From assembly GCA_032718475.1 (NCBI GenBank), contig JAUCBJ010001244.1:13758-77757 (forward strand): a stretch of DNA of 64,000 nt. The letters run 5' to 3'. The DNA is from Nemertoderma westbladi. Lineage: Eukaryota > Animalia > Xenacoelomorpha. The position numbers were made by a program, and so were the translations under genes. Below the pieces are notes generated by a model that saw only the letters and a program-made list of their open reading frames with translations, ran no database searches and was not told the origin of the DNA. This document shows positions 1-64,000 of this stretch, piece after piece. Numbering within the stretch: the stretch's first letter is position 1; each line of letters opens with the position of its first letter.

Positions 1-290
1 GTATCACCGGAAAATAGGTCAGGCATTGTTTATCGTTATCCAGCCAACAAAACCAAATATTTAACTGATTCTGATGGTACGTTTCTGCCTGTTTCATGTA
101 GGGCCCATCTACCCCCCACGAGACAATTTACTAACTCTCAAATACTACTTATTAGAGACTATATTTCTAGTTTATACTGTTCCGATATCTTTACTTCTTT
201 CAATCTGCGTCCCCCAGAACTAATGCCATTCGACATTGTAGAGATTTATACAAAATGTTTCATTGTAAAAAATTCATTGTCAAAGATGTC
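1..290 (+). pseudogene. Fragment of Helentron-like Rep/helicase protein (diverged paralog of the 37.8-56 kb copies)
   Basis: Frame 1 reads VSPENRSGIV...LPPRRQFTNSQ...SDIFTSFNLRPPELMPFDIVEIYTKCF, aligning by eye with LTPEYRHGIV...LPEWHQFTDNQ...ADSITSFSIRAPELRVFDKVEVFFECF of ORF 40973-42070; runs off the window edge. Confidence 0.7.
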
Positions 291-880
291 CCTTAATCCA
301 TATATAACACCTTAAAAATCCTTGAATAATCGCTTTTTATCGTTTATTTTTAATATTCATTTATATTGAATATTATGTATAATAATATTATGTTCTATAT
401 TCGCTACTAACTCTCCATTAATGTCTAGTTATTTGTGTAATTTATTCCTAGAGTATAATTCATTTACCCAGTAACCTCGATTATTTTACCATTAATTAGT
501 TCTTCATAATATTTATAATATCATATTACAATATTAATAATGGTGCCTATTTTATTGACTGTCGGTTAGTTCTTGTGGTGAGCTTCTATTTATATAACCA
601 ATGGTCAATAATATATATATATCACTCAAGATACAAAAGTTGGACTTCGAAATTATATAAAATTATTTTGACCCGAAATTTAGCACACTCTTCTACTAGA
701 TACTGGAATAAAATTCTCATTGGTAAACAGTAAATAACAAACGATTAGGTGGATCCAGAGCACCCACCATAAGACCCATTCCACACCCGCGATAGCAGCG
801 TTCTCAATTTAGTCTTGGCAACTCTTCGAGAACCAGTTTTGCCCGTGGGGTTGTTTATTGGAGATAAATTTATAAATTTA

Positions 881-1146
881 CTAGCAGGCAATACCCGAGG
901 CGGGTTACCTGATATTTCCCGCTACCGGTATAGGCCTACTGGTGTAGCAGCACCGGTATAGGCCTACCGGCGTACCAGTACCGGTACCGAACGTGAATTA
1001 AACTTTTCGAAAAGTGGCCTATAACGACCGCTGGTTAAAGTTATACACACATGCCAAGTCCCAGCGCAATCCCTCGGCCCGTTTTGGAGGAGTTCGAACA
1101 CAGAGAGAGAGAGAGATAGACAGAATTTGATTTTTATAGGTATAGA
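881..1146 (-). mobile_element. Short non-autonomous Helitron
   Basis: On - strand starts TC (1146) and ends CTAG (881), lies between A and T, subterminal hairpin cccg-agg-cggg (~895-905), internal (ga)n microsatellite. Confidence 0.7.
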
Positions 1147-1229
1147 TTAATCGTTTTGTTTTTTATTGCCTCTAGAAGGAAGTTCTAGTATATTTAGATT
1201 TATATATTTTGTCTTATTTAATTCTATTT

Positions 1230-2023
1230 AAATTTCCAGCCAGTCATCTAAAGTTTCTATTTGCCTTATTGGTACATCGGGAGATCATCCATCTTATTCT
1301 GAGATCCATGGACGTCTGCGATATTGGTGCATTTTGTCAGGAAGTCTAGGTTTTATGTTTTTATCATCTATGAGCATCTGGATGGCAGAAAGCTGGCTTT
1401 AGCAATAGAGAAATATGCAACCTTTCTCACATGCTGTTGGAATCGTTTCATGGATCACCTTCACCAATGGATTGAACAAGGTATCGATAAACCATTTGTT
1501 GATGTGAAGTATTTATGGACACGAATGGAGGCTCAAGACTAGGGATCCCCTGTAGCAAACATGCTACATATCCATGGTGGAATAACCCTCCACCCAGAGT
1601 CTATAGAGGAAACCACAGGGAGAATATGCTGCGAAACCATTGACTTGCTATCTCCTATGTTTGAGACAGATTGTCCTGAATTGGTTCAGCAAGGAATGAT
1701 TGAGGATGATCAATGGTCTGAGCTATGCTGCCTTGGGCATCTGCAAAATCACACCTGTGACCATGCTGGCAGTCAGTGTCATAAGCGTATTGATGAGACT
1801 GGAAATACGTTTTGGCGAATGCTTCACACTGAAGACAGATATGTATACATTGTATAGCGATGATGCCTTTGATGATTTTGAATCTATAAACATTATTCAA
1901 AGAAATGACGATGGAACTCTTAGATTAGATGATCAGGGTAATCGATATAGTAATCTTATTGGTGGTCGTCATACTTATCCCGCTGGTGGTCATGAGTTAG
2001 CTGTGCTGACAAAACCTATCTAA
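1230..2023 (+). pseudogene. Degenerate HUH replication-initiator (Rep) domain of a Helitron/Helentron-like element
   Basis: YLWTRMEAQD*GSPVANMLHIHG matches the Helitron Rep motif-2 pattern R-x-E-x-Q...HxH, followed by QNHTC...C; in-frame stop and frameshift. Confidence 0.65.
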
Positions 2024-2041
2024 ACCCACCCTCCACCTATA

Positions 2042-3176
2042 CACTAGGCCAGTTCATATATCGGATTTGGATTGAGATTTGGATTTAGATTTGGATTTGG
2101 ATTGAGATTCGGATTTGTATTGAGATTCGGTTTGTGGAGTAAGGTTCAAACTAGGAAGGAAGGTTCTGTGGTATCAATAATAAGCTTTTCAATATGAGCT
2201 TTTCTGTATTTTGAATAACTATATTCAGTAACTCTACCGATTCTGAAATGGTAAATAATTTTCGCTTCAGTGTTGCAGCTGACATGTTAATTGAAAGATA
2301 CAATGTTTAACTGCGGGACAGTTTATAATTATTTATAATATTTTAATTTAAGATACACTAATACCGGTAACTGTATGCATCATAGATATGCTTTCAGTAA
2401 ATGGTAGCAATTCCAAATTCTAAAGTGAAAGTAAATAGTACCACGCGGTTAATCACAACAAAGAAAAGTAATGCATACAGGTACTACAGTATGGTACTTG
2501 TAGCACGTCCTACTGTACTATAATAATTACAGTAGGCCTTGCTTGGAACCTGTATTAATTAAGTGAGCTGCCAGAAATCTTTACTGGAAAAGTACTGTAC
2601 ATTAGGCCCTTTTATTGTTCAAAATAAACTAAAAGTATATTTAAAACACTAAACCTTCCACTCCCGGTAAATAAACTGTGTACATACTGACATATGTATG
2701 ACAGATATCTCAGGGGGCGACCCCTACACTATGTGTAAATCCTTAATAATAATAATAATAATAATAATATGTGATTAAAATTACATTTCGTTCAAAGTGG
2801 TAAGTTTTTTTGTTTATGAGTAGTAAAATAACAAACAAACAAATGTTTTTCCAGTAAGAACCGATACCGACTCTCAGATAACTAACAGTTGAGGTTGAAG
2901 TCAAAGTAACACATAAAATTATAAATTCAAATTTTTATATTTCTTCTTAATAGATTTCGAAAAATACACCCCTTAAAATTAAATCATTATTTTGTTAAAA
3001 AACCCTTAAATTTAAATCAATATTTAGTAAGATACATTAATAAATTACTGTATTTATTATTAATACCACAGAACCATCCTTCCTAGTCTGAACCTCATTC
3101 CAAATCCGAATCTTAATCCAAATCCGAATTTCAATCCAAATCCGAATCCAAATCCGATATATGAACTGGTCTACTG
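2042..3176. mobile_element. MITE with long TIRs (Tc1/mariner-like), TA-flanked
   Basis: cactaggccagttcatatatcggatttgg... is inverted at ...ccaaatccgatatatgaactggtctactg; TA on both sides; internal (ggattt)n subterminal repeats. Confidence 0.7.
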
Positions 3177-3177
3177 T

Positions 3178-3760
3178 AAATCACTGCATTATCTATAAAC
3201 CCACCCTCCACCCATATACATTACAGCATGTATCTAAACCCACCCTCCACCTATATACTGTACATTACTGCATTATCTATAAACCCACCCTCCACCCATA
3301 TACATTACAGCATGTATCTAAATAATAATAATAATTACAAAGACTGTTGTTCTTTCGCTACAATTTATTACATTCAGACGAATTTTCCCAAATATTCAGT
3401 AAACAATTATTTTCAGACGAATGTTCCCAACAATTCGCTACACAATTACCGGAATTGATTCCGACGCGAACTACATACTTATAATGGATTTGGCCCCAAT
3501 AGACGACTAGCGGCCGCCGCTTCCTTCGAGAGACGATACGAGAGGCTGCGTCGTGTTGGTATTCCCAGGCTAAACCCACCCTCCACCTATATACTGTACA
3601 TTACTGCATTATCTATAAACCCATCCTCCCTCCACCCATATACATTACAGCATGTTTCTAAACCCACCCTCCACCTATATACTGTACATTACTGCATTAT
3701 CTATAAACCCACTCTCCACCCATATACATTACTGCATGTATCTAAACCCACCTTCCCACT
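3178..3760. repeat. Minisatellite of ~40-45-bp subunits (aaacccaccctccacc(c/t)atatac...attac), interrupted by an insertion at ~3322-3570
   Basis: Unit repeated at ~2021, 3197, 3236, 3280, 3571, 3616, 3660, 3704, 3744. Confidence 0.85.
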
Positions 3761-4049
3761 TACTTTTTTATTTTACCCACTAAAAACGTTTAACAAATTA
3801 TTATTGACGTTTTTCGTCATTTACCTGCCAGCAACATTATTTTAATATAAAAATGTAAAAATAAAAATTATAAAATTGCAGATAAAGAACGAAAGAGTGC
3901 CTAGATAGTAGATACCTACCCTACATAATGGTACAAAAATGTAATGAATATTATAATAAGTAAATTTTAAAAAGAAATAAGCAACACTTACTTTTTAGTC
4001 CCAATGTATAGCACATTTAAATGGCACAGACTGCTATGCCTTGATGTGT

Positions 4050-4510
4050 TTCTCAGTTGACCTGAAAGCTGGTTTTCCCCTTGCAATGGTTCTGATGGAG
4101 TAACAGTCGCAGGTAAAATTCATAACCGGACAAAGGATGGACAGTATGAACACGCCTGACTGTAAAACCACTTACGTTTGTACCACTTCTTCGTAGAGTG
4201 GTTAAACGTAACTTTCTTTGGAAAATCTACGTAGGAAACATCAGTCCCAGGATTGGTGGCGTTATAGTTAAAGAAGGCTGTTAATTCAGTGTTGTGCGAC
4301 TTCTCTGAAAGAACATTTTGAAGATCAGCCCCCTGGCATAATATGACCATTTGATCATTCTCCAGATAAATTCGGAGAACCTGAATGGGGGAATCTGCTG
4401 CGTGATTTCGAAGCTCAGGGTGCGCCATGCAGCCTCGGGGGCGCCAATGTAATGCATATTCTGGTAGCTGGTGATCACGTTGACATCCGTGGCATCAAGC
4501 ATGAGCTGAT
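4050..4510 (-). pseudogene. Canonical Helitron RepHel fragment
   Basis: ITSYQNMHYIGAPEAAWRTLSF / IQVLRIYLENDQMV / TELTAFFNYN...YVDFPKKVTF...KKWYKRK resemble the conserved post-Rep segment of Helitron RepHel; frameshifted. Confidence 0.8.
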
Positions 4511-5260
4511 CACCCCCAAAAATCTAGACATCTAGACAATCTAAATCAGTACCAGCAGTAAAAACACAATAAATATTGTGTTTTTACTGCTGTACTGTTA
4601 CTGGTTTTTAGTGCATACCTACCGGTAAGGTTTTTTTACTGAAAGTCGCTTGACTATAAATAATAAATAAATGTGTTCAACATGAATGTTGTGGGCATGG
4701 GGTAGACCACGTTTCTAAAACTCAACAATATGAATGCGGGCATTCAGACTCCCTAATATTTTCTTATCCCACACTTCATCAATGAGTTGTTTGAGTTTCA
4801 TTCTGAAGACATGGGTGACCAGGTCAGGATGATCTTCAGCACCACTCCTTCAAAAAGCGACTGCTGGATATCTGGCCAGTTGGTGTTGCACGTCATGGTT
4901 ATAAATCCATCAGGCTTTTTAAATTCGCGCCAGATAGCCAATGCATCCTGTACTTAAATGAAATGTGGTTATTTGATAATGCATGAGTGAGGTTAAGGTT
5001 TGGTATATTTCCACATTGGGCTATGCGTTTCAAAGCCATTCTATTTGCCCTAGTAAGAGGGTCTATGCAGCTACAGGTGGCACCTCCTTTATGCTGCATG
5101 GAGGTGGCAAGTTTTCTTGATCAATGACCTAGAATACCTGACCTGACCCGCAAATTTCCCACATACAACACATCTGTCACGTTTCTTACTACAGTACCTC
5201 CAGTACTGCTCCAATTACCTTCAGATATTCCAGACACCCCATCTGATGTAACCCTTGATT

Positions 5261-6409
5261 TTACGCCTCACGCTCCTTACGTTCATTCTCCGCCTTCACT
5301 TCACTCTCTTTACGTTCCGCCTCATGCTCTTTACGTTCACTCTCCGCCCTCACTTCACGCTCTTTACGTTCCGCCTCACGCTCTGCCTCGTGCTCTTCTT
5401 GCTCCTTCCTTTCCATCCTTCCTATTTCCTCGCACTCCCTAAAGCTTCTCGCGGCCTTCTCGGCCCTCTCTTTGTTCTCTCTTACCAGTTCTTTCTCCCT
5501 CTCTATTAACGCACTCTCTTCCTCCAACTGTCTCTCTAATTCTCTCTGGTCTTGCGCCGCCAGATCAAGTTGGCACGCCAGATCTATATTTTGCACCCTT
5601 CTTCCTTTTGCGGAGGATGTAGCAGAGTTATCGGTTACGACGGACTCCCTTCGCCCTCCCGTCCTACTAACTTTCCCCCGCCTCCTAGAGCTTCCTCCAA
5701 CCGACGAGACCGAATCCTCGGGGTTAACCTCGGATTCGCCCTCCTCCGGTTTCCTCCAACCCACTAATTTTATTCCCCGGGCATCGACTAAGTATGGCCC
5801 TATGTACACTACACTAGGCTGCATACCCCTAGATTCCCATAGTTCAAACAGTTCTCTGCCAACCTCTCTCGCTCTCTCGCTGGCTAGTTCTCCCTGTCCA
5901 AAATGCATTAGGTAATCAAAATGTCTGTTCGACTCACTTAGTCGACTTAGTCGTTTCTTCAACTTTACCTCATCTATCTTTGCCCCTCCTTTGGCCTCCT
6001 TCAGTTGTTTCCAGGTCGCGTTGTAGGCCCGTCGAAGTCGATCGCTGACCCCGACGTCCTCATCGCCCACATCTCCTCTATCTCTCCAGGTCCGGCGCTG
6101 TACCGGCGGCCCCACCGTCGCCGTTCCGGTGGGCCGCTCGTCGCCCTCAGCCTGTGGCTGGCCGGCGACATCGGCACATAGACCGCCGCTGTGTGTCGAC
6201 TCGTCTCTCTCTCCTCCCAACTCGTATCTTTCCATCTTGACTCCCGACTCGTCCTCTCTTTGTAGACAGTCCCCCTCGTCTCGGACTACCGGATCGCCCG
6301 TTACCGATGGGTCCAGCGTCGTGGGTCGGTACCGTTGCGTCGCGGCCTCGCGGATCGTTAAGTCGCCGTCCGGGGTCCGCGGTGGTGTCGTTTCGCCTGT
6401 CCAGCTCAT
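5261..6409 (-). CDS. Truncated LTR-retrotransposon gag-like protein (BEL/Pao- or Gypsy-type)
   Basis: 382-aa ORF starting ~75 bp inside an LTR; PEDSVSSVG-Ser-rich motif followed by an E/R/K coiled coil, as in gag N-termini. Confidence 0.6.
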   Translation of the reverse strand: MSWTGETTPPRTPDGDLTIREAATQRYRPTTLDPSVTGDPVVRDEGDCLQREDESGVKMERYELGGERDESTHSGGLCADVAGQPQAEGDERPTGTATVGPPVQRRTWRDRGDVGDEDVGVSDRLRRAYNATWKQLKEAKGGAKIDEVKLKKRLSRLSESNRHFDYLMHFGQGELASERAREVGRELFELWESRGMQPSVVYIGPYLVDARGIKLVGWRKPEEGESEVNPEDSVSSVGGSSRRRGKVSRTGGRRESVVTDNSATSSAKGRRVQNIDLACQLDLAAQDQRELERQLEEESALIEREKELVRENKERAEKAARSFRECEEIGRMERKEQEEHEAEREAERKEREVRAESERKEHEAERKESEVKAENERKEREA

Positions 6410-6484
6410 CTTTACTGGTGGCTGGTCAGTCAGTTTCTGGTAGCTGTGGATCTAATTACTAGGGCAGCAGTTGGCTTTAATTAC

Positions 6485-7036
6485 TTTGACGGGATCCACG
6501 GAGGATCCCGGTTTATCCGGTTTTTAATCTACGCGTCCCCGCCGTGCGTGTGAAATGGTGAAAGAGTTATTAATCGCTGTATATAGTCCTTTGGGTATAA
6601 TAGTATGAGATATGTAAGATAGGTTGATATAAGTTACTATAAAATATAATATTGGCACTAGACGAAAGACGTTAATTAAAGTTTCGGTACTACCCTAGCT
6701 AAACTGACTTACAATAAGTGAATGAAATGATTACTGTACTGATAATATATTGCACGGTTGGCCGTATTGCGTTACCTAACCGATGCCTTCCCCCCTATTG
6801 GCTAATAACCCTGTTGTCGCCCTTTTATCCCCCCTGAAGTGCTCCCCTTCGCCCCTGCTATTCTCTCTCTCTCAGGGGTGTAACCCCTGACCCCTATTGT
6901 GCGCGTGCTCTGTGGAGTTTCTCCTCCTGACTTTGTTGGGGTGACACAAGGTTGACATTGGTAATCAACCTCGTGTTCCTAATATTGCTTAACGGCTCAC
7001 TTTATGGAGTGGTTAGCGGAATTAAATAAGCTAACA
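6485..7036 (-). mobile_element. 5' LTR of the gag-bearing element
   Basis: Homologous along its length to 35316-35841; - strand begins TGTTAGC and ends ...CCCGTCAAA (CACA in the other copy); no clear PBS seen. Confidence 0.7.
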
Positions 7037-7039
7037 TGT

Positions 7040-7607
7040 TTATTATAATTTTCTTAGGCGATTTGACAATGGTTTACATGATAACGAAGCTGGAGGTTTA
7101 AATAATTTAAAATTTGTGACAGGCCCACGTTGTTATACAGTATAACTCAACATAGGATTCAATGGGATTAGCCATGCTACATCTAATAAGAGCCCAAACA
7201 GCCACAGATTATTGAGGGATTGACTCAGGACCAAACTGGCCCATTTTATTTTCGTGTGAGGGTAATTTATGTTTTGGGCCCCGTTCTCATCTTTATATTT
7301 CATTCTATCATTCTACTGTATGACAAAAATAATACAAATGTACTGTATATTGTATTGTACAGTGCCTATTGTATTGTATATTTCATCTACTGTAGTACAA
7401 TCTATTCATCTCGCATCCCTATCTGATTGATTTGTGTCAAATTAAATTGCCTTTGGCAACATTATTTGATACAAATCGATCGATTACACAATTAATTAAT
7501 TGTTTAATCGACCAATTAATTAATTGTTTAATTAATTAATGACCTACTTAACACCCAAGGTGCGAAGTGGGTCTAACTGTCGCCGAAAAGGGGTAACTCT
7601 TACTACT
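7040..7607 (-). mobile_element. Truncated terminus of a Polinton-type (AGTAGT) element, same family as the 62161 element
   Basis: Ends ...gtctaactgtcgccga...tactact(7607); reverse complement matches 62161-62430 (ggcgacagttagacccactt..accttgggtgttaagtag..). Confidence 0.75.
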
Positions 7608-8701
7608 CATTAACTTGGTCACTTTGGCGGCCAAAATTACCAAAATTGCCAAGTAAAAACTGCGGTATTCATGAAAGGAACTGCTGAGGCACGTTGGCTT
7701 GTCAATCACATCCAGTGAATACAGGCTGAGTGTAAGTAAAGCCCAACATGTTGGCGCTGAGGTAGAGTTCTGAGGTAGAGTTATCTCTACGTTTAGGTAG
7801 AGAGAAAGGCTCCAGTATAGTAATGGCTGGACTCGCCACTGTAGTAAACATGCCTGTAAGAGTGCAGTGTGAGGCGCCCTAACTTATTATTTTCTACATA
7901 TTTTTTACTAATCTAATAATTAACACACCTTTACCTGTCACTTAGGTTATAAGCAGTGTGCTAGCACTTGCAGCGTAATAATTAATTATTTACTTTAATT
8001 ATATTCGATTGGTAATAAAAATAACAAGTTTATATATTTAATTTGTAAAAATTCTTTAAAATATGAGAAAAGTACTTTACATAGATTTTTCTTTATTTAC
8101 CTGTTTAGTACGCTATAATATAAATGCTCTCATAAATACAGTTAGGGGGGGGGGGGGGGGGACTGGACGCAATAAAAATTCATCACTCTCCAGGGGAAAT
8201 ATGACGCAAATAACAGATGATTACTCTCAAAAATAAAACTGTAATGTTCATTTATGTTTAATTTATTGTTTTGGTTAAAATAACGTGCCACTATAACCTG
8301 CTTCTTTCCCTAAATTGAGAATTTAACATTGAGGCAAGATATTAATTCGCCAAGGCGAGTTTTGCGTCCAGTCCCCCCCCCCCCCCCCGCATCCAACTAA
8401 CTCCCTTATTACGTATTAGCCTGTGCTGTATCAATGCCTCAGTGGGTGGTCTCTACTACAACTGAAAGGCCCGACTCAGCTCCAGGTAAGTTAACAATCT
8501 GTCAATAATAAAAATGAAAGCGAGCCGACATTTAGTCAGAGCAACCAAATGGATGGCCAAGGAGACGGGCTGTCTGGACTTGACTGAGTCGAGTTAAATC
8601 GCTTCGCCAAAACGACCAAGTAGCCCATAGAAATACACTACATTTTTTTGGCGATTTTGGTCATTTTGGCCGCCAAAACGACCAAGTTAATGTTTATTGG
8701 G
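7608..8701. mobile_element. Non-autonomous TIR element (left TIR clipped by the AGTAGT element) with a nested polyG/polyC MITE at ~8140-8401
   Basis: cattaacttggtc..ttggcggccaaaat inverted at attttggccgccaa..gaccaagttaatg; inner gggg-actggacgca / tgcgtccagt-cccc inverted pair. Confidence 0.65.
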
Positions 8702-9515
8702 ATTGGGACTGTATTTACAGTCGTTGCTCGGCGACACAAAACCCCTCACGCGATTGGTCTGGGGTTTGAGGGGGGGCTCCGTCTTCCTCTTGTAGGGCCT
8801 CTTGGCTAAGATTAGCATGGCGCCCTGTTACAGGCGCCATTTTAAAAGTGTAAGTATTAATATACAATATAATATACACACACACACATGCGCGTTCACG
8901 TTCATGTATATAATATATTGGGTCATGCATACTATACTACTGTAGTTCGGCCATAGGGACATCTATTGCCCGATACCCGACTAAATAGCTTGTGTTATTT
9001 ATATGTTACTATAAATTCTAAAATTATAATATTTCATCAATATAATATATCTCAAATAGAGAAATAGTTCAAATTTTATTTTATTCAAATTTATAACCAA
9101 TTTTTATATATATTTGGAAAATATTTTTTAATATATATTTAATGACGTATTCAATTTATAATAAAGAATATATATATTTTTGAATAATTGAATGTAATAT
9201 TTAACATTCATTAATATTTAATATTATAATATTTAATATTCAATTACATTGAAAAATTGTCTCTGAAAGAAATATTTGTTTCAGATCATTAGTATTTATA
9301 TTTATACATTTTTCTTTAATTATAGGAATATATTAAATTTTCGAAAATATTTTTAGCAAAAAGTCATCTGGAATAAAATTGATAAAATAAATAAATGAAA
9401 AAAAACATTGGGCAAACTTTACAGCATTAAGGTCCACACACACACACACACACATGAACGCACATTATGTGTATATAATATATAAGTATGTCGTTACTAC
9501 TTAGAGCAAATTTGT

Positions 9516-9990
9516 TCACTTCCTTTTACCAGTACCGTTTCGTTGTTTCTGCTGCTGCTTCTCATTCCCCTTGGCAGCAGTGAGAGGTTTTAAATTGGGT
9601 TGGTGAGCGACGGGCTTCGGATATATCGGTGTGGTGGTATGCTTTGAATTCGGTGTGGCGTTGATCGTAGGCTTCGCTCCAACAGTGTTTCCCTCGTTCG
9701 CTTTAGCTTGGCCTATTCCACTGACCATCGGAGGTTTCCAAGCATTAACATCGTTAGTGCTATTAATAATGATAGGTCGCCCTCTCTCAGTTGCTGCAAA
9801 TATGCGGCCGTCGGTACTCCATACCATGCGACTTCCAGCCTTCTCCTTTGCAGCTGTCAGGAGAGCCGATTTGCGTTTTGTTAATGAGTCAGACACGAAG
9901 ATACCCGTTCCTTTAAACAATTGTCGATTTTCTATAACCTTAGCCTTTGCCCTATGATTGGTAAATTTAATAATCGATAGATTTTTCCGT
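9516..9990 (-). pseudogene. Non-LTR retrotransposon (CR1/L2-like) ORF1p C-terminal fragment
   Basis: IIKFTNHRAKAKVI...FKGTGIFVSDSLTKRKSALL...VWSTDGRIF is the typical ORF1p RRM/CTD pattern. Confidence 0.7.
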
Positions 9991-11049
9991 TTCGGTTCTC
10001 CGTCATCCGAATCCGTAATCTGATTATATTCGTGCGAACTTTTTAGATCTGGCTATTTTACCATTTCCATGGTATAATAAATATAATTTATAATTAATAT
10101 TAATATCAATATGCCAAGAGGTTAAGTTTATTACAAACAACTATACCCATAATAAGGGTCTGTTAATTCCTGTAGGATGTTATGTCATACATTTTTCGTA
10201 GTGGTAGCGATACGGATTGTGACATGTTGCAGAATCTGCTTGGAGAGTGTAAATGTGCCTTTGTGGGTGGGGTGTTATGTTTAAATACGGAATTTGTGTG
10301 TTTCAGTAAAATATAGCATTTAATATTACAGTTTATCTATGTCGGGAAGGGAGGGGGGGGGGTGGGGGGGGGCTATAGTCCCTAGCCCTCCTTGGGGACT
10401 AATCAAGGACTTACTATTGGCCGAACGGATATTTAACTACACAATGAGATACAGCGTGTAAGGCAGTAAGTGGGCTGCTAATAATTAATAGCCCATATTT
10501 ATTTTTAAGACGAATAATAATTGAACACCCAATTATCTACCCCTCCTGTACTCCTCTTACAGCAAGCAGTGTTTGTATAGTAAGCAGAATGTCAATGTGT
10601 ATAGAAAATGAAAATTTCCCGTGGATAACATACATTTATTTAGTCGCCCAGTTTTAGCCCCTGTCTAATTATTAATTAAACTAATAAATGAAAATAAACT
10701 AATATTTATTCTATTAATAATTACACAAACATTGTGTTTAACTCTTTATTACTCAAAATATGTTCAATATTAATAAATACAGTGTGTGATCCTACATTTA
10801 TTTGTAAGTTCGATACGATTTTAAATTATTCCAGAGCCCGTCAGCCCCCGGACGTTAACTATGTGCGGATGTGTGTGGATTTCATCTATTAGAGTTTATA
10901 TTTTAAATATTATTATTTATATATTATTTATTTATTATTTATATTATAAAAAGTTAAGTAAGATTACTTTATCAATGACAGTTATATAAAGATATATGTA
11001 TGTATGCATATACATTAAAATAGCAAAGTTAAATTACGCAATACCTGAA

Positions 11050-11800
11050 TACGTGCCCGTTTTGGCAAGTACTGTACAAATATCTACCTTACCCGTGTTG
11101 GCAAGTGCATACCTTGCCCGTTTTGGCAAGTACATACCTTGCCCGTTTTGGCAAGTACATATACCTACCTTGCCCGTTTTGGCAATTACAAATATCTACC
11201 TTGCCCGTTTTTGCAAGTACATATATCTATCTACCTTGTCCATTTTGGCAAGTACATACATACCTCACATACATACCTCACATACATATCTCACCTCCAT
11301 GTGCAATGTAAAAATAGGTACAATAGTCCTACAGTAAGTTATTAGTTTATTAATTATTTACTATGTATACTGTAATTACGTTTTATAATAAATTGTTCTG
11401 TACATTACATCTTTATCGTTGAGTCGGACATTGTTACGCTCTCGGTAAAGTTGTACATGTACGTACATAGTGTAATTACGTTTTATATTGGTTTTAGGTT
11501 AGCGTAGTGTAATATTGTATTTGTAACCAAGTAACATAAAGGACCCCCTTGGAAATAAGCTGCAAAGCTTTAGGGGTAATCCTATATGTTATGTTGGACA
11601 ATACCGGTACATTGTTTATAGTGTATTTGTTATTGTTTTTACATAATGTATAAATAAATCTATCTATCTATCATACATATACCTTGCCAGTTTTGGCAAG
11701 TATAAATATCTACCTTGCCCGTTTTGGTAAGTACAAATATCTACGTTTCCTGTATTGGCAAGTACATATTTATTCCCTTGCCCATTTTGGCAATTACATA
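11050..11800. repeat. Minisatellite taccttgcccgttttggcaagtaca (~25-33-bp unit) interrupted by a LINE 3' end (~11400-11672)
   Basis: About 11 units; the insert has a ggacccc..gggg..cct stem, aataaa and (tcta)n tail. Confidence 0.8.
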
Positions 11801-11899
11801 TATAAACCTTGGGTACTGTCCTGTTCCCCACCCCCCCATCACAGAAAATGATTTATGTTAATAACCATTTTAGTTAACAATGAGGGAAAGGATCTGAAT

Positions 11900-12320
11900 A
11901 TATTATTTTTGACAACCACATCCAAACTACAATTCCTACAGTTAACCTACGCTCAAATCCTATAACTAAAACTACTTCTACAAAATTTATATGAGTCTAC
12001 ATAGATCATAATGTAAATTCGAAGATTCACTGCCACTACATTTTATCAAAATTATCGAAATTGACTGGCATATTTTTTAAATTACATCACATTCTCCCAC
12101 TTTCAATACTGAGAACTTTATATTTTGCACTTGTCCATACTATACGGAATAATTCTATGGGAAACAGCTACAATTCCTATACTAATCAAATAAAAACAGC
12201 AATTAATAAAATTATTAGAGCAATTACCTTTAGTTACTTTCAATCTCATGCGGCTCCCATTTTTAAATCCTTGAAAATTTTACTACTTGAAAATCAATTT
12301 GAACTTTTTTAATTCCGTGT
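11900..12320 (+). pseudogene. CR1/L2-type LINE reverse-transcriptase C-terminal fragment
   Basis: TKFI*VYIDHNV..HCHYILSKLSKLTGIFFKLHHILPLSILRTLYFALVH, typical post-RT thumb region; stops present. Confidence 0.75.
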
Positions 12321-12629
12321 GTTCGATATATATACTGTATATATATATATATAATATATATTAAGTCCATTCAAAACAAGGTTTCTATGGTTCCAATTCC
12401 TTTTCTTTTGTTTTCACTTTCGATGCCTTTTCTTCTTCTCTCCACCTTAGTTACAACTGTGAAATAAATTATATATTATGTTATATACTGTTATATACTT
12501 ACTATATTAACATGTTAAATATATTAACAAAATTAACAAACAAATATGGCAAATGCAAATCAAACATTAAATGTCAATCATTATCTAATACATAAACCTT
12601 TCACATCATAAACTCTCATTTTTTACAGG

Positions 12630-12900
12630 ATGGTAACAGTGCTCATATGATTGTTAGAGTTGGTAAAGGTGACTATAAGGTTGTTAGAGTTCGTAATGGT
12701 GCTGATAATGTTGTTCGAATTGGTAATGGTGCTGGTAAGGTTGTTAGAGTTTGTAACAGTGCTGGTAATCTTGTTAGATCTGGCAACAATGTCGGTATGG
12801 TTGTTAGAGTTTGTAATGGTACTGGTAATATTGTTTTTGTTGTTAATGGTGCTGATAATGTTTTTCGAGTTGGTAATGGTGCTGGTAAGGTTGTTAGACA
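12630..12900. repeat. 42-bp tandem repeat (gttgttagagttggtaatggtgctg..)
   Basis: About 6.5 units; in-frame unit length explains the spurious ORFs on both strands. Confidence 0.85.
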
Positions 12901-13108
12901 CCAATGTTGGAATATTGTTGTTCTAAATCAAAGCATCAATGTTCTCCAATGGAATTATTATTCTGAAATAAAATTCAATAAAATTAAACAACAAAATTAA
13001 ATATTCTGAAATCGGGTTGGTACTGGTCAAACGACTCAGAGGAAATATGGCTTAGTATATTTCAATCCATTCCGGCAACTCTATCAGGTAGAGCCATGTT
13101 CGATAAGG

Positions 13109-14952
13109 GGATGTAGGTCAATTCGGTCCCGGACAATTCGGTCCCGGACAATTCGGTCCGGACAATTCGGTCCCAGACAATTCGGTCCCGGACAATTCGG
13201 TCCCAAAACACTAAATAAATGGGACCGAATTGTCCGGGACAGAATTGTCCAGGACCAAATTGTCCTAGGACCGAATTGTCCTAGGACCGAATTGTTCGGG
13301 ACCGAATTGTCCGGGACCGAATTGTCCAGTTCCTGATAGCAACTTTTTAGTGCTTTTTTGATATTGGTGAATGTTCTAGAAAATTAGTAGAGATATTTGT
13401 TATGGTAGCTAGTGTTATTTACTTGCTAGAACTTTTTGAAATTTTAAAAATACTGTATTTTTTTTTATTTTTGTTATTGGTAGTGTTCGAGAACATTATT
13501 ATATATTATTTATTAAGGTGTAGCTAGTGTTTTTTTTTTACTAGCTAGCATTTCCTTAAAATTATAAAAATACCTGTGAAAACATTGATATTTCAGAATT
13601 AGGCCTAAACTGTTGCTGATTATATTAATTACCAACAATATTGATATTGATGAATAAATATGAATGAGATCCAGCTATTATCTACAGTACAGGCCACCAG
13701 AAAACGCAGATTTGTACAATTGTGAACACATTTTATCAAATGTGTACCAGTGTAATGTAATGTTGTTGAACGGGACAATTGAATATAATTGAACATAATT
13801 GAATTGGCAACAACCAAAATTTTTTCGCCAAAGGATACAATTGAATACTTTTGAAACGCTTAGTACTCTGGAAACTCTCTGTAGTTTGCCGCGAACTGTC
13901 ACTCACTGCAGCTGGAAATGCGATAAGGATTTTGTTTACCTTTATAGTGTGCGGTTAATGGTGTCTAGTAGGCAGGCCTATAGTTAGTGATGTTAAGGCA
14001 TCTTCTGGTGTTACTCTGTGCCCTCTCGGTGTCAGACTAATGGCGCGACATCTCCCTGCACTGAATTAATTATTCAATGGTCTAGGCTCCTCCATCCATA
14101 TATCCATCGACTCCCATACACTCCATGATCCTCCATGTGGTCTTGTATGTAGTTCTCTCTCTACCAATACAGCCCATGTCCGCAATGTTACGCCCTGGGG
14201 GCTCTCTCATCTACCTGATATCAGACATACAGGCGCACCACACAATAAGCCTTTGTCGGTCCCAGCAAGTTAGCCAGCCTCCTGCTGTGTGATCTAGAAG
14301 ATAACTCGCCATAACCTGCCAATCAGGTTACTTGAACAAATGTGTTCACATGTGATCACATTGGATGAAATCTGCTTTTTCTGGTGGCCTGTACTGTAGG
14401 ATAATAATTTAGGCTTGTTATCCAACCAACAACACATACAGTATACTTACGCAATATATAAAAAAAAAATCAGTTTTAAAAATAACCATTTTAAATACAT
14501 ACTATTACTAGCTAGTAAATAATTAACAAGCTCCATAAAAACACCATAGCTACCATAAATAATAATGTTAACAAAAAAAGTAAATTTTTTTATTTAAAAA
14601 AAAAAAAAATACTAGCTAGCAAAAAAAAATACTAGCTACCATATAATAATATATATTAAGGTTCTAGAACATTCACCATTATATAGTACCAATTAAATTT
14701 GGTCCCGGACAAATTGGTCCCGGACAATTCGGTCCCGGATAATTCGGTCCCGGACAATTCGGTCCCGGACAATTCGGTCCCATTAATATGCATGTTTTGG
14801 GACCGAATTGTCCTAGTCAGTATCCGGACAATTCGGTCCCGGACAATTCGGTCCCAAAACATAAAATTAATGGGACCGAATTGTCCGGGACCGAATTGTC
14901 CGGGACCAAATTGTCTGGACCGAATTGTACGGGACCGAATTGTCCTGCTTCC
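13109..14952. mobile_element. Foldback-type DNA element with 15-bp ggacaattcggtccc arrays, GG..CC termini and 8-bp TSD (Merlin/MULE-like)
   Basis: CGATAAGG at 13101-13108 and 14953-14960; palindromic 15-mer arrays at 13119-13330 and 14695-14945; imperfect inverted arms 13360-13760 vs 14330-14680. Confidence 0.7.
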
Positions 14953-15669
14953 CGATAAGGCTATGTCCTTGTACCAAAAGACTACCCAGGAATGTACCCA
15001 GGCTGCCATAAGAGACAAAGTTCTTCTGTTGTTCTATAATTTTCTTCTGCTTTAGCAAAGAACTGGTTACTTGACAGGCAGAAGAAGCACAACCTGGCGT
15101 CTAATTATGGAACTGAGAATAAAGATTCCACTGACGTAGATCAAGGACTTGGGGGAACTCCTTGTCCGGGGGACATCAAGAGCTGCTACAACAGCCTTTC
15201 ATCGTGAACCACCTGTCCCTGAGGTAAATATCGCCCCAGCTGTACTCACAGAGGGCATTGGAGAATTACCAACGACACCACCACATCTTCACCAGGCTCA
15301 GAAAGACAGAGTATTCTAGTGGCAAGATTGATTCATGAAATTGATAGAATTTGGTTTGGGGCCAGATGTATCTTTAAAGGGAAGCGGCGGTGCCTAGTTT
15401 ACACCTGATATTTTACTGCCAAACATGAAGCACCAGATGGGCAAGTACATCGGAATATCGCTGTGGGGAACGAAGCCAGCAGTATTTGGTGTCCCTACGC
15501 AGATGACCTATCGATTCTCTCTCTTTATGAACATCAAAAGAGAGAGCGCATGTCACAGCGTAAGAAACGCTATAGCGAAAGAAATTTAAAAGGAATAGAT
15601 AATAACGATACCTGTACATAACTTTACAGTGTTTGATCCCATAACTTTACAGTGTTGTGGCTTAATTTA

Positions 15670-15907
15670 CACGCACTACCAATGTTCGTTCGGCCAAAGC
15701 CGGAGGCGACCAGAAGGCTCCTCTTTCGATAGCTGCTACCAAAGGGTAGGGGTGGGTGCTACTCCTATCCCAAGATTTGCTCCCAGTTACTTAACTGGTA
15801 CTCATTTCATCGACCCCAGTGGATGAAAGGCTGAGTGGACCATGGCGGGGCTGTACCTACAACCAATAGATTGCAGGCCCGGCGCTCAACCAACTGAGCT
15901 ACTCATC
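15670..15907 (-). mobile_element. tRNA-derived SINE
   Basis: - strand head gatgagTAGCTCAGTTGGttgagcg... (A box) with degenerate B box, then a body resembling widespread metazoan SINE cores (+ strand ggtactcatttcatcgacccc..gatgaaaggctgagtggacc). Confidence 0.7.
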
Positions 15908-17342
15908 GTATATAATTTAATATAATTACCATTTTACCGATGTCCAATTTTAACATATGTTCAATTTTACCGTATGTAAATAGTTTTTATTATATTACAA
16001 TATAATATAATATTCTGTAATTTATGAAGGACCTACGTTTTTTATAATAGTTTATCAATAGTTAATAATAGTTTATATCAAATAGTTTATAATAGTTAAT
16101 ATATATATTATTATAATAGTATAACAATTTATCATATTTCATTTTATGAAATATGATTTGTAACATCTCTATTTTCGATTTACACCTGTTTTTTGTTGTT
16201 TGCAATTAGATGGAATTCATATAAAATAATTTAGAAATTTCAAATTGTAAATTGATTGTTTGAATCCTTTTTTTTGCGCAGTAGGAGTTTTTTGGAACAT
16301 ACTTATATACAGTACTAATTTATTAATATTCATTAATATATTAAAGTTTAAGTGTTTCTGAGAATATTTGCATTAATCGAATAGTTCATATGATACGTTA
16401 AATTCCAATAGGAATATTTTTTTACTTGCTTTAAATTGGCGGATGTAAATGAAAAGCAGTTCGATTTTTCTTTATATTCTGTTATAATAATGTCATTTAA
16501 CTTCAATCCGTCATCAGCATTTGCCACAAAATTCCCAGTGAAATTCCATTAAAATTACAGCCTTCTATAAACAAAAATCACATAAAAATAAATCATAACA
16601 TTTCTTTTTTTAAATAACATTAAAGTTAAGTTTGCCTTACTCAAGGTTTCTATTAAATAATAAGTTAGCATTTTGGTACAATGGACAGGGAATATCTTAT
16701 ATGCCCATCTAATGCTACTCATAGGGTTCATTCAGATAGATATATAAGACATATAAGAACTTCCTGAACTAGAATTATAAGAACTAAAGAACTTCCCGAA
16801 CGAAAAAATAGTACAGTGTCCTTTTATAAAAGCGCATTGCTTCCCAGGAGAGGAAAGGGAACATTATATAAGATATTGTGAATACAGGAATAGGGACTTT
16901 CTTTTTGAGACAAGAAAGCGAAAGAAAAAGAAGTATAAATAGAAGAGCTACAATGGTCAGCGGCATTGGGAGAAGAAGTGTGGGATTAAACAATGTTTAG
17001 TTTGATTTAGGGCTGATTGATTGATGTCTAGTGTGCAAGTTTTGGTATTGTATTTATATTGTAGTGCGAGCAACAGAACCAAAATAACTGTTAACTGTAG
17101 GGGAGATATATAATAATGCCCTGTTAGTATGTAAAGTTGTGCATGCATGTATGAACTAGAATAATTCGAACTGACATTTAATATATCATCACATAAATCC
17201 CTTATGACATAGACACTAACTTAGAAGCATGAAAACCACATATGTAGTGTATTAATATCCTGAAGACATTAGTTCAATGTTATTATCTTTTCCTACTCTG
17301 TTCTGAATAATATTTGTATTATGTCTACCATTAGAGGTTTTT

Positions 17343-17880
17343 GTGTTGTTTTTTTGCCCGAAATCTTGTAACTTAAGTACAATAGATCCAATATATTTAT
17401 ACCAGCGTGTTATTTCTAGAACTGATAAATTTACATATTTGGGTCATATTATACACGAATCACGTGATGATGATCTTGACATTAAGAAACAAATAGGTAG
17501 TATGTACGCCCGTACAAATACGTTGTTTAGAAAATTTAGTACCTGTACCGTTGCAGTGAAAGTTCGTTTATTTCTAGCGTTTATAACTCCACTATATTGT
17601 AATGCTCTATGGTCACGTAGGAACTATTCATCTGTTGTCTATAATCGGTTAAGGGTAGCATACAATAATGCAGCAAGAAAGCTATTTTTCATCTCTGTAG
17701 GTTCTAGTATGTCATATTTCTCTGGTTGCAATAATATTCCGTGCTTCATTCATTTACATTTCAAATCAATTCAATCAATTTCGTAGGATAAAATGCTCCA
17801 GTAATTATATTGTAAATGCTGTATATCTTTACACCGCGTTGCATAGTTCTAGAATTTTTGAAATGTGCAATTCCGAAAAT
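17343..17880 (+). pseudogene. L2/CR1-group LINE RT C-terminal fragment
   Basis: FTYLGHII...DDDLDIKKQIGSMYARTNTLFRKF...VKVRLFLAF..PLYCNALW...LRVAYNNAARKL. Confidence 0.8.
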
Positions 17881-18142
17881 CTGTTAATTTAGCGAATTAT
17901 TAGTATTACTAAGTACATACATACATAATCAATTGCATACTTAATTATTGTAGGTAGACGATATGGGCTGATTGTGCGATTATAATATAATATTATATTT
18001 TCCATATGTTGCCTGCGGTAAATAAATAAATAAATAAATAAATAAATTAGAGCCATTATAGAATAGACAATGTAGTTAGTGATGCATGCCAGAGATTGTG
18101 TAGGTAATAACATTATATAAAGGCAAGATAGAAAAAGGTAGG

Positions 18143-19020
18143 AGTAGTAGGGTCTTGGCCGGCTCTGCGACAGTTGGACCCCACTGACACCCATTGGGTG
18201 TCATATGACACCCAATTATCACCCTATGGGTGTCATTGGGTGTCATTGGCGCCAGACTGTCTGGGTGACACCTCTCAATTAGGCTAATTAGACCCTAATT
18301 GACAGGTGTCATCAATTAATTAGTACAATTAAACCCTAACAGGTGTCATATGACTCCTAATTAGGGTTTAATTGATTATCCTAATTAATCAGACTGATTA
18401 GCGCCCTGACACACAATGGGTCGTCAGTGTTGTCCAACTGTCGCAGAGCCGGCTCAAGAGGGTGTCATAAGTGACACCGCAGCTCTTTTATTCATTAATA
18501 CTTATTTATATTTAATTTTAATTATTTGCATTTTATTTTATTCGTATTTAATTCTAAATTAATTATTCATTTGTACTTTATGGGTATACAGCTCCCTTAC
18601 TGGTAACTAATTACTCCAGACAGCTTTATCGTTGACCTTCGACCCCCCAATTAGCTTTAACCAAGCAACAGCATATTAATGATAGTTGTATCCAAGCGCC
18701 CCTGCCCCCCACCCCGTGACAGCTCTGATTACTAATTACTCTTACATATATCCAACCGCCTGCAGTTCCATAGTCTGCCGCTAGAGGGCGTATTATCTGA
18801 AAATTAACATCTTCTCTAACTTTGTTATTTTCAATTTAACTATTTATTTGTACCTAATTTTAATTAATTATTTGTATTCTATTTGACTTTATTTATTCAT
18901 TTGTACTTTATTTTAAATTAATTAATTGTATTACTTTTATTTTATATATTGATTTCTATTTTTAGATTAATTTGGTTTTATATTACCAATGAGATCACTA
19001 TGACATAATGTCTATTTTTA
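18143..19020 (+). repeat. Left TIR (~880 bp)
   Basis: Reverse complement of 31436-32339 apart from a few short indels. Confidence 0.95.
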
Positions 19021-19504
19021 ACTTTATAATGGCTATGGTATACGGCTCCCTACTGGCAACTATCAACTACGTTCATCGGCGGGGGGCCCCTCCTCTGCCA
19101 TCGCTTTTCATTAGTAGATACAACAGGCAGTGAATCTATACGTATACCCCCCCAGGCAATTATAAATGAGTGGTCCCATCTGTTAGCAGCCCCTTTGTCT
19201 TCATTATTCAATGGCGCCAGGCGGCCTTGACTACAGCAAATCCCTATGTCGCCCAAGGCTAATGCTCAAGCGGCCCTCCATTGTTCTCGGCATAGCCGGC
19301 GTCGCTTTGCCCCTTTCCTATATCCAGGCAGCCCCTATCATAACAATGAAGCGCCACTAATCACGCATTCCTCTCTACTAATCCCTTTCCTTTGCACCAG
19401 ACCTGCTTCTGTTATACAGCCAACTCAACATAATTAGTCAAGATGCCTACGGGGTTTCTAATATAGAATCAACAGGAGAAGTTGCCTTGGTAACCGCTTT
19501 TGCG

Positions 19505-19605
19505 CGAACAGCCAATCAGCGGGCTTCATTTCTGCTGCTGCGCTCTGATTGGCCCATTTAAGAGACAAGGGCCTCCCTTACTAACCGAATTGCTATTTAA
19601 TACGT
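19505..19605 (+). promoter_or_regulatory. Putative Pol II promoter of the pPolB transcription unit
   Basis: CCAAT (~19512), inverted ATTGG (~19548) and TATTTAA (~19594) just inside the left TIR. Confidence 0.45.
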
Positions 19606-19712
19606 CCCCACTAATATATTAGGTCATTATTTCAATTGCAATTTACAATTAACATCATTTACCATTATTTTGTTTTCGAATTTAATATTATTTATTTAAG
19701 AATATTTATTTG

Positions 19713-20530
19713 TCATTTCGCCGCGTTATCACTCATCGTCGACAACAAACTTTCCGCGTATCCGCCGCGTAATATTTCAATATTTCTAATTTCCGATACC
19801 ATTCCGTTCTATCGGTTGATAAACTCTCTCCTCGTCCACGTCAACCAACTTCCTCATCGCCACCGAACTTCCAAACTTCTTCTTTCCGTGAATATCTACT
19901 AACACCGTAAGTAAAATCTGCCTTCCATCTAGCTATACTTTCGACGCCGCTAGCAAACAATTTACATTTAATGTCTACCGATACAACAGTATTGCAGTAG
20001 GCTCATTATTAATTACTGTCAGACTGCGGTGGTACCGATAGCCTAAACCGTGATCGAAGCATTCGATCAATAGGCTTACATCCGCCTATCTGCTTACAGT
20101 ATTTTTTATCTTTTTACAAATAATCATCTTATTTTTCTAGTATCATTTCGCCGCGCTATCGCTCATCGTCGACAACAAACTTTCCACATATCCGCCGCGT
20201 AATATTCCATTATTTCTAATTTCCGTTACCATTCCGTTCTATCGATTAATAAATTCTCTCGTCGTCCACGTCAACCAACTTCCTCACGAACATCCAAACT
20301 TCTTCTTTCCGTGAATATTTACTAACACCGTAAGTAAAATCTGCCTTCCCTTCCACCATCTGACGGTACTATCGATGCCGCTAGCAAACAATTTACATTT
20401 AATGTCTACCGGTACAACAGTATTGCAGTAGGCTCATTATTAATTACTGTCAGACTGCGGTGATACCGATAGCCTAAACCGTGATCGAAGCATTCGATCA
20501 ATAGGCCTACATCTGTCTATCTGCCTGTCT
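19713..20530 (+). repeat. ~430-bp direct duplication, probably duplicated 5'UTR exon/intron units
   Basis: tcatttcgccgcg...caccGTAAGT...cattcgatcaatagg occurs at 19713 and 20143; pyrimidine-TAG acceptors at 20140 and 21045. Confidence 0.75.
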
Positions 20531-21052
20531 ACCTGACTATCGGTACCGCATCATTCGAGTTAGCCTAATGCCACTGTAGTAACGATATAGACCCTATTGA
20601 ACAACAATGAATACTGCAGTTTTCATTATATATCCTACTGACTAACTGAGATCTCACACAGCGATTAGCTAAGCCTATCGTTGATTTCTATTGGTTAACG
20701 CTACCGGTACGTCTGACTTGTAGCAGACTATATCACTAGCACTACTGCACTGACTGACTGCTGTTTATAGACCCTCTTTCCACGAATAATAACTGCCATC
20801 GCTATTGTGTCTTGGTTATCGCCACTATCTGACCGCTGGTACACTAACACTACTGCACTAGGCACTACCGACGGCGACGGTCTGCTTTATGTTTCACTGT
20901 CTGATTGCTACAATACAGCAATAGGCCTAACTATACAAACACAGTATTGTTGCCTAGTAACCAATTAATACCTACTGTTTTACTTTATTTTTAGCAAGTA
21001 TACAGTATTTTTTATTTTTTACAAATAATCAACCTATTTTTCTAGATTCAAG

Positions 21053-24000
21053 ATGCCAAGATCAACAAATAAAGTCAGCTGCCCCATCTGCGACAAAGAG
21101 ACACGGAGTGATCATTTATCTCGCCACATTAAAACTCATTTCGTGCAATATAGGTGCGACTGCTGTCCGACTTGGTCTTCGGAAAAGAAGACGCTGGTTG
21201 GCCATCTTGTTTCGTGTCCTCAGGGGGGAACAGGATTTAGTTACGTAAACGAGCCAGCCGATTGCCGCTGCGGGGATTCGCTCAGCCTGTCATCCTTTTC
21301 TGAGCATGAATGCTACACTCGACTTTTTTCGCGGAAACGCAAAACTCCGACTACCTCCCACTCATCCCCCATCAACTCTACTCCAGAACAAGTCGGCGGC
21401 GGCGGCTCCAATAACGAACCTTCAACTTCGCGAGATTCTATTTCCCCAAACAATCCATTTCAACCACCCTCCAACGGAAGCGCACATGGACGACTGTTTA
21501 CCTATAACAACGACCTCGCAGAAACAAGACTCGACGCAGAATTAACATTAAACGAAAATTTTCCACACATTCAAGAACATGTTAGTAGCCATTTACGTAG
21601 TGCCATGGGAACTTTTTTAAGAGTCTGGCTTACAATCAACATCGTAATGGAGCGTGAAACCAGCGAGGGTTTTCAAATTGAATCCTTCTGTTTTAAATCT
21701 AGCGGTAACAATAATCAAATTCTGAATAATAGCGACTTTAATAACTGGTTTTCCGGCGCCGTCAATCGTATCGATCAACTGTTAAGTGTGTTTCTCTGCC
21801 TCGGCTCAGGTTGGCGCATAATAGCCATCGAGCGAATAACTATTGAGATTGCGCGTTCCCAACGCAACCCCTATTTAAAGGGTCAAGGCTTCAATAATTC
21901 TAAATTATTATTAAATAAAAAATGTACCGTAAGCGTAGACTGCCCGCTGGGGGAATGCTTTAAATACGCAGTATTGGCCGCCGCAAATTATAAGAAAATT
22001 GATAGAAAACAAAATAATATTAGTAGAATTTCAACGTTTACTCCTTTCCTAAACATGTTTGATTTTTCGAATTTAAGTTTTCCGGTGGACAGAGTAACTG
22101 GTATTCCCCAGTTTCTGAAAGCCAACCCTAAATACTGCATAAACCTTCTTTATTGGAGTAATACGGAAGAACTCTCCATTCTAAGTCAACCAGATAGCGC
22201 GCACTGTTCCGGTAAAACTGTACTAAACTTATTATTTATCGAAGCCACAAGCAAAAACCCCGCCCACTACGTAGCCATTACTAACATAGATAGATTAATA
22301 AATACAAAAGCTACTTCTACCGGCAACAAGACGCACTGCGAACGCTGTCTCAGAGCCTTTTACACTGTCAAATCATTGGAAGAACATCGAGAGCGTTGCT
22401 ATACGGGTAAACGCCAACTCGAGTATATGCCCGAAAATCTCTTGGTTAAATTTGATAGGTACGATAAGACTCTATCCCCGCCTTTCTGTATATACGCCGA
22501 CATTGAAACTATTCTAGAACCTACAAACAATATTAAACTCCCACAGAAACATATAGCTAGCGCGGCAGCCTTTTATACAGTACCAAATCAGAAATTAATT
22601 AACCCTCCTAAAACAGATGTTCAAATTTTCCGCGACGATGGCAGTAACCACGTAATGCGCGACTTTCTAACCGCTATGGAAAGTCATTGTAGGGAGTTAT
22701 ACGATTGGTCCATTTCTAGTACAAACACACACGCCCCCATGCAACTCACTACTAGCCAGCAAACTGACTTTAATAACGCTACACAATGCTACGTCTGCAA
22801 CTGTAATTTAACCCCCGATTCGCATAATTTAAACCTCAATGACAATCTCAGCACCAAAGTCCGCGATCATGATCATTATAGCGGGGAGTATCGAGGGGCT
22901 GCTTGCGTCAGCTGCAACAGGAAACTTTCCCTAAAACGGAATAATTTTTATATTATATTTCATAACTTGAGGAAATTCGATATGCATTTACTACTAAAAG
23001 AAGGAATGACCGATAGTTCTAGAACACACTGGAAAATGTCCGTAATACCAAAAAACACCGAAACTTATATTCACCTTAAAGTTAGCTTCCCAATCGATCC
23101 GAGTACACCAACAGCCAACGCTAAAGAAAGTATCTCCATTAATTTTCTAGATTCCTATCAGTTTATGACTGCCAGCCTAGATAATCTTAGTAGCTATCTC
23201 ACTAAAAATAACAGTAACCTAGCAACAGCCATACCCCATACACTAGCTCAAATGACCCAACTCTATCCCAACATTAGCGATAACACAATAAAAAACAAGG
23301 GCGTATTCCCATATTCCTACATTCAAAATATTTCAAACCTATACGAAACTACACTCCCCCCATTAGAAAGCTTCTATAATGATCTCAAATTGGAACAATG
23401 TAGCGCAGAAAACTATCAGCGCGCGCTTACTACTTGGGATGAATTAAACTGTCTAACAATCTTCGACTATATGATTGGCTATTTGGTTCTAGATGTTACC
23501 CTATTGGCTGATACTTTCGAGCAGTTCCGATCCCTCTGTCTTACTAATTATGGACTCGAGCCCGTAATGTACTTCACTGCCCCTGGATTAACTTACGACG
23601 CAGCGCTGAAATTCACGCAATCAGAAATTCAATTACTATCAGACGCTTCCATCTACTCGGACTTTGAAACAAATATTAGGGGTGGTCTAGTATTCTTGAA
23701 TACACATTCCGTAGACGCAAATATCCCCGATAAACCCGACTATGACTCCAGTCTCCCCGAGAAATATCTAATTCCCATCGATGCGAATAACCTTTACGGC
23801 TGCGCCCTGAGCCAGAAACTTCCCCACGCTAATATTAAACTCGTAACTACCCCCATAGACCTAGCTACAGTAGACGCGAGTGGGGATACTGGTTATTATT
23901 GCATAGTTGATCTACATTACCCGAAAGAAATTCATGATTTGACCGCCGATCTGCCTCTAGGAGCGGAGAAGATGTCAGTCCCTAAATCCTTTCTTAGCGA

Positions 24001-25108
24001 ATACATGGAAGATCTTTGGGAGCATTACAATCTCACCGATACGGCTAGCTGTAGACCATACAACGATACCTGTACTAAGCTACTACTACATCAGTTTAAT
24101 AAGGTTGAATACGGTATCCATATTAAGCTACTTCAACTCTATTTGAAGCTCGGTCTTAAACTTACACAAGTACATAGGGTCTACTCTTTCTCACAAAAAT
24201 ATATTTTCAAGGACTACATTAGTTTTAATACAAATAAAAGACAGTCGGCAAATAACCCATTCGAGGTCCTATTTTATAAGTTGATGAACAATGCCTTGTA
24301 TGGGAAATGCCTCCAAAAGGTTAGAGACCGCGTTTCTTTCAGGTTATGCAATAGCGACGAACAATGCGATTTGCTCTTAGCCAAGCCCAATCACGAATCG
24401 TTTGTTGTATTTACCCCCAACTTGAGTGGTCATACTTTCACTAAAGAGGCTGTTTGCCTAAATCAGGGCGTGTTCATCGGTTGCACTATACTAGATCTAT
24501 CTAAGCTACAGATGTACGACCTATTTTACAACAAACTGAAGCCTCTAGAACAAAAACTGGATTGCCAGATTCGCTGTCTAGCCGGTGACACGGATTCTCT
24601 AATGCTAAGCGTAACTAATACACCACAGCTAACCTTTCTACGGGCAATGTTTGAGGGTGGTTTCCTAGATACTTCCAACTACAGTACAACACATCCACTC
24701 TATACCATTAAACACAAAGCGGCTCTCGGCTTCGTAAAAGATGAGAGCTGCGGTTTGCAGTATAAACAGTGGGTTTTCCTTAAACCAAAGGTCTACAGTT
24801 TTCACTCCTATGATGCCCCAATCAAGAAAACCGCCAAAGGTGTATCTAGATCGGTTGTCGCTAAGCAACTAACACACGAGGATTATGCAGACTGTTTTGT
24901 AAACGAGGCAATGCTCTTCCGCTATAACTCTACCTTCACTTCTAGAAAGCATCAAATTTTTACTGGTCATGTCTATAAGAAGGCACTAACGCTCTGGGAT
25001 ACGAAATCATATTGGAGTAGTAAATATAGCAGCAAACCATATGGACACTATAGCACTAAGCTTGTTAGACCGGCGAAACGAGTAGTAATCCCCCCTACTA
25101 GAATTTAA
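21053..25108 (+). CDS. polB: Protein-primed family-B DNA polymerase (Polinton type) with N-terminal zinc finger, putative terminal-protein/vOTU region and EndoVII-like insertion
   Basis: Intact 1351 aa. ExoI YADIET, ExoII FHNLRKFD, ExoIII YLVLDVTLLAD; Pol A IDANNLYG, B KLMNNALYGK, C AGDTDS; KTAKGV; ECFKYAVLAA...HYVAI; DHDHYSGEYRGAACVSCN; CPICDK..HLSRHIKTH. Confidence 0.97.
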   Translation: MPRSTNKVSCPICDKETRSDHLSRHIKTHFVQYRCDCCPTWSSEKKTLVGHLVSCPQGGTGFSYVNEPADCRCGDSLSLSSFSEHECYTRLFSRKRKTPTTSHSSPINSTPEQVGGGGSNNEPSTSRDSISPNNPFQPPSNGSAHGRLFTYNNDLAETRLDAELTLNENFPHIQEHVSSHLRSAMGTFLRVWLTINIVMERETSEGFQIESFCFKSSGNNNQILNNSDFNNWFSGAVNRIDQLLSVFLCLGSGWRIIAIERITIEIARSQRNPYLKGQGFNNSKLLLNKKCTVSVDCPLGECFKYAVLAAANYKKIDRKQNNISRISTFTPFLNMFDFSNLSFPVDRVTGIPQFLKANPKYCINLLYWSNTEELSILSQPDSAHCSGKTVLNLLFIEATSKNPAHYVAITNIDRLINTKATSTGNKTHCERCLRAFYTVKSLEEHRERCYTGKRQLEYMPENLLVKFDRYDKTLSPPFCIYADIETILEPTNNIKLPQKHIASAAAFYTVPNQKLINPPKTDVQIFRDDGSNHVMRDFLTAMESHCRELYDWSISSTNTHAPMQLTTSQQTDFNNATQCYVCNCNLTPDSHNLNLNDNLSTKVRDHDHYSGEYRGAACVSCNRKLSLKRNNFYIIFHNLRKFDMHLLLKEGMTDSSRTHWKMSVIPKNTETYIHLKVSFPIDPSTPTANAKESISINFLDSYQFMTASLDNLSSYLTKNNSNLATAIPHTLAQMTQLYPNISDNTIKNKGVFPYSYIQNISNLYETTLPPLESFYNDLKLEQCSAENYQRALTTWDELNCLTIFDYMIGYLVLDVTLLADTFEQFRSLCLTNYGLEPVMYFTAPGLTYDAALKFTQSEIQLLSDASIYSDFETNIRGGLVFLNTHSVDANIPDKPDYDSSLPEKYLIPIDANNLYGCALSQKLPHANIKLVTTPIDLATVDASGDTGYYCIVDLHYPKEIHDLTADLPLGAEKMSVPKSFLSEYMEDLWEHYNLTDTASCRPYNDTCTKLLLHQFNKVEYGIHIKLLQLYLKLGLKLTQVHRVYSFSQKYIFKDYISFNTNKRQSANNPFEVLFYKLMNNALYGKCLQKVRDRVSFRLCNSDEQCDLLLAKPNHESFVVFTPNLSGHTFTKEAVCLNQGVFIGCTILDLSKLQMYDLFYNKLKPLEQKLDCQIRCLAGDTDSLMLSVTNTPQLTFLRAMFEGGFLDTSNYSTTHPLYTIKHKAALGFVKDESCGLQYKQWVFLKPKVYSFHSYDAPIKKTAKGVSRSVVAKQLTHEDYADCFVNEAMLFRYNSTFTSRKHQIFTGHVYKKALTLWDTKSYWSSKYSSKPYGHYSTKLVRPAKRVVIPPTRI

Positions 25109-25122
25109 TTTTATTTTTCTAG

Positions 25123-25638
25123 AATAAGAAATTGAACAACAAAATAGAAATAACCAATAAACAGTTTACCGGAAAAAACATTGCCAAATTTGAACTAGAG
25201 AAAATTTCACAGCAAATTACAGGTCAAAGTTGCTTAAAACCAAACATGTTTATCTACAAAGGTGACGATTCAACTATAATGCTATTTCCCAGCGGCGCAG
25301 TAACAATTGTAGGCCTTTGCAATAATTTAGCTAGTGAATTGCTTTATTTAAAACAGACTATCGGGATGCAATTACAAAATTTGAAACTTAATACCGAAAC
25401 ACGAACTATTATTTTTCCTAGTGTTAATTTTAAATTATTAATGAAAAAATGTGGACATCACACAATTAATAATAAAGCAATATTTATTAGCTATACCCCC
25501 GAATTATTTTGTGCGATTAGAATATATATAGGATGTGCATATTTCAGTGTATTTCATAGTAATAAAATCGTTTCCATGTGTCCAGCCGGTGAATTCCCTG
25601 AATCATTATCTATTTTACAAACTTTATTATTAAATTAG
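25123..25638 (+). CDS. Divergent TATA-binding-protein (TBP)-fold protein
   Basis: Two TBP-like repeats: IEITN..F.LEKI..STIMLFPSGAVTIVG and LKLNTET...SYTPELFCAIRI..FSVFHSNKIV (cf. YEPELFPGL..IFVSGKVV). No ATG at the 5' end; frame opens directly after a tttttctAG acceptor (25122). Confidence 0.75.
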   Translation, partial: NKKLNNKIEITNKQFTGKNIAKFELEKISQQITGQSCLKPNMFIYKGDDSTIMLFPSGAVTIVGLCNNLASELLYLKQTIGMQLQNLKLNTETRTIIFPSVNFKLLMKKCGHHTINNKAIFISYTPELFCAIRIYIGCAYFSVFHSNKIVSMCPAGEFPESLSILQTLLLN

Positions 25639-25689
25639 TTTATTTACTATGGTATACATGAAAGTTTACTATATTATTTATTTTGTGTT

Positions 25690-26680
25690 GGTTTTTATTT
25701 TTCCGTGAGTAGGGTTTGAATCCGTGACCATCCGTGTTACCTACTTTTTATAATTGCATTAGTAGGACTCAAACCCTGGTTTTTCCTATTTTGTGTTGGA
25801 TTTATAATTGACGCGAGTAGGGATTGAACCCGTGACCTTCTGTTTTTCCTAATTTATGTTTAGTTTAGTTACTCTAGTTATTCTATGTTTACTTTTTATA
25901 TTTTCATGATTAGTATTCAAACCCTGGTTTAACTTATTTCGAGTTGGATTTATAATGGTCGCGAGTAGGGATTGAACCTATGACCTCCTGTTTATTTTCC
26001 ATAAAACGGGATACGAGTAGGGATTGAGCCCGTGACCTTCTGTTTTTCCTATTTTATGTTTAGTTTAGGTACTCTAGTTATTCTATGTTTAACTTATTTT
26101 GTGTTGGTTTTATATTGGTCGCGAGTAGGGATTGAACCCGTGACCATCTGTTTATCCTATTTTGTGTTTACTTTTTATATTTTTCTATAAAACGGGATAC
26201 GAGAAGGGGTCGAACATGTGACCACCTGTTTATCCTATTTTATGTTTAGTTTAGGTACTCTAGTTATTCTATGTTTAACTTATTTTGTGTTGGTTTTATA
26301 TTGGTCGCGAGTAGGGATTGAACCCGTAACAATCTGTTTATCCTATTTTGTGTTTAGTTTAGTTACTCTAGTTATTCTATGTTTACTTTTTATATTTTCA
26401 TGATTAGGATTCGAACCCTGGTTTAACTTATTTCGTGTTGGATTTATAATGGTCGCGAGTAGGGATTGAACCTATGACCTCCTGTTTATTTTCCATAAAA
26501 CGGGATACGAGTAGGGATTGAGCCCGTGACCTTCTGTTTTTCCTATTTTGTGTTTAGTTTAGGTACTCTAGTTATTCTATGTTTACTTTTTATATTTTTT
26601 CATAAAACGGACACGAGTAGGGATTGAACCTACAGTATGACCATCTGTTTATCCTATTTTATGTTTAGTTTAGTTACTCT
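25690..26680 (-). repeat. Tandem array of ~13 tRNA T-arm/B-box-like units
   Basis: Recurrent gagtagggattgaacccgtgacc; - strand GGTCACGGGTTCAATCCCTACTCGCGACCA; ~50-110-bp spacing; higher-order ~494-bp duplication. Confidence 0.85.
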
Positions 26681-27439
26681 ATGTTAAAGTGAATTTTCAC
26701 ATTATATTTGTGTTAAATTATAAATTTATGTTGCAATTATTATTTATATTATAAAAAACAGAAATATTCGAGTTATATTGCATTATATATTTTATATTGA
26801 AGTGGAATACTTTAGATGTTGGGGGACTCTGGTTTGCGAGGGATATTTGAATGGTGAGTATAACTATCCTTGAGAGCTAGTGCAACGCTATCTCACTATG
26901 GATGGGCTTTACCACTGTACTCGCATCTGCTCTCTCATTGGCTGCTCGATGCCTCCGATTAAGGGTCTAAGACCTTCAAGCTGATTATTTGCTTAGTTTT
27001 CTAATTAGAAGGTCGTGAGTTTGGACCCTAGAAGAGCATTATTCTTTTTCCTAGCTCTTGGTTAACTCTAGCATATACTCTAGCTTCGACTCTCCCAGCT
27101 ATAGTGATAGTATGCAACCTTGGGAGTTAATGTGAGTAAAGACCAAGAGATTAGACTTCAGGCTCCCTCTATTGGTTCATTCTTCTTAACTTTATAAAAT
27201 AACTCAACCCGTATTTAAAGTTTTAAAAATTATGACTTAGTCGACTAATTTTCCAAAGTATATTATAAAAACATATAATTTCTTGAATAGATAGACCTAA
27301 TAGTAATAAATAATGTGGGGGTAAATACATTTATAATTCTAATATAATTATTAAGGATAAATAGTCCCAATACTAATATAATTATGTAATAGTAAGCAAA
27401 ATTTTTATGCGCAACCATCAGAGATTATTTGGATATAAA

Positions 27440-27575
27440 AGATCACACAGCAGGAGGCTAACTTGCTGGGATCGTGTGTCGCTATGTCTTATATCGGGTG
27501 GATGAGAGAGCCCCCTCCGGCGCAACATTGTGAACATGGGCTATATTGCTAGAGAGAGAACTACATATAAGACCA
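27440..27575 (+). repeat. Dispersed repeat fragment inside the Polinton
   Basis: Reverse-complement similarity to 14140-14296 (agatcacacagcaggaggctaacttgctggga...gagagagaactacat..aagacca). Confidence 0.7.
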
Positions 27576-29394
27576 TGGCCGGCCCTCATGCAGATTTAGC
27601 GGCGCCAAGGCTAACGCGGAAAAAATAAAAAGTAAACACAAAATAGGATATACAGATTGTCATAGATTCGATTCCCTACCCCCGATCAGAGTCATTATGA
27701 TCCTCCCCCGATAATTATAGAATATTTTATAGGCCGGTAGTATTGGGGTTATTATGTGACTCATGAAAATAAATCTTAAATACAATACAAATGCTCCATC
27801 TGGGTAAAAGTGGATGCAATGTATTTACAAATCGAGTGTGGATCAGGATAGTTTTCGTTAAGGTTTCACCTTGGTGAAGTGGAAGCATTGTATTCACATT
27901 TCGAGTACCATTTTTATTGAAACTATGGGGCATTTTATATTAGCCGATTTTTCAAAATTTGTAAAGTTTTGAGGGTTTTTATGAAAAATATAGGGATTTA
28001 GGGATTATCATTCAAATTGACTACGAAGAAGGCATAGGGATCATTAATGGTGTGCTGAGACTCAGAAATTTTCAGGAAATTTAAATTTTTGCCCTCGCTT
28101 CGTGGAAAATATAAAAAGTAAACACAAAATAGGATATACAGATTGTCATAGATTCGATTCCCCACCTCGATCGGGGTCATTATGACCCTCCCCCCCGATA
28201 TTTATACAACATTTTATAGCCCGGTAGTATTATGATTAAAGCTACTAACCTAAAACATAACAAAGTGCAATTATCCTATCTGTTCCAACTCGGTGTCACT
28301 AGTTTAGATAATATACTATAATAATAGTGATAGCAGATGCTTTTAATTTCGCGATGAAATAATATCAGCAAACGAGATATAGTGAATACATCATAGATAG
28401 AATTTTAAATTTTGCAGTTGCAAGGAGTGATAACCCTTAGGTGAAAGCTAAATTTGCTCTACTTTAATCAAATGGGGCATTAAAGCTACGAGTATATTTT
28501 CCTCTACATCCTCCCTCGAACTTACACAAATCTGGGCAAAAGGCAGTTGAAAGGCTATCATTTCCCATCATATGCGGTCCTCCCTTTAATGTTTCATTGT
28601 TCTATTCATAGTCGCCTTTAAGAATTTCTCGGGAAAATAAGGATGAGGGGCTATCACTTTCAACCCCATGCGGCCCTCCCTTTCATGATTTCATTGAACT
28701 ATCCATAGTACGAACAATCAAACCAAAGCCTTTGAATATCCTCGCGGCTTATCAGCGGCGCCATGGCTAACGGCTTAATATTAACAGTGAAGCATCTAAA
28801 AGACAGAGTGTCTATGATAGGACAGAACAGCGTACTTACAGCCTAGAGGTGGTCGCCCTGAAAACTTTGCTCGCCATCAATACATACAAAGCATCGCTTG
28901 ATGGATAGAGTAATAGGGTGGATATTTTCATTTTGGTGAATATAATTTATAGCATTAATCACGAAAATCGCTAAATAATATATTTTAATTAAAATCAGCT
29001 CTGATAAACAACTTGCATATCGAGTTTGTAAAGAATTCATAGGGATTGGCTGTTTATTTAGGGGTTAACATGCAAATTGATTACGAAGAAGCAGTAGGGG
29101 TCATTAATGGTATGCTGAGACTCACTTACTTCATGGCTCGCTCTCATAGAATAGATTAACTAGTAGAGAAAAATGAAAAATAACCGGTTAAACATCTTAT
29201 ATTTTTTAAACAATATGGGGAAACAAGAATAAATAATTTACCGACAACATCAATATTAAATAATATAACAACAGATAAATAATTTACCAACAACATTGAA
29301 AATAAATAATATAAGAACATCAACAATAACAAAAGATATAATCAGAACAGTTTTTAATAAATAGAGACTGTTTATATTAATAGGGTTGCTGGTC

Positions 29395-31086
29395 TCAGAG
29401 AATATCTGGTTTAACCCTTTTAGGGTCCGATACTATTAATGGTTGCGATAATTTTCTCTTTAATAGTTTATTGAGATAACCTTTTCTTGGGGGGTGAGAT
29501 AGATTAAGGTGTGTTTGCTGCGGGAGAAATATGCCTTCTCTGAGAGAACGTTTTAGTAACTCGAAAAGGCGCGCGATGGTAAAGTCGTTGGATAGGGTGA
29601 TAGTGTTGGTATTTTTCGTATTGGTGAATATAATTTCTGCTGGTTTGTTCTCGATATGAATGTAAGGACTGAGATAGTAGTGAGAGTTGGGTGGGTTGGT
29701 TATATTTATCGCGAGAAAATCGCTGCCCCTAATATTGAGACCGTTGGTGAACTGAAAAGTGGAATTCTCTTCGTCTTTCATTAAAATGGGCCAGATACCA
29801 ACATATTTTTCGGATTTGAACTTATAGATAAAGGCTGCGATACTGCTATTTATGAGATAGCGCTGGTGATTGGGGATTGTAATCTTCTTCGGTTTGAAAG
29901 CAAATTGTATAGCCATAGCCTTGAATCTGATTAGAGCCTCGCGCGCTTGAATTGTGTTAGCTATAGTAAAGGATTCGTTAAATTTTCTCTCGGTTATCTG
30001 TAAATCAATTTCTGAATCGCTGATACAACTTTGTATCGATATTCGCTCGGAAATGTTGTCTTTGTATACGTTAAGTTCATCGTAGCAGACACATTCACTA
30101 TCCTCGACGGTTGAATCGAACCATTTCAATTCGCCGACCTCGGTTGGTGTAAGAAGAATCATGCCCCTAGAAGAAACAATAGCCTTTCCATCGTCAACCT
30201 CGTAGCCATTGGTGATCGCTAAATTGCGCTCGTTCCGAATATTTGTAACAAACCCAAAAGTGCAATAGTCAAAAGCAACCCAATTTCCCGGTTTTAGGAC
30301 AAGGTGAGTAGTAGGATTAATAAAAGGGCGACAGATGTTTACATATTGTTGAAATAAATTGGCGCAGGTGACGGAAAATGTGATCCATGAACTGTTTACA
30401 GTGTCTTCCAGCTTTATTAACTCGAGTGGATTCACTGGGTTAATACTTCCATAGGTGCCAACTCTATAATTGAATCCAAAGTAATAGGAGACTTTATTGG
30501 CGAAAAAGCATGTGAGCTCATTCAATTTCTCGCCGAAAGTGAGAACATCCTTGTCGAAAAGTTTAAAGAAACGAGTCTCCTCTTCCTCGGTCGGAGTCGA
30601 CGAGTTCCAGATGAGAAGAAGAATCGAGTTTGCGATACTATGAAAATCAAATAAGCGATCATCGGAGAAGAAGGAGGTTACGAGGGTGGTTAAACCCAGT
30701 AGACGATTTGCCACATCTTGGTTGATGTTTTCTCGAATAAAATCGACTATACTAGTTGGAATCGTAAACGTCTCGGGCGAAGTAGTTAGATTGAACGTGA
30801 TTTTGTTGTCCATTTTTAAAAGTTTGAAACCGTGGTTGGAGGAATGAAGTTTATTATCGTCGAGGGTTTGATATTGTCCATCGTGAAGTTCGTAGCAGGC
30901 GCGGAAAATAAAGTGCGCGTAGTTTGCCGGAATCGGGATGGGTTGGTTTAAGGTTGTATTTATCGTTAACGGGAAGAGTTTGTTCGCCGGATCGAAATAT
31001 AGACCAAACGAGTTGTCTTGTAGCATAAACTGATTTTCGTTGCAAACCAGATCGTTGCTTGAATAGCTGATTTCTGAATGTGCCAT
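29395..31086 (-). CDS. Polinton-borne 563-aa protein, putatively with PC4-like ssDNA-binding domains and a C-terminal bipartite NLS
   Basis: Intact ORF. FIYKFKSEKYVGIW...TNGLNI and FVTNIR...DDGKAIVSSRGMILLTPTEVGEL resemble the PC4 consensus (V..FKG..YVDIR...GISLT.EQW..L); ends KRK-x10-KRVK. ORF is solid, domain call tentative. Confidence 0.6.
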   Translation of the reverse strand: MAHSEISYSSNDLVCNENQFMLQDNSFGLYFDPANKLFPLTINTTLNQPIPIPANYAHFIFRACYELHDGQYQTLDDNKLHSSNHGFKLLKMDNKITFNLTTSPETFTIPTSIVDFIRENINQDVANRLLGLTTLVTSFFSDDRLFDFHSIANSILLLIWNSSTPTEEEETRFFKLFDKDVLTFGEKLNELTCFFANKVSYYFGFNYRVGTYGSINPVNPLELIKLEDTVNSSWITFSVTCANLFQQYVNICRPFINPTTHLVLKPGNWVAFDYCTFGFVTNIRNERNLAITNGYEVDDGKAIVSSRGMILLTPTEVGELKWFDSTVEDSECVCYDELNVYKDNISERISIQSCISDSEIDLQITERKFNESFTIANTIQAREALIRFKAMAIQFAFKPKKITIPNHQRYLINSSIAAFIYKFKSEKYVGIWPILMKDEENSTFQFTNGLNIRGSDFLAINITNPPNSHYYLSPYIHIENKPAEIIFTNTKNTNTITLSNDFTIARLFELLKRSLREGIFLPQQTHLNLSHPPRKGYLNKLLKRKLSQPLIVSDPKRVKPDIL

Positions 31087-31199
31087 CGTGATTGTGTATC
31101 GGTAACTCGTTTAGGAAATAAAAATAAATAAATACTTTTACGAAAATAATTAAAACTTTTCAGGAAAACAAAGAGACAATGATTGGGAATGTGGTGAAC

Positions 31200-31310
31200 G
31201 GGGGCTATTATAGAGGGGGCTAGAATGGGTTAGCCAATCAGGGAACAGGAGGGAGAAAAGACTGTATAATTAAACCAATCAGAGAGCAGCTTTGATGACG
31301 TCACATCAGG
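31200..31310 (-). promoter_or_regulatory. Putative promoter of the 563-aa ORF
   Basis: TATA-like TATAATA (- strand ~31205-31212), two CCAAT boxes (~31233, ~31275), CRE site TGACGTCA 31296-31303. Confidence 0.5.
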
Positions 31311-31435
31311 CGAGATAATGATTGCCCAATGTTATTCAATGGTAGACAGAATGGCGCCATTGAATAACGAAGACAAAGGGGCCGCGAGAGGAAAGATTAT
31401 AAAGTTAACGATAAGGGATCTATAAACCATAGAGC

Positions 31436-32339
31436 TAAAAATAGACATTATGTCATAGTGATCTCATTGGTAATATAAAACCAAATTAATCTAAAAATAG
31501 AAATCAATATATAAAATAAAAGTAATACAATTAATTAATTTAAAATAAAGTACAAATGAATAAATAAAGTCAAATAGAATACAAATAATTAATTAAAATT
31601 AGGTACAAATAAATAGTTAAATTGAAAATAACAAAGTTAGAGAAGATGTTAATTTTCAGATAATACGCCCTCTAGCGGCAGACTATGGAACTGCAGGCGG
31701 TTGGATATATGTAAGAGTAATTAGTAATCAGAGCTGTCACGGGGTGGGGGCAGGGGCGCTTGGATACAACTATCATTAATATGCTGTTGCTTGGTTAAAG
31801 CTAATTGGGGGGTCAAAGGTCAAAGGTCAACGATAAAGCTGTCTGGATATAGATAAGAGTAATTAGTTACCAGTAAGGGAGCTGTATACCCATAAAGTAC
31901 AAATGAATAATTAATTTAGAATTAAATACGAATAAAATAAAATGCAAGTAATTAATTAAAATTAAATATAAATAAATAGATATTAATGAATAAAAGAGCT
32001 GCGGTGTCACTTATGACACCCTCTTGAGCCGGCTCTGCGACAGTTGGACAACACTGATTGACCCATTGTGTGTCAGGGCGCTAATCAGTCTGATTAATTA
32101 GGATAATCAATTAAACCCTAATTAGGAGTCATATGACACCTGTTAGGGTTTAATTGTACTAATTAATTGATGACACCTGTCAATTAGGGTCTAATTAGCC
32201 TAATTGAGAGGTGTCACCCAGACAGTCTGGCGCCAATGACACCCAATGACACCCATAGGGTGATAATTGGGTGTCATATGACACCCAATGGGTGTCAGTG
32301 GGGTCCAACTGTCGCAGAGCCGGCCAAGACCCTACTACT
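31436..32339 (-). repeat. Right TIR (~900 bp)
   Basis: Inverted copy of 18143-19020, ends CTACTACT. Confidence 0.95.
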
Positions 32340-32345
32340 GGTAGG

Positions 32346-32600
32346 AAAGAGAAACATTTAGAGAAACATTAAAACCTTAATAATAATCTTAATAAATAAC
32401 CCTAATACAAATAAACTTTATTTTATAACTCCAGAATAACCTTTACATTTGGTGACCCAGACTGTTGCACTTGCATCTTTCTAATTTAATTAATTTCTGA
32501 ACTTTCTCTGATTATTACACCTCCAATATAAAAACATGGCAGAAGATGGAGATCCACCACAGACACCAATCAAAGATGATCACAGAGGAGACGTAAAATT
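32346..32600 (+). mobile_element. 3' part of an LTR, PBS and gag start; the Polinton appears inserted in this LTR
   Basis: aataaa...ctttaCA tt TGGTGACCC (~32450, PBS-like) then ATGGCAGAAGATGG at ~32536. Confidence 0.45.
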
Positions 32601-33489
32601 TTCTATATAAATGGAATGGCATATCATATTAACCGACAATTACCCAATCACCCCCAATATATTGCTATACTATCATTTATTGCTATCTATACATTGCAAT
32701 GTCTCAATCGGTCCATGTTTGCAGCCGTCTGCGCATCCACGTAATCAGAATCATGGGTTCATCTCATCCAGCTATAGACTCTTCGAGTTTCTTGCCTATA
32801 ATGATTGCAGTTTTGATTGTAACTTTGGCCTGCATCCAGCAGTTGCTCGAGTTCACTTTCAGCTGTGATGAGACATTGGGAGAAGAATCTCTGTATCATT
32901 GTTATAATGTTTGGAGGCAACGATCTGTGTGTGAGAAACAGATTTTGTTATCACCAAATTGAAGGCAATGATTACAGAATATTCATCCAATGAGGCCTCC
33001 TCCGATTTATGGGCACAAATCGTCCCGCGGTCAATGCACCTGAAGAGAATACCTGTGGACCCCGATTTTGATTCGCGGCGTGTGGCTACAAACAGCAGGA
33101 TGGTGGTGTGGCTGAGGTAATACGAATATGGCCGCATCATAGCCATGAAAGGTGCTCTATGCCATCGGCTGCAGGGAGCCCAATTCTAGCCGATCCCAAT
33201 TAAATGTCTTAACTTTTCAATTTCGTAGAAGATAGACTTCATGATTCTCTACAAGCAACCAAAATTTCAGCTCTGGAAAATGAGACGTTCCGGAGAAATT
33301 TAACATTTTATAAAAACCACACAATCTGTCGTAGCTGACGTCAGACTGCATGATTTTTCACCAAACCTTACAAATTTTCTAAACTTTCCCTCTACTACCT
33401 ACCTACTAAGTTTGGTTCAATTTCGAATTAGCGATGCTGAGAAATTCGCATTTTTGAATCGGACAGTGAGCCAGAAGAAGTTTCAATAA

Positions 33490-34420
33490 TTGTGGATAAT
33501 ATTGTAGAACCATCGTATTGCTATAAAGAAGGTACTACAAAGGGGAATCTACAGAGGGAGGGGTACTATCAAAGGTTCAGTGTGGATAGTTCCCCTGAAC
33601 TCTTACGATGGAAATCATCTTTAGAGCAGCAGCAGAAGACATCAAAAAAATGTATAATAGATCAGTTGTATAAGGTCTCAAGAATGGCCTATCAAATACA
33701 GAAGGCCCAAAACAACGTTGAAATGGGTTTCATGGAAGAGTCTTTGGCTGACTTTGACATGCTACAGTCAATATTTGCAGATATGCACAAAGAATGTGGC
33801 ATGAAAGGGTCAGCCATAGACTCTATCATTGAAGTGATCATTTCATAATTCAAGTTTCGGCTTAAGGAGACAGGATCCAATCGGACCTCTTTACTGCAGT
33901 CTGATAGTTTTAATCACACCCTGAAAGCCATCAGGAGATACCACTCCAATGGGATATTAGTATGGGAAGCTATAGAATCCCAAGCGAGGGAGATAGACTT
34001 CCTTCAGACAATTTCATGATATAAAATCTGCAGATGCCTTAGAAGTGATAAATAACAAGGACATTCGTGATACAGTACAGAAGCATTGCTTGAGTGCCGG
34101 TTATATATGCAGGAATGTAAGTATGTCATGTCCTCGTTGTAAGATACATGATGTGTCTTATATGTATTGGTGAGCAGCAGAGGCCAAGTGTGGCTGGCTG
34201 CATGAAACTCTCTGCGTTTCAACGATCAACACATAAAGCCTTTGTTTCCCCCATCAAACCAACATCTAATACTTGTGGCAAATCACAAAACAAATACATC
34301 ATCGCATGCAGGTGTTGTACTTGATGCAGATACGTTTAGTATGATTGAATCATATATTAAAACTATCAGAAACAAGTGGCCCAAGCAGTGGCAAACCCCA
34401 ATGGCCAATATAACAGTATA
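33490..34420 (+). pseudogene. Possible degenerate tyrosine-recombinase transposon fragment
   Basis: LILVANHKT...VVLD...IESYIKTIR and upstream SSRGQ resemble eukaryotic YR-element motifs; heavily disrupted. Confidence 0.35.
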
Positions 34421-35089
34421 TAGGCTTAGGTATTTTTTTTTTATCAAAATAACCCTTATTAATCTTTTTAATTAAAGATCGATTAAATTAAAATAATAAT
34501 ACTGTAAATAAAATTTTTATTAATTATTTTATTAAGTATTATTAATAAGTTATTAATAATTAATTATTAAGTATTTTTTATTAAAATTAAACTTTTGGAA
34601 TAGGGCCTACCGGTAGAGTTTAAAATTCAATGTTTTTTTCAATTGATCTTTTGGAGTAGGCCTGTCGTAGCTTTGGAGATATTGAAATCTGGAATTGGTA
34701 TCCTTACTGGTACCTGGTAGGCTTATTCCATTGTACGTATTCTTGTAGTATTTCAGCTAATTTTGAAATGTAATAAACCACGTACATGACGATATTAGAA
34801 TCGTTGAGTCTTCACACCCAAAGAATTGGTTTTGTTTGCGGTTATTTTTTATGATTTGGTTTGTGATTTTGTTTGTGATTTGGCTGTTTGGTGTGATTTC
34901 TTGTGCTTAATAGTATAATTAATTCTGTAATTGTTAATAGTGTAATCCTAATACTAATCTAATACCCGGCTCAAATCAATTTGGTGCACACCACTTGGCT
35001 GCCCGATTTTTTTGGTTATAGAGCATAGAGTGACTACTGAGTGTCTGGCCATGTTACTACTGACTGTCTGAGCATATGGTTTCCCTGAA

Positions 35090-35290
35090 ATGGAAAAGTG
35101 ATCGTTTATTGTTTTGGTTAGAAAAGCCCGCATCATTAACCTGTTCCTTTTCCTCTAAATGCGCTATTTAAAAAAACAAACACAAGTGGTGTGCACCAAA
35201 TTGATTATTAAGCATACCTACTATAGAAACATGGACCGCATACATATAAACGGATGTAACCCCATCATAAATGTAATGAGTAATAACCCA
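35090..35290. repeat. Dispersed repeat, second copy at ~52846-53045
   Basis: atggaaaagtgatcgtttattgttttggttagaaaagcccgc...aaacacaagtggtgtg shared. Confidence 0.8.
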
Positions 35291-35315
35291 TGACAAGGTC
35301 GTATGAGTCAGCGCG

Positions 35316-37836
35316 TGTGACGGGATCTACGGATCCCGGTTTATCCATTGGGTTTTCTATCCACGCGTCCCCGCCGTGTGTGAAAGGTAAAAGAGTTCTG
35401 ATGTTCGGTGATATGCATAGAGGTATAATAGTCTGAGATATATAGTATAGTATGACACAACAGGTAATATATAATGGCGGTAGCGGACGGTGACAGAAGT
35501 CCCCGTTCCACCCTACTGATCTGACTGAGTAAACTGAATGAATGATTACAGGTTACTGGTTATATTGCACGGTGGCCTTATTGCTACTCAATCGATGCCT
35601 TTCCCCCCTCTGATTGGTTGATATCCCTGTTGGCACCCTTTGGAGTGTTTCCCTTCACTCCCTGTGTTCTCTCTCAGTTAGGGGTTTGGCCCCTGACCCC
35701 TATTGTGTGTGTCTCCTTTGGGGCCTATTGTCCCCGTTTACTGGGCTGACACGAGGTTGATTGGTAATCAACCTCGTGCTCCCAATATTGCTTTATGGCC
35801 CACTCTATGGGTTTGTGTTAGCGGAATTGGATAAGCTAACACTCCCCCCCATGCTATCTTCCCGGTGAGAAGATAGCATCCAACTAAAGTGCGCTACAAT
35901 TCCGCTGGATCCCGATCTAGTATCGGGTGTGGGGTGGGTTATTTTCTTTCGGAGCCGGCTTTCCAGGCCGCTCCCTATGGGTATGATATTGCTACCCTCT
36001 GGCGTTTCGTGTCGGGCCGATCGTGCGCTTCTCTCACACAATTTTTGTTTCCCCAACACTCTCACCACTCTACTCCAACCCTCGCATACTCCCGGACCTC
36101 CTCGTCCCACACTCTTCCTCTCACTTCTCCTCCCCCACACTTGAATTGCGCCCACGCTCTCTTCGCACTCCGCACTATTACTCCATCCCTCTCTTGTCAC
36201 TCCCTAAGGCTTTAATCTCTAATGCTACCCCTGTGCTATCATACTATCTACCTACTGCTTACTAACTCTAACTATCTAACTAACTCTGCTAACTACTAAC
36301 TCTTACTACTTCTAGCTCTAACTGAGAGCCTCTAACTTTCTACTGACTCTAACTCTCTACTAAGTCTAACTAACTCCTACTAACTTTCTACTTCTACTAA
36401 CTCTACTTGACTCCTCTGAGTCTACCAACTCTGCTAACTAGCTCTACTAACTCTACTCCACTAGCTCTGCTAACTCTACTCCACTAGCTCTGCTAACTCT
36501 ACTCCACTAGCTCTGCTAACTCTACTAACTAGCTCTACTAACTCTACTCCACTCTTCTAACTACGTGGCGCTTGCGGTGCCCACAACCACTCTACTATAT
36601 GGCACCCTATGTGCCCTCTCTGCTCTACTCTACTACCTGGCACCCTATGTGCCCTCTCTACTACACTACTACCTCTCTAACTCTACTACCTGGCACCCTA
36701 TGTGCCCTCTCTACTACACTACTACCTCTCTAACTCTACTACCTGGCACCCTATGTGCCCTCTCTACTACTCTACTCTATCTCTAACTCTCTAAATCTAC
36801 TACCTGGCACCCTACGTGCCCGTCTCTACTCTTCTACTCACTGGTACCCTATGTACCCTCTCTACTACCTCTAACACTCTACTCTACTACCTGGCACCCT
36901 ATGTGCCCTCTCTACTCTTCTACTCACTGGTACCCTATGTACCCTCTCTACTACCTCTAACACTCTACTCTACTACCTGGCACCCTATGTGCCCTCTCTA
37001 CTCTTCTGCTACCTGGCACCCAATATGCCCGTCTCTACTCCTCTACTCCCCCTTTACGTCTCATCGCCTACACGTGACGCTCTGAGTGCCGGCAGAGTGG
37101 GTACGTTAATTATGTGAACTACTACTGACTCTACTAACTCTCTTCTAACTCTACTAACTCTTTTTGTGCCCGGCACCTCTTGTGCCCGGCACCTTCTAAC
37201 TCTACTAACTCCTTTTGTGCCCGGCACCTCTTGTGCCCGGCACCTTCTAACTCTACTAACTCTCTACTAACTCAACTAACTCTACTACTAACTCAACTAA
37301 CTCTACTACTAACTCTTTTTGTGCCCGGCACCTCTTGTGCCCGGCACCCACCCTAATTAACATACCCTGCTCTTACATCAAACACGTCATCACGCCCGTG
37401 CCCCACTAAGTTCAGCGCATTCCCTACTAACTCTAACTACGTGGCGCTTACGGTGCCCACAACCCTCTACTGCCACTACTTTCTCTCTAACTAACGGTAC
37501 TACATACCCTCTAACTCTAACTAACTAGCGGTACTTACGTACCCTCTAACTCTCTTCTACTAATGGTACTACACGTACCCTCCTACTAACTCTTCTACTA
37601 ACGGTACTACACGTACCCTCCTACTAACTCTTCTACTAACGGTACTACGTACCACCCTTTAACTAACTAACTAACTAACTAACTCTTACTACCTAACTTC
37701 TACCTACTCTATTATTTAATTATTTTCTTATTTTAATTAAATAATTATTTTATATTTTGTGCGTGGGAAGGGCGTCTCGCCCTCATTCCCACCCCCCTCA
37801 GTCCAAAACTTTGGACGACTAAAAACTCTCACGTGC
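35316..37836 (-). mobile_element. 3' end of an LTR retroelement: 3' LTR (35316-35841), PPT (35842-35850) and low-complexity repeat-rich internal region
   Basis: - strand ggggggggag-TGTTAGC...CCCGTCACA; LTR homologous to 6485-7036; (ctactaact)n, tggcaccctatgtgccc and tgtgcccggcacc arrays at 36240-37690. Left boundary firm, right boundary inferred. Confidence 0.65.
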
Positions 37837-39902
37837 CCTGAATATAGACATGGCATTGTCAAATATACACAGGGAGATGTAGGTATATTGGAATCTGTCC
37901 AAGCACGCGATGCAATAGTTGGACTACCTGAATGGCATCAATTTACTGACAATCAGGTTCTTACAGTTCACGAGATGGGGAATAGTGAGTATATTGCCGA
38001 CTCCATAACATCCTTTAGTATCAGAGCTCCTGAACTCCGAGTTTTTGATAAAGTAGAGGTTTTCTTTGAATGCTTTGGTATTATAGGGAAAGTACAGAAA
38101 TATCATTGTCACTTAGAACTTAAGAAATGCCGATGGATTGATGGCAATAAACGTCATTGGAAACTAAGGCCTACTGGCATTCCAATAGCTGTGGAATTTC
38201 TTACATGTAAAGCTGCGAATGGGAATATTATTGCTAAGCAGTTGTTAGATGAGGTATTTTTTCCCATTGCTGCAGGACAATTACATAAGAGATTTGTAAG
38301 CTCTCTTGAACGTCATAAAAAACCTGCAATTGTTGTATTTTCTTGTATAAGTCCTTTACAAATGAGCCGTTTCTTATTTCATTTGGTATACATAATTGGC
38401 AGCTTTGAGACAGAGTTAGATCTTCTATCTGTCGAAGATATTCGGACTTCATTCGTCAGAGCAAGTCTTATATCAAATGAGAATAATGTGCCAGCTGAGG
38501 AGGTTAATAGCTTACTTCAATCATATGTTGTGAAAGAGCTCACTTTTCAATCCATTGGAAATATTCAACTCCAGCGTTTCCTCCATCTAGCTATTACTGG
38601 TGTTAGACAATTCTTTGCTGGAGATGGTTTGCTCTATGAGGCAATAGCTCTCTTTTATGAGGATAGTATTCGGGACCAGTGTACTGAACAAGTAGCTAAT
38701 ATTGAGAGTATGAGACGCAGAAATTTAGTTGATTCACTATATGAGAAAGATGGTTTGGTATTACCTGATGAGCAGGGTGTTTTACCACAGGATCGACAAT
38801 TAATAACTGCTACCCGAGAATGCCCTCTTAATTGGAAACCTCTTTAGAAATCAGTTCAAGGACAATCACAGGATTCCATTGCTGAGCAACGAGATATGTT
38901 GCAGATATTAGTAAATGCTATTGATGAATATCAGCATCCATCACACAACATTTGTCCATTCTCCATGGTTAGTAGGAGCACCAGGTGTAGGAAAGACAAC
39001 AGTAATGTTGGAAGCTATGGCTTACAGCCTTGCATGTGGTCTGAATGTTATGCTCACAGCAATTACAAGTGAGAGAGCCAGAGTATTAGGGGGTGAACAT
39101 CTTCATTTACTTATGCCATTTGGTGTTCATCATGGTAAAATAACATCTACAGGATTAGCTCAAGAATGTCTCTTAAGTTTAGCAAAAAGTCCATCTAAAC
39201 TTGCTTTACTTAAACGATTGAATATCATTTTCTTTGAGGAGTATGGCATGCTTTCTTGTGAACAACTAGCAGCCATTGATCTCATACTGCATAGAATATG
39301 TAACACACAAAGGCCATTTGGTGGAAAATTATTCATAGGATGTGGAGATAGATCATTGCCAACTAGAGCCTGTTGAGGGTCGAGTAGTTTGGCTTAGTAC
39401 TCATTTTATTACAACCTTTACTGTTATGGTTTGCTGACATTTTGTTCGTAGTGCAAATGATGAAGAATTGCAACTAGTTATAACAATCTTGCGCACATCA
39501 AACCCATCCATCTCCTAATTTGATTGATCAAATGATAGGAATATTAAAGAGACGCTGTAACTTCCTTGATAGCTGGGATGATGTCCCAGATGATGTCTTA
39601 AAGGTTGTAGGAACTCGGGCTGGTGAACAGGAAGTATTACAAAAATATCTTTCACAGCACCGAAACGAAGTTGGAACAGTTTCTATCACTAGCCATGATC
39701 AGGTAACTAGTGGGAATCCTTCGGAGGATAATTGTTGGAGGGATACCGATTCACCTAGTATTATTAATTTTATAACAAGATCATGTCGTGAGCCACTTGA
39801 TTTGATTCTGTTCCTTAACCAGATCCTCCGTTTTACATTTAATAGACAGAGTGAGCAACCAAAGTTTTCAAATGGTCAATTGTGTCTGCATACTAAAGTA
39901 AA
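37837..39902 (+). pseudogene. Helentron-like PIF1 helicase pseudogene, partial copy A
   Basis: Near-identical to 41060-43020; Walker A GAPGVGKT, Walker B IIFFEEYGM, PFGGK..GD; same stop and frameshifts as copies B and C. Confidence 0.85.
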
Positions 39903-40951
39903 CTAATATACTAATAGTCGCAAGTCTTTATATAAAATATACATTACTCTAACAATAGAATAATTGTTGTAAAAATAACACAATAAAAATTTATTACTAA
40001 TATAAATTAATAACTTTTTAATTTTCAGATAAAAATTCATCAGTTGGAAAATCAAAAACGTATGAATAACGAGCCCAAAAAGAAACGCCGACACGAGAAT
40101 TATACAAACTACCATCGTTAACAGTATGCCACGATCTGAGGGTGGAGAAGTTTGAGGCTATACAATACACAAACTCTACATATCAGTTACTAAGTTTGTG
40201 CAGTATATAGCGAAATTGGAGAAGGCTATAAAAACGGCTATATTTCGGATAGAATTTGAAATATAACAAAAACATTGATTTTTTAAATAATCTATTCCAT
40301 CCATTATCCCTTTTAGATAAGATCTGGAATGTTTCCATTCTTTAAACTCCAAATTTTGCGTTTTTTTAACATTTAAAGTATTAATTTAAATAAACTAGAT
40401 ATTTATTAACTTAATCTACGCAACATACTACAATTAAGGGTGATGGACCAGCGAAAAATTTGGTTAGTTTTTAAAAATTTAAAGGGTAAATCTAAATACT
40501 AAATTTATATTTATTTACGTAGTGTAAACACTACAACAGCCGCGAGCAATAATTAATTCTCATACATTGCAACCAAATTATGTACCACCATTAAATCTTT
40601 CTTTTTTTATACATCATTATAAAAGAAAACAAAAGTACTGCAAAATAAAATTTTGAAGTAAATTAGACTAAATTACTAGATCTAAATTTGTTGATTAATT
40701 ATTATATTAAAACAATAATGGGGAACTTTTTTACAAAAACGATTTCAACCAATCAAATTTCACATCCCAACGATCATTTTTTCGATCATTTTTTATTTAT
40801 TCGTACGACTACTAGAACTGGAGATTATACAATTTGAAGATCTCCGATGACCGATAAGTCTATTCCGTGTAATCCCGCAAAGACCGCAGGTTATTCGAGT
40901 CCCGTCTTCATAATAAGATTCTAAAAGAGAAGGAAAAAAAAAGAAACAAAG

Positions 40952-43900
40952 ACTGCAATTAAGTCAAGGGAAATGGGATATCCAGAGGTTGTACATAATC
41001 TTCTAGGGTTTCCATATATCCGAACCAATGTTGAATTTGTTCAGGTATCGACCCTGACTCCTGAATATAGACATGGCATTGTCAAATATACACAGGGAGA
41101 TGTAGGTATATTGGAATCTGTCCAAGCACGCGATGCAATAGTTGGACTACCTGAATGGCATCAATTTACTGACAATCAGGTTCTTACAGTTCACGAGATG
41201 GGGAATAGTGAGTATATTGCCGACTCCATAACATCCTTTAGTATCAGAGCTCCTGAACTCCGAGTTTTTGATAAAGTAGAGGTTTTCTTTGAATGCTTTG
41301 GTATTATAGGGAAAGTACAGAAATATCATTGTCACTTAGAACTTAAGAAATGCCGATGGATTGATGGCAATAAACGTCGTTGGAAACTAAGGCCTACTGG
41401 CATTCCAATAGCTGTGGAATTTCTTACATGTAAAGCTGCGAATGGGAATATTATTGCTAAGCAGTTGTTAGATGAGGTATTTCTTCCCATTGCTGCAGGA
41501 CAATTACATAAGAGATTTGTAAGCTCTCTTGAACGTCATAAAAAACCTGCAATTGTTGTATTTTCTTGTATAAGTCCTTTACAAATGAGCCGTTTCTTAT
41601 TTCATTTGGTATACATAATTGGCAGCTTTGAGACAGAGTTAGATCTTCTATCTGTCGAAGATATTCGGACTTCATTCGTCAGAGCAAGTCTTATATCAAA
41701 TGAGAATAATGTGCCAGCTGAGGAGGTTAATAGCTTACTTCAATCATATGTTGTGAAAGAGCTCACTTTTCAATCCATTGGAAATATTCAACTCCAGCGT
41801 TTCCTCCATCTAGCTATTACTGGTGTTAGACAATTCTTTGCTGGAGATGGTTTGCTCTATGAGGCAATAGCTCTCTTTTATGAGGATAGTATTCGGGACC
41901 AGTGTACTGAACAAGTTGCTAATATTGAGAGTATGAGACGCAGAAATTTAGTTGATTCACTATATGAGAAAGATGGTTTGGTATTACCTGATGAGCAGGG
42001 TGTTTTACCACAGGATCGACAATTAATAACTGCTACCCGAGAATGCCCTCTTAATTGGAAACCTCTTTAGAAATCAGTTCAAGGACAATCACAGGATTCC
42101 ATTGCTGAGCAACGAGATATGTTGCAGATATTAGTAAATGCTATTGATGAATATCAGCATCCATCAACAACATTTGTCCATTCTCCATGGTTAGTAGGAG
42201 CACCAGGTGTAGGAAAGACAACAGTAATGTTGGAAGCTATGGCTTACAGCCTTGCATGTGGTCTGAATGTTATGCTCACAGCAATTACAAGTGAGAGAGC
42301 CAGAGTATTAGGGGGTGAACATCTTCATTTACTTATGCCATTTGGTGTTCATCATGGTAAAATAACATCTACAGGATTAGCTCAAGAATGTCTCTTAAGT
42401 TTAGCAAAAAGTCCATCTAAACTTGCTTTACTTAAACGATTGAATATCATTTTCTTTGAGGAGTATGGCATGCTTTCTTGTGAACAACTAGCAGCCATTG
42501 ATCTCATACTGCATAGAATATGTAACACACAAAGGCCATTTGGTGGAAAATTATTCATAGGATGTGGAGATAGATCATTGCCAACTAGAGCCTGTTGAGG
42601 GTCGAGTAGTTTGGCTTAGTACTCATTTTATTACAACCTTTACTGTTATGGTTTGCTGACATTTTGTTCGTAGTGCAAATGATGAAGAATTGCAACTAGT
42701 TATAACAATCTTGCGCACATCAAACCCATCCATCTCCTAATTTGATTGATCAAATGATAGGAATATTAAAGAGACGCTGTAACTTCCTTGATAGCTGGGA
42801 TGATGTCCCAGATGATGTCTTAAAGGTTGTAGGAACTCGGGCTGGTGAACAGGAAGTATTACAAAAATATCTTTCACAGCACCGAAACGAAGTTGGAACA
42901 GTTTCTATCACTAGCCATGATCAGGTAACTAGTGGGAATCCTTCGGAGGATAATTGTTGGAGGGATACCGATTCACCTAGTATTATTAATTTTATAACAA
43001 GATCATGTCGTGAGCCACAGGAATTGATTCTGTTCCTAAACCAGATCCTCCGTTTCACATATAACAGGCAATCTGTGCAACCTAAATTTTCTAATGGTCA
43101 ATTGTGTATTCTTACGAAAGTGCCAGCTGATTGTGATGATACACTGGAAGCAGCTGTTGTCCCTAAAGGATGCCTTCGGATAAACCCTGAAAGTGCAAAT
43201 ACATGGCCATCAGTTAAATTATCCCAATGTAAACAGCCCCTCCTACAGTTGTTGGTTATGGCAAGAATGCGATAATGGGAAGACGTATACATACAATTCC
43301 CATTACATTACTTTTGTGCAGGCACCATACATGGTGTTCAAGGTCAAGATGCGCCATCATTAGCAACTCAAATAACTATTGATATTAAGAATAAATATAA
43401 GATTTGGCTGAAAATGCAAATAACCACGCTTATTTCTAGGGTATTCGATCTTGGTAACTTTTCATTTGTTGGAATCATGGAGGAAACTTTCAATTGTATA
43501 CGAATCTTGATGAATAAGAAATCGCCAAATCAAGATTATATTAAACACTTATTGAGAGGTCTCAATGTTCTTGTCGCTGGAGTATCCCAAGATCCTATAA
43601 CATTTGAAAAACATCCTTTCTGACCATACTATATAGATATTCCTTCTTCTTATACAGGATTTGTCTATATGTTGATAAGTATTATGTTCCGTGATAAAGT
43701 TATATAGGTCAAACTATAGAACTAAAAGCAAGGTTGCTGGCTCATCAGAACAAAACAGGTTCTGATTTTACAAGGAATTCTGCATATCACCCTTGGGCTC
43801 TGTATGCCTTTGTCAGTGGCTTTCCAGGTGAAGGAAAGGGTGACCTTAATACTCGATACCGTAAAGAATTTGAAACTGAATGGCATGCTCTTAATAATAC

Positions 43901-44081
43901 AGGAAAAGCTGGCGGGGATACAATTGTTGGGCGAGAGTATGTTTTTCAAGTTGGTGTTGAGATAGTTCGAAATTGGAATACTAAAGTATATAATGATGAT
44001 GATGGAGAAGTCAACAATTTCGAGCTGAAAATATGTAAACCATCGATCTCTCAGTATATTTTATATGCTCCTATTGCATAA
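40952..44081 (+). pseudogene. Helentron-like post-Rep region + PIF1 (SF1B) helicase + C-terminal GIY-YIG nuclease, copy B
   Basis: REMGYPEVVHNLLGFP..FVQVSTLTPEYR; GAPGVGKT; TAITSERA; FEEYGM; FGGK..GD/QLEPV; QFPL...TIHGVQGQ; LISRV; then GFVYMLIS..YIGQTIELKARLLAHQN..HPW..EFETEW. Several stops and frameshifts. Confidence 0.85.
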
Positions 44082-44159
44082 TTCCAATCTTTGTTGCAGA
44101 TATATATATATATAAATCTTGCTTCTGCATAGAGTATTCCTATTTAGAGATTCCCATAC

Positions 44160-44500
44160 ACGGAGGCAACTTACAACCAAGGGAGTATAGCTGCAGGCAA
44201 CTTACTGCCAAGGGAACTTGGTAGACTCTAAGAACAGAGTATAGCTGGAGGTAAATTACAACCAAGGAAACTTGAGAGACTAAGAAGTGTATAGCTGCAG
44301 GCAATTTAAAACCACTAAAACTTGGTAGACTCAAAAGAGTATAGCTGCAGGCAATTTAAAACCAAGAAAACTTGGTAGACTCTAATAAAATAGGACATAG
44401 CTGCAGGCAACTTACCACAAAGGAAACTTTGGATACTCTAGACTCTTAAGAAAACAGAATGTAGCTGCAGACAACTTACCCTCAAGGAAACTTGGGATTT
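44160..44500. repeat. ~52-60-bp tandem repeat (tatagctgcaggcaa...aacttggtagactc) downstream of the helicase-GIY-YIG ORF; duplicated at 56244-56584
   Basis: 6-7 units visible. Confidence 0.85.
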
Positions 44501-44993
44501 AAATTTTAAAATAAATTGTAAAATTTGTTGATACATTTAATATGTTAACATAGTTATTATATTTTTTTATAATATATGTAATTTTCGTAATTATTTCGCA
44601 GTTGTAACAAAGTTGAGAAGAATTTCGCAGTTGTAACAAAGGTGAAGAGAAGAAGAAAAGGCATCGAAATTACGAATAATGTGATTGCCGGTGACATAAA
44701 CATAACTTTCACAAAATAGACAGTAGATACCTCGTAACAATCAGAGAAACACTGCAGTAAATTGTTCAAATTGCTATAATTATTTATATTGCGCTTCGAA
44801 TATTATAGGGCCTACTTCAAATAATATTCAAAAATATATTCACTGCTGTTAAACAGATATTTATTTTAAAAATGTAGATAATTATTCTTCCCCCAAAAAA
44901 CCATGCCCCTTTTTTATGACCTCCCCCACCAACAAATCCCTCTTAGGGAAATTTACTTTATTTTATCTTTTAGATTCAATAATCCCCATAACA

Positions 44994-45505
44994 ATGGCGA
45001 TGATCCGGGAACTCAAACTGATCTCGGGTACCGATGACGTTGTCTTTGTGTTTCACAACAACCTCCCCTGTATCATAAACTCATCAACTCTCTACAAAAA
45101 GGATTATCTACCGCGATCCGGAGGTTCTATCGATTACTTCAGAGTCGTGGTTTCTACGGACGGGAACCGCGTTGCCTCGGGAACCTATAGGGGTGGGTCG
45201 GTGACTGTCTGGGAGTGCGGAGCGACCGGTTGGTGGGTCGTAGTGGAGGTAGCGGAGAGGGAGTTAGGGATTGGTGGGGGAGGGGATGAATGGAGGGCGG
45301 GAATAGACATAAATCCCTCCAACCGGGACGTCATAGCAACATGTGGGTCCAACAGGGGGATTTCATTAATATCAATACTGGTAGGAAATATAAGAGGTTT
45401 CTAACTGGGTGGGGCATTCTGGGAGGTTTGGTGTGTTCGGTTCAACGGGTCCCGGTTAGCCAGCTGTTCGGATGATAGTACAGTAAAAGTTTGGCTGACT
45501 GGAAC
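44994..45505 (+). pseudogene. WD40-repeat protein fragment (duplicated at 57078-57589)
   Basis: VSTDGNRVASGTYRGGSVTVWE; IDINPSNRDVIATCGSNRGISL; LASCSDDSTVKVW across frameshifts. Confidence 0.6.
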
Positions 45506-46910
45506 CCGGGCAGTTAGGAACACAATGCCCGATATTGTCCTTTTGAACGCCAAAATTTCGTCGCCAGAACCAATCTAGCTGCATTTTCCCCATAGACTTA
45601 CATAGGAAAAAATATGAATGCTAAGCGCATTTGATACATAATTATCGCATTTTAAAATTTATACCACTGAATTCCTTGCAAAATATAATGGAGAGTGCTC
45701 TAACAACTGCCAAGCAACTAATTGGGTTAATCAATTATCCATTATTACTAAGTATAATTACCAACCTACGGCTATAATAAACAATGTAGAGGGAGTCAGA
45801 GTGGTGAACTTTGTAAAGTTTGAAGTGTAGTGAGTTGCTCAGTGTGAGTGTTAGTGTTGCTTCAACTAAATGTCACAGATCTATTTTTGGAACGAAATTA
45901 AAAAGGAAAATATTTGCGTGATTCCTTGGTTACATAACAATGTTTGTTTAATTGTGAGTCAAAGAAAGTAATTGAGCATTATTATGCAGTTGTGTGGACC
46001 AATCATGGCCCCACAACAAAGAAAGTAATTGAGACTTATAATAAGGGTGAAGGAAATTGTTACCAAGGAATGGTGAAGGATACTCAGTACCTAGAACGTT
46101 CTGAAGCAGTGTTAATTGAACACAAAAACATTTTTTCAAACAAAACCATGGATATCATGAAGTCTCTTGGACTGACAACAACGGATGGTGAAGGGGAATG
46201 TTTATTAAACCAAGATTTCTGGGCTGGAAATATCACTACCCGGCCTGTAGTGATGAGTTTTTTTTGTCCCCACCATCCCATGCCTATTTACTTTTACATG
46301 TTCTTGTACTAACGTACAAGTATGTGATAGGCGTCTCATGGTCAGCTATCTCACTAAATTATGCTGCTGGCAAAGAGGAAAGGGCCAAGGTCCTTTTCAA
46401 TGAGTCAGTAGCAGAAAAAGGCAAGGTTACTGTTGATGTGCTACCCCTTGTCTTGAAAATTTCCGGCTCACAGTTGCCATCTAAAGAAAAAGGGAAGAGG
46501 GAACAGGTATCGTCATGGGAACATCACGGAACGTCTTAATCTTCAGCAAAGTAATTGTCCTGATTGGGAAAAAAGGGTTTTGGGTATATTTGAGCGAAAA
46601 AGTAACAATTTAAAAATACAAATGATATATTATATGTATGTACACTTTAAATAGAAAGTATAATGTGCCAACTAATTATATAAAATAATATAAAATAATT
46701 GAACTTCACAAAACACACATGCACAATATCAGTTAGCTGATTGTCGGCTCTGTCTTGTTGGCGATAACCATGGGCAGTACGTCTACAATGTGGGTAATGT
46801 ACTACTAGGTAATGTTCTTATGGAGATGTACGTACAATCAACTTTTTTGATATACTGGACTTTAATTCTGAACAGCAACATGGACAAACTATCTTCCCTT
46901 CAACTACATT

Positions 46911-47275
46911 AGTAGTAGAGTCTTGGCCGGCTCGGTGACAGTTAGACCCCACTGCCTGGCGCCATACTGTCTGGGTAACACCTCCTAATTAGGCTAATTA
47001 GACCCTAATTGACAGGTGTCATCAATTAATTAGTACAATTAAACCCTAATAGGTGTCTTATGACTCCTAATTAGGGTTTAATTGATTATCCTAATTAATC
47101 AATCCGATACGCAATGGTGTCAGTGTTGTCTAACTGTCGCCTAGAGGGCCAAGAGGGTGTCATAAGTGACACCGCAGCTCTTTTATTTATTATTGCTTAT
47201 TTATTTGTACTTAATTTTAATTAATTATTTGTATTTAATTTTACTTTATTAATTAAACTTTATTTATTTGTATTA
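46911..47275 (+). mobile_element. Solo left TIR closely related to the Polinton TIR (duplicated at 58995-59359)
   Basis: agtagtagagtcttggccggctc..gacagttagacccc...gtcataagtgacaccgcagctc aligns with 18143-18560; no matching right TIR found. Confidence 0.9.
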
Positions 47276-47411
47276 AATAGAAATGGAGATCAAATTAACT
47301 AAATAAATGAATACGAGTCCATATTCTCTATAACGAATACAAGTAAACGTTTTCTGATACATAACGTCTAAAACTGTTGTGGGTCCTTACGCCCTCTTGC
47401 CTCTGATCCTA

Positions 47412-47525
<114 letters not shown>

Positions 47526-47849
47526 CTAAAATATCGTAGAGGCCTTCAGTTAATGATTCGCTGGTTCCCAATATCGAAGCGGTGTTTCCGATCAGGATAG
47601 CTATCAGGATACGCTGTAGTAAGAAGCGATGAGAATGGGGCTCAAATGAAATGGAAGGTACAGATAAATATTTTAAGAACTATATATTCATCGCATTTAC
47701 CTACCTGTTTTTCTTTTGACCTTATATCACTGTTTCTATACCCCATCCGATACCCGCATCACCCGGATTTCATTGTCGAACCTCACTAGAAGCCGAGGTG
47801 TGCAAATGGCGCTGACGGGATATGTTAACATAGTTCTCAGTATAAACAG

Positions 47850-48272
47850 ATGCAGTATAAAGGTCTGGCATCTTTCGGCATCATCTGCTCTGCAATGAGC
47901 GAGCTCGGTATACTAGACTGGGCCCAGCTGGCGACTCTCCTTCCCGCAGAGTTTTCCGGCATAGAGAAGACCTGCCGGGCCTTAATTCAGCATGGCCCCT
48001 ACATTGGCTATATGGCGGGTCACTCTAACCTGGTCCGATCTTCCATGTACCCCCTGCTACTCACCATATGCAGGTCCTTAGGATCTAGTGAGTCTCAAGA
48101 GAGATACCGTGGAGGAAAGAACGATCGACTCTATATTGGAGCTCGATCATGGTTGACAGCTGCTAAGGACAAAATAAGGAATGCGGGCGCAGCAATGGCT
48201 GGTGCTAATGTCGAGGGGGAGGAGGTCGCCGAACGTGTCATGGCGTTTGCTCGTGAGTATCACCACAAGTGA
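47850..48272 (+). CDS. Endogenous viral element: C-terminal part of a mononegavirus/chuvirus-like nucleoprotein
   Basis: YKGLASFGII..LDWAQLATLLPAEF...ALIQHGPYIGY...VRSSMYPLL..ICRSLG..ES.ERYRG resembles the conserved N core (cf. the F-x4-Y-x3-S-x2-YPxL region and terminal SL.xYxG); intronless, GC-richer than flanks. Confidence 0.6.
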   Translation: MQYKGLASFGIICSAMSELGILDWAQLATLLPAEFSGIEKTCRALIQHGPYIGYMAGHSNLVRSSMYPLLLTICRSLGSSESQERYRGGKNDRLYIGARSWLTAAKDKIRNAGAAMAGANVEGEEVAERVMAFAREYHHK

Positions 48273-49744
48273 ACATGTAATCTAATAATCTCTCTATGCG
48301 GTTATTGTTGTAGTTGAAACTTTAATTAAATCTACTTATTGCCTTATACTTAATATATCCGCTACTTACATATACCCATCTCTGTAAATCGACAGATCCC
48401 ATATATAGAGGGGGGAGGTGGAGGATACCTGTACGTCATGACCATCAATGACCCCGGGATACGGGAGGTATCTTAGGTTTCTTAATCGTGGTCTGCAGGA
48501 TTTTGTTACTAGGTAGTTTTTAATACATAATACGTACCTAGTTTGATATATAATTATACCTGATCAGCAGTATAGAAGATGATCAATATACCTCTTGTGT
48601 TTGGCAATATTACCTTACGTGTTTTATATATATATCAACACACTCTTGTAACGCATGCTCTTAATTAGCTGCACGGGTCAGCTTTATTAATTTGTATTTA
48701 ATTTTAAATTAATTAATTTCAAGATTCCTATAATCAATAAATATACATTATATAGGTAGTGTGAACACGGCCTAAGGAACGCGGCGTAACGCCGTGAAAA
48801 AACATTAAACTTCCAAACGATGGGACTGGTGGTGCTGCAATATCGCCGGCGGTGACACTTTATTGAAACGCTTGTAGCTAAAGAATAAAATATAAAAATA
48901 CAAATTCTGGCTCAGTCACTAAGGATGAGGGAGGTGAAACTACTGTAGCTCTGTTTCATTCATGCTATTCATTCAAATTTGTATTAAAGTTAGGGGGGGG
49001 GGGGGGGAGGGGCGTGTCATGTATTGAAATTACAAAACTAAATTACAACATTAAATTTAAAAGCATTCAATAATTATTCAATTCATTTTCTTAATCAAAG
49101 AGACCTTGGTGTACTGGTTGCATTGAATTCGCATCTCTTGGAGGTCGTGGGTTCAGTGTTAAGTCTGAGATTTGACAGTGCTGCAGTATGTATTCCAACG
49201 AAAAAATACGGCACGGGTCAGCAGGTACGGAACTGCAAACTACGCTGCGATATGTTGTACCGGTAGGTACATGTGCTGATGTGCGACATGCCGATTGTAC
49301 AGGCTGACCGGGGTGCATGATAGCAAGAAAATATCTGAAAATCAAAATGTTAAAAATTAAAATTTGAATATTAAATAAAAGAATTTAAAAATAATTATTA
49401 AGAATATATTTTATACAATATAGAGCAGTAGAGTAAATAGTTTCTATATCGTTATAGTAGAAAAGGATATATTTTTAAATAAATAAATTGGAGATGAGCT
49501 GTTGCAACTGTAATTAAAGGTGTAATATTATGGTTTTGTTCAGAAGTGGAAAAAAATTAATTTACAAATTTATTTAATTAATATCACCTGGAAGCAATAC
49601 TCGAGCTGAATATCTACTTATTTGCACTCCCCTCCTGTTTCACTCTACAGTAGCATGCTTGAGGCTGTTAGAGATGGAATATAAGCAACTTAAGACTGCC
49701 CTGCCCGTTCAATAGGAGTGGATTAGGTGGGAGTGTGAGTGTCA

Positions 49745-49832
49745 GGGGCTAGTGGCTGAGCTGGTTAGCGCTACTGATGAGGCCTGTTAGGCCGAAACGT
49801 ACGTATAGTATAGCGCTGGTTCAACCCCCGGT
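49745..49832 (+). ncRNA. Type I hammerhead ribozyme within a tRNA-like Pol III (A box/B box) frame
   Basis: agcgcta-CTGATGA(49774-80)-ggcct gtt aggcc-GAAA-cgtac-GTA(49803-05)-tag..agcgct; A box TGGCTGAGCTGG upstream, B box GGTTCAACCC downstream. Confidence 0.85.
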
Positions 49833-50444
49833 GACGCGGTTTCTCATTTTTTCCACTTCTGGACAAAACCATAATATTACACCTATATTTTTAAAAACTT
49901 TCAGTTTCGGATATAGTACACGTATTAATACTGATAAAATATGTTTTTCCCCTCTTGTATGTCTTTGTTTGTCCCCATTATTTCCCTGAAAGGCGTAGTC
50001 AGATAGCCTTCCCTTATACAGGGGTCTGACATTCTGACAGTGGCATACAGTAAGGCAGTGCAGTATGGACATCGCCTTTACCTCTATGTAGCTCTACAAT
50101 ACACTCAGACTCTGGATACATGGATTACCGCGCCTTTAAAGACAGACACAGCATCACACAGTAATTAATGGATTTATTTCATAAAACAATATGAATGGCA
50201 CTGGACATAATACAGATCAATTTTCTTTGCATCATATGATATTATTATATAATCGACAGTTATAAAGAACTGATAACATTGTACTAATTTACTGCTAAAT
50301 ATGTTCCCCAGATAAAAAATATACGGATTATTAGTAGGCATAACTATATAATTATCATTTTACTCTACAGTATTTGCCGGATAAAACATAACATACAGTA
50401 ACTACATAACTATACAGGCATAACTAAACAAAACTAAGCTATTT

Positions 50445-50730
50445 GAAAAGTCTACAAATTTATCCTTCGTTTTAAAGGTAATTTATCCTTAGAATAGTAG
50501 CATAAATTATAATTCTAAACGAAGGATAAAAATTATCAATTCATCCACCCTTCGAAAAGTCTACAAATTTATCCTTCGTTTAGAAGGATAATTTATCCGG
50601 CGAACAGTAGGCATATTTATCCTTCTATTTGCCGGCTAAAAACTAGCTAAATCTTCTGAATCTTCGAATAGTCTTCAAATTTATCCTTCGTTTAGAAGGA
50701 TAATTTATCCTACGAATTGTAGTCTGAATT
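50445..50730. repeat. Palindromic repeat cluster (aaatttatccttcgtttagaaggataattt)
   Basis: 3-4 direct copies plus one inverted copy. Confidence 0.7.
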
Positions 50731-51257
50731 ATCAGACAATTTAGACGGCGAAAATGCTGATAATTTCAAAGAAAATTTATTTCGATCAAATTAGCAGCAT
50801 ATTAGTAGCAATTTCGAAGGATGTGACTTTGCTGGGATATGAGTATCTCGGAACAGGAGGCACAGGAGGACAGCTATGAGATGGCAGCTGGACCACCGAC
50901 TGACGACAGTGTCAACATAACTGTTGGCAACCATGCCGACTATGACGACGCAGCGAGTGATGATGACTTCTGTACATTTTACACAATATTTTTGCATCAA
51001 TCATTTTACGCAATACACGTAATTTATTGTATACAAATTCCAAGCAAATTCCAAATAATTCCAAGCAATTACACCTGGACTACGCTGGGAGGGGAGGGGG
51101 GCTCCCCCACGCTCACAAGTACTATAAATATGAATGACAATTTGGGGTCTGGGACCCACCCTACCGTAGGAAATTCCATGCTACGCGGCTGATTGGTTCT
51201 TAGAGATATATTGATAAGAAAAAGCGAAAAAGGAGTAATAGTTCCCCCCCCCCCCCC

Positions 51258-52125
51258 ATTAATTATATTATGAAAACACGTTTCTGGTGATTTTGTAAAA
51301 TTAATTATATTATGGAAACACGTTTCTGGTGATTTTGTAAAATTAATAAATTATGAAAACACATTTTTGGATGAACATACAAAATTAATTATATTATGAA
51401 ATCACGTTTTTGGTTGAACTGGCAAAATTAATTAGATTATGAAAACACGTTTTTGGACCAATTTTCAAAATTTATTAAATTTGAAAACATTTTTTTGTTG
51501 TTGAGTTAGTAGGCTACTGCAGTAGGACAGCGGGGCGTGAGGCAGAGCCATTCATAGTACTGTAGTAGGCCTAGCTGTATCTAACAAAACCTGTCTAGAC
51601 CAATAGGCCTAGGTTATCATAGCTATGTAGCCGGTAGGCCTACTACAATACAATGCTAGGCACAACAGTACTGCAGTAGGATGGTAGGCCTCTATTGAAT
51701 CGACTACATTACCGACCGGTCCATAACCAAGTATGCAGGAATTACATCATTGGCGAATGAATAGCAATACATATTTGAATTCCCCTCCATGCCTCAAACC
51801 TGTTTTCATAATATAATTAATTTTGCAAGTTCATCCAAAAACGTGTTTTCATAATATAATTAATTTTGCCAGTTCAGCCAAAAACGTGTTTTCATAATAT
51901 AATTAATTTTGTAAGTTCTTCCAAAAACGTGTTTTCATAATATAATTAATTTTGTAAGTTCATCCAAAAACGTGTTTTCATAATATAATTAATTTTGCCA
52001 GTTCAACCAAAAACGTGTTTTCATAATATAACTAATTTTGTAAGTTCATCCAAAAACGTGTTTTCATAATATAATTAATTTTACAACATCACCAAAAACG
52101 TGTTTCCATAATATAATTAATTTTG
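51258..52125. repeat. Foldback-like element with inverted arms of ~43-bp satellite
   Basis: aattaattatattatgaaaacacgtttttgg x~6 on left, reverse complement x~8 on right, unique ~300-bp spacer. Confidence 0.8.
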
Positions 52126-53044
52126 GCCGAATTCAGCCACTGTATTCCAGTGCACAATTTAACAATTTAACGGACATTTTGTTCTTATTTAGATTTACTC
52201 ATTTAGCTTTACACTTTACACAGATGGCAGGGTTTGCCATAACGACGCAACATGACTGACACACAATGTACTGAATACATAATGTAACTGGCATTTGTTT
52301 GAAACAAATGTCAGTTACATTATGTATTAGTTGTTTGTCAGTCATTTCCTGTGGAATGGATCATATATGCAACAAATCTGCAAAGATTAGAGAGATAACT
52401 TAATAGCCATGTCTGCCGGTACCAATATCAAGAGAAAAGTTAGCATCAGGTGACGAATTAACTAGGCCTACTGTATATACCGGTACACTGGCAATTTTTG
52501 TCCTAAAAGAAGATCAGAAATACCCTTACTACTCAACTGACAGCACTATATCTGATCTGTGTAGATTTGTTATTTTGTTCCTTTAAGATAGACGATTTCT
52601 GCAAATCCTTGACAAAAACAAATATTGTTTTCTGCATCAGATGTAGGCCTATCAAACATTCAGCAAGATATTGGAAATAAAAGTACATTGAAATAGTGCA
52701 ATTATACTTCTAAACCTTTATGAACTGAATAAAATTAACTGGAGTACTGTAGAGCAATTATATTTGACACCTTTACGAACTGAGTAAAAAAAGTAACTTG
52801 AATTACTGCAATTATACTTGCTTGAGTAAAGCAATTATATTTGAATGGAAAAGTGATCGTTTATTGTTTTGGTTAGAAAAGCCCGCCTCATTAACCTGCT
52901 CCTTTTCCTCAAAATGGGCTATTTAAAAAAACAAACACAAGTGGTGTGCCACACCAAATTGAATATTAAGCATACCTAGAAACATGGACCGAATAAACAT
53001 AAACGGCCATAATCCTATAATTAATATTATGAGTACTCACCCAC

Positions 53045-53437
53045 GACGAGGTGGTGGGCGTGGGCGCGGCCGTCGAGGGCGGCGATACCGCCCATACACT
53101 GACCGAGATGAAGACAGGCGGATGGGTTTCATCAGTCCCATTGGCGGAACACCAGTTTGACCTGTCTCCACAGGAATTCAGGGACGCGCTAGCCATCCGG
53201 TACGGTAGGCTGCTGGTGGGGGTCCCAAGTCGCTTGACGGCTGTGGTTCAGGCTTCGACCTAAACCACGGCCTCAACTGCAAGAAGGGGGGGGGGGCCTT
53301 GTATTCCAGCGGCATAATGAACTCCGGGATGCCATTGGAGATCTCGCCATGCTAGCTTTCGGACCACGGAACGTTATTCTCGAGCCCGTGGTCCGGGAGC
53401 AGCTCGAGGACGGTACGGGGGACGGACTGCGGTGCGA
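53045..53437 (+). pseudogene. CRE/R2-like (RLE) non-LTR retrotransposon C-terminal fragment
   Basis: GGWVSSVPL...LSPQEFRDALAIRYG / DGCG..FDLNHGLNCKKGG / QRHNELRD...EPVVR...GLRCD: CCHC knuckle plus RH-x3-RD and R.D of an RLE domain. Confidence 0.75.
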
Positions 53438-56165
53438 CGATGGATTGATGGCAATAAACGTCGTTGGAAACTAAGGCCTACTGGCATTCCAATAGCTGTG
53501 GAATTTCTTACATGTAAAGCTGCGAATGGGAATATTATTGCTAAGCAGTTGTTAGATGAGGTATTTCTTCCCATTGCTGCAGGACAATTACATAAGAGAT
53601 TTGTAAGCTCTCTTGAACGTCATAAAAAACCTGCAATTGTTGTATTTTCTTGTATAAGTCCTTTACAAATGAGCCGTTTCTTATTTCATTTGGTATACAT
53701 AATTGGCAGCTTTGAGACAGAGTTAGATCTTCTATCTGTCGAAGATATTCGGACTTCATTCGTCAGAGCAAGTCTTATATCAAATGAGAATAATGTGCCA
53801 GCTGAGGAGGTTAATAGCTTACTTCAATCATATGTTGTGAAAGAGCTCACTTTTCAATCCATTGGAAATATTCAACTCCAGCGTTTCCTCCATCTAGCTA
53901 TTACTGGTGTTAGACAATTCTTTGCTGGAGATGGTTTGCTCTATGAGGCAATAGCTCTCTTTTATGAGGATAGTATTCGGGACCAGTGTACTGAACAAGT
54001 AGCTAATATTGAGAGTATGAGACGCAGAAATTTAGTTGATTCACTATATGAGAAAGATGGTTTGGTATTACCTGATGAGCAGGGTGTTTTACCACAGGAT
54101 CGACAATTAATAACTGCTACCCGAGAATGCCCTCTTAATTGGAAACCTCTTTAGAAATCAGTTCAAGGACAATCACAGGATTCCATTGCTGAGCAACGAG
54201 ATATGTTGCAGATATTAGTAAATGCTATTGATGAATATCAGCATCCATCAACAACATTTGTCCATTCTCCATGGTTAGTAGGAGCACCAGGTGTAGGAAA
54301 GACAACAGTAATGTTGGAAGCTATGGCTTACAGCCTTGCATGTGGTCTGAATGTTATGCTCACAGCAATTACAAGTGAGAGAGCCAGAGTATTAGGGGGT
54401 GAACATCTTCATTTACTTATGCCATTTGGTGTTCATCATGGTAAAATAACATCTACAGGATTAGCTCAAGAATGTCTCTTAAGTTTAGCAAAAAGTCCAT
54501 CTAAACTTGCTTTACTTAAACGATTGAATATCATTTTCTTTGAGGAGTATGGCATGCTTTCTTGTGAACAACTAGCAGCCATTGATCTCATACTGCATAG
54601 AATATGTAACACACAAAGGCCATTTGGTGGAAAATTATTCATAGGATGTGGAGATAGATCATTGCCAACTAGAGCCTGTTGAGGGTCGAGTAGTTTGGCT
54701 TAGTACTCATTTTATTACAACCTTTACTGTTATGGTTTGCTGACATTTTGTTCGTAGTGCAAATGATGAAGAATTGCAACTAGTTATAACAATCTTGCGC
54801 ACATCAAACCCATCCATCTCCTAATTTGATTGATCAAATGATAGGAATATTAAAGAGACGCTGTAACTTCCTTGATAGCTGGGATGATGTCCCAGATGAT
54901 GTCTTAAAGGTTGTAGGAACTCGGGCTGGTGAACAGGAAGTATTACAAAAATATCTTTCACAGCACCGAAACGAAGTTGGAACAGTTTCTATCACTAGCC
55001 ATGATCAGGTAACTAGTGGGAATCCTTCGGAGGATAATTGTTGGAGGGATACCGATTCACCTAGTATTATTAATTTTATAACAAGATCATGTCGTGAGCC
55101 ACAGGAATTGATTCTGTTCCTAAACCAGATCCTCCGTTTCACATATAACAGGCAATCTGTGCAACCTAAATTTTCTAATGGTCAATTGTGTATTCTTACG
55201 AAAGTGCCAGCTGATTGTGATGATACACTGGAAGCAGCTGTTGTCCCTAAAGGATGCCTTCGGATAAACCCTGAAAGTGCAAATACATGGCCATCAGTTA
55301 AATTATCCCAATGTAAACAGCCCCTCCTACAGTTGTTGGTTATGGCAAGAATGCGATAATGGGAAGACGTATACATACAATTCCCATTACATTACTTTTG
55401 TGCAGGCACCATACATGGTGTTCAAGGTCAAGATGCGCCATCATTAGCAACTCAAATAACTATTGATATTAAGAATAAATATAAGATTTGGCTGAAAATG
55501 CAAATAACCACGCTTATTTCTAGGGTATTCGATCTTGGTAACTTTTCATTTGTTGGAATCATGGAGGAAACTTTCAATTGTATACGAATCTTGATGAATA
55601 AGAAATCGCCAAATCAAGATTATATTAAACACTTATTGAGAGGTCTCAATGTTCTTGTCGCTGGAGTATCCCAAGATCCTATAACATTTGAAAAACATCC
55701 TTTCTGACCATACTATATAGATATTCCTTCTTCTTATACAGGATTTGTCTATATGTTGATAAGTATTATGTTCCGTGATAAAGTTATATAGGTCAAACTA
55801 TAGAACTAAAAGCAAGGTTGCTGGCTCATCAGAACAAAACAGGTTCTGATTTTACAAGGAATTCTGCATATCACCCTTGGGCTCTGTATGCCTTTGTCAG
55901 TGGCTTTCCAGGTGAAGGAAAGGGTGACCTTAATACTCGATACCGTAAAGAATTTGAAACTGAATGGCATGCTCTTAATAATACAGGAAAAGCTGGCGGG
56001 GATACAATTGTTGGGCGAGAGTATGTTTTTCAAGTTGGTGTTGAGATAGTTCGAAATTGGAATACTAAAGTATATAATGATGATGATGGAGAAGTCAACA
56101 ATTTCGAGCTGAAAATATGTAAACCATCGATCTCTCAGTATATTTTATATGCTCCTATTCCATAA
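53438..56165 (+). pseudogene. Helentron-like PIF1 helicase + GIY-YIG pseudogene, copy C
   Basis: Same motifs and lesions as copy B. Confidence 0.85.
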
Positions 56166-59100
56166 TTCCAATCTTTGTTGCAGATATATATATATATAAA
56201 TCTTGCTTCTGCATAGAGTATTCCTATTTAGAGATTCCCATACACGGAGGCAACTTACAACCAAGGGAGTATAGCTGCAGGCAACTTACTGCCAAGGGAA
56301 CTTGGTAGACTCTAAGAACAGAGTATAGCTGGAGGTAAATTACAACCAAGGAAACTTGAGAGACTAAGAAGTGTATAGCTGCAGGCAATTTAAAACCACG
56401 AAAACTTGGTAGACTCAAAAGAGTATAGCTGCAGGCAATTTAAAACCAAGAAAACTTGGTAGACTCTAATAAAATAGGACATAGCTGCAGGCAACTTACC
56501 ACAAAGGAAACTTTGGATACTCTAGACTCTTAAGAAAACAGAATGTAGCTGCAGACAACTTACCCTCAAGGAAACTTGGGATTTAAATTTTAAAATAAAT
56601 TGTAAAATTTGTTGATACATTTAATATGTTAACATAGTTATTATATTTTTTTATAATATATGTAATTTTCGTAATTATTTCGCAGTTGTAACAAAGTTGA
56701 GAAGAATTTCGCAGTTGTAACAAAGGTGAAGAGAAGAAGAAAAGGCATCGAAATTACGAATAATGTGATTGCCGGTGACATAAACATAACTTTCACAAAA
56801 TAGACAGTAGATACCTCGTAACAATCAGAGAAACACTGCAGTAAATTGTTCAAATTGCTATAATTATTTATATTGCGCTTCGAATATTATAGGGCCTACT
56901 TCAAATAATATTCAAAAATATATTCACTGCTGTTAAACAGATATTTATTTTAAAAATGTAGATAATTATTCTTCCCCCAAAAAACCATGCCCCTTTTTTA
57001 TGACCTCCCCCACCAACAAATCCCTCTTAGGGAAATTTACTTTATTTTATCTTTTAGATTCAATAATCCCCATAACAATGGCGATGATCCGGGAACTCAA
57101 ACTGATCTCGGGTACCGATGACGCTGTCTTTGTGTTTCACAACAACCTCCCCTGTATCATAAACTCATCAACTCTCTACAAAAAGGATTATCTACCGCGA
57201 TCCGGAGGTTCTATCGATTACTTCAGAGTCGTGGTTTCTACGGACGGGAACCGCGTTGCCTCGGGAACCTATAGGGGTGGGTCGGTGACTGTCTGGGAGT
57301 GGGGAGCGACCGGTTGGTGGGTCGTAGTGGAGGTAGCGGAGAGGGAGTTAGGGATTGGTGGGGGAGGGGATGAATGGAGGGCGGGAATAGACATAAATCC
57401 CTCCAACCGGGACGTCATAGCAACATGTGGGTCCAACAGGGGGATTTCATTAATATCAATACTGGTAGGAAATATAAGAGGTTTCTAACTGGGTGGGGCA
57501 TTCTGGGAGGTTTGGTGTGTTCGGTTCAACGGGTCCCGGTTAGCCAGCTGTTCGGATGATAGTACAGTAAAAGTTTGGCTGACTGGAACCCGGGCAGTTA
57601 GGAACACAATGCCCGATATTGTCCTTTTGAACGCCAAAATTTCGTCGCCAGAACCAATCTAGCTGCATTTTCCCCATAGACTTACATAGGAAAAAATATG
57701 AATGCTAAGCGCATTTGATACATAATTATCGCATTTTAAAATTTATACCACTGAATTCCTTGCAAAATATAATGGAGAGTGCTCTAACAACTGCCAAGCA
57801 ACTAATTGGGTTAATCAATTATCCATTATTACTAAGTATAATTACCAACCTACGGCTATAATAAACAATGTAGAGGGAGTCAGAGTGGTGAACTTTGTAA
57901 AGTTTGAAGTGTAGTGAGTTGCTCAGTGTGAGTGTTAGTGTTGCTTCAACTAAATGTCACAGATCTATTTTTGGAACGAAATTAAAAAGGAAAATATTTG
58001 CGTGATTCCTTGGTTACATAACAATGTTTGTTTAATTGTGAGTCAAAGAAAGTAATTGAGCATTATTATGCAGTTGTGTGGACCAATCATGGCCCCACAA
58101 CAAAGAAAGTAATTGAGACTTATAATAAGGGTGAAGGAAATTGTTACCAAGGAATGGTGAAGGATACTCAGTACCTAGAACGTTCTGAAGCAGTGTTAAT
58201 TGAACACAAAAACATTTTTTCAAACAAAACCATGGATATCATGAAGTCTCTTGGACTGACAACAACGGATGGTGAAGGGGAATGTTTATTAAACCAAGAT
58301 TTCTGGGCTGGAAATATCACTACCCGGCCTGTAGTGATGAGTTTTTTTTGTCCCCACCATCCCATGCCTATTTACTTTTACATGTTCTTGTACTAACGTA
58401 CAAGTATGTGATAGGCGTCTCATGGTCAGCTATCTCACTAAATTATGCTGCTGGCAAAGAGGAAAGGGCCAAGGTCCTTTTCAATGAGTCAGTAGCAGAA
58501 AAAGGCAAGGTTACTGTTGATGTGCTACCCCTTGTCTTGAAAATTTCCGGCTCACAGTTGCCATCTAAAGAAAAAGGGAAGAGGGAACAGGTATCGTCAT
58601 GGGAACATCACGGAACGTCTTAATCTTCAGCAAAGTAATTGTCCTGATTGGGAAAAAAGGGTTTTGGGTATATTTGAGCGAAAAAGTAACAATTTAAAAA
58701 TACAAATGATATATTATATGTATGTACACTTTAAATAGAAAGTATAATGTGCCAACTAATTATATAAAATAATATAAAATAATTGAACTTCACAAAACAC
58801 ACATGCACAATATCAGTTAGCTGATTGTCGGCTCTGTCTTGTTGGCGATAACCATGGGCAGTACGTCTACAATGTGGGTAATGTACTACTAGGTAATGTT
58901 CTTATGGAGATGTACGTACAATCAACTTTTTTGATATACTGGACTTTAATTCTGAACAGCAACATGGACAAACTATCTTCCCTTCAACTACATTAGTAGT
59001 AGAGTCTTGGCCGGCTCGGTGACAGTTAGACCCCACTGCCTGGCGCCATACTGTCTGGGTAACACCTCCTAATTAGGCTAATTAGACCCTAATTGACAGG

Positions 59101-59495
59101 TGTCATCAATTAATTAGTACAATTAAACCCTAATAGGTGTCTTATGACTCCTAATTAGGGTTTAATTGATTATCCTAATTAATCAATCCGATACGCAATG
59201 GTGTCAGTGTTGTCTAACTGTCGCCTAGAGGGCCAAGAGGGTGTCATAAGTGACACCGCAGCTCTTTTATTTATTATTGCTTATTTATTTGTACTTAATT
59301 TTAATTAATTATTTGTATTTAATTTTACTTTATTAATTAAACTTTATTTATTTGTATTAAATAGAAATGGAGATCAAATTAACTAAATAAATGAATACGA
59401 GTCCATATTCTCTATAACGAATACAAGTAAACGTTTTCTGATACATAACGTCTAAAACTGTTGTGGGTCCTTACGCCCTCTTGCCTCTGATCCTA

Positions 59496-59609
<114 letters not shown>

Positions 59610-59933
59610 CTAAAATATCGTAGAGGCCTTCAGTTAATGATTCGCTGGTTCCCAATATCGAAGCGGTGTTTCCGATCAGGATAGCTATCAGGATACGCTG
59701 TAGTAAGAAGCGATGAGAATGGGGCTCAAATGAAATGGAAGGTACAGATAAATATTTTAAGAACTATATATTCATCGCATTTACCTACCTGTTTTTCTTT
59801 TGACCTTATATCACTGTTTCTATACCCCATCCGATACCCGCATCACCCGGATTTCATTGTCGAACCTCACTAGAAGCCGAGGTGTGCAAATGGCGCTGAC
59901 GGGATATGTTAACATAGTTCTCAGTATAAACAG

Positions 59934-60356
59934 ATGCAGTATAAAGGTCTGGCATCTTTCGGCATCATCTGCTCTGCAATGAGCGAGCTCGGTATACTAG
60001 ACTGGGCCCAGCTGGCGACTCTCCTTCCCGCAGAGTTTTCCGGCATAGAGAAGACCTGCCGGGCCTTAATTCAGCATGGCCCCTACATTGGCTATATGGC
60101 GGGTCACTCTAACCTGGTCCGATCTTCCATGTACCCCCTGCTACTCACCATATGCAGGTCCTTAGGATCTAGTGAGTCTCAAGAGAGATACCGTGGAGGA
60201 AAGAACGATCGACTCTATATTGGAGCTCGATCATGGTTGACAGCTGCTAAGGACAAAATAAGGAATGCGGGCGCAGCAATGGCTGGTGCTAATGTCGAGG
60301 GGGAGGAGGTCGCCGAACGTGTCATGGCGTTTGCTCGTGAGTATCACCACAAGTGA
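59934..60356 (+). CDS. Second copy of the nucleoprotein-like EVE
   Basis: Identical translation to 47850-48272. Confidence 0.6.
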   Translation: MQYKGLASFGIICSAMSELGILDWAQLATLLPAEFSGIEKTCRALIQHGPYIGYMAGHSNLVRSSMYPLLLTICRSLGSSESQERYRGGKNDRLYIGARSWLTAAKDKIRNAGAAMAGANVEGEEVAERVMAFAREYHHK

Positions 60357-61828
60357 ACATGTAATCTAATAATCTCTCTATGCGGTTATTGTTGTAGTTG
60401 AAACTTTAATTAAATCTACTTATTGCCTTATACTTAATATATCCGCTACTTACATATACCCATCTCTGTAAATCGACAGATCCCATATATAGAGGGGGGA
60501 GGTGGAGGATACCTGTACGTCATGACCATCAATGACCCCGGGATACGGGAGGTATCTTAGGTTTCTTAATCGTGGTCTGCAGGATTTTGTTACTAGGTAG
60601 TTTTTAATACATAATACGTACCTAGTTTGATATATAATTATACCTGATCAGCAGTATAGAAGATGATCAATATACCTCTTGTGTTTGGCAATATTACCTT
60701 ACGTGTTTTATATATATATCAACACACTCTTGTAACGCATGCTCTTAATTAGCTGCACGGGTCAGCTTTATTAATTTGTATTTAATTTTAAATTAATTAA
60801 TTTCAAGATTCCTATAATCAATAAATATACATTATATAGGTAGTGTGAACACGGCCTAAGGAACGCGGCGTAACGCCGTGAAAAAACATTAAACTTCCAA
60901 ACGATGGGACTGGTGGTGCTGCAATATCGCCGGCGGTGACACTTTATTGAAACGCTTGTAGCTAAAGAATAAAATATAAAAATACAAATTCTGGCTCAGT
61001 CACTAAGGATGAGGGAGGTGAAACTACTGTAGCTCTGTTTCATTCATGCTATTCATTCAAATTTGTATTAAAGTTAGGGGGGGGGGGGGGGAGGGGCGTG
61101 TCATGTATTGAAATTACAAAACTAAATTACAACATTAAATTTAAAAGCATTCAATAATTATTCAATTCATTTTCTTAATCAAAGAGACCTTGGTGTACTG
61201 GTTGCATTGAATTCGCATCTCTTGGAGGTCGTGGGTTCAGTGTTAAGTCTGAGATTTGACAGTGCTGCAGTATGTATTCCAACGAAAAAATACGGCACGG
61301 GTCAGCAGGTACGGAACTGCAAACTACGCTGCGATATGTTGTACCGGTAGGTACATGTGCTGATGTGCGACATGCCGATTGTACAGGCTGACCGGGGTGC
61401 ATGATAGCAAGAAAATATCTGAAAATCAAAATGTTAAAAATTAAAATTTGAATATTAAATAAAAGAATTTAAAAATAATTATTAAGAATATATTTTATAC
61501 AATATAGAGCAGTAGAGTAAATAGTTTCTATATCGTTATAGTAGAAAAGGATATATTTTTAAATAAATAAATTGGAGATGAGCTGTTGCAACTGTAATTA
61601 AAGGTGTAATATTATGGTTTTGTTCAGAAGTGGAAAAAAATTAATTTACAAATTTATTTAATTAATATCACCTGGAAGCAATACTCGAGCTGAATATCTA
61701 CTTATTTGCACTCCCCTCCTGTTTCACTCTACAGTAGCATGCTTGAGGCTGTTAGAGATGGAATATAAGCAACTTAAGACTGCCCTGCCCGTTCAATAGG
61801 AGTGGATTAGGTGGGAGTGTGAGTGTCA

Positions 61829-61916
61829 GGGGCTAGTGGCTGAGCTGGTTAGCGCTACTGATGAGGCCTGTTAGGCCGAAACGTACGTATAGTATAGCGC
61901 TGGTTCAACCCCCGGT
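61829..61916 (+). ncRNA. Second copy of the tRNA-framed hammerhead ribozyme
   Basis: Identical to 49745-49832. Confidence 0.85.
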
Positions 61917-62160
61917 GACGCGGTTTCTCATTTTTTCCACTTCTGGACAAAACCATAATATTACACCTATATTTTTAAAAACTTTCAGTTTCGGATATAG
62001 TACACGTATTAATACTGATAAAATATGTTTTTCCCCTCTTGTATGTCTTTGTTTGTCCCCATTATTTCCCTGAAAGGCGTAGTCAGATAGCCTTCCCTTA
62101 TACAGGGGTCTGACATTCTGACAGTGGCATACAGTAAGGCAGTGCAGTATGGACATCGCC

Positions 62161-64000
62161 AGTAGTAATAGTATGCCACCCTCGGCGACAGTTAGACCCA
62201 CTTCACACCTTGGGTGTTAAGTAGATCATTAATTAATTAACCAATTAATTAATTGGTCGATTAAACAATTAATTAATTGTTTAATCAATCGATTCGTATC
62301 AAATAATGTTGCCAAAGGCAATTTAATTTGATACAAATCAATCAGATAGGGACGCGGGATGAATAAATTGTACTATAACAAACGAAATATACAATACAAT
62401 ATACAATACATTTGTATTATTTTTATTCAAACCTCCAACTTCATTATTATATATTAACATTTGATGTATTTTATTTTTAGATTTACCAAATTCACGCACT
62501 ATAATAGAATAATAACTAACTTATCCATCACCATCACAACAGAATAATAACAATAAAAGTTCGAAAGTACACCCTGCATCCTATCTATAGCCTTGTATGG
62601 GCATATACAGTAACATAGTCATCAACACAAGCGCCAAGGTAGATGGTGGTGGCTTCCTTTACCTGTTGTCTAAGGCTTCCTTTACCTGTTGTCTAAGGCT
62701 TCCTAACCTGTATAATTCAACAAAGTTTAAAGTTTTTGCTGTACGTCTTTTTCATAGCCTATGTTAAATCAAATTACATTCATGTAACTATTGTAACATT
62801 TATATTATAAAATGGATATGGTGAGGGATTGAACTTATTGTTACTTGATTTATTTACCTTATCAATTAATCCCACGCTTCTTCTCTCCACTCTTTTTCTA
62901 TACCCCACGCCTCTTTCGGCCATTCAACGCTAGGGTTTTCGATCTTTTTCTTTTCATCTTCTTTTCTTTTTTCGTAAATGGACTCTCCATTTCGATACTG
63001 GCAGTATCTTAAATGGTATTGTTTTTCCGCCTCTGGGAAATAATGACATTGGATGTTCGGACATTGAACTATTTTTTCACTTGGAAAATTCCTTCTACAT
63101 TTTCTTAAATGTTTCGTAAATCTTTCCACATGGATTCTATGCGTAGCATCATATGGGCATATTATATACTCATTATCCATTTTATTTATATTAAAGTAAT
63201 ACTCAATCTAAGGCTTATTTATCGACAAATAAATTTATTATAATATATTAACATTTGATGTATTTTATTTTTTAGATTTACCAAAATCACGCACTATAAT
63301 AGAATAATAACTAACTAACTTATCCATCACCATCACAACAGAATAATAACAATAAAAGTTCGAAAGTATACCCTGCATCCTATCTATAGCCTTGTATGGA
63401 CATATACAGTAATATAATCACTGTTATTCATAGTATCAAAAAGACAAACTTAACTTGAAAGAAAACTTAACTTGATAGAAAACTTAATGTTTTTTTTTAG
63501 AGATAATGATCTAACTTTACATGGTTTTATTTATATAGAAAGGTCCACCTTAACATTTCAAACAGAACCATAGTTTTTGGTATGGCATGCGTAAAGGATT
63601 AAGCATCCCATGGATTCCCTTGTTGAGTTATACTCTACAATGAAATATAAAGACGCAATCGAGACCCAAAACATAAATATACCCTTTCACAAAAAAAGTG
63701 GCCCCAGTTTAGCCCTGAGTCATCCCTCAATAATCTGCGGCTGTTGGGATCTTATTAGATGTGGTATGACTAACCCATTCATCATTGCGTGAATGGGGCC
63801 TGCGTGAATGGGACCTGCGATAGAGCTTAAATTATTCAAACCTCCTATGACAATTCGACTAAGAAAATTATAATAAACATCTGCTATGGCATTAGTTTGC
63901 ATTCTTTCGCATTGTATTGCGAAGCAGTCCACGCGCATATTAGCTCAGCAACAAAGGCAATACCCAAAACACCACATGTCAAATTAATTCCCAACCATCT
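62161..64000. mobile_element. Left part of a second Polinton-type (AGTAGT) element; extent beyond the TIR is inferred
   Basis: Begins agtagtaatag..ggcgacagttagaccc exactly at the duplication breakpoint; TIR homologous to 7290-7607. Confidence 0.75.
62866..63180 (-). CDS. GTSF1: GTSF1/Asterix-like protein (two CHHC U11-48K-type zinc fingers, Trp-rich acidic tail)
   Basis: CPYDATHRIHVERFTKHLRKC and CPNIQCHYFPEAEKQYHLRYC both fit C-x5-H-x9-H-x3-C; tail EWPKEAWGIEKEWREEAWD; intronless, ATG to TAA intact. Confidence 0.85.
   Translation of the reverse strand: MDNEYIICPYDATHRIHVERFTKHLRKCRRNFPSEKIVQCPNIQCHYFPEAEKQYHLRYCQYRNGESIYEKRKEDEKKKIENPSVEWPKEAWGIEKEWREEAWD

What the first reader, a model, noticed from the sequence alone, without database searches (positions are those of the whole stretch)
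62161..63420. Polinton-type element carrying an intact GTSF1/Asterix-like piRNA-pathway gene
Seen: about 700 bp inside an AGTAGT terminus lies an intronless 104-aa ORF with two perfectly spaced CHHC fingers and a tail with four Trp residues. Known: GTSF1/Asterix is a PIWI cofactor needed for transposon silencing; it binds RNA through CHHC fingers and PIWI through aromatic residues after the fingers. Inference: a mobile element has captured a compact version of its host's silencing cofactor, a candidate decoy or dominant-negative suppressor of piRNA silencing (or a self-limiting device).
Basis: partly seen in the sequence, partly recalled or inferred. Interest (0 to 1): 0.9.

Follow-up and report, generated by a model that had tools for sequence, protein, structure and literature searches.

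The report
Jumping element carries transposon-silencing gene
A likely recently inserted, Polinton-type jumping element carries an intact copy of GTSF1, a helper of the piRNA system that silences jumping elements; the gene is likely kept by selection and is predicted to bind PIWI proteins like an ordinary GTSF1, but whether it strengthens or blocks silencing is untested.

Summary
An intronless 104-aa ORF (62866-63180, minus strand) has two canonical CHHC fingers and four tail tryptophans, and its best matches are GTSF1. It lies 705 bp inside an AGTAGT end at 62161. That end interrupts one copy of a 99.94% identical duplicate whose other copy is empty, and it shares its terminal motif with a pPolB element that has a 6-bp TSD. 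A sister copy in the window and contigs from three studies join the two flanks without the gene, so it is cargo of a minority subfamily. Differences between copies are mostly synonymous (11 of 15 classified). A decoy is not shown. The RNA-binding residues are as in ordinary GTSF1s, and a broken paralogue at 16681-16989, with no element end beside it, shares the compact shape. The tryptophan hook is, however, doubled. Right end, polymerase or integrase of this family, expression and PIWI binding were not seen.

The parts
62155..62160 (+). Six bases before the terminus; predicted left copy of a 6-bp target-site duplication (right copy lies beyond the window)
   Evidence: Same six bases stand once at the empty site 50071-50076; the TSD itself was not seen
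62161..62424 (+). Left terminus (AGTAGT..., TIR-like) of a high-copy Polinton-type family
   Evidence: 90% over 241 nt to the sister end at 7607(-); terminal motif shared with the pPolB element 18143-32339; very high contig depth
62423..62453 (+). Piece of the family's own subterminal sequence at the left edge of the cassette
   Evidence: 84% over 31 nt to sister 7105-7075, E 0.008
62437..62621 (.). Direct repeat 1 (downstream of the ORF)
   Evidence: 93% to 63231-63420
62866..63180 (-). Intact intronless GTSF1-like ORF, 104 aa: fingers at 63159-63097 and 63063-63001, four-Trp tail at 62922-62872
63231..63420 (.). Direct repeat 2, 50 bp upstream of the ATG; candidate promoter region (inferred)
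63605..63640 (+). Piece of the family's subterminal sequence at the right edge of the cassette
   Evidence: 83% over 36 nt to sister 7168-7133, E 2e-4
63636..64000 (+). Subterminal sequence of the family, which in gene-less copies follows the terminus almost directly; runs off the window
   Evidence: 83% over 149 nt to sister 7307-7161; joints 62401->63703 and 62424->63639 in contigs
50071..50082 (+). Empty insertion site in the other copy of a 12,084-bp tandem duplicate
   Evidence: 41354-50076 equals 53438-62160 with 5 differences in 8,723 nt and ends exactly at the AGTAGT
7036..7607 (-). Sister copy of the same terminus family without the GTSF1 cassette
16681..16989 (+). Broken (frameshifted) intronless paralogue of the same compact GTSF1 subfamily; no terminus motif or direct repeat beside it
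   Evidence: profile hits E 3e-8 and 3e-4; 54-56% aa identity; flanks no better than shuffles
18143..32339 (+). 14.2-kb pPolB element with about 885-bp TIRs, AGTAGT//ACTACT ends and a 6-bp TSD; a different family that shares the terminal motif

Best explanation
A minority subfamily of a Polinton-type TIR element carries an intact GTSF1 gene, likely captured from a host-lineage family of compact, intronless paralogues and likely kept by purifying selection, and its protein is predicted to join PIWI-piRNA-target complexes as a working cofactor rather than as a crippled decoy. Steps: (1) shown: the gene sits between the terminus and subterminal DNA that are adjacent in other copies, and this copy fills a site that is empty in a near-identical duplicate; (2) inferred: it is copied in trans by Polinton-type polymerase and integrase, neither of which was seen for this family; (3) shown in part: changes between copies are mostly silent; (4) predicted: the fingers bind RNA and the doubled Trp hook binds a host PIWI protein; (5) inferred: the net effect is an extra, mobile dose of cofactor, perhaps tuned to one PIWI paralogue, which persists because it is useful or harmless to the host.
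For: Inside the element: sister copy 7607-7161 and joints 62401->63703 (runs X3, X5) and 62424->63639 (X2, X3, X5), which cover 3 studies. Recent insertion: empty site in a duplicate with 5 differences in 8,723 nt. Several copies: window-type contigs are 2.0-7.6 times as deep as a diverged variant (rough, since the tool warns that depth is no copy number). Selection: 11 of 15 listed differences to the about 10% diverged variant are synonymous against 17.5% expected, p 3e-6; worst case 11 of 22, p 5e-4. Against the broken paralogue pS is 0.87 and pN 0.22. Working surfaces: mouse R29/K36/K39 correspond to R20/K27/R30, and R26 to H17, a position that is Arg in only 30 of 140 homologues; these residues and the Trp residues are what potentiation needs (PMC9385479, passages). 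Model pLDDT is 84-94 per 10-residue block over residues 1-60, with rmsd 2.6 A to GTSF1 in the SIWI complex 9nhc. The compact C-terminus is shared with the paralogue.
Against: Selection while the gene was on the element is only weakly shown. The older signal could all have built up in host loci before a recent capture. A selfish element gains nothing obvious from a working silencing cofactor. The tail is atypical: four Trp in 0 of 140 homologues, a W-x4-W pair in 0 of 140, and an end within 5 residues of the last Trp in 3 of 108. It also lacks the C-terminal extension that many homologues have. The right end, TSD, polymerase and integrase of this family were not seen, and the host's main GTSF1 gene is unknown.
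Confidence: 0.42

Rival explanations
1. Element-encoded suppressor: the doubled Trp hook would let the short protein out-compete host GTSF1 for PIWI, while the missing C-terminal extension would leave the complex unable to cleave or recruit partners, relieving silencing in trans.
For: Four Trp in two W-x4-W pairs from an 11-codon internal repeat (17 of 24 nt alike), absent from all 140 homologues examined; the broken paralogue has only two tail Trp. Intact, selected, multi-copy cargo of an active element. Trp residues set affinity for PIWI (Kd 8 vs 500 nM; PMC9385479). TEs repeatedly capture piRNA genes as counter-defence (PMC13534243, section 8 read).
Against: The RNA-binding surface and both fingers are kept. 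The short C-terminus predates this element copy. Gene-bearing copies are a small share of the family: subterminal depth is 12-21 times that of the ORF (rough), whereas the Drosophila gene-capture families have higher copy numbers.
Confidence: 0.24
2. Passenger: the element recently picked up a stretch of a host GTSF1 paralogue locus; the intact frame and silent changes would reflect selection in the host before capture, and the element copies would decay like the paralogue at 16681.
For: Very young insertion; minority of copies; a decayed paralogue lies in the same window; contig joints 62577->62927 and 62889->63525 suggest versions with part of the ORF missing.
Against: Cassette edges are made of the element's own subterminal pieces; the 3 listed changes between cassette-context copies of two samples are all silent.
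Confidence: 0.2
3. RNA-level counter-defence as for TART-nxf2: element transcripts read from the left end are antisense to the ORF and would give piRNAs that target the host's about 90% identical GTSF1 copy.
For: The ORF points towards the left terminus. A variant about 10% diverged exists at about single-locus depth, apparently with another 5' flank (record 30; orientation inferred). About 90% identity sufficed for targeting in Drosophila.
Against: The known cases are 140-235 bp fragments; here a whole frame is kept with an excess of silent changes, which points to a protein.
Confidence: 0.09
4. The cassette is a separate small mobile unit (LTR/TRIM-like or a retrocopy) or an assembly artefact that happens to lie in the TIR element.
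For: 190-bp direct repeats on both sides of the ORF; a 10-bp word occurs on both sides of the ORF (62669, 62692, 63207); no contig spans the whole stretch.
Against: Read by eye, the repeats do not begin and end at TG...CA, and there is no primer site, purine tract, poly(A) or TSD. Contigs of two studies cover the ORF and its 3' flank at 98-100% identity.
Confidence: 0.05

Closest known systems
GTSF1/Asterix family (mouse GTSF1, PDB 6x46; GTSF1 in the SIWI-piRNA-target-GTSF1-Maelstrom complex, PDB 9nhb/9nhc; PMC9385479, passages and section 11)
   Same: Tandem CHHC fingers, basic RNA-binding residues in finger 1, Trp residues in an acidic stretch after the fingers, same fold.
   Different: 104 aa, ending right after the last Trp; four Trp in a duplicated motif; at most 51% identity to any of the 150 listed homologues; lies inside a mobile element in several copies.
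Polinton/Maverick elements with accessory or cargo genes (PMC8097293 passages; PMC8502044 passages; PMC6431247 section 10; nematode cargo, bioRxiv 10.1101/2022.07.12.499685 listing only and PMC11512509 passage)
   Same: (AGT)2 end; a related family in the window has ACTACT, TIRs, a 6-bp TSD and pPolB; host-like genes such as Bcl2 and IAP are known cargo.
   Different: No pPolB, integrase or capsid gene seen for this family; GTSF has 0 mentions in the main text of PMC8502044 (supplements not read); the cargo is a piRNA-pathway cofactor.
Drosophila telomeric retrotransposons that captured nxf2, piwi or aub (PMC13534243, section 8 read; PMC7785250, listing only)
   Same: A mobile element holds sequence of a host piRNA-pathway gene, about 90% identical to another copy in the genome.
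   Different: Those are 140-235 bp fragments that act as piRNA sources in retrotransposons; this is a whole selected reading frame in a DNA element.
VANC anti-silencing proteins of Arabidopsis VANDAL transposons (titles in the reference list of PMC13534243; mechanism recalled)
   Same: Precedent for a transposon-encoded protein that counters host silencing.
   Different: VANC is element-specific and DNA-directed and is not a captured pathway member; no anti-silencing activity is shown here.

Membership tests
GTSF1/Asterix | Two tandem CHHC zinc fingers at the N-terminus | tested here: met
   Canonical spacing twice; Pfam PF05253 above cut-off for finger 1; confident model over residues 1-60
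GTSF1/Asterix | Closer to GTSF1 than to U11-48K or TRM13 | tested here: met
   PDB E 5e-10 and 3e-8 against 0.002; Foldseek top two hits are GTSF1; Atlas 0.95-0.96
GTSF1/Asterix | Basic RNA-binding residues (mouse R26, R29, K36, K39) | tested here: met
   H17, R20, K27, R30: 3 of 4, as in 98 of 140 homologues
GTSF1/Asterix | Aromatic residues after the fingers | tested here: met
   W87, W92, W98, W103
GTSF1/Asterix | Binds PIWI and potentiates target cleavage | not testable with these tools
Polinton/Maverick | 5'-(AGT)2 end motif | tested here: met
   62161, with the second motif shared with the pPolB element; motif as in PMC8097293
Polinton/Maverick | Matching right TIR ending (ACT)2 and a 6-bp TSD | not testable with these tools
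   Lies beyond 64000; no genome held. Met only for the related element 18143-32339
Polinton/Maverick | Protein-primed DNA polymerase B | tested here: inconclusive
   None in the 1,840 bp visible; present in the related family (PF03175 E 2.5e-18)
Polinton/Maverick | Retroviral-type integrase, ATPase, protease and capsid genes | tested here: inconclusive
   410 ORFs of 22 related viral loci gave no tblastn hit in the window outside pPolB; most of this element is outside the window
TE-encoded silencing suppressor | Expression of the element's protein relieves silencing | not testable with these tools
   No functional data

The most novel reading that the evidence does not exclude
A Polinton-type element encodes its own version of the PIWI cofactor GTSF1, with a doubled PIWI-binding hook, that displaces the host cofactor and jams piRNA silencing: a transposon-encoded protein inhibitor of the animal piRNA pathway made from the pathway's own part.
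Probability: 0.24. Interest if true: 0.92.

Novelty: new variant of a known kind. Interest (0 to 1): 0.62.

Why it matters
Known captures of piRNA genes by transposons are short fragments that act through small RNAs (PMC13534243). An intact, selected PIWI cofactor carried by a DNA element would be a protein-level link between a mobile element and its own silencing machinery. If it inhibits, it is a protein counter-defence against piRNAs and a possible tool to block PIWI. If it activates, it shows a defence gene being amplified by the elements it polices. One slicing assay separates the two. No such case turned up in searches for GTSF1 with Polinton (1 paper, listing only) or with Maverick (4 papers, GTSF passages read in 2); subscription papers and supplements were not covered.

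Tried and rejected
No genome is held, so the right end, TSD and copy count could not be read from an assembly. No RNA holder was listed among 6 runs; this is no evidence on expression. No close protein relative: near-length search 0 candidates, longer proteins 0 of 4 candidates; the 525 representative hits are general GTSF1-type proteins, 150 listed. No related locus in viral contigs (0 of 20 stretches) or metagenome contigs (0 of 416). No match to the terminus patterns in either collection. No GTSF1 in 22 viral loci with a related pPolB (best E 0.047) and no viral structure match at E <= 0.001, so recurrent capture is not shown. The sole host GTSF1 reading is rejected: several sequence classes and a paralogue exist. 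The LTR/TRIM reading of the direct repeats was rejected by eye for lack of hallmarks. Truncation by capture was rejected because the paralogue ends alike. No complex with PIWI was predicted because no host PIWI sequence was available. The flanks of the diverged variant and 7 of its 22 differences remain unread. No tree was built, since the host GTSF1 is unknown. Two key papers were not held (PMC12416740, PMC3744727), so the role of the C-terminal extension in the PIWI complex was not checked.

Full report
Observation. The ORF is real: 62866-63180 on the minus strand, 104 aa, one frame, with fingers C8-H14-H24-C28 and C40-H46-H56-C60 and Trp at 87, 92, 98 and 103. Pfam zf-U11-48K hits finger 1 at E 6.7e-9. 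Solved-structure matches are mouse GTSF1 (E 5e-10) and the GTSF1 chain of a SIWI complex (E 3e-8), far ahead of U11-48K. The model is confident over residues 1-60 and less so in the tail; its top two fold matches are GTSF1, and the Atlas gives PF05253 clusters at 0.95-0.96. The 150 best of 525 representative hits are at most 51% identical; of 10 looked up, 5 clusters carry names, all GTSF1 or GTSF1-like proteins of animals. The host is therefore likely an animal not represented in the protein collections.

The terminus. AGTAGT begins at 62161. Six sites in the window carry AGTAGT followed by GACAGTT(A/G)GACCC, out of 44 AGTAGT words. Two of them bound a 14.2-kb element (18143-32339) with about 885-bp inverted repeats, an ACTACT end, a 6-bp target duplication and a protein-primed polymerase. 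These are Polinton/Maverick hallmarks (PMC8097293, passages). The 62161 end belongs to a different family, 90% identical to an end at 7607. No integrase or capsid gene was found in the window with 410 ORFs from 22 related viral loci. The element is therefore Polinton-type by its end and is not shown to be a full member.

Recent insertion. The stretch 53438-62160 repeats 41354-50076 with 5 differences in 8,723 nt and stops exactly at the AGTAGT; the other copy runs on without it. Whether the duplicate is a true tandem copy or two haplotypes, the insertion is young. One contig of run X2 ends exactly at 62160, as expected if both forms exist (inference).

The gene is inside. In the sister copy the terminus leads almost directly into sequence matching 63636-63779. 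Contigs join 62401 to 63703 (X3, X5) and 62424 to 63639 (X2, X3, X5), covering three studies. The 1.2-kb cassette between them holds two 190-bp direct repeats around the ORF, and its edges match short pieces of the family's subterminal DNA. Summed depth is 12-21 times higher on the subterminal part and 42-130 times higher on the terminus than on the ORF; the tool warns that this is no copy number, so I read it only as 'a minority of copies'. No contig spans the whole stretch.

Copies and selection. One search shows window-type contigs and a variant with 22 differences in 222 nt; the window type is 2.0-7.6 times as deep. Its table shows 40 of 74 difference rows. In run X5, 162 of 360 bases of the variant contig do not fit, and by the record orientation they lie just upstream of the start codon (inferred), so the variant may be a host locus. 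Between copies that share the cassette's 3' flank, 3 of 3 listed coding changes are silent, with 2 differences unlisted (p 0.004 to 0.13). Selection on the protein family is clear; selection while on the element is only suggested.

A profile of the family found a frameshifted, intronless relative at 16681-16989, 54-56% identical in two blocks, with pS 0.87 and pN 0.22 over 68 codons, a tail that aligns better than 100 of 100 shuffles and ends at the same Trp-Asp-stop, and flanks that align no better than shuffles. No terminus motif lies beside it. The compact form is thus an old lineage-specific subfamily with birth and death of copies, not a product of this capture.

Mechanism. Mouse GTSF1 needs R26, R29, K36 and K39 for RNA binding and W98, W107 and W112 for PIWI affinity (PMC9385479, passages). 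The ORF has H17, R20, K27 and R30; three basic residues of four is the commonest state, 98 of 140 homologues with both fingers among 150 examined. A simple decoy would be expected to lose this surface (inference). The tail is unusual: four Trp where none of 140 has more than three, two W-x4-W pairs from an 11-codon internal repeat, and a stop right after the last Trp, seen in 3 of 108. The paralogue has two tail Trp. I put a working cofactor carried as cargo at 0.42, a competing suppressor at 0.24, a passenger at 0.20, a piRNA source against the host gene at 0.09 and a separate unit or artefact at 0.05.

Comparison. Mavericks carry host-like genes such as Bcl2 and IAP (PMC8502044, passages; GTSF has 0 mentions in its main text, supplements not read). 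Drosophila telomeric elements captured nxf2, piwi and aub fragments of 140-235 bp that act through piRNAs (PMC13534243, section 8). A whole GTSF1 frame in a DNA element did not appear in my searches. Earlier notes of this scan gave no look-alike sequence.

Verdict. Observation confirmed; capture supported; suppressor role open. New variant of a known kind, interest 0.62.

Noticed in passing
window 18143-32339: Complete 14.2-kb AGTAGT//ACTACT element with a 6-bp TSD, an intact 1,350-aa pPolB, a TBP-like ORF (25123-25638, Pfam E 0.002) and an unknown 562-aa ORF (29395-31083, no Pfam or Atlas hit), but no integrase or capsid gene found.
   Followed up: partly
window 61800-61965 (and its duplicate 12,084 bp earlier): Very high-copy repeat with tRNA-type A and B boxes (read by eye) around a hammerhead ribozyme core; Rfam Hammerhead_3 E 0.16, below the gathering score.
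   Followed up: partly
window 46911 and 58995: Further AGTAGT ends related to the pPolB element's TIR (84% over 337 nt), followed by an unknown 140-aa ORF (59934-60356, no Pfam hit); no right end with the terminal motif found.
   Followed up: no
window 37741-44081 and 53438-55707: Repeated, broken Helitron-like stretch with PIF1 helicase and GIY-YIG nuclease pieces inside the tandem duplicate.
   Followed up: no
window 5261-7036: A 396-aa ORF without Pfam hit and a 550-bp repeat (72% to 35318-35841) begin where the sister element's similarity stops; possibly an inserted LTR-type element.
   Followed up: no
window 62437-62621 and 63231-63420: On the plus strand each direct repeat has a pyrimidine tract with AG near its start and a GT near its end, like a duplicated non-coding exon of a transcript antisense to the ORF (read by eye).
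   Followed up: no
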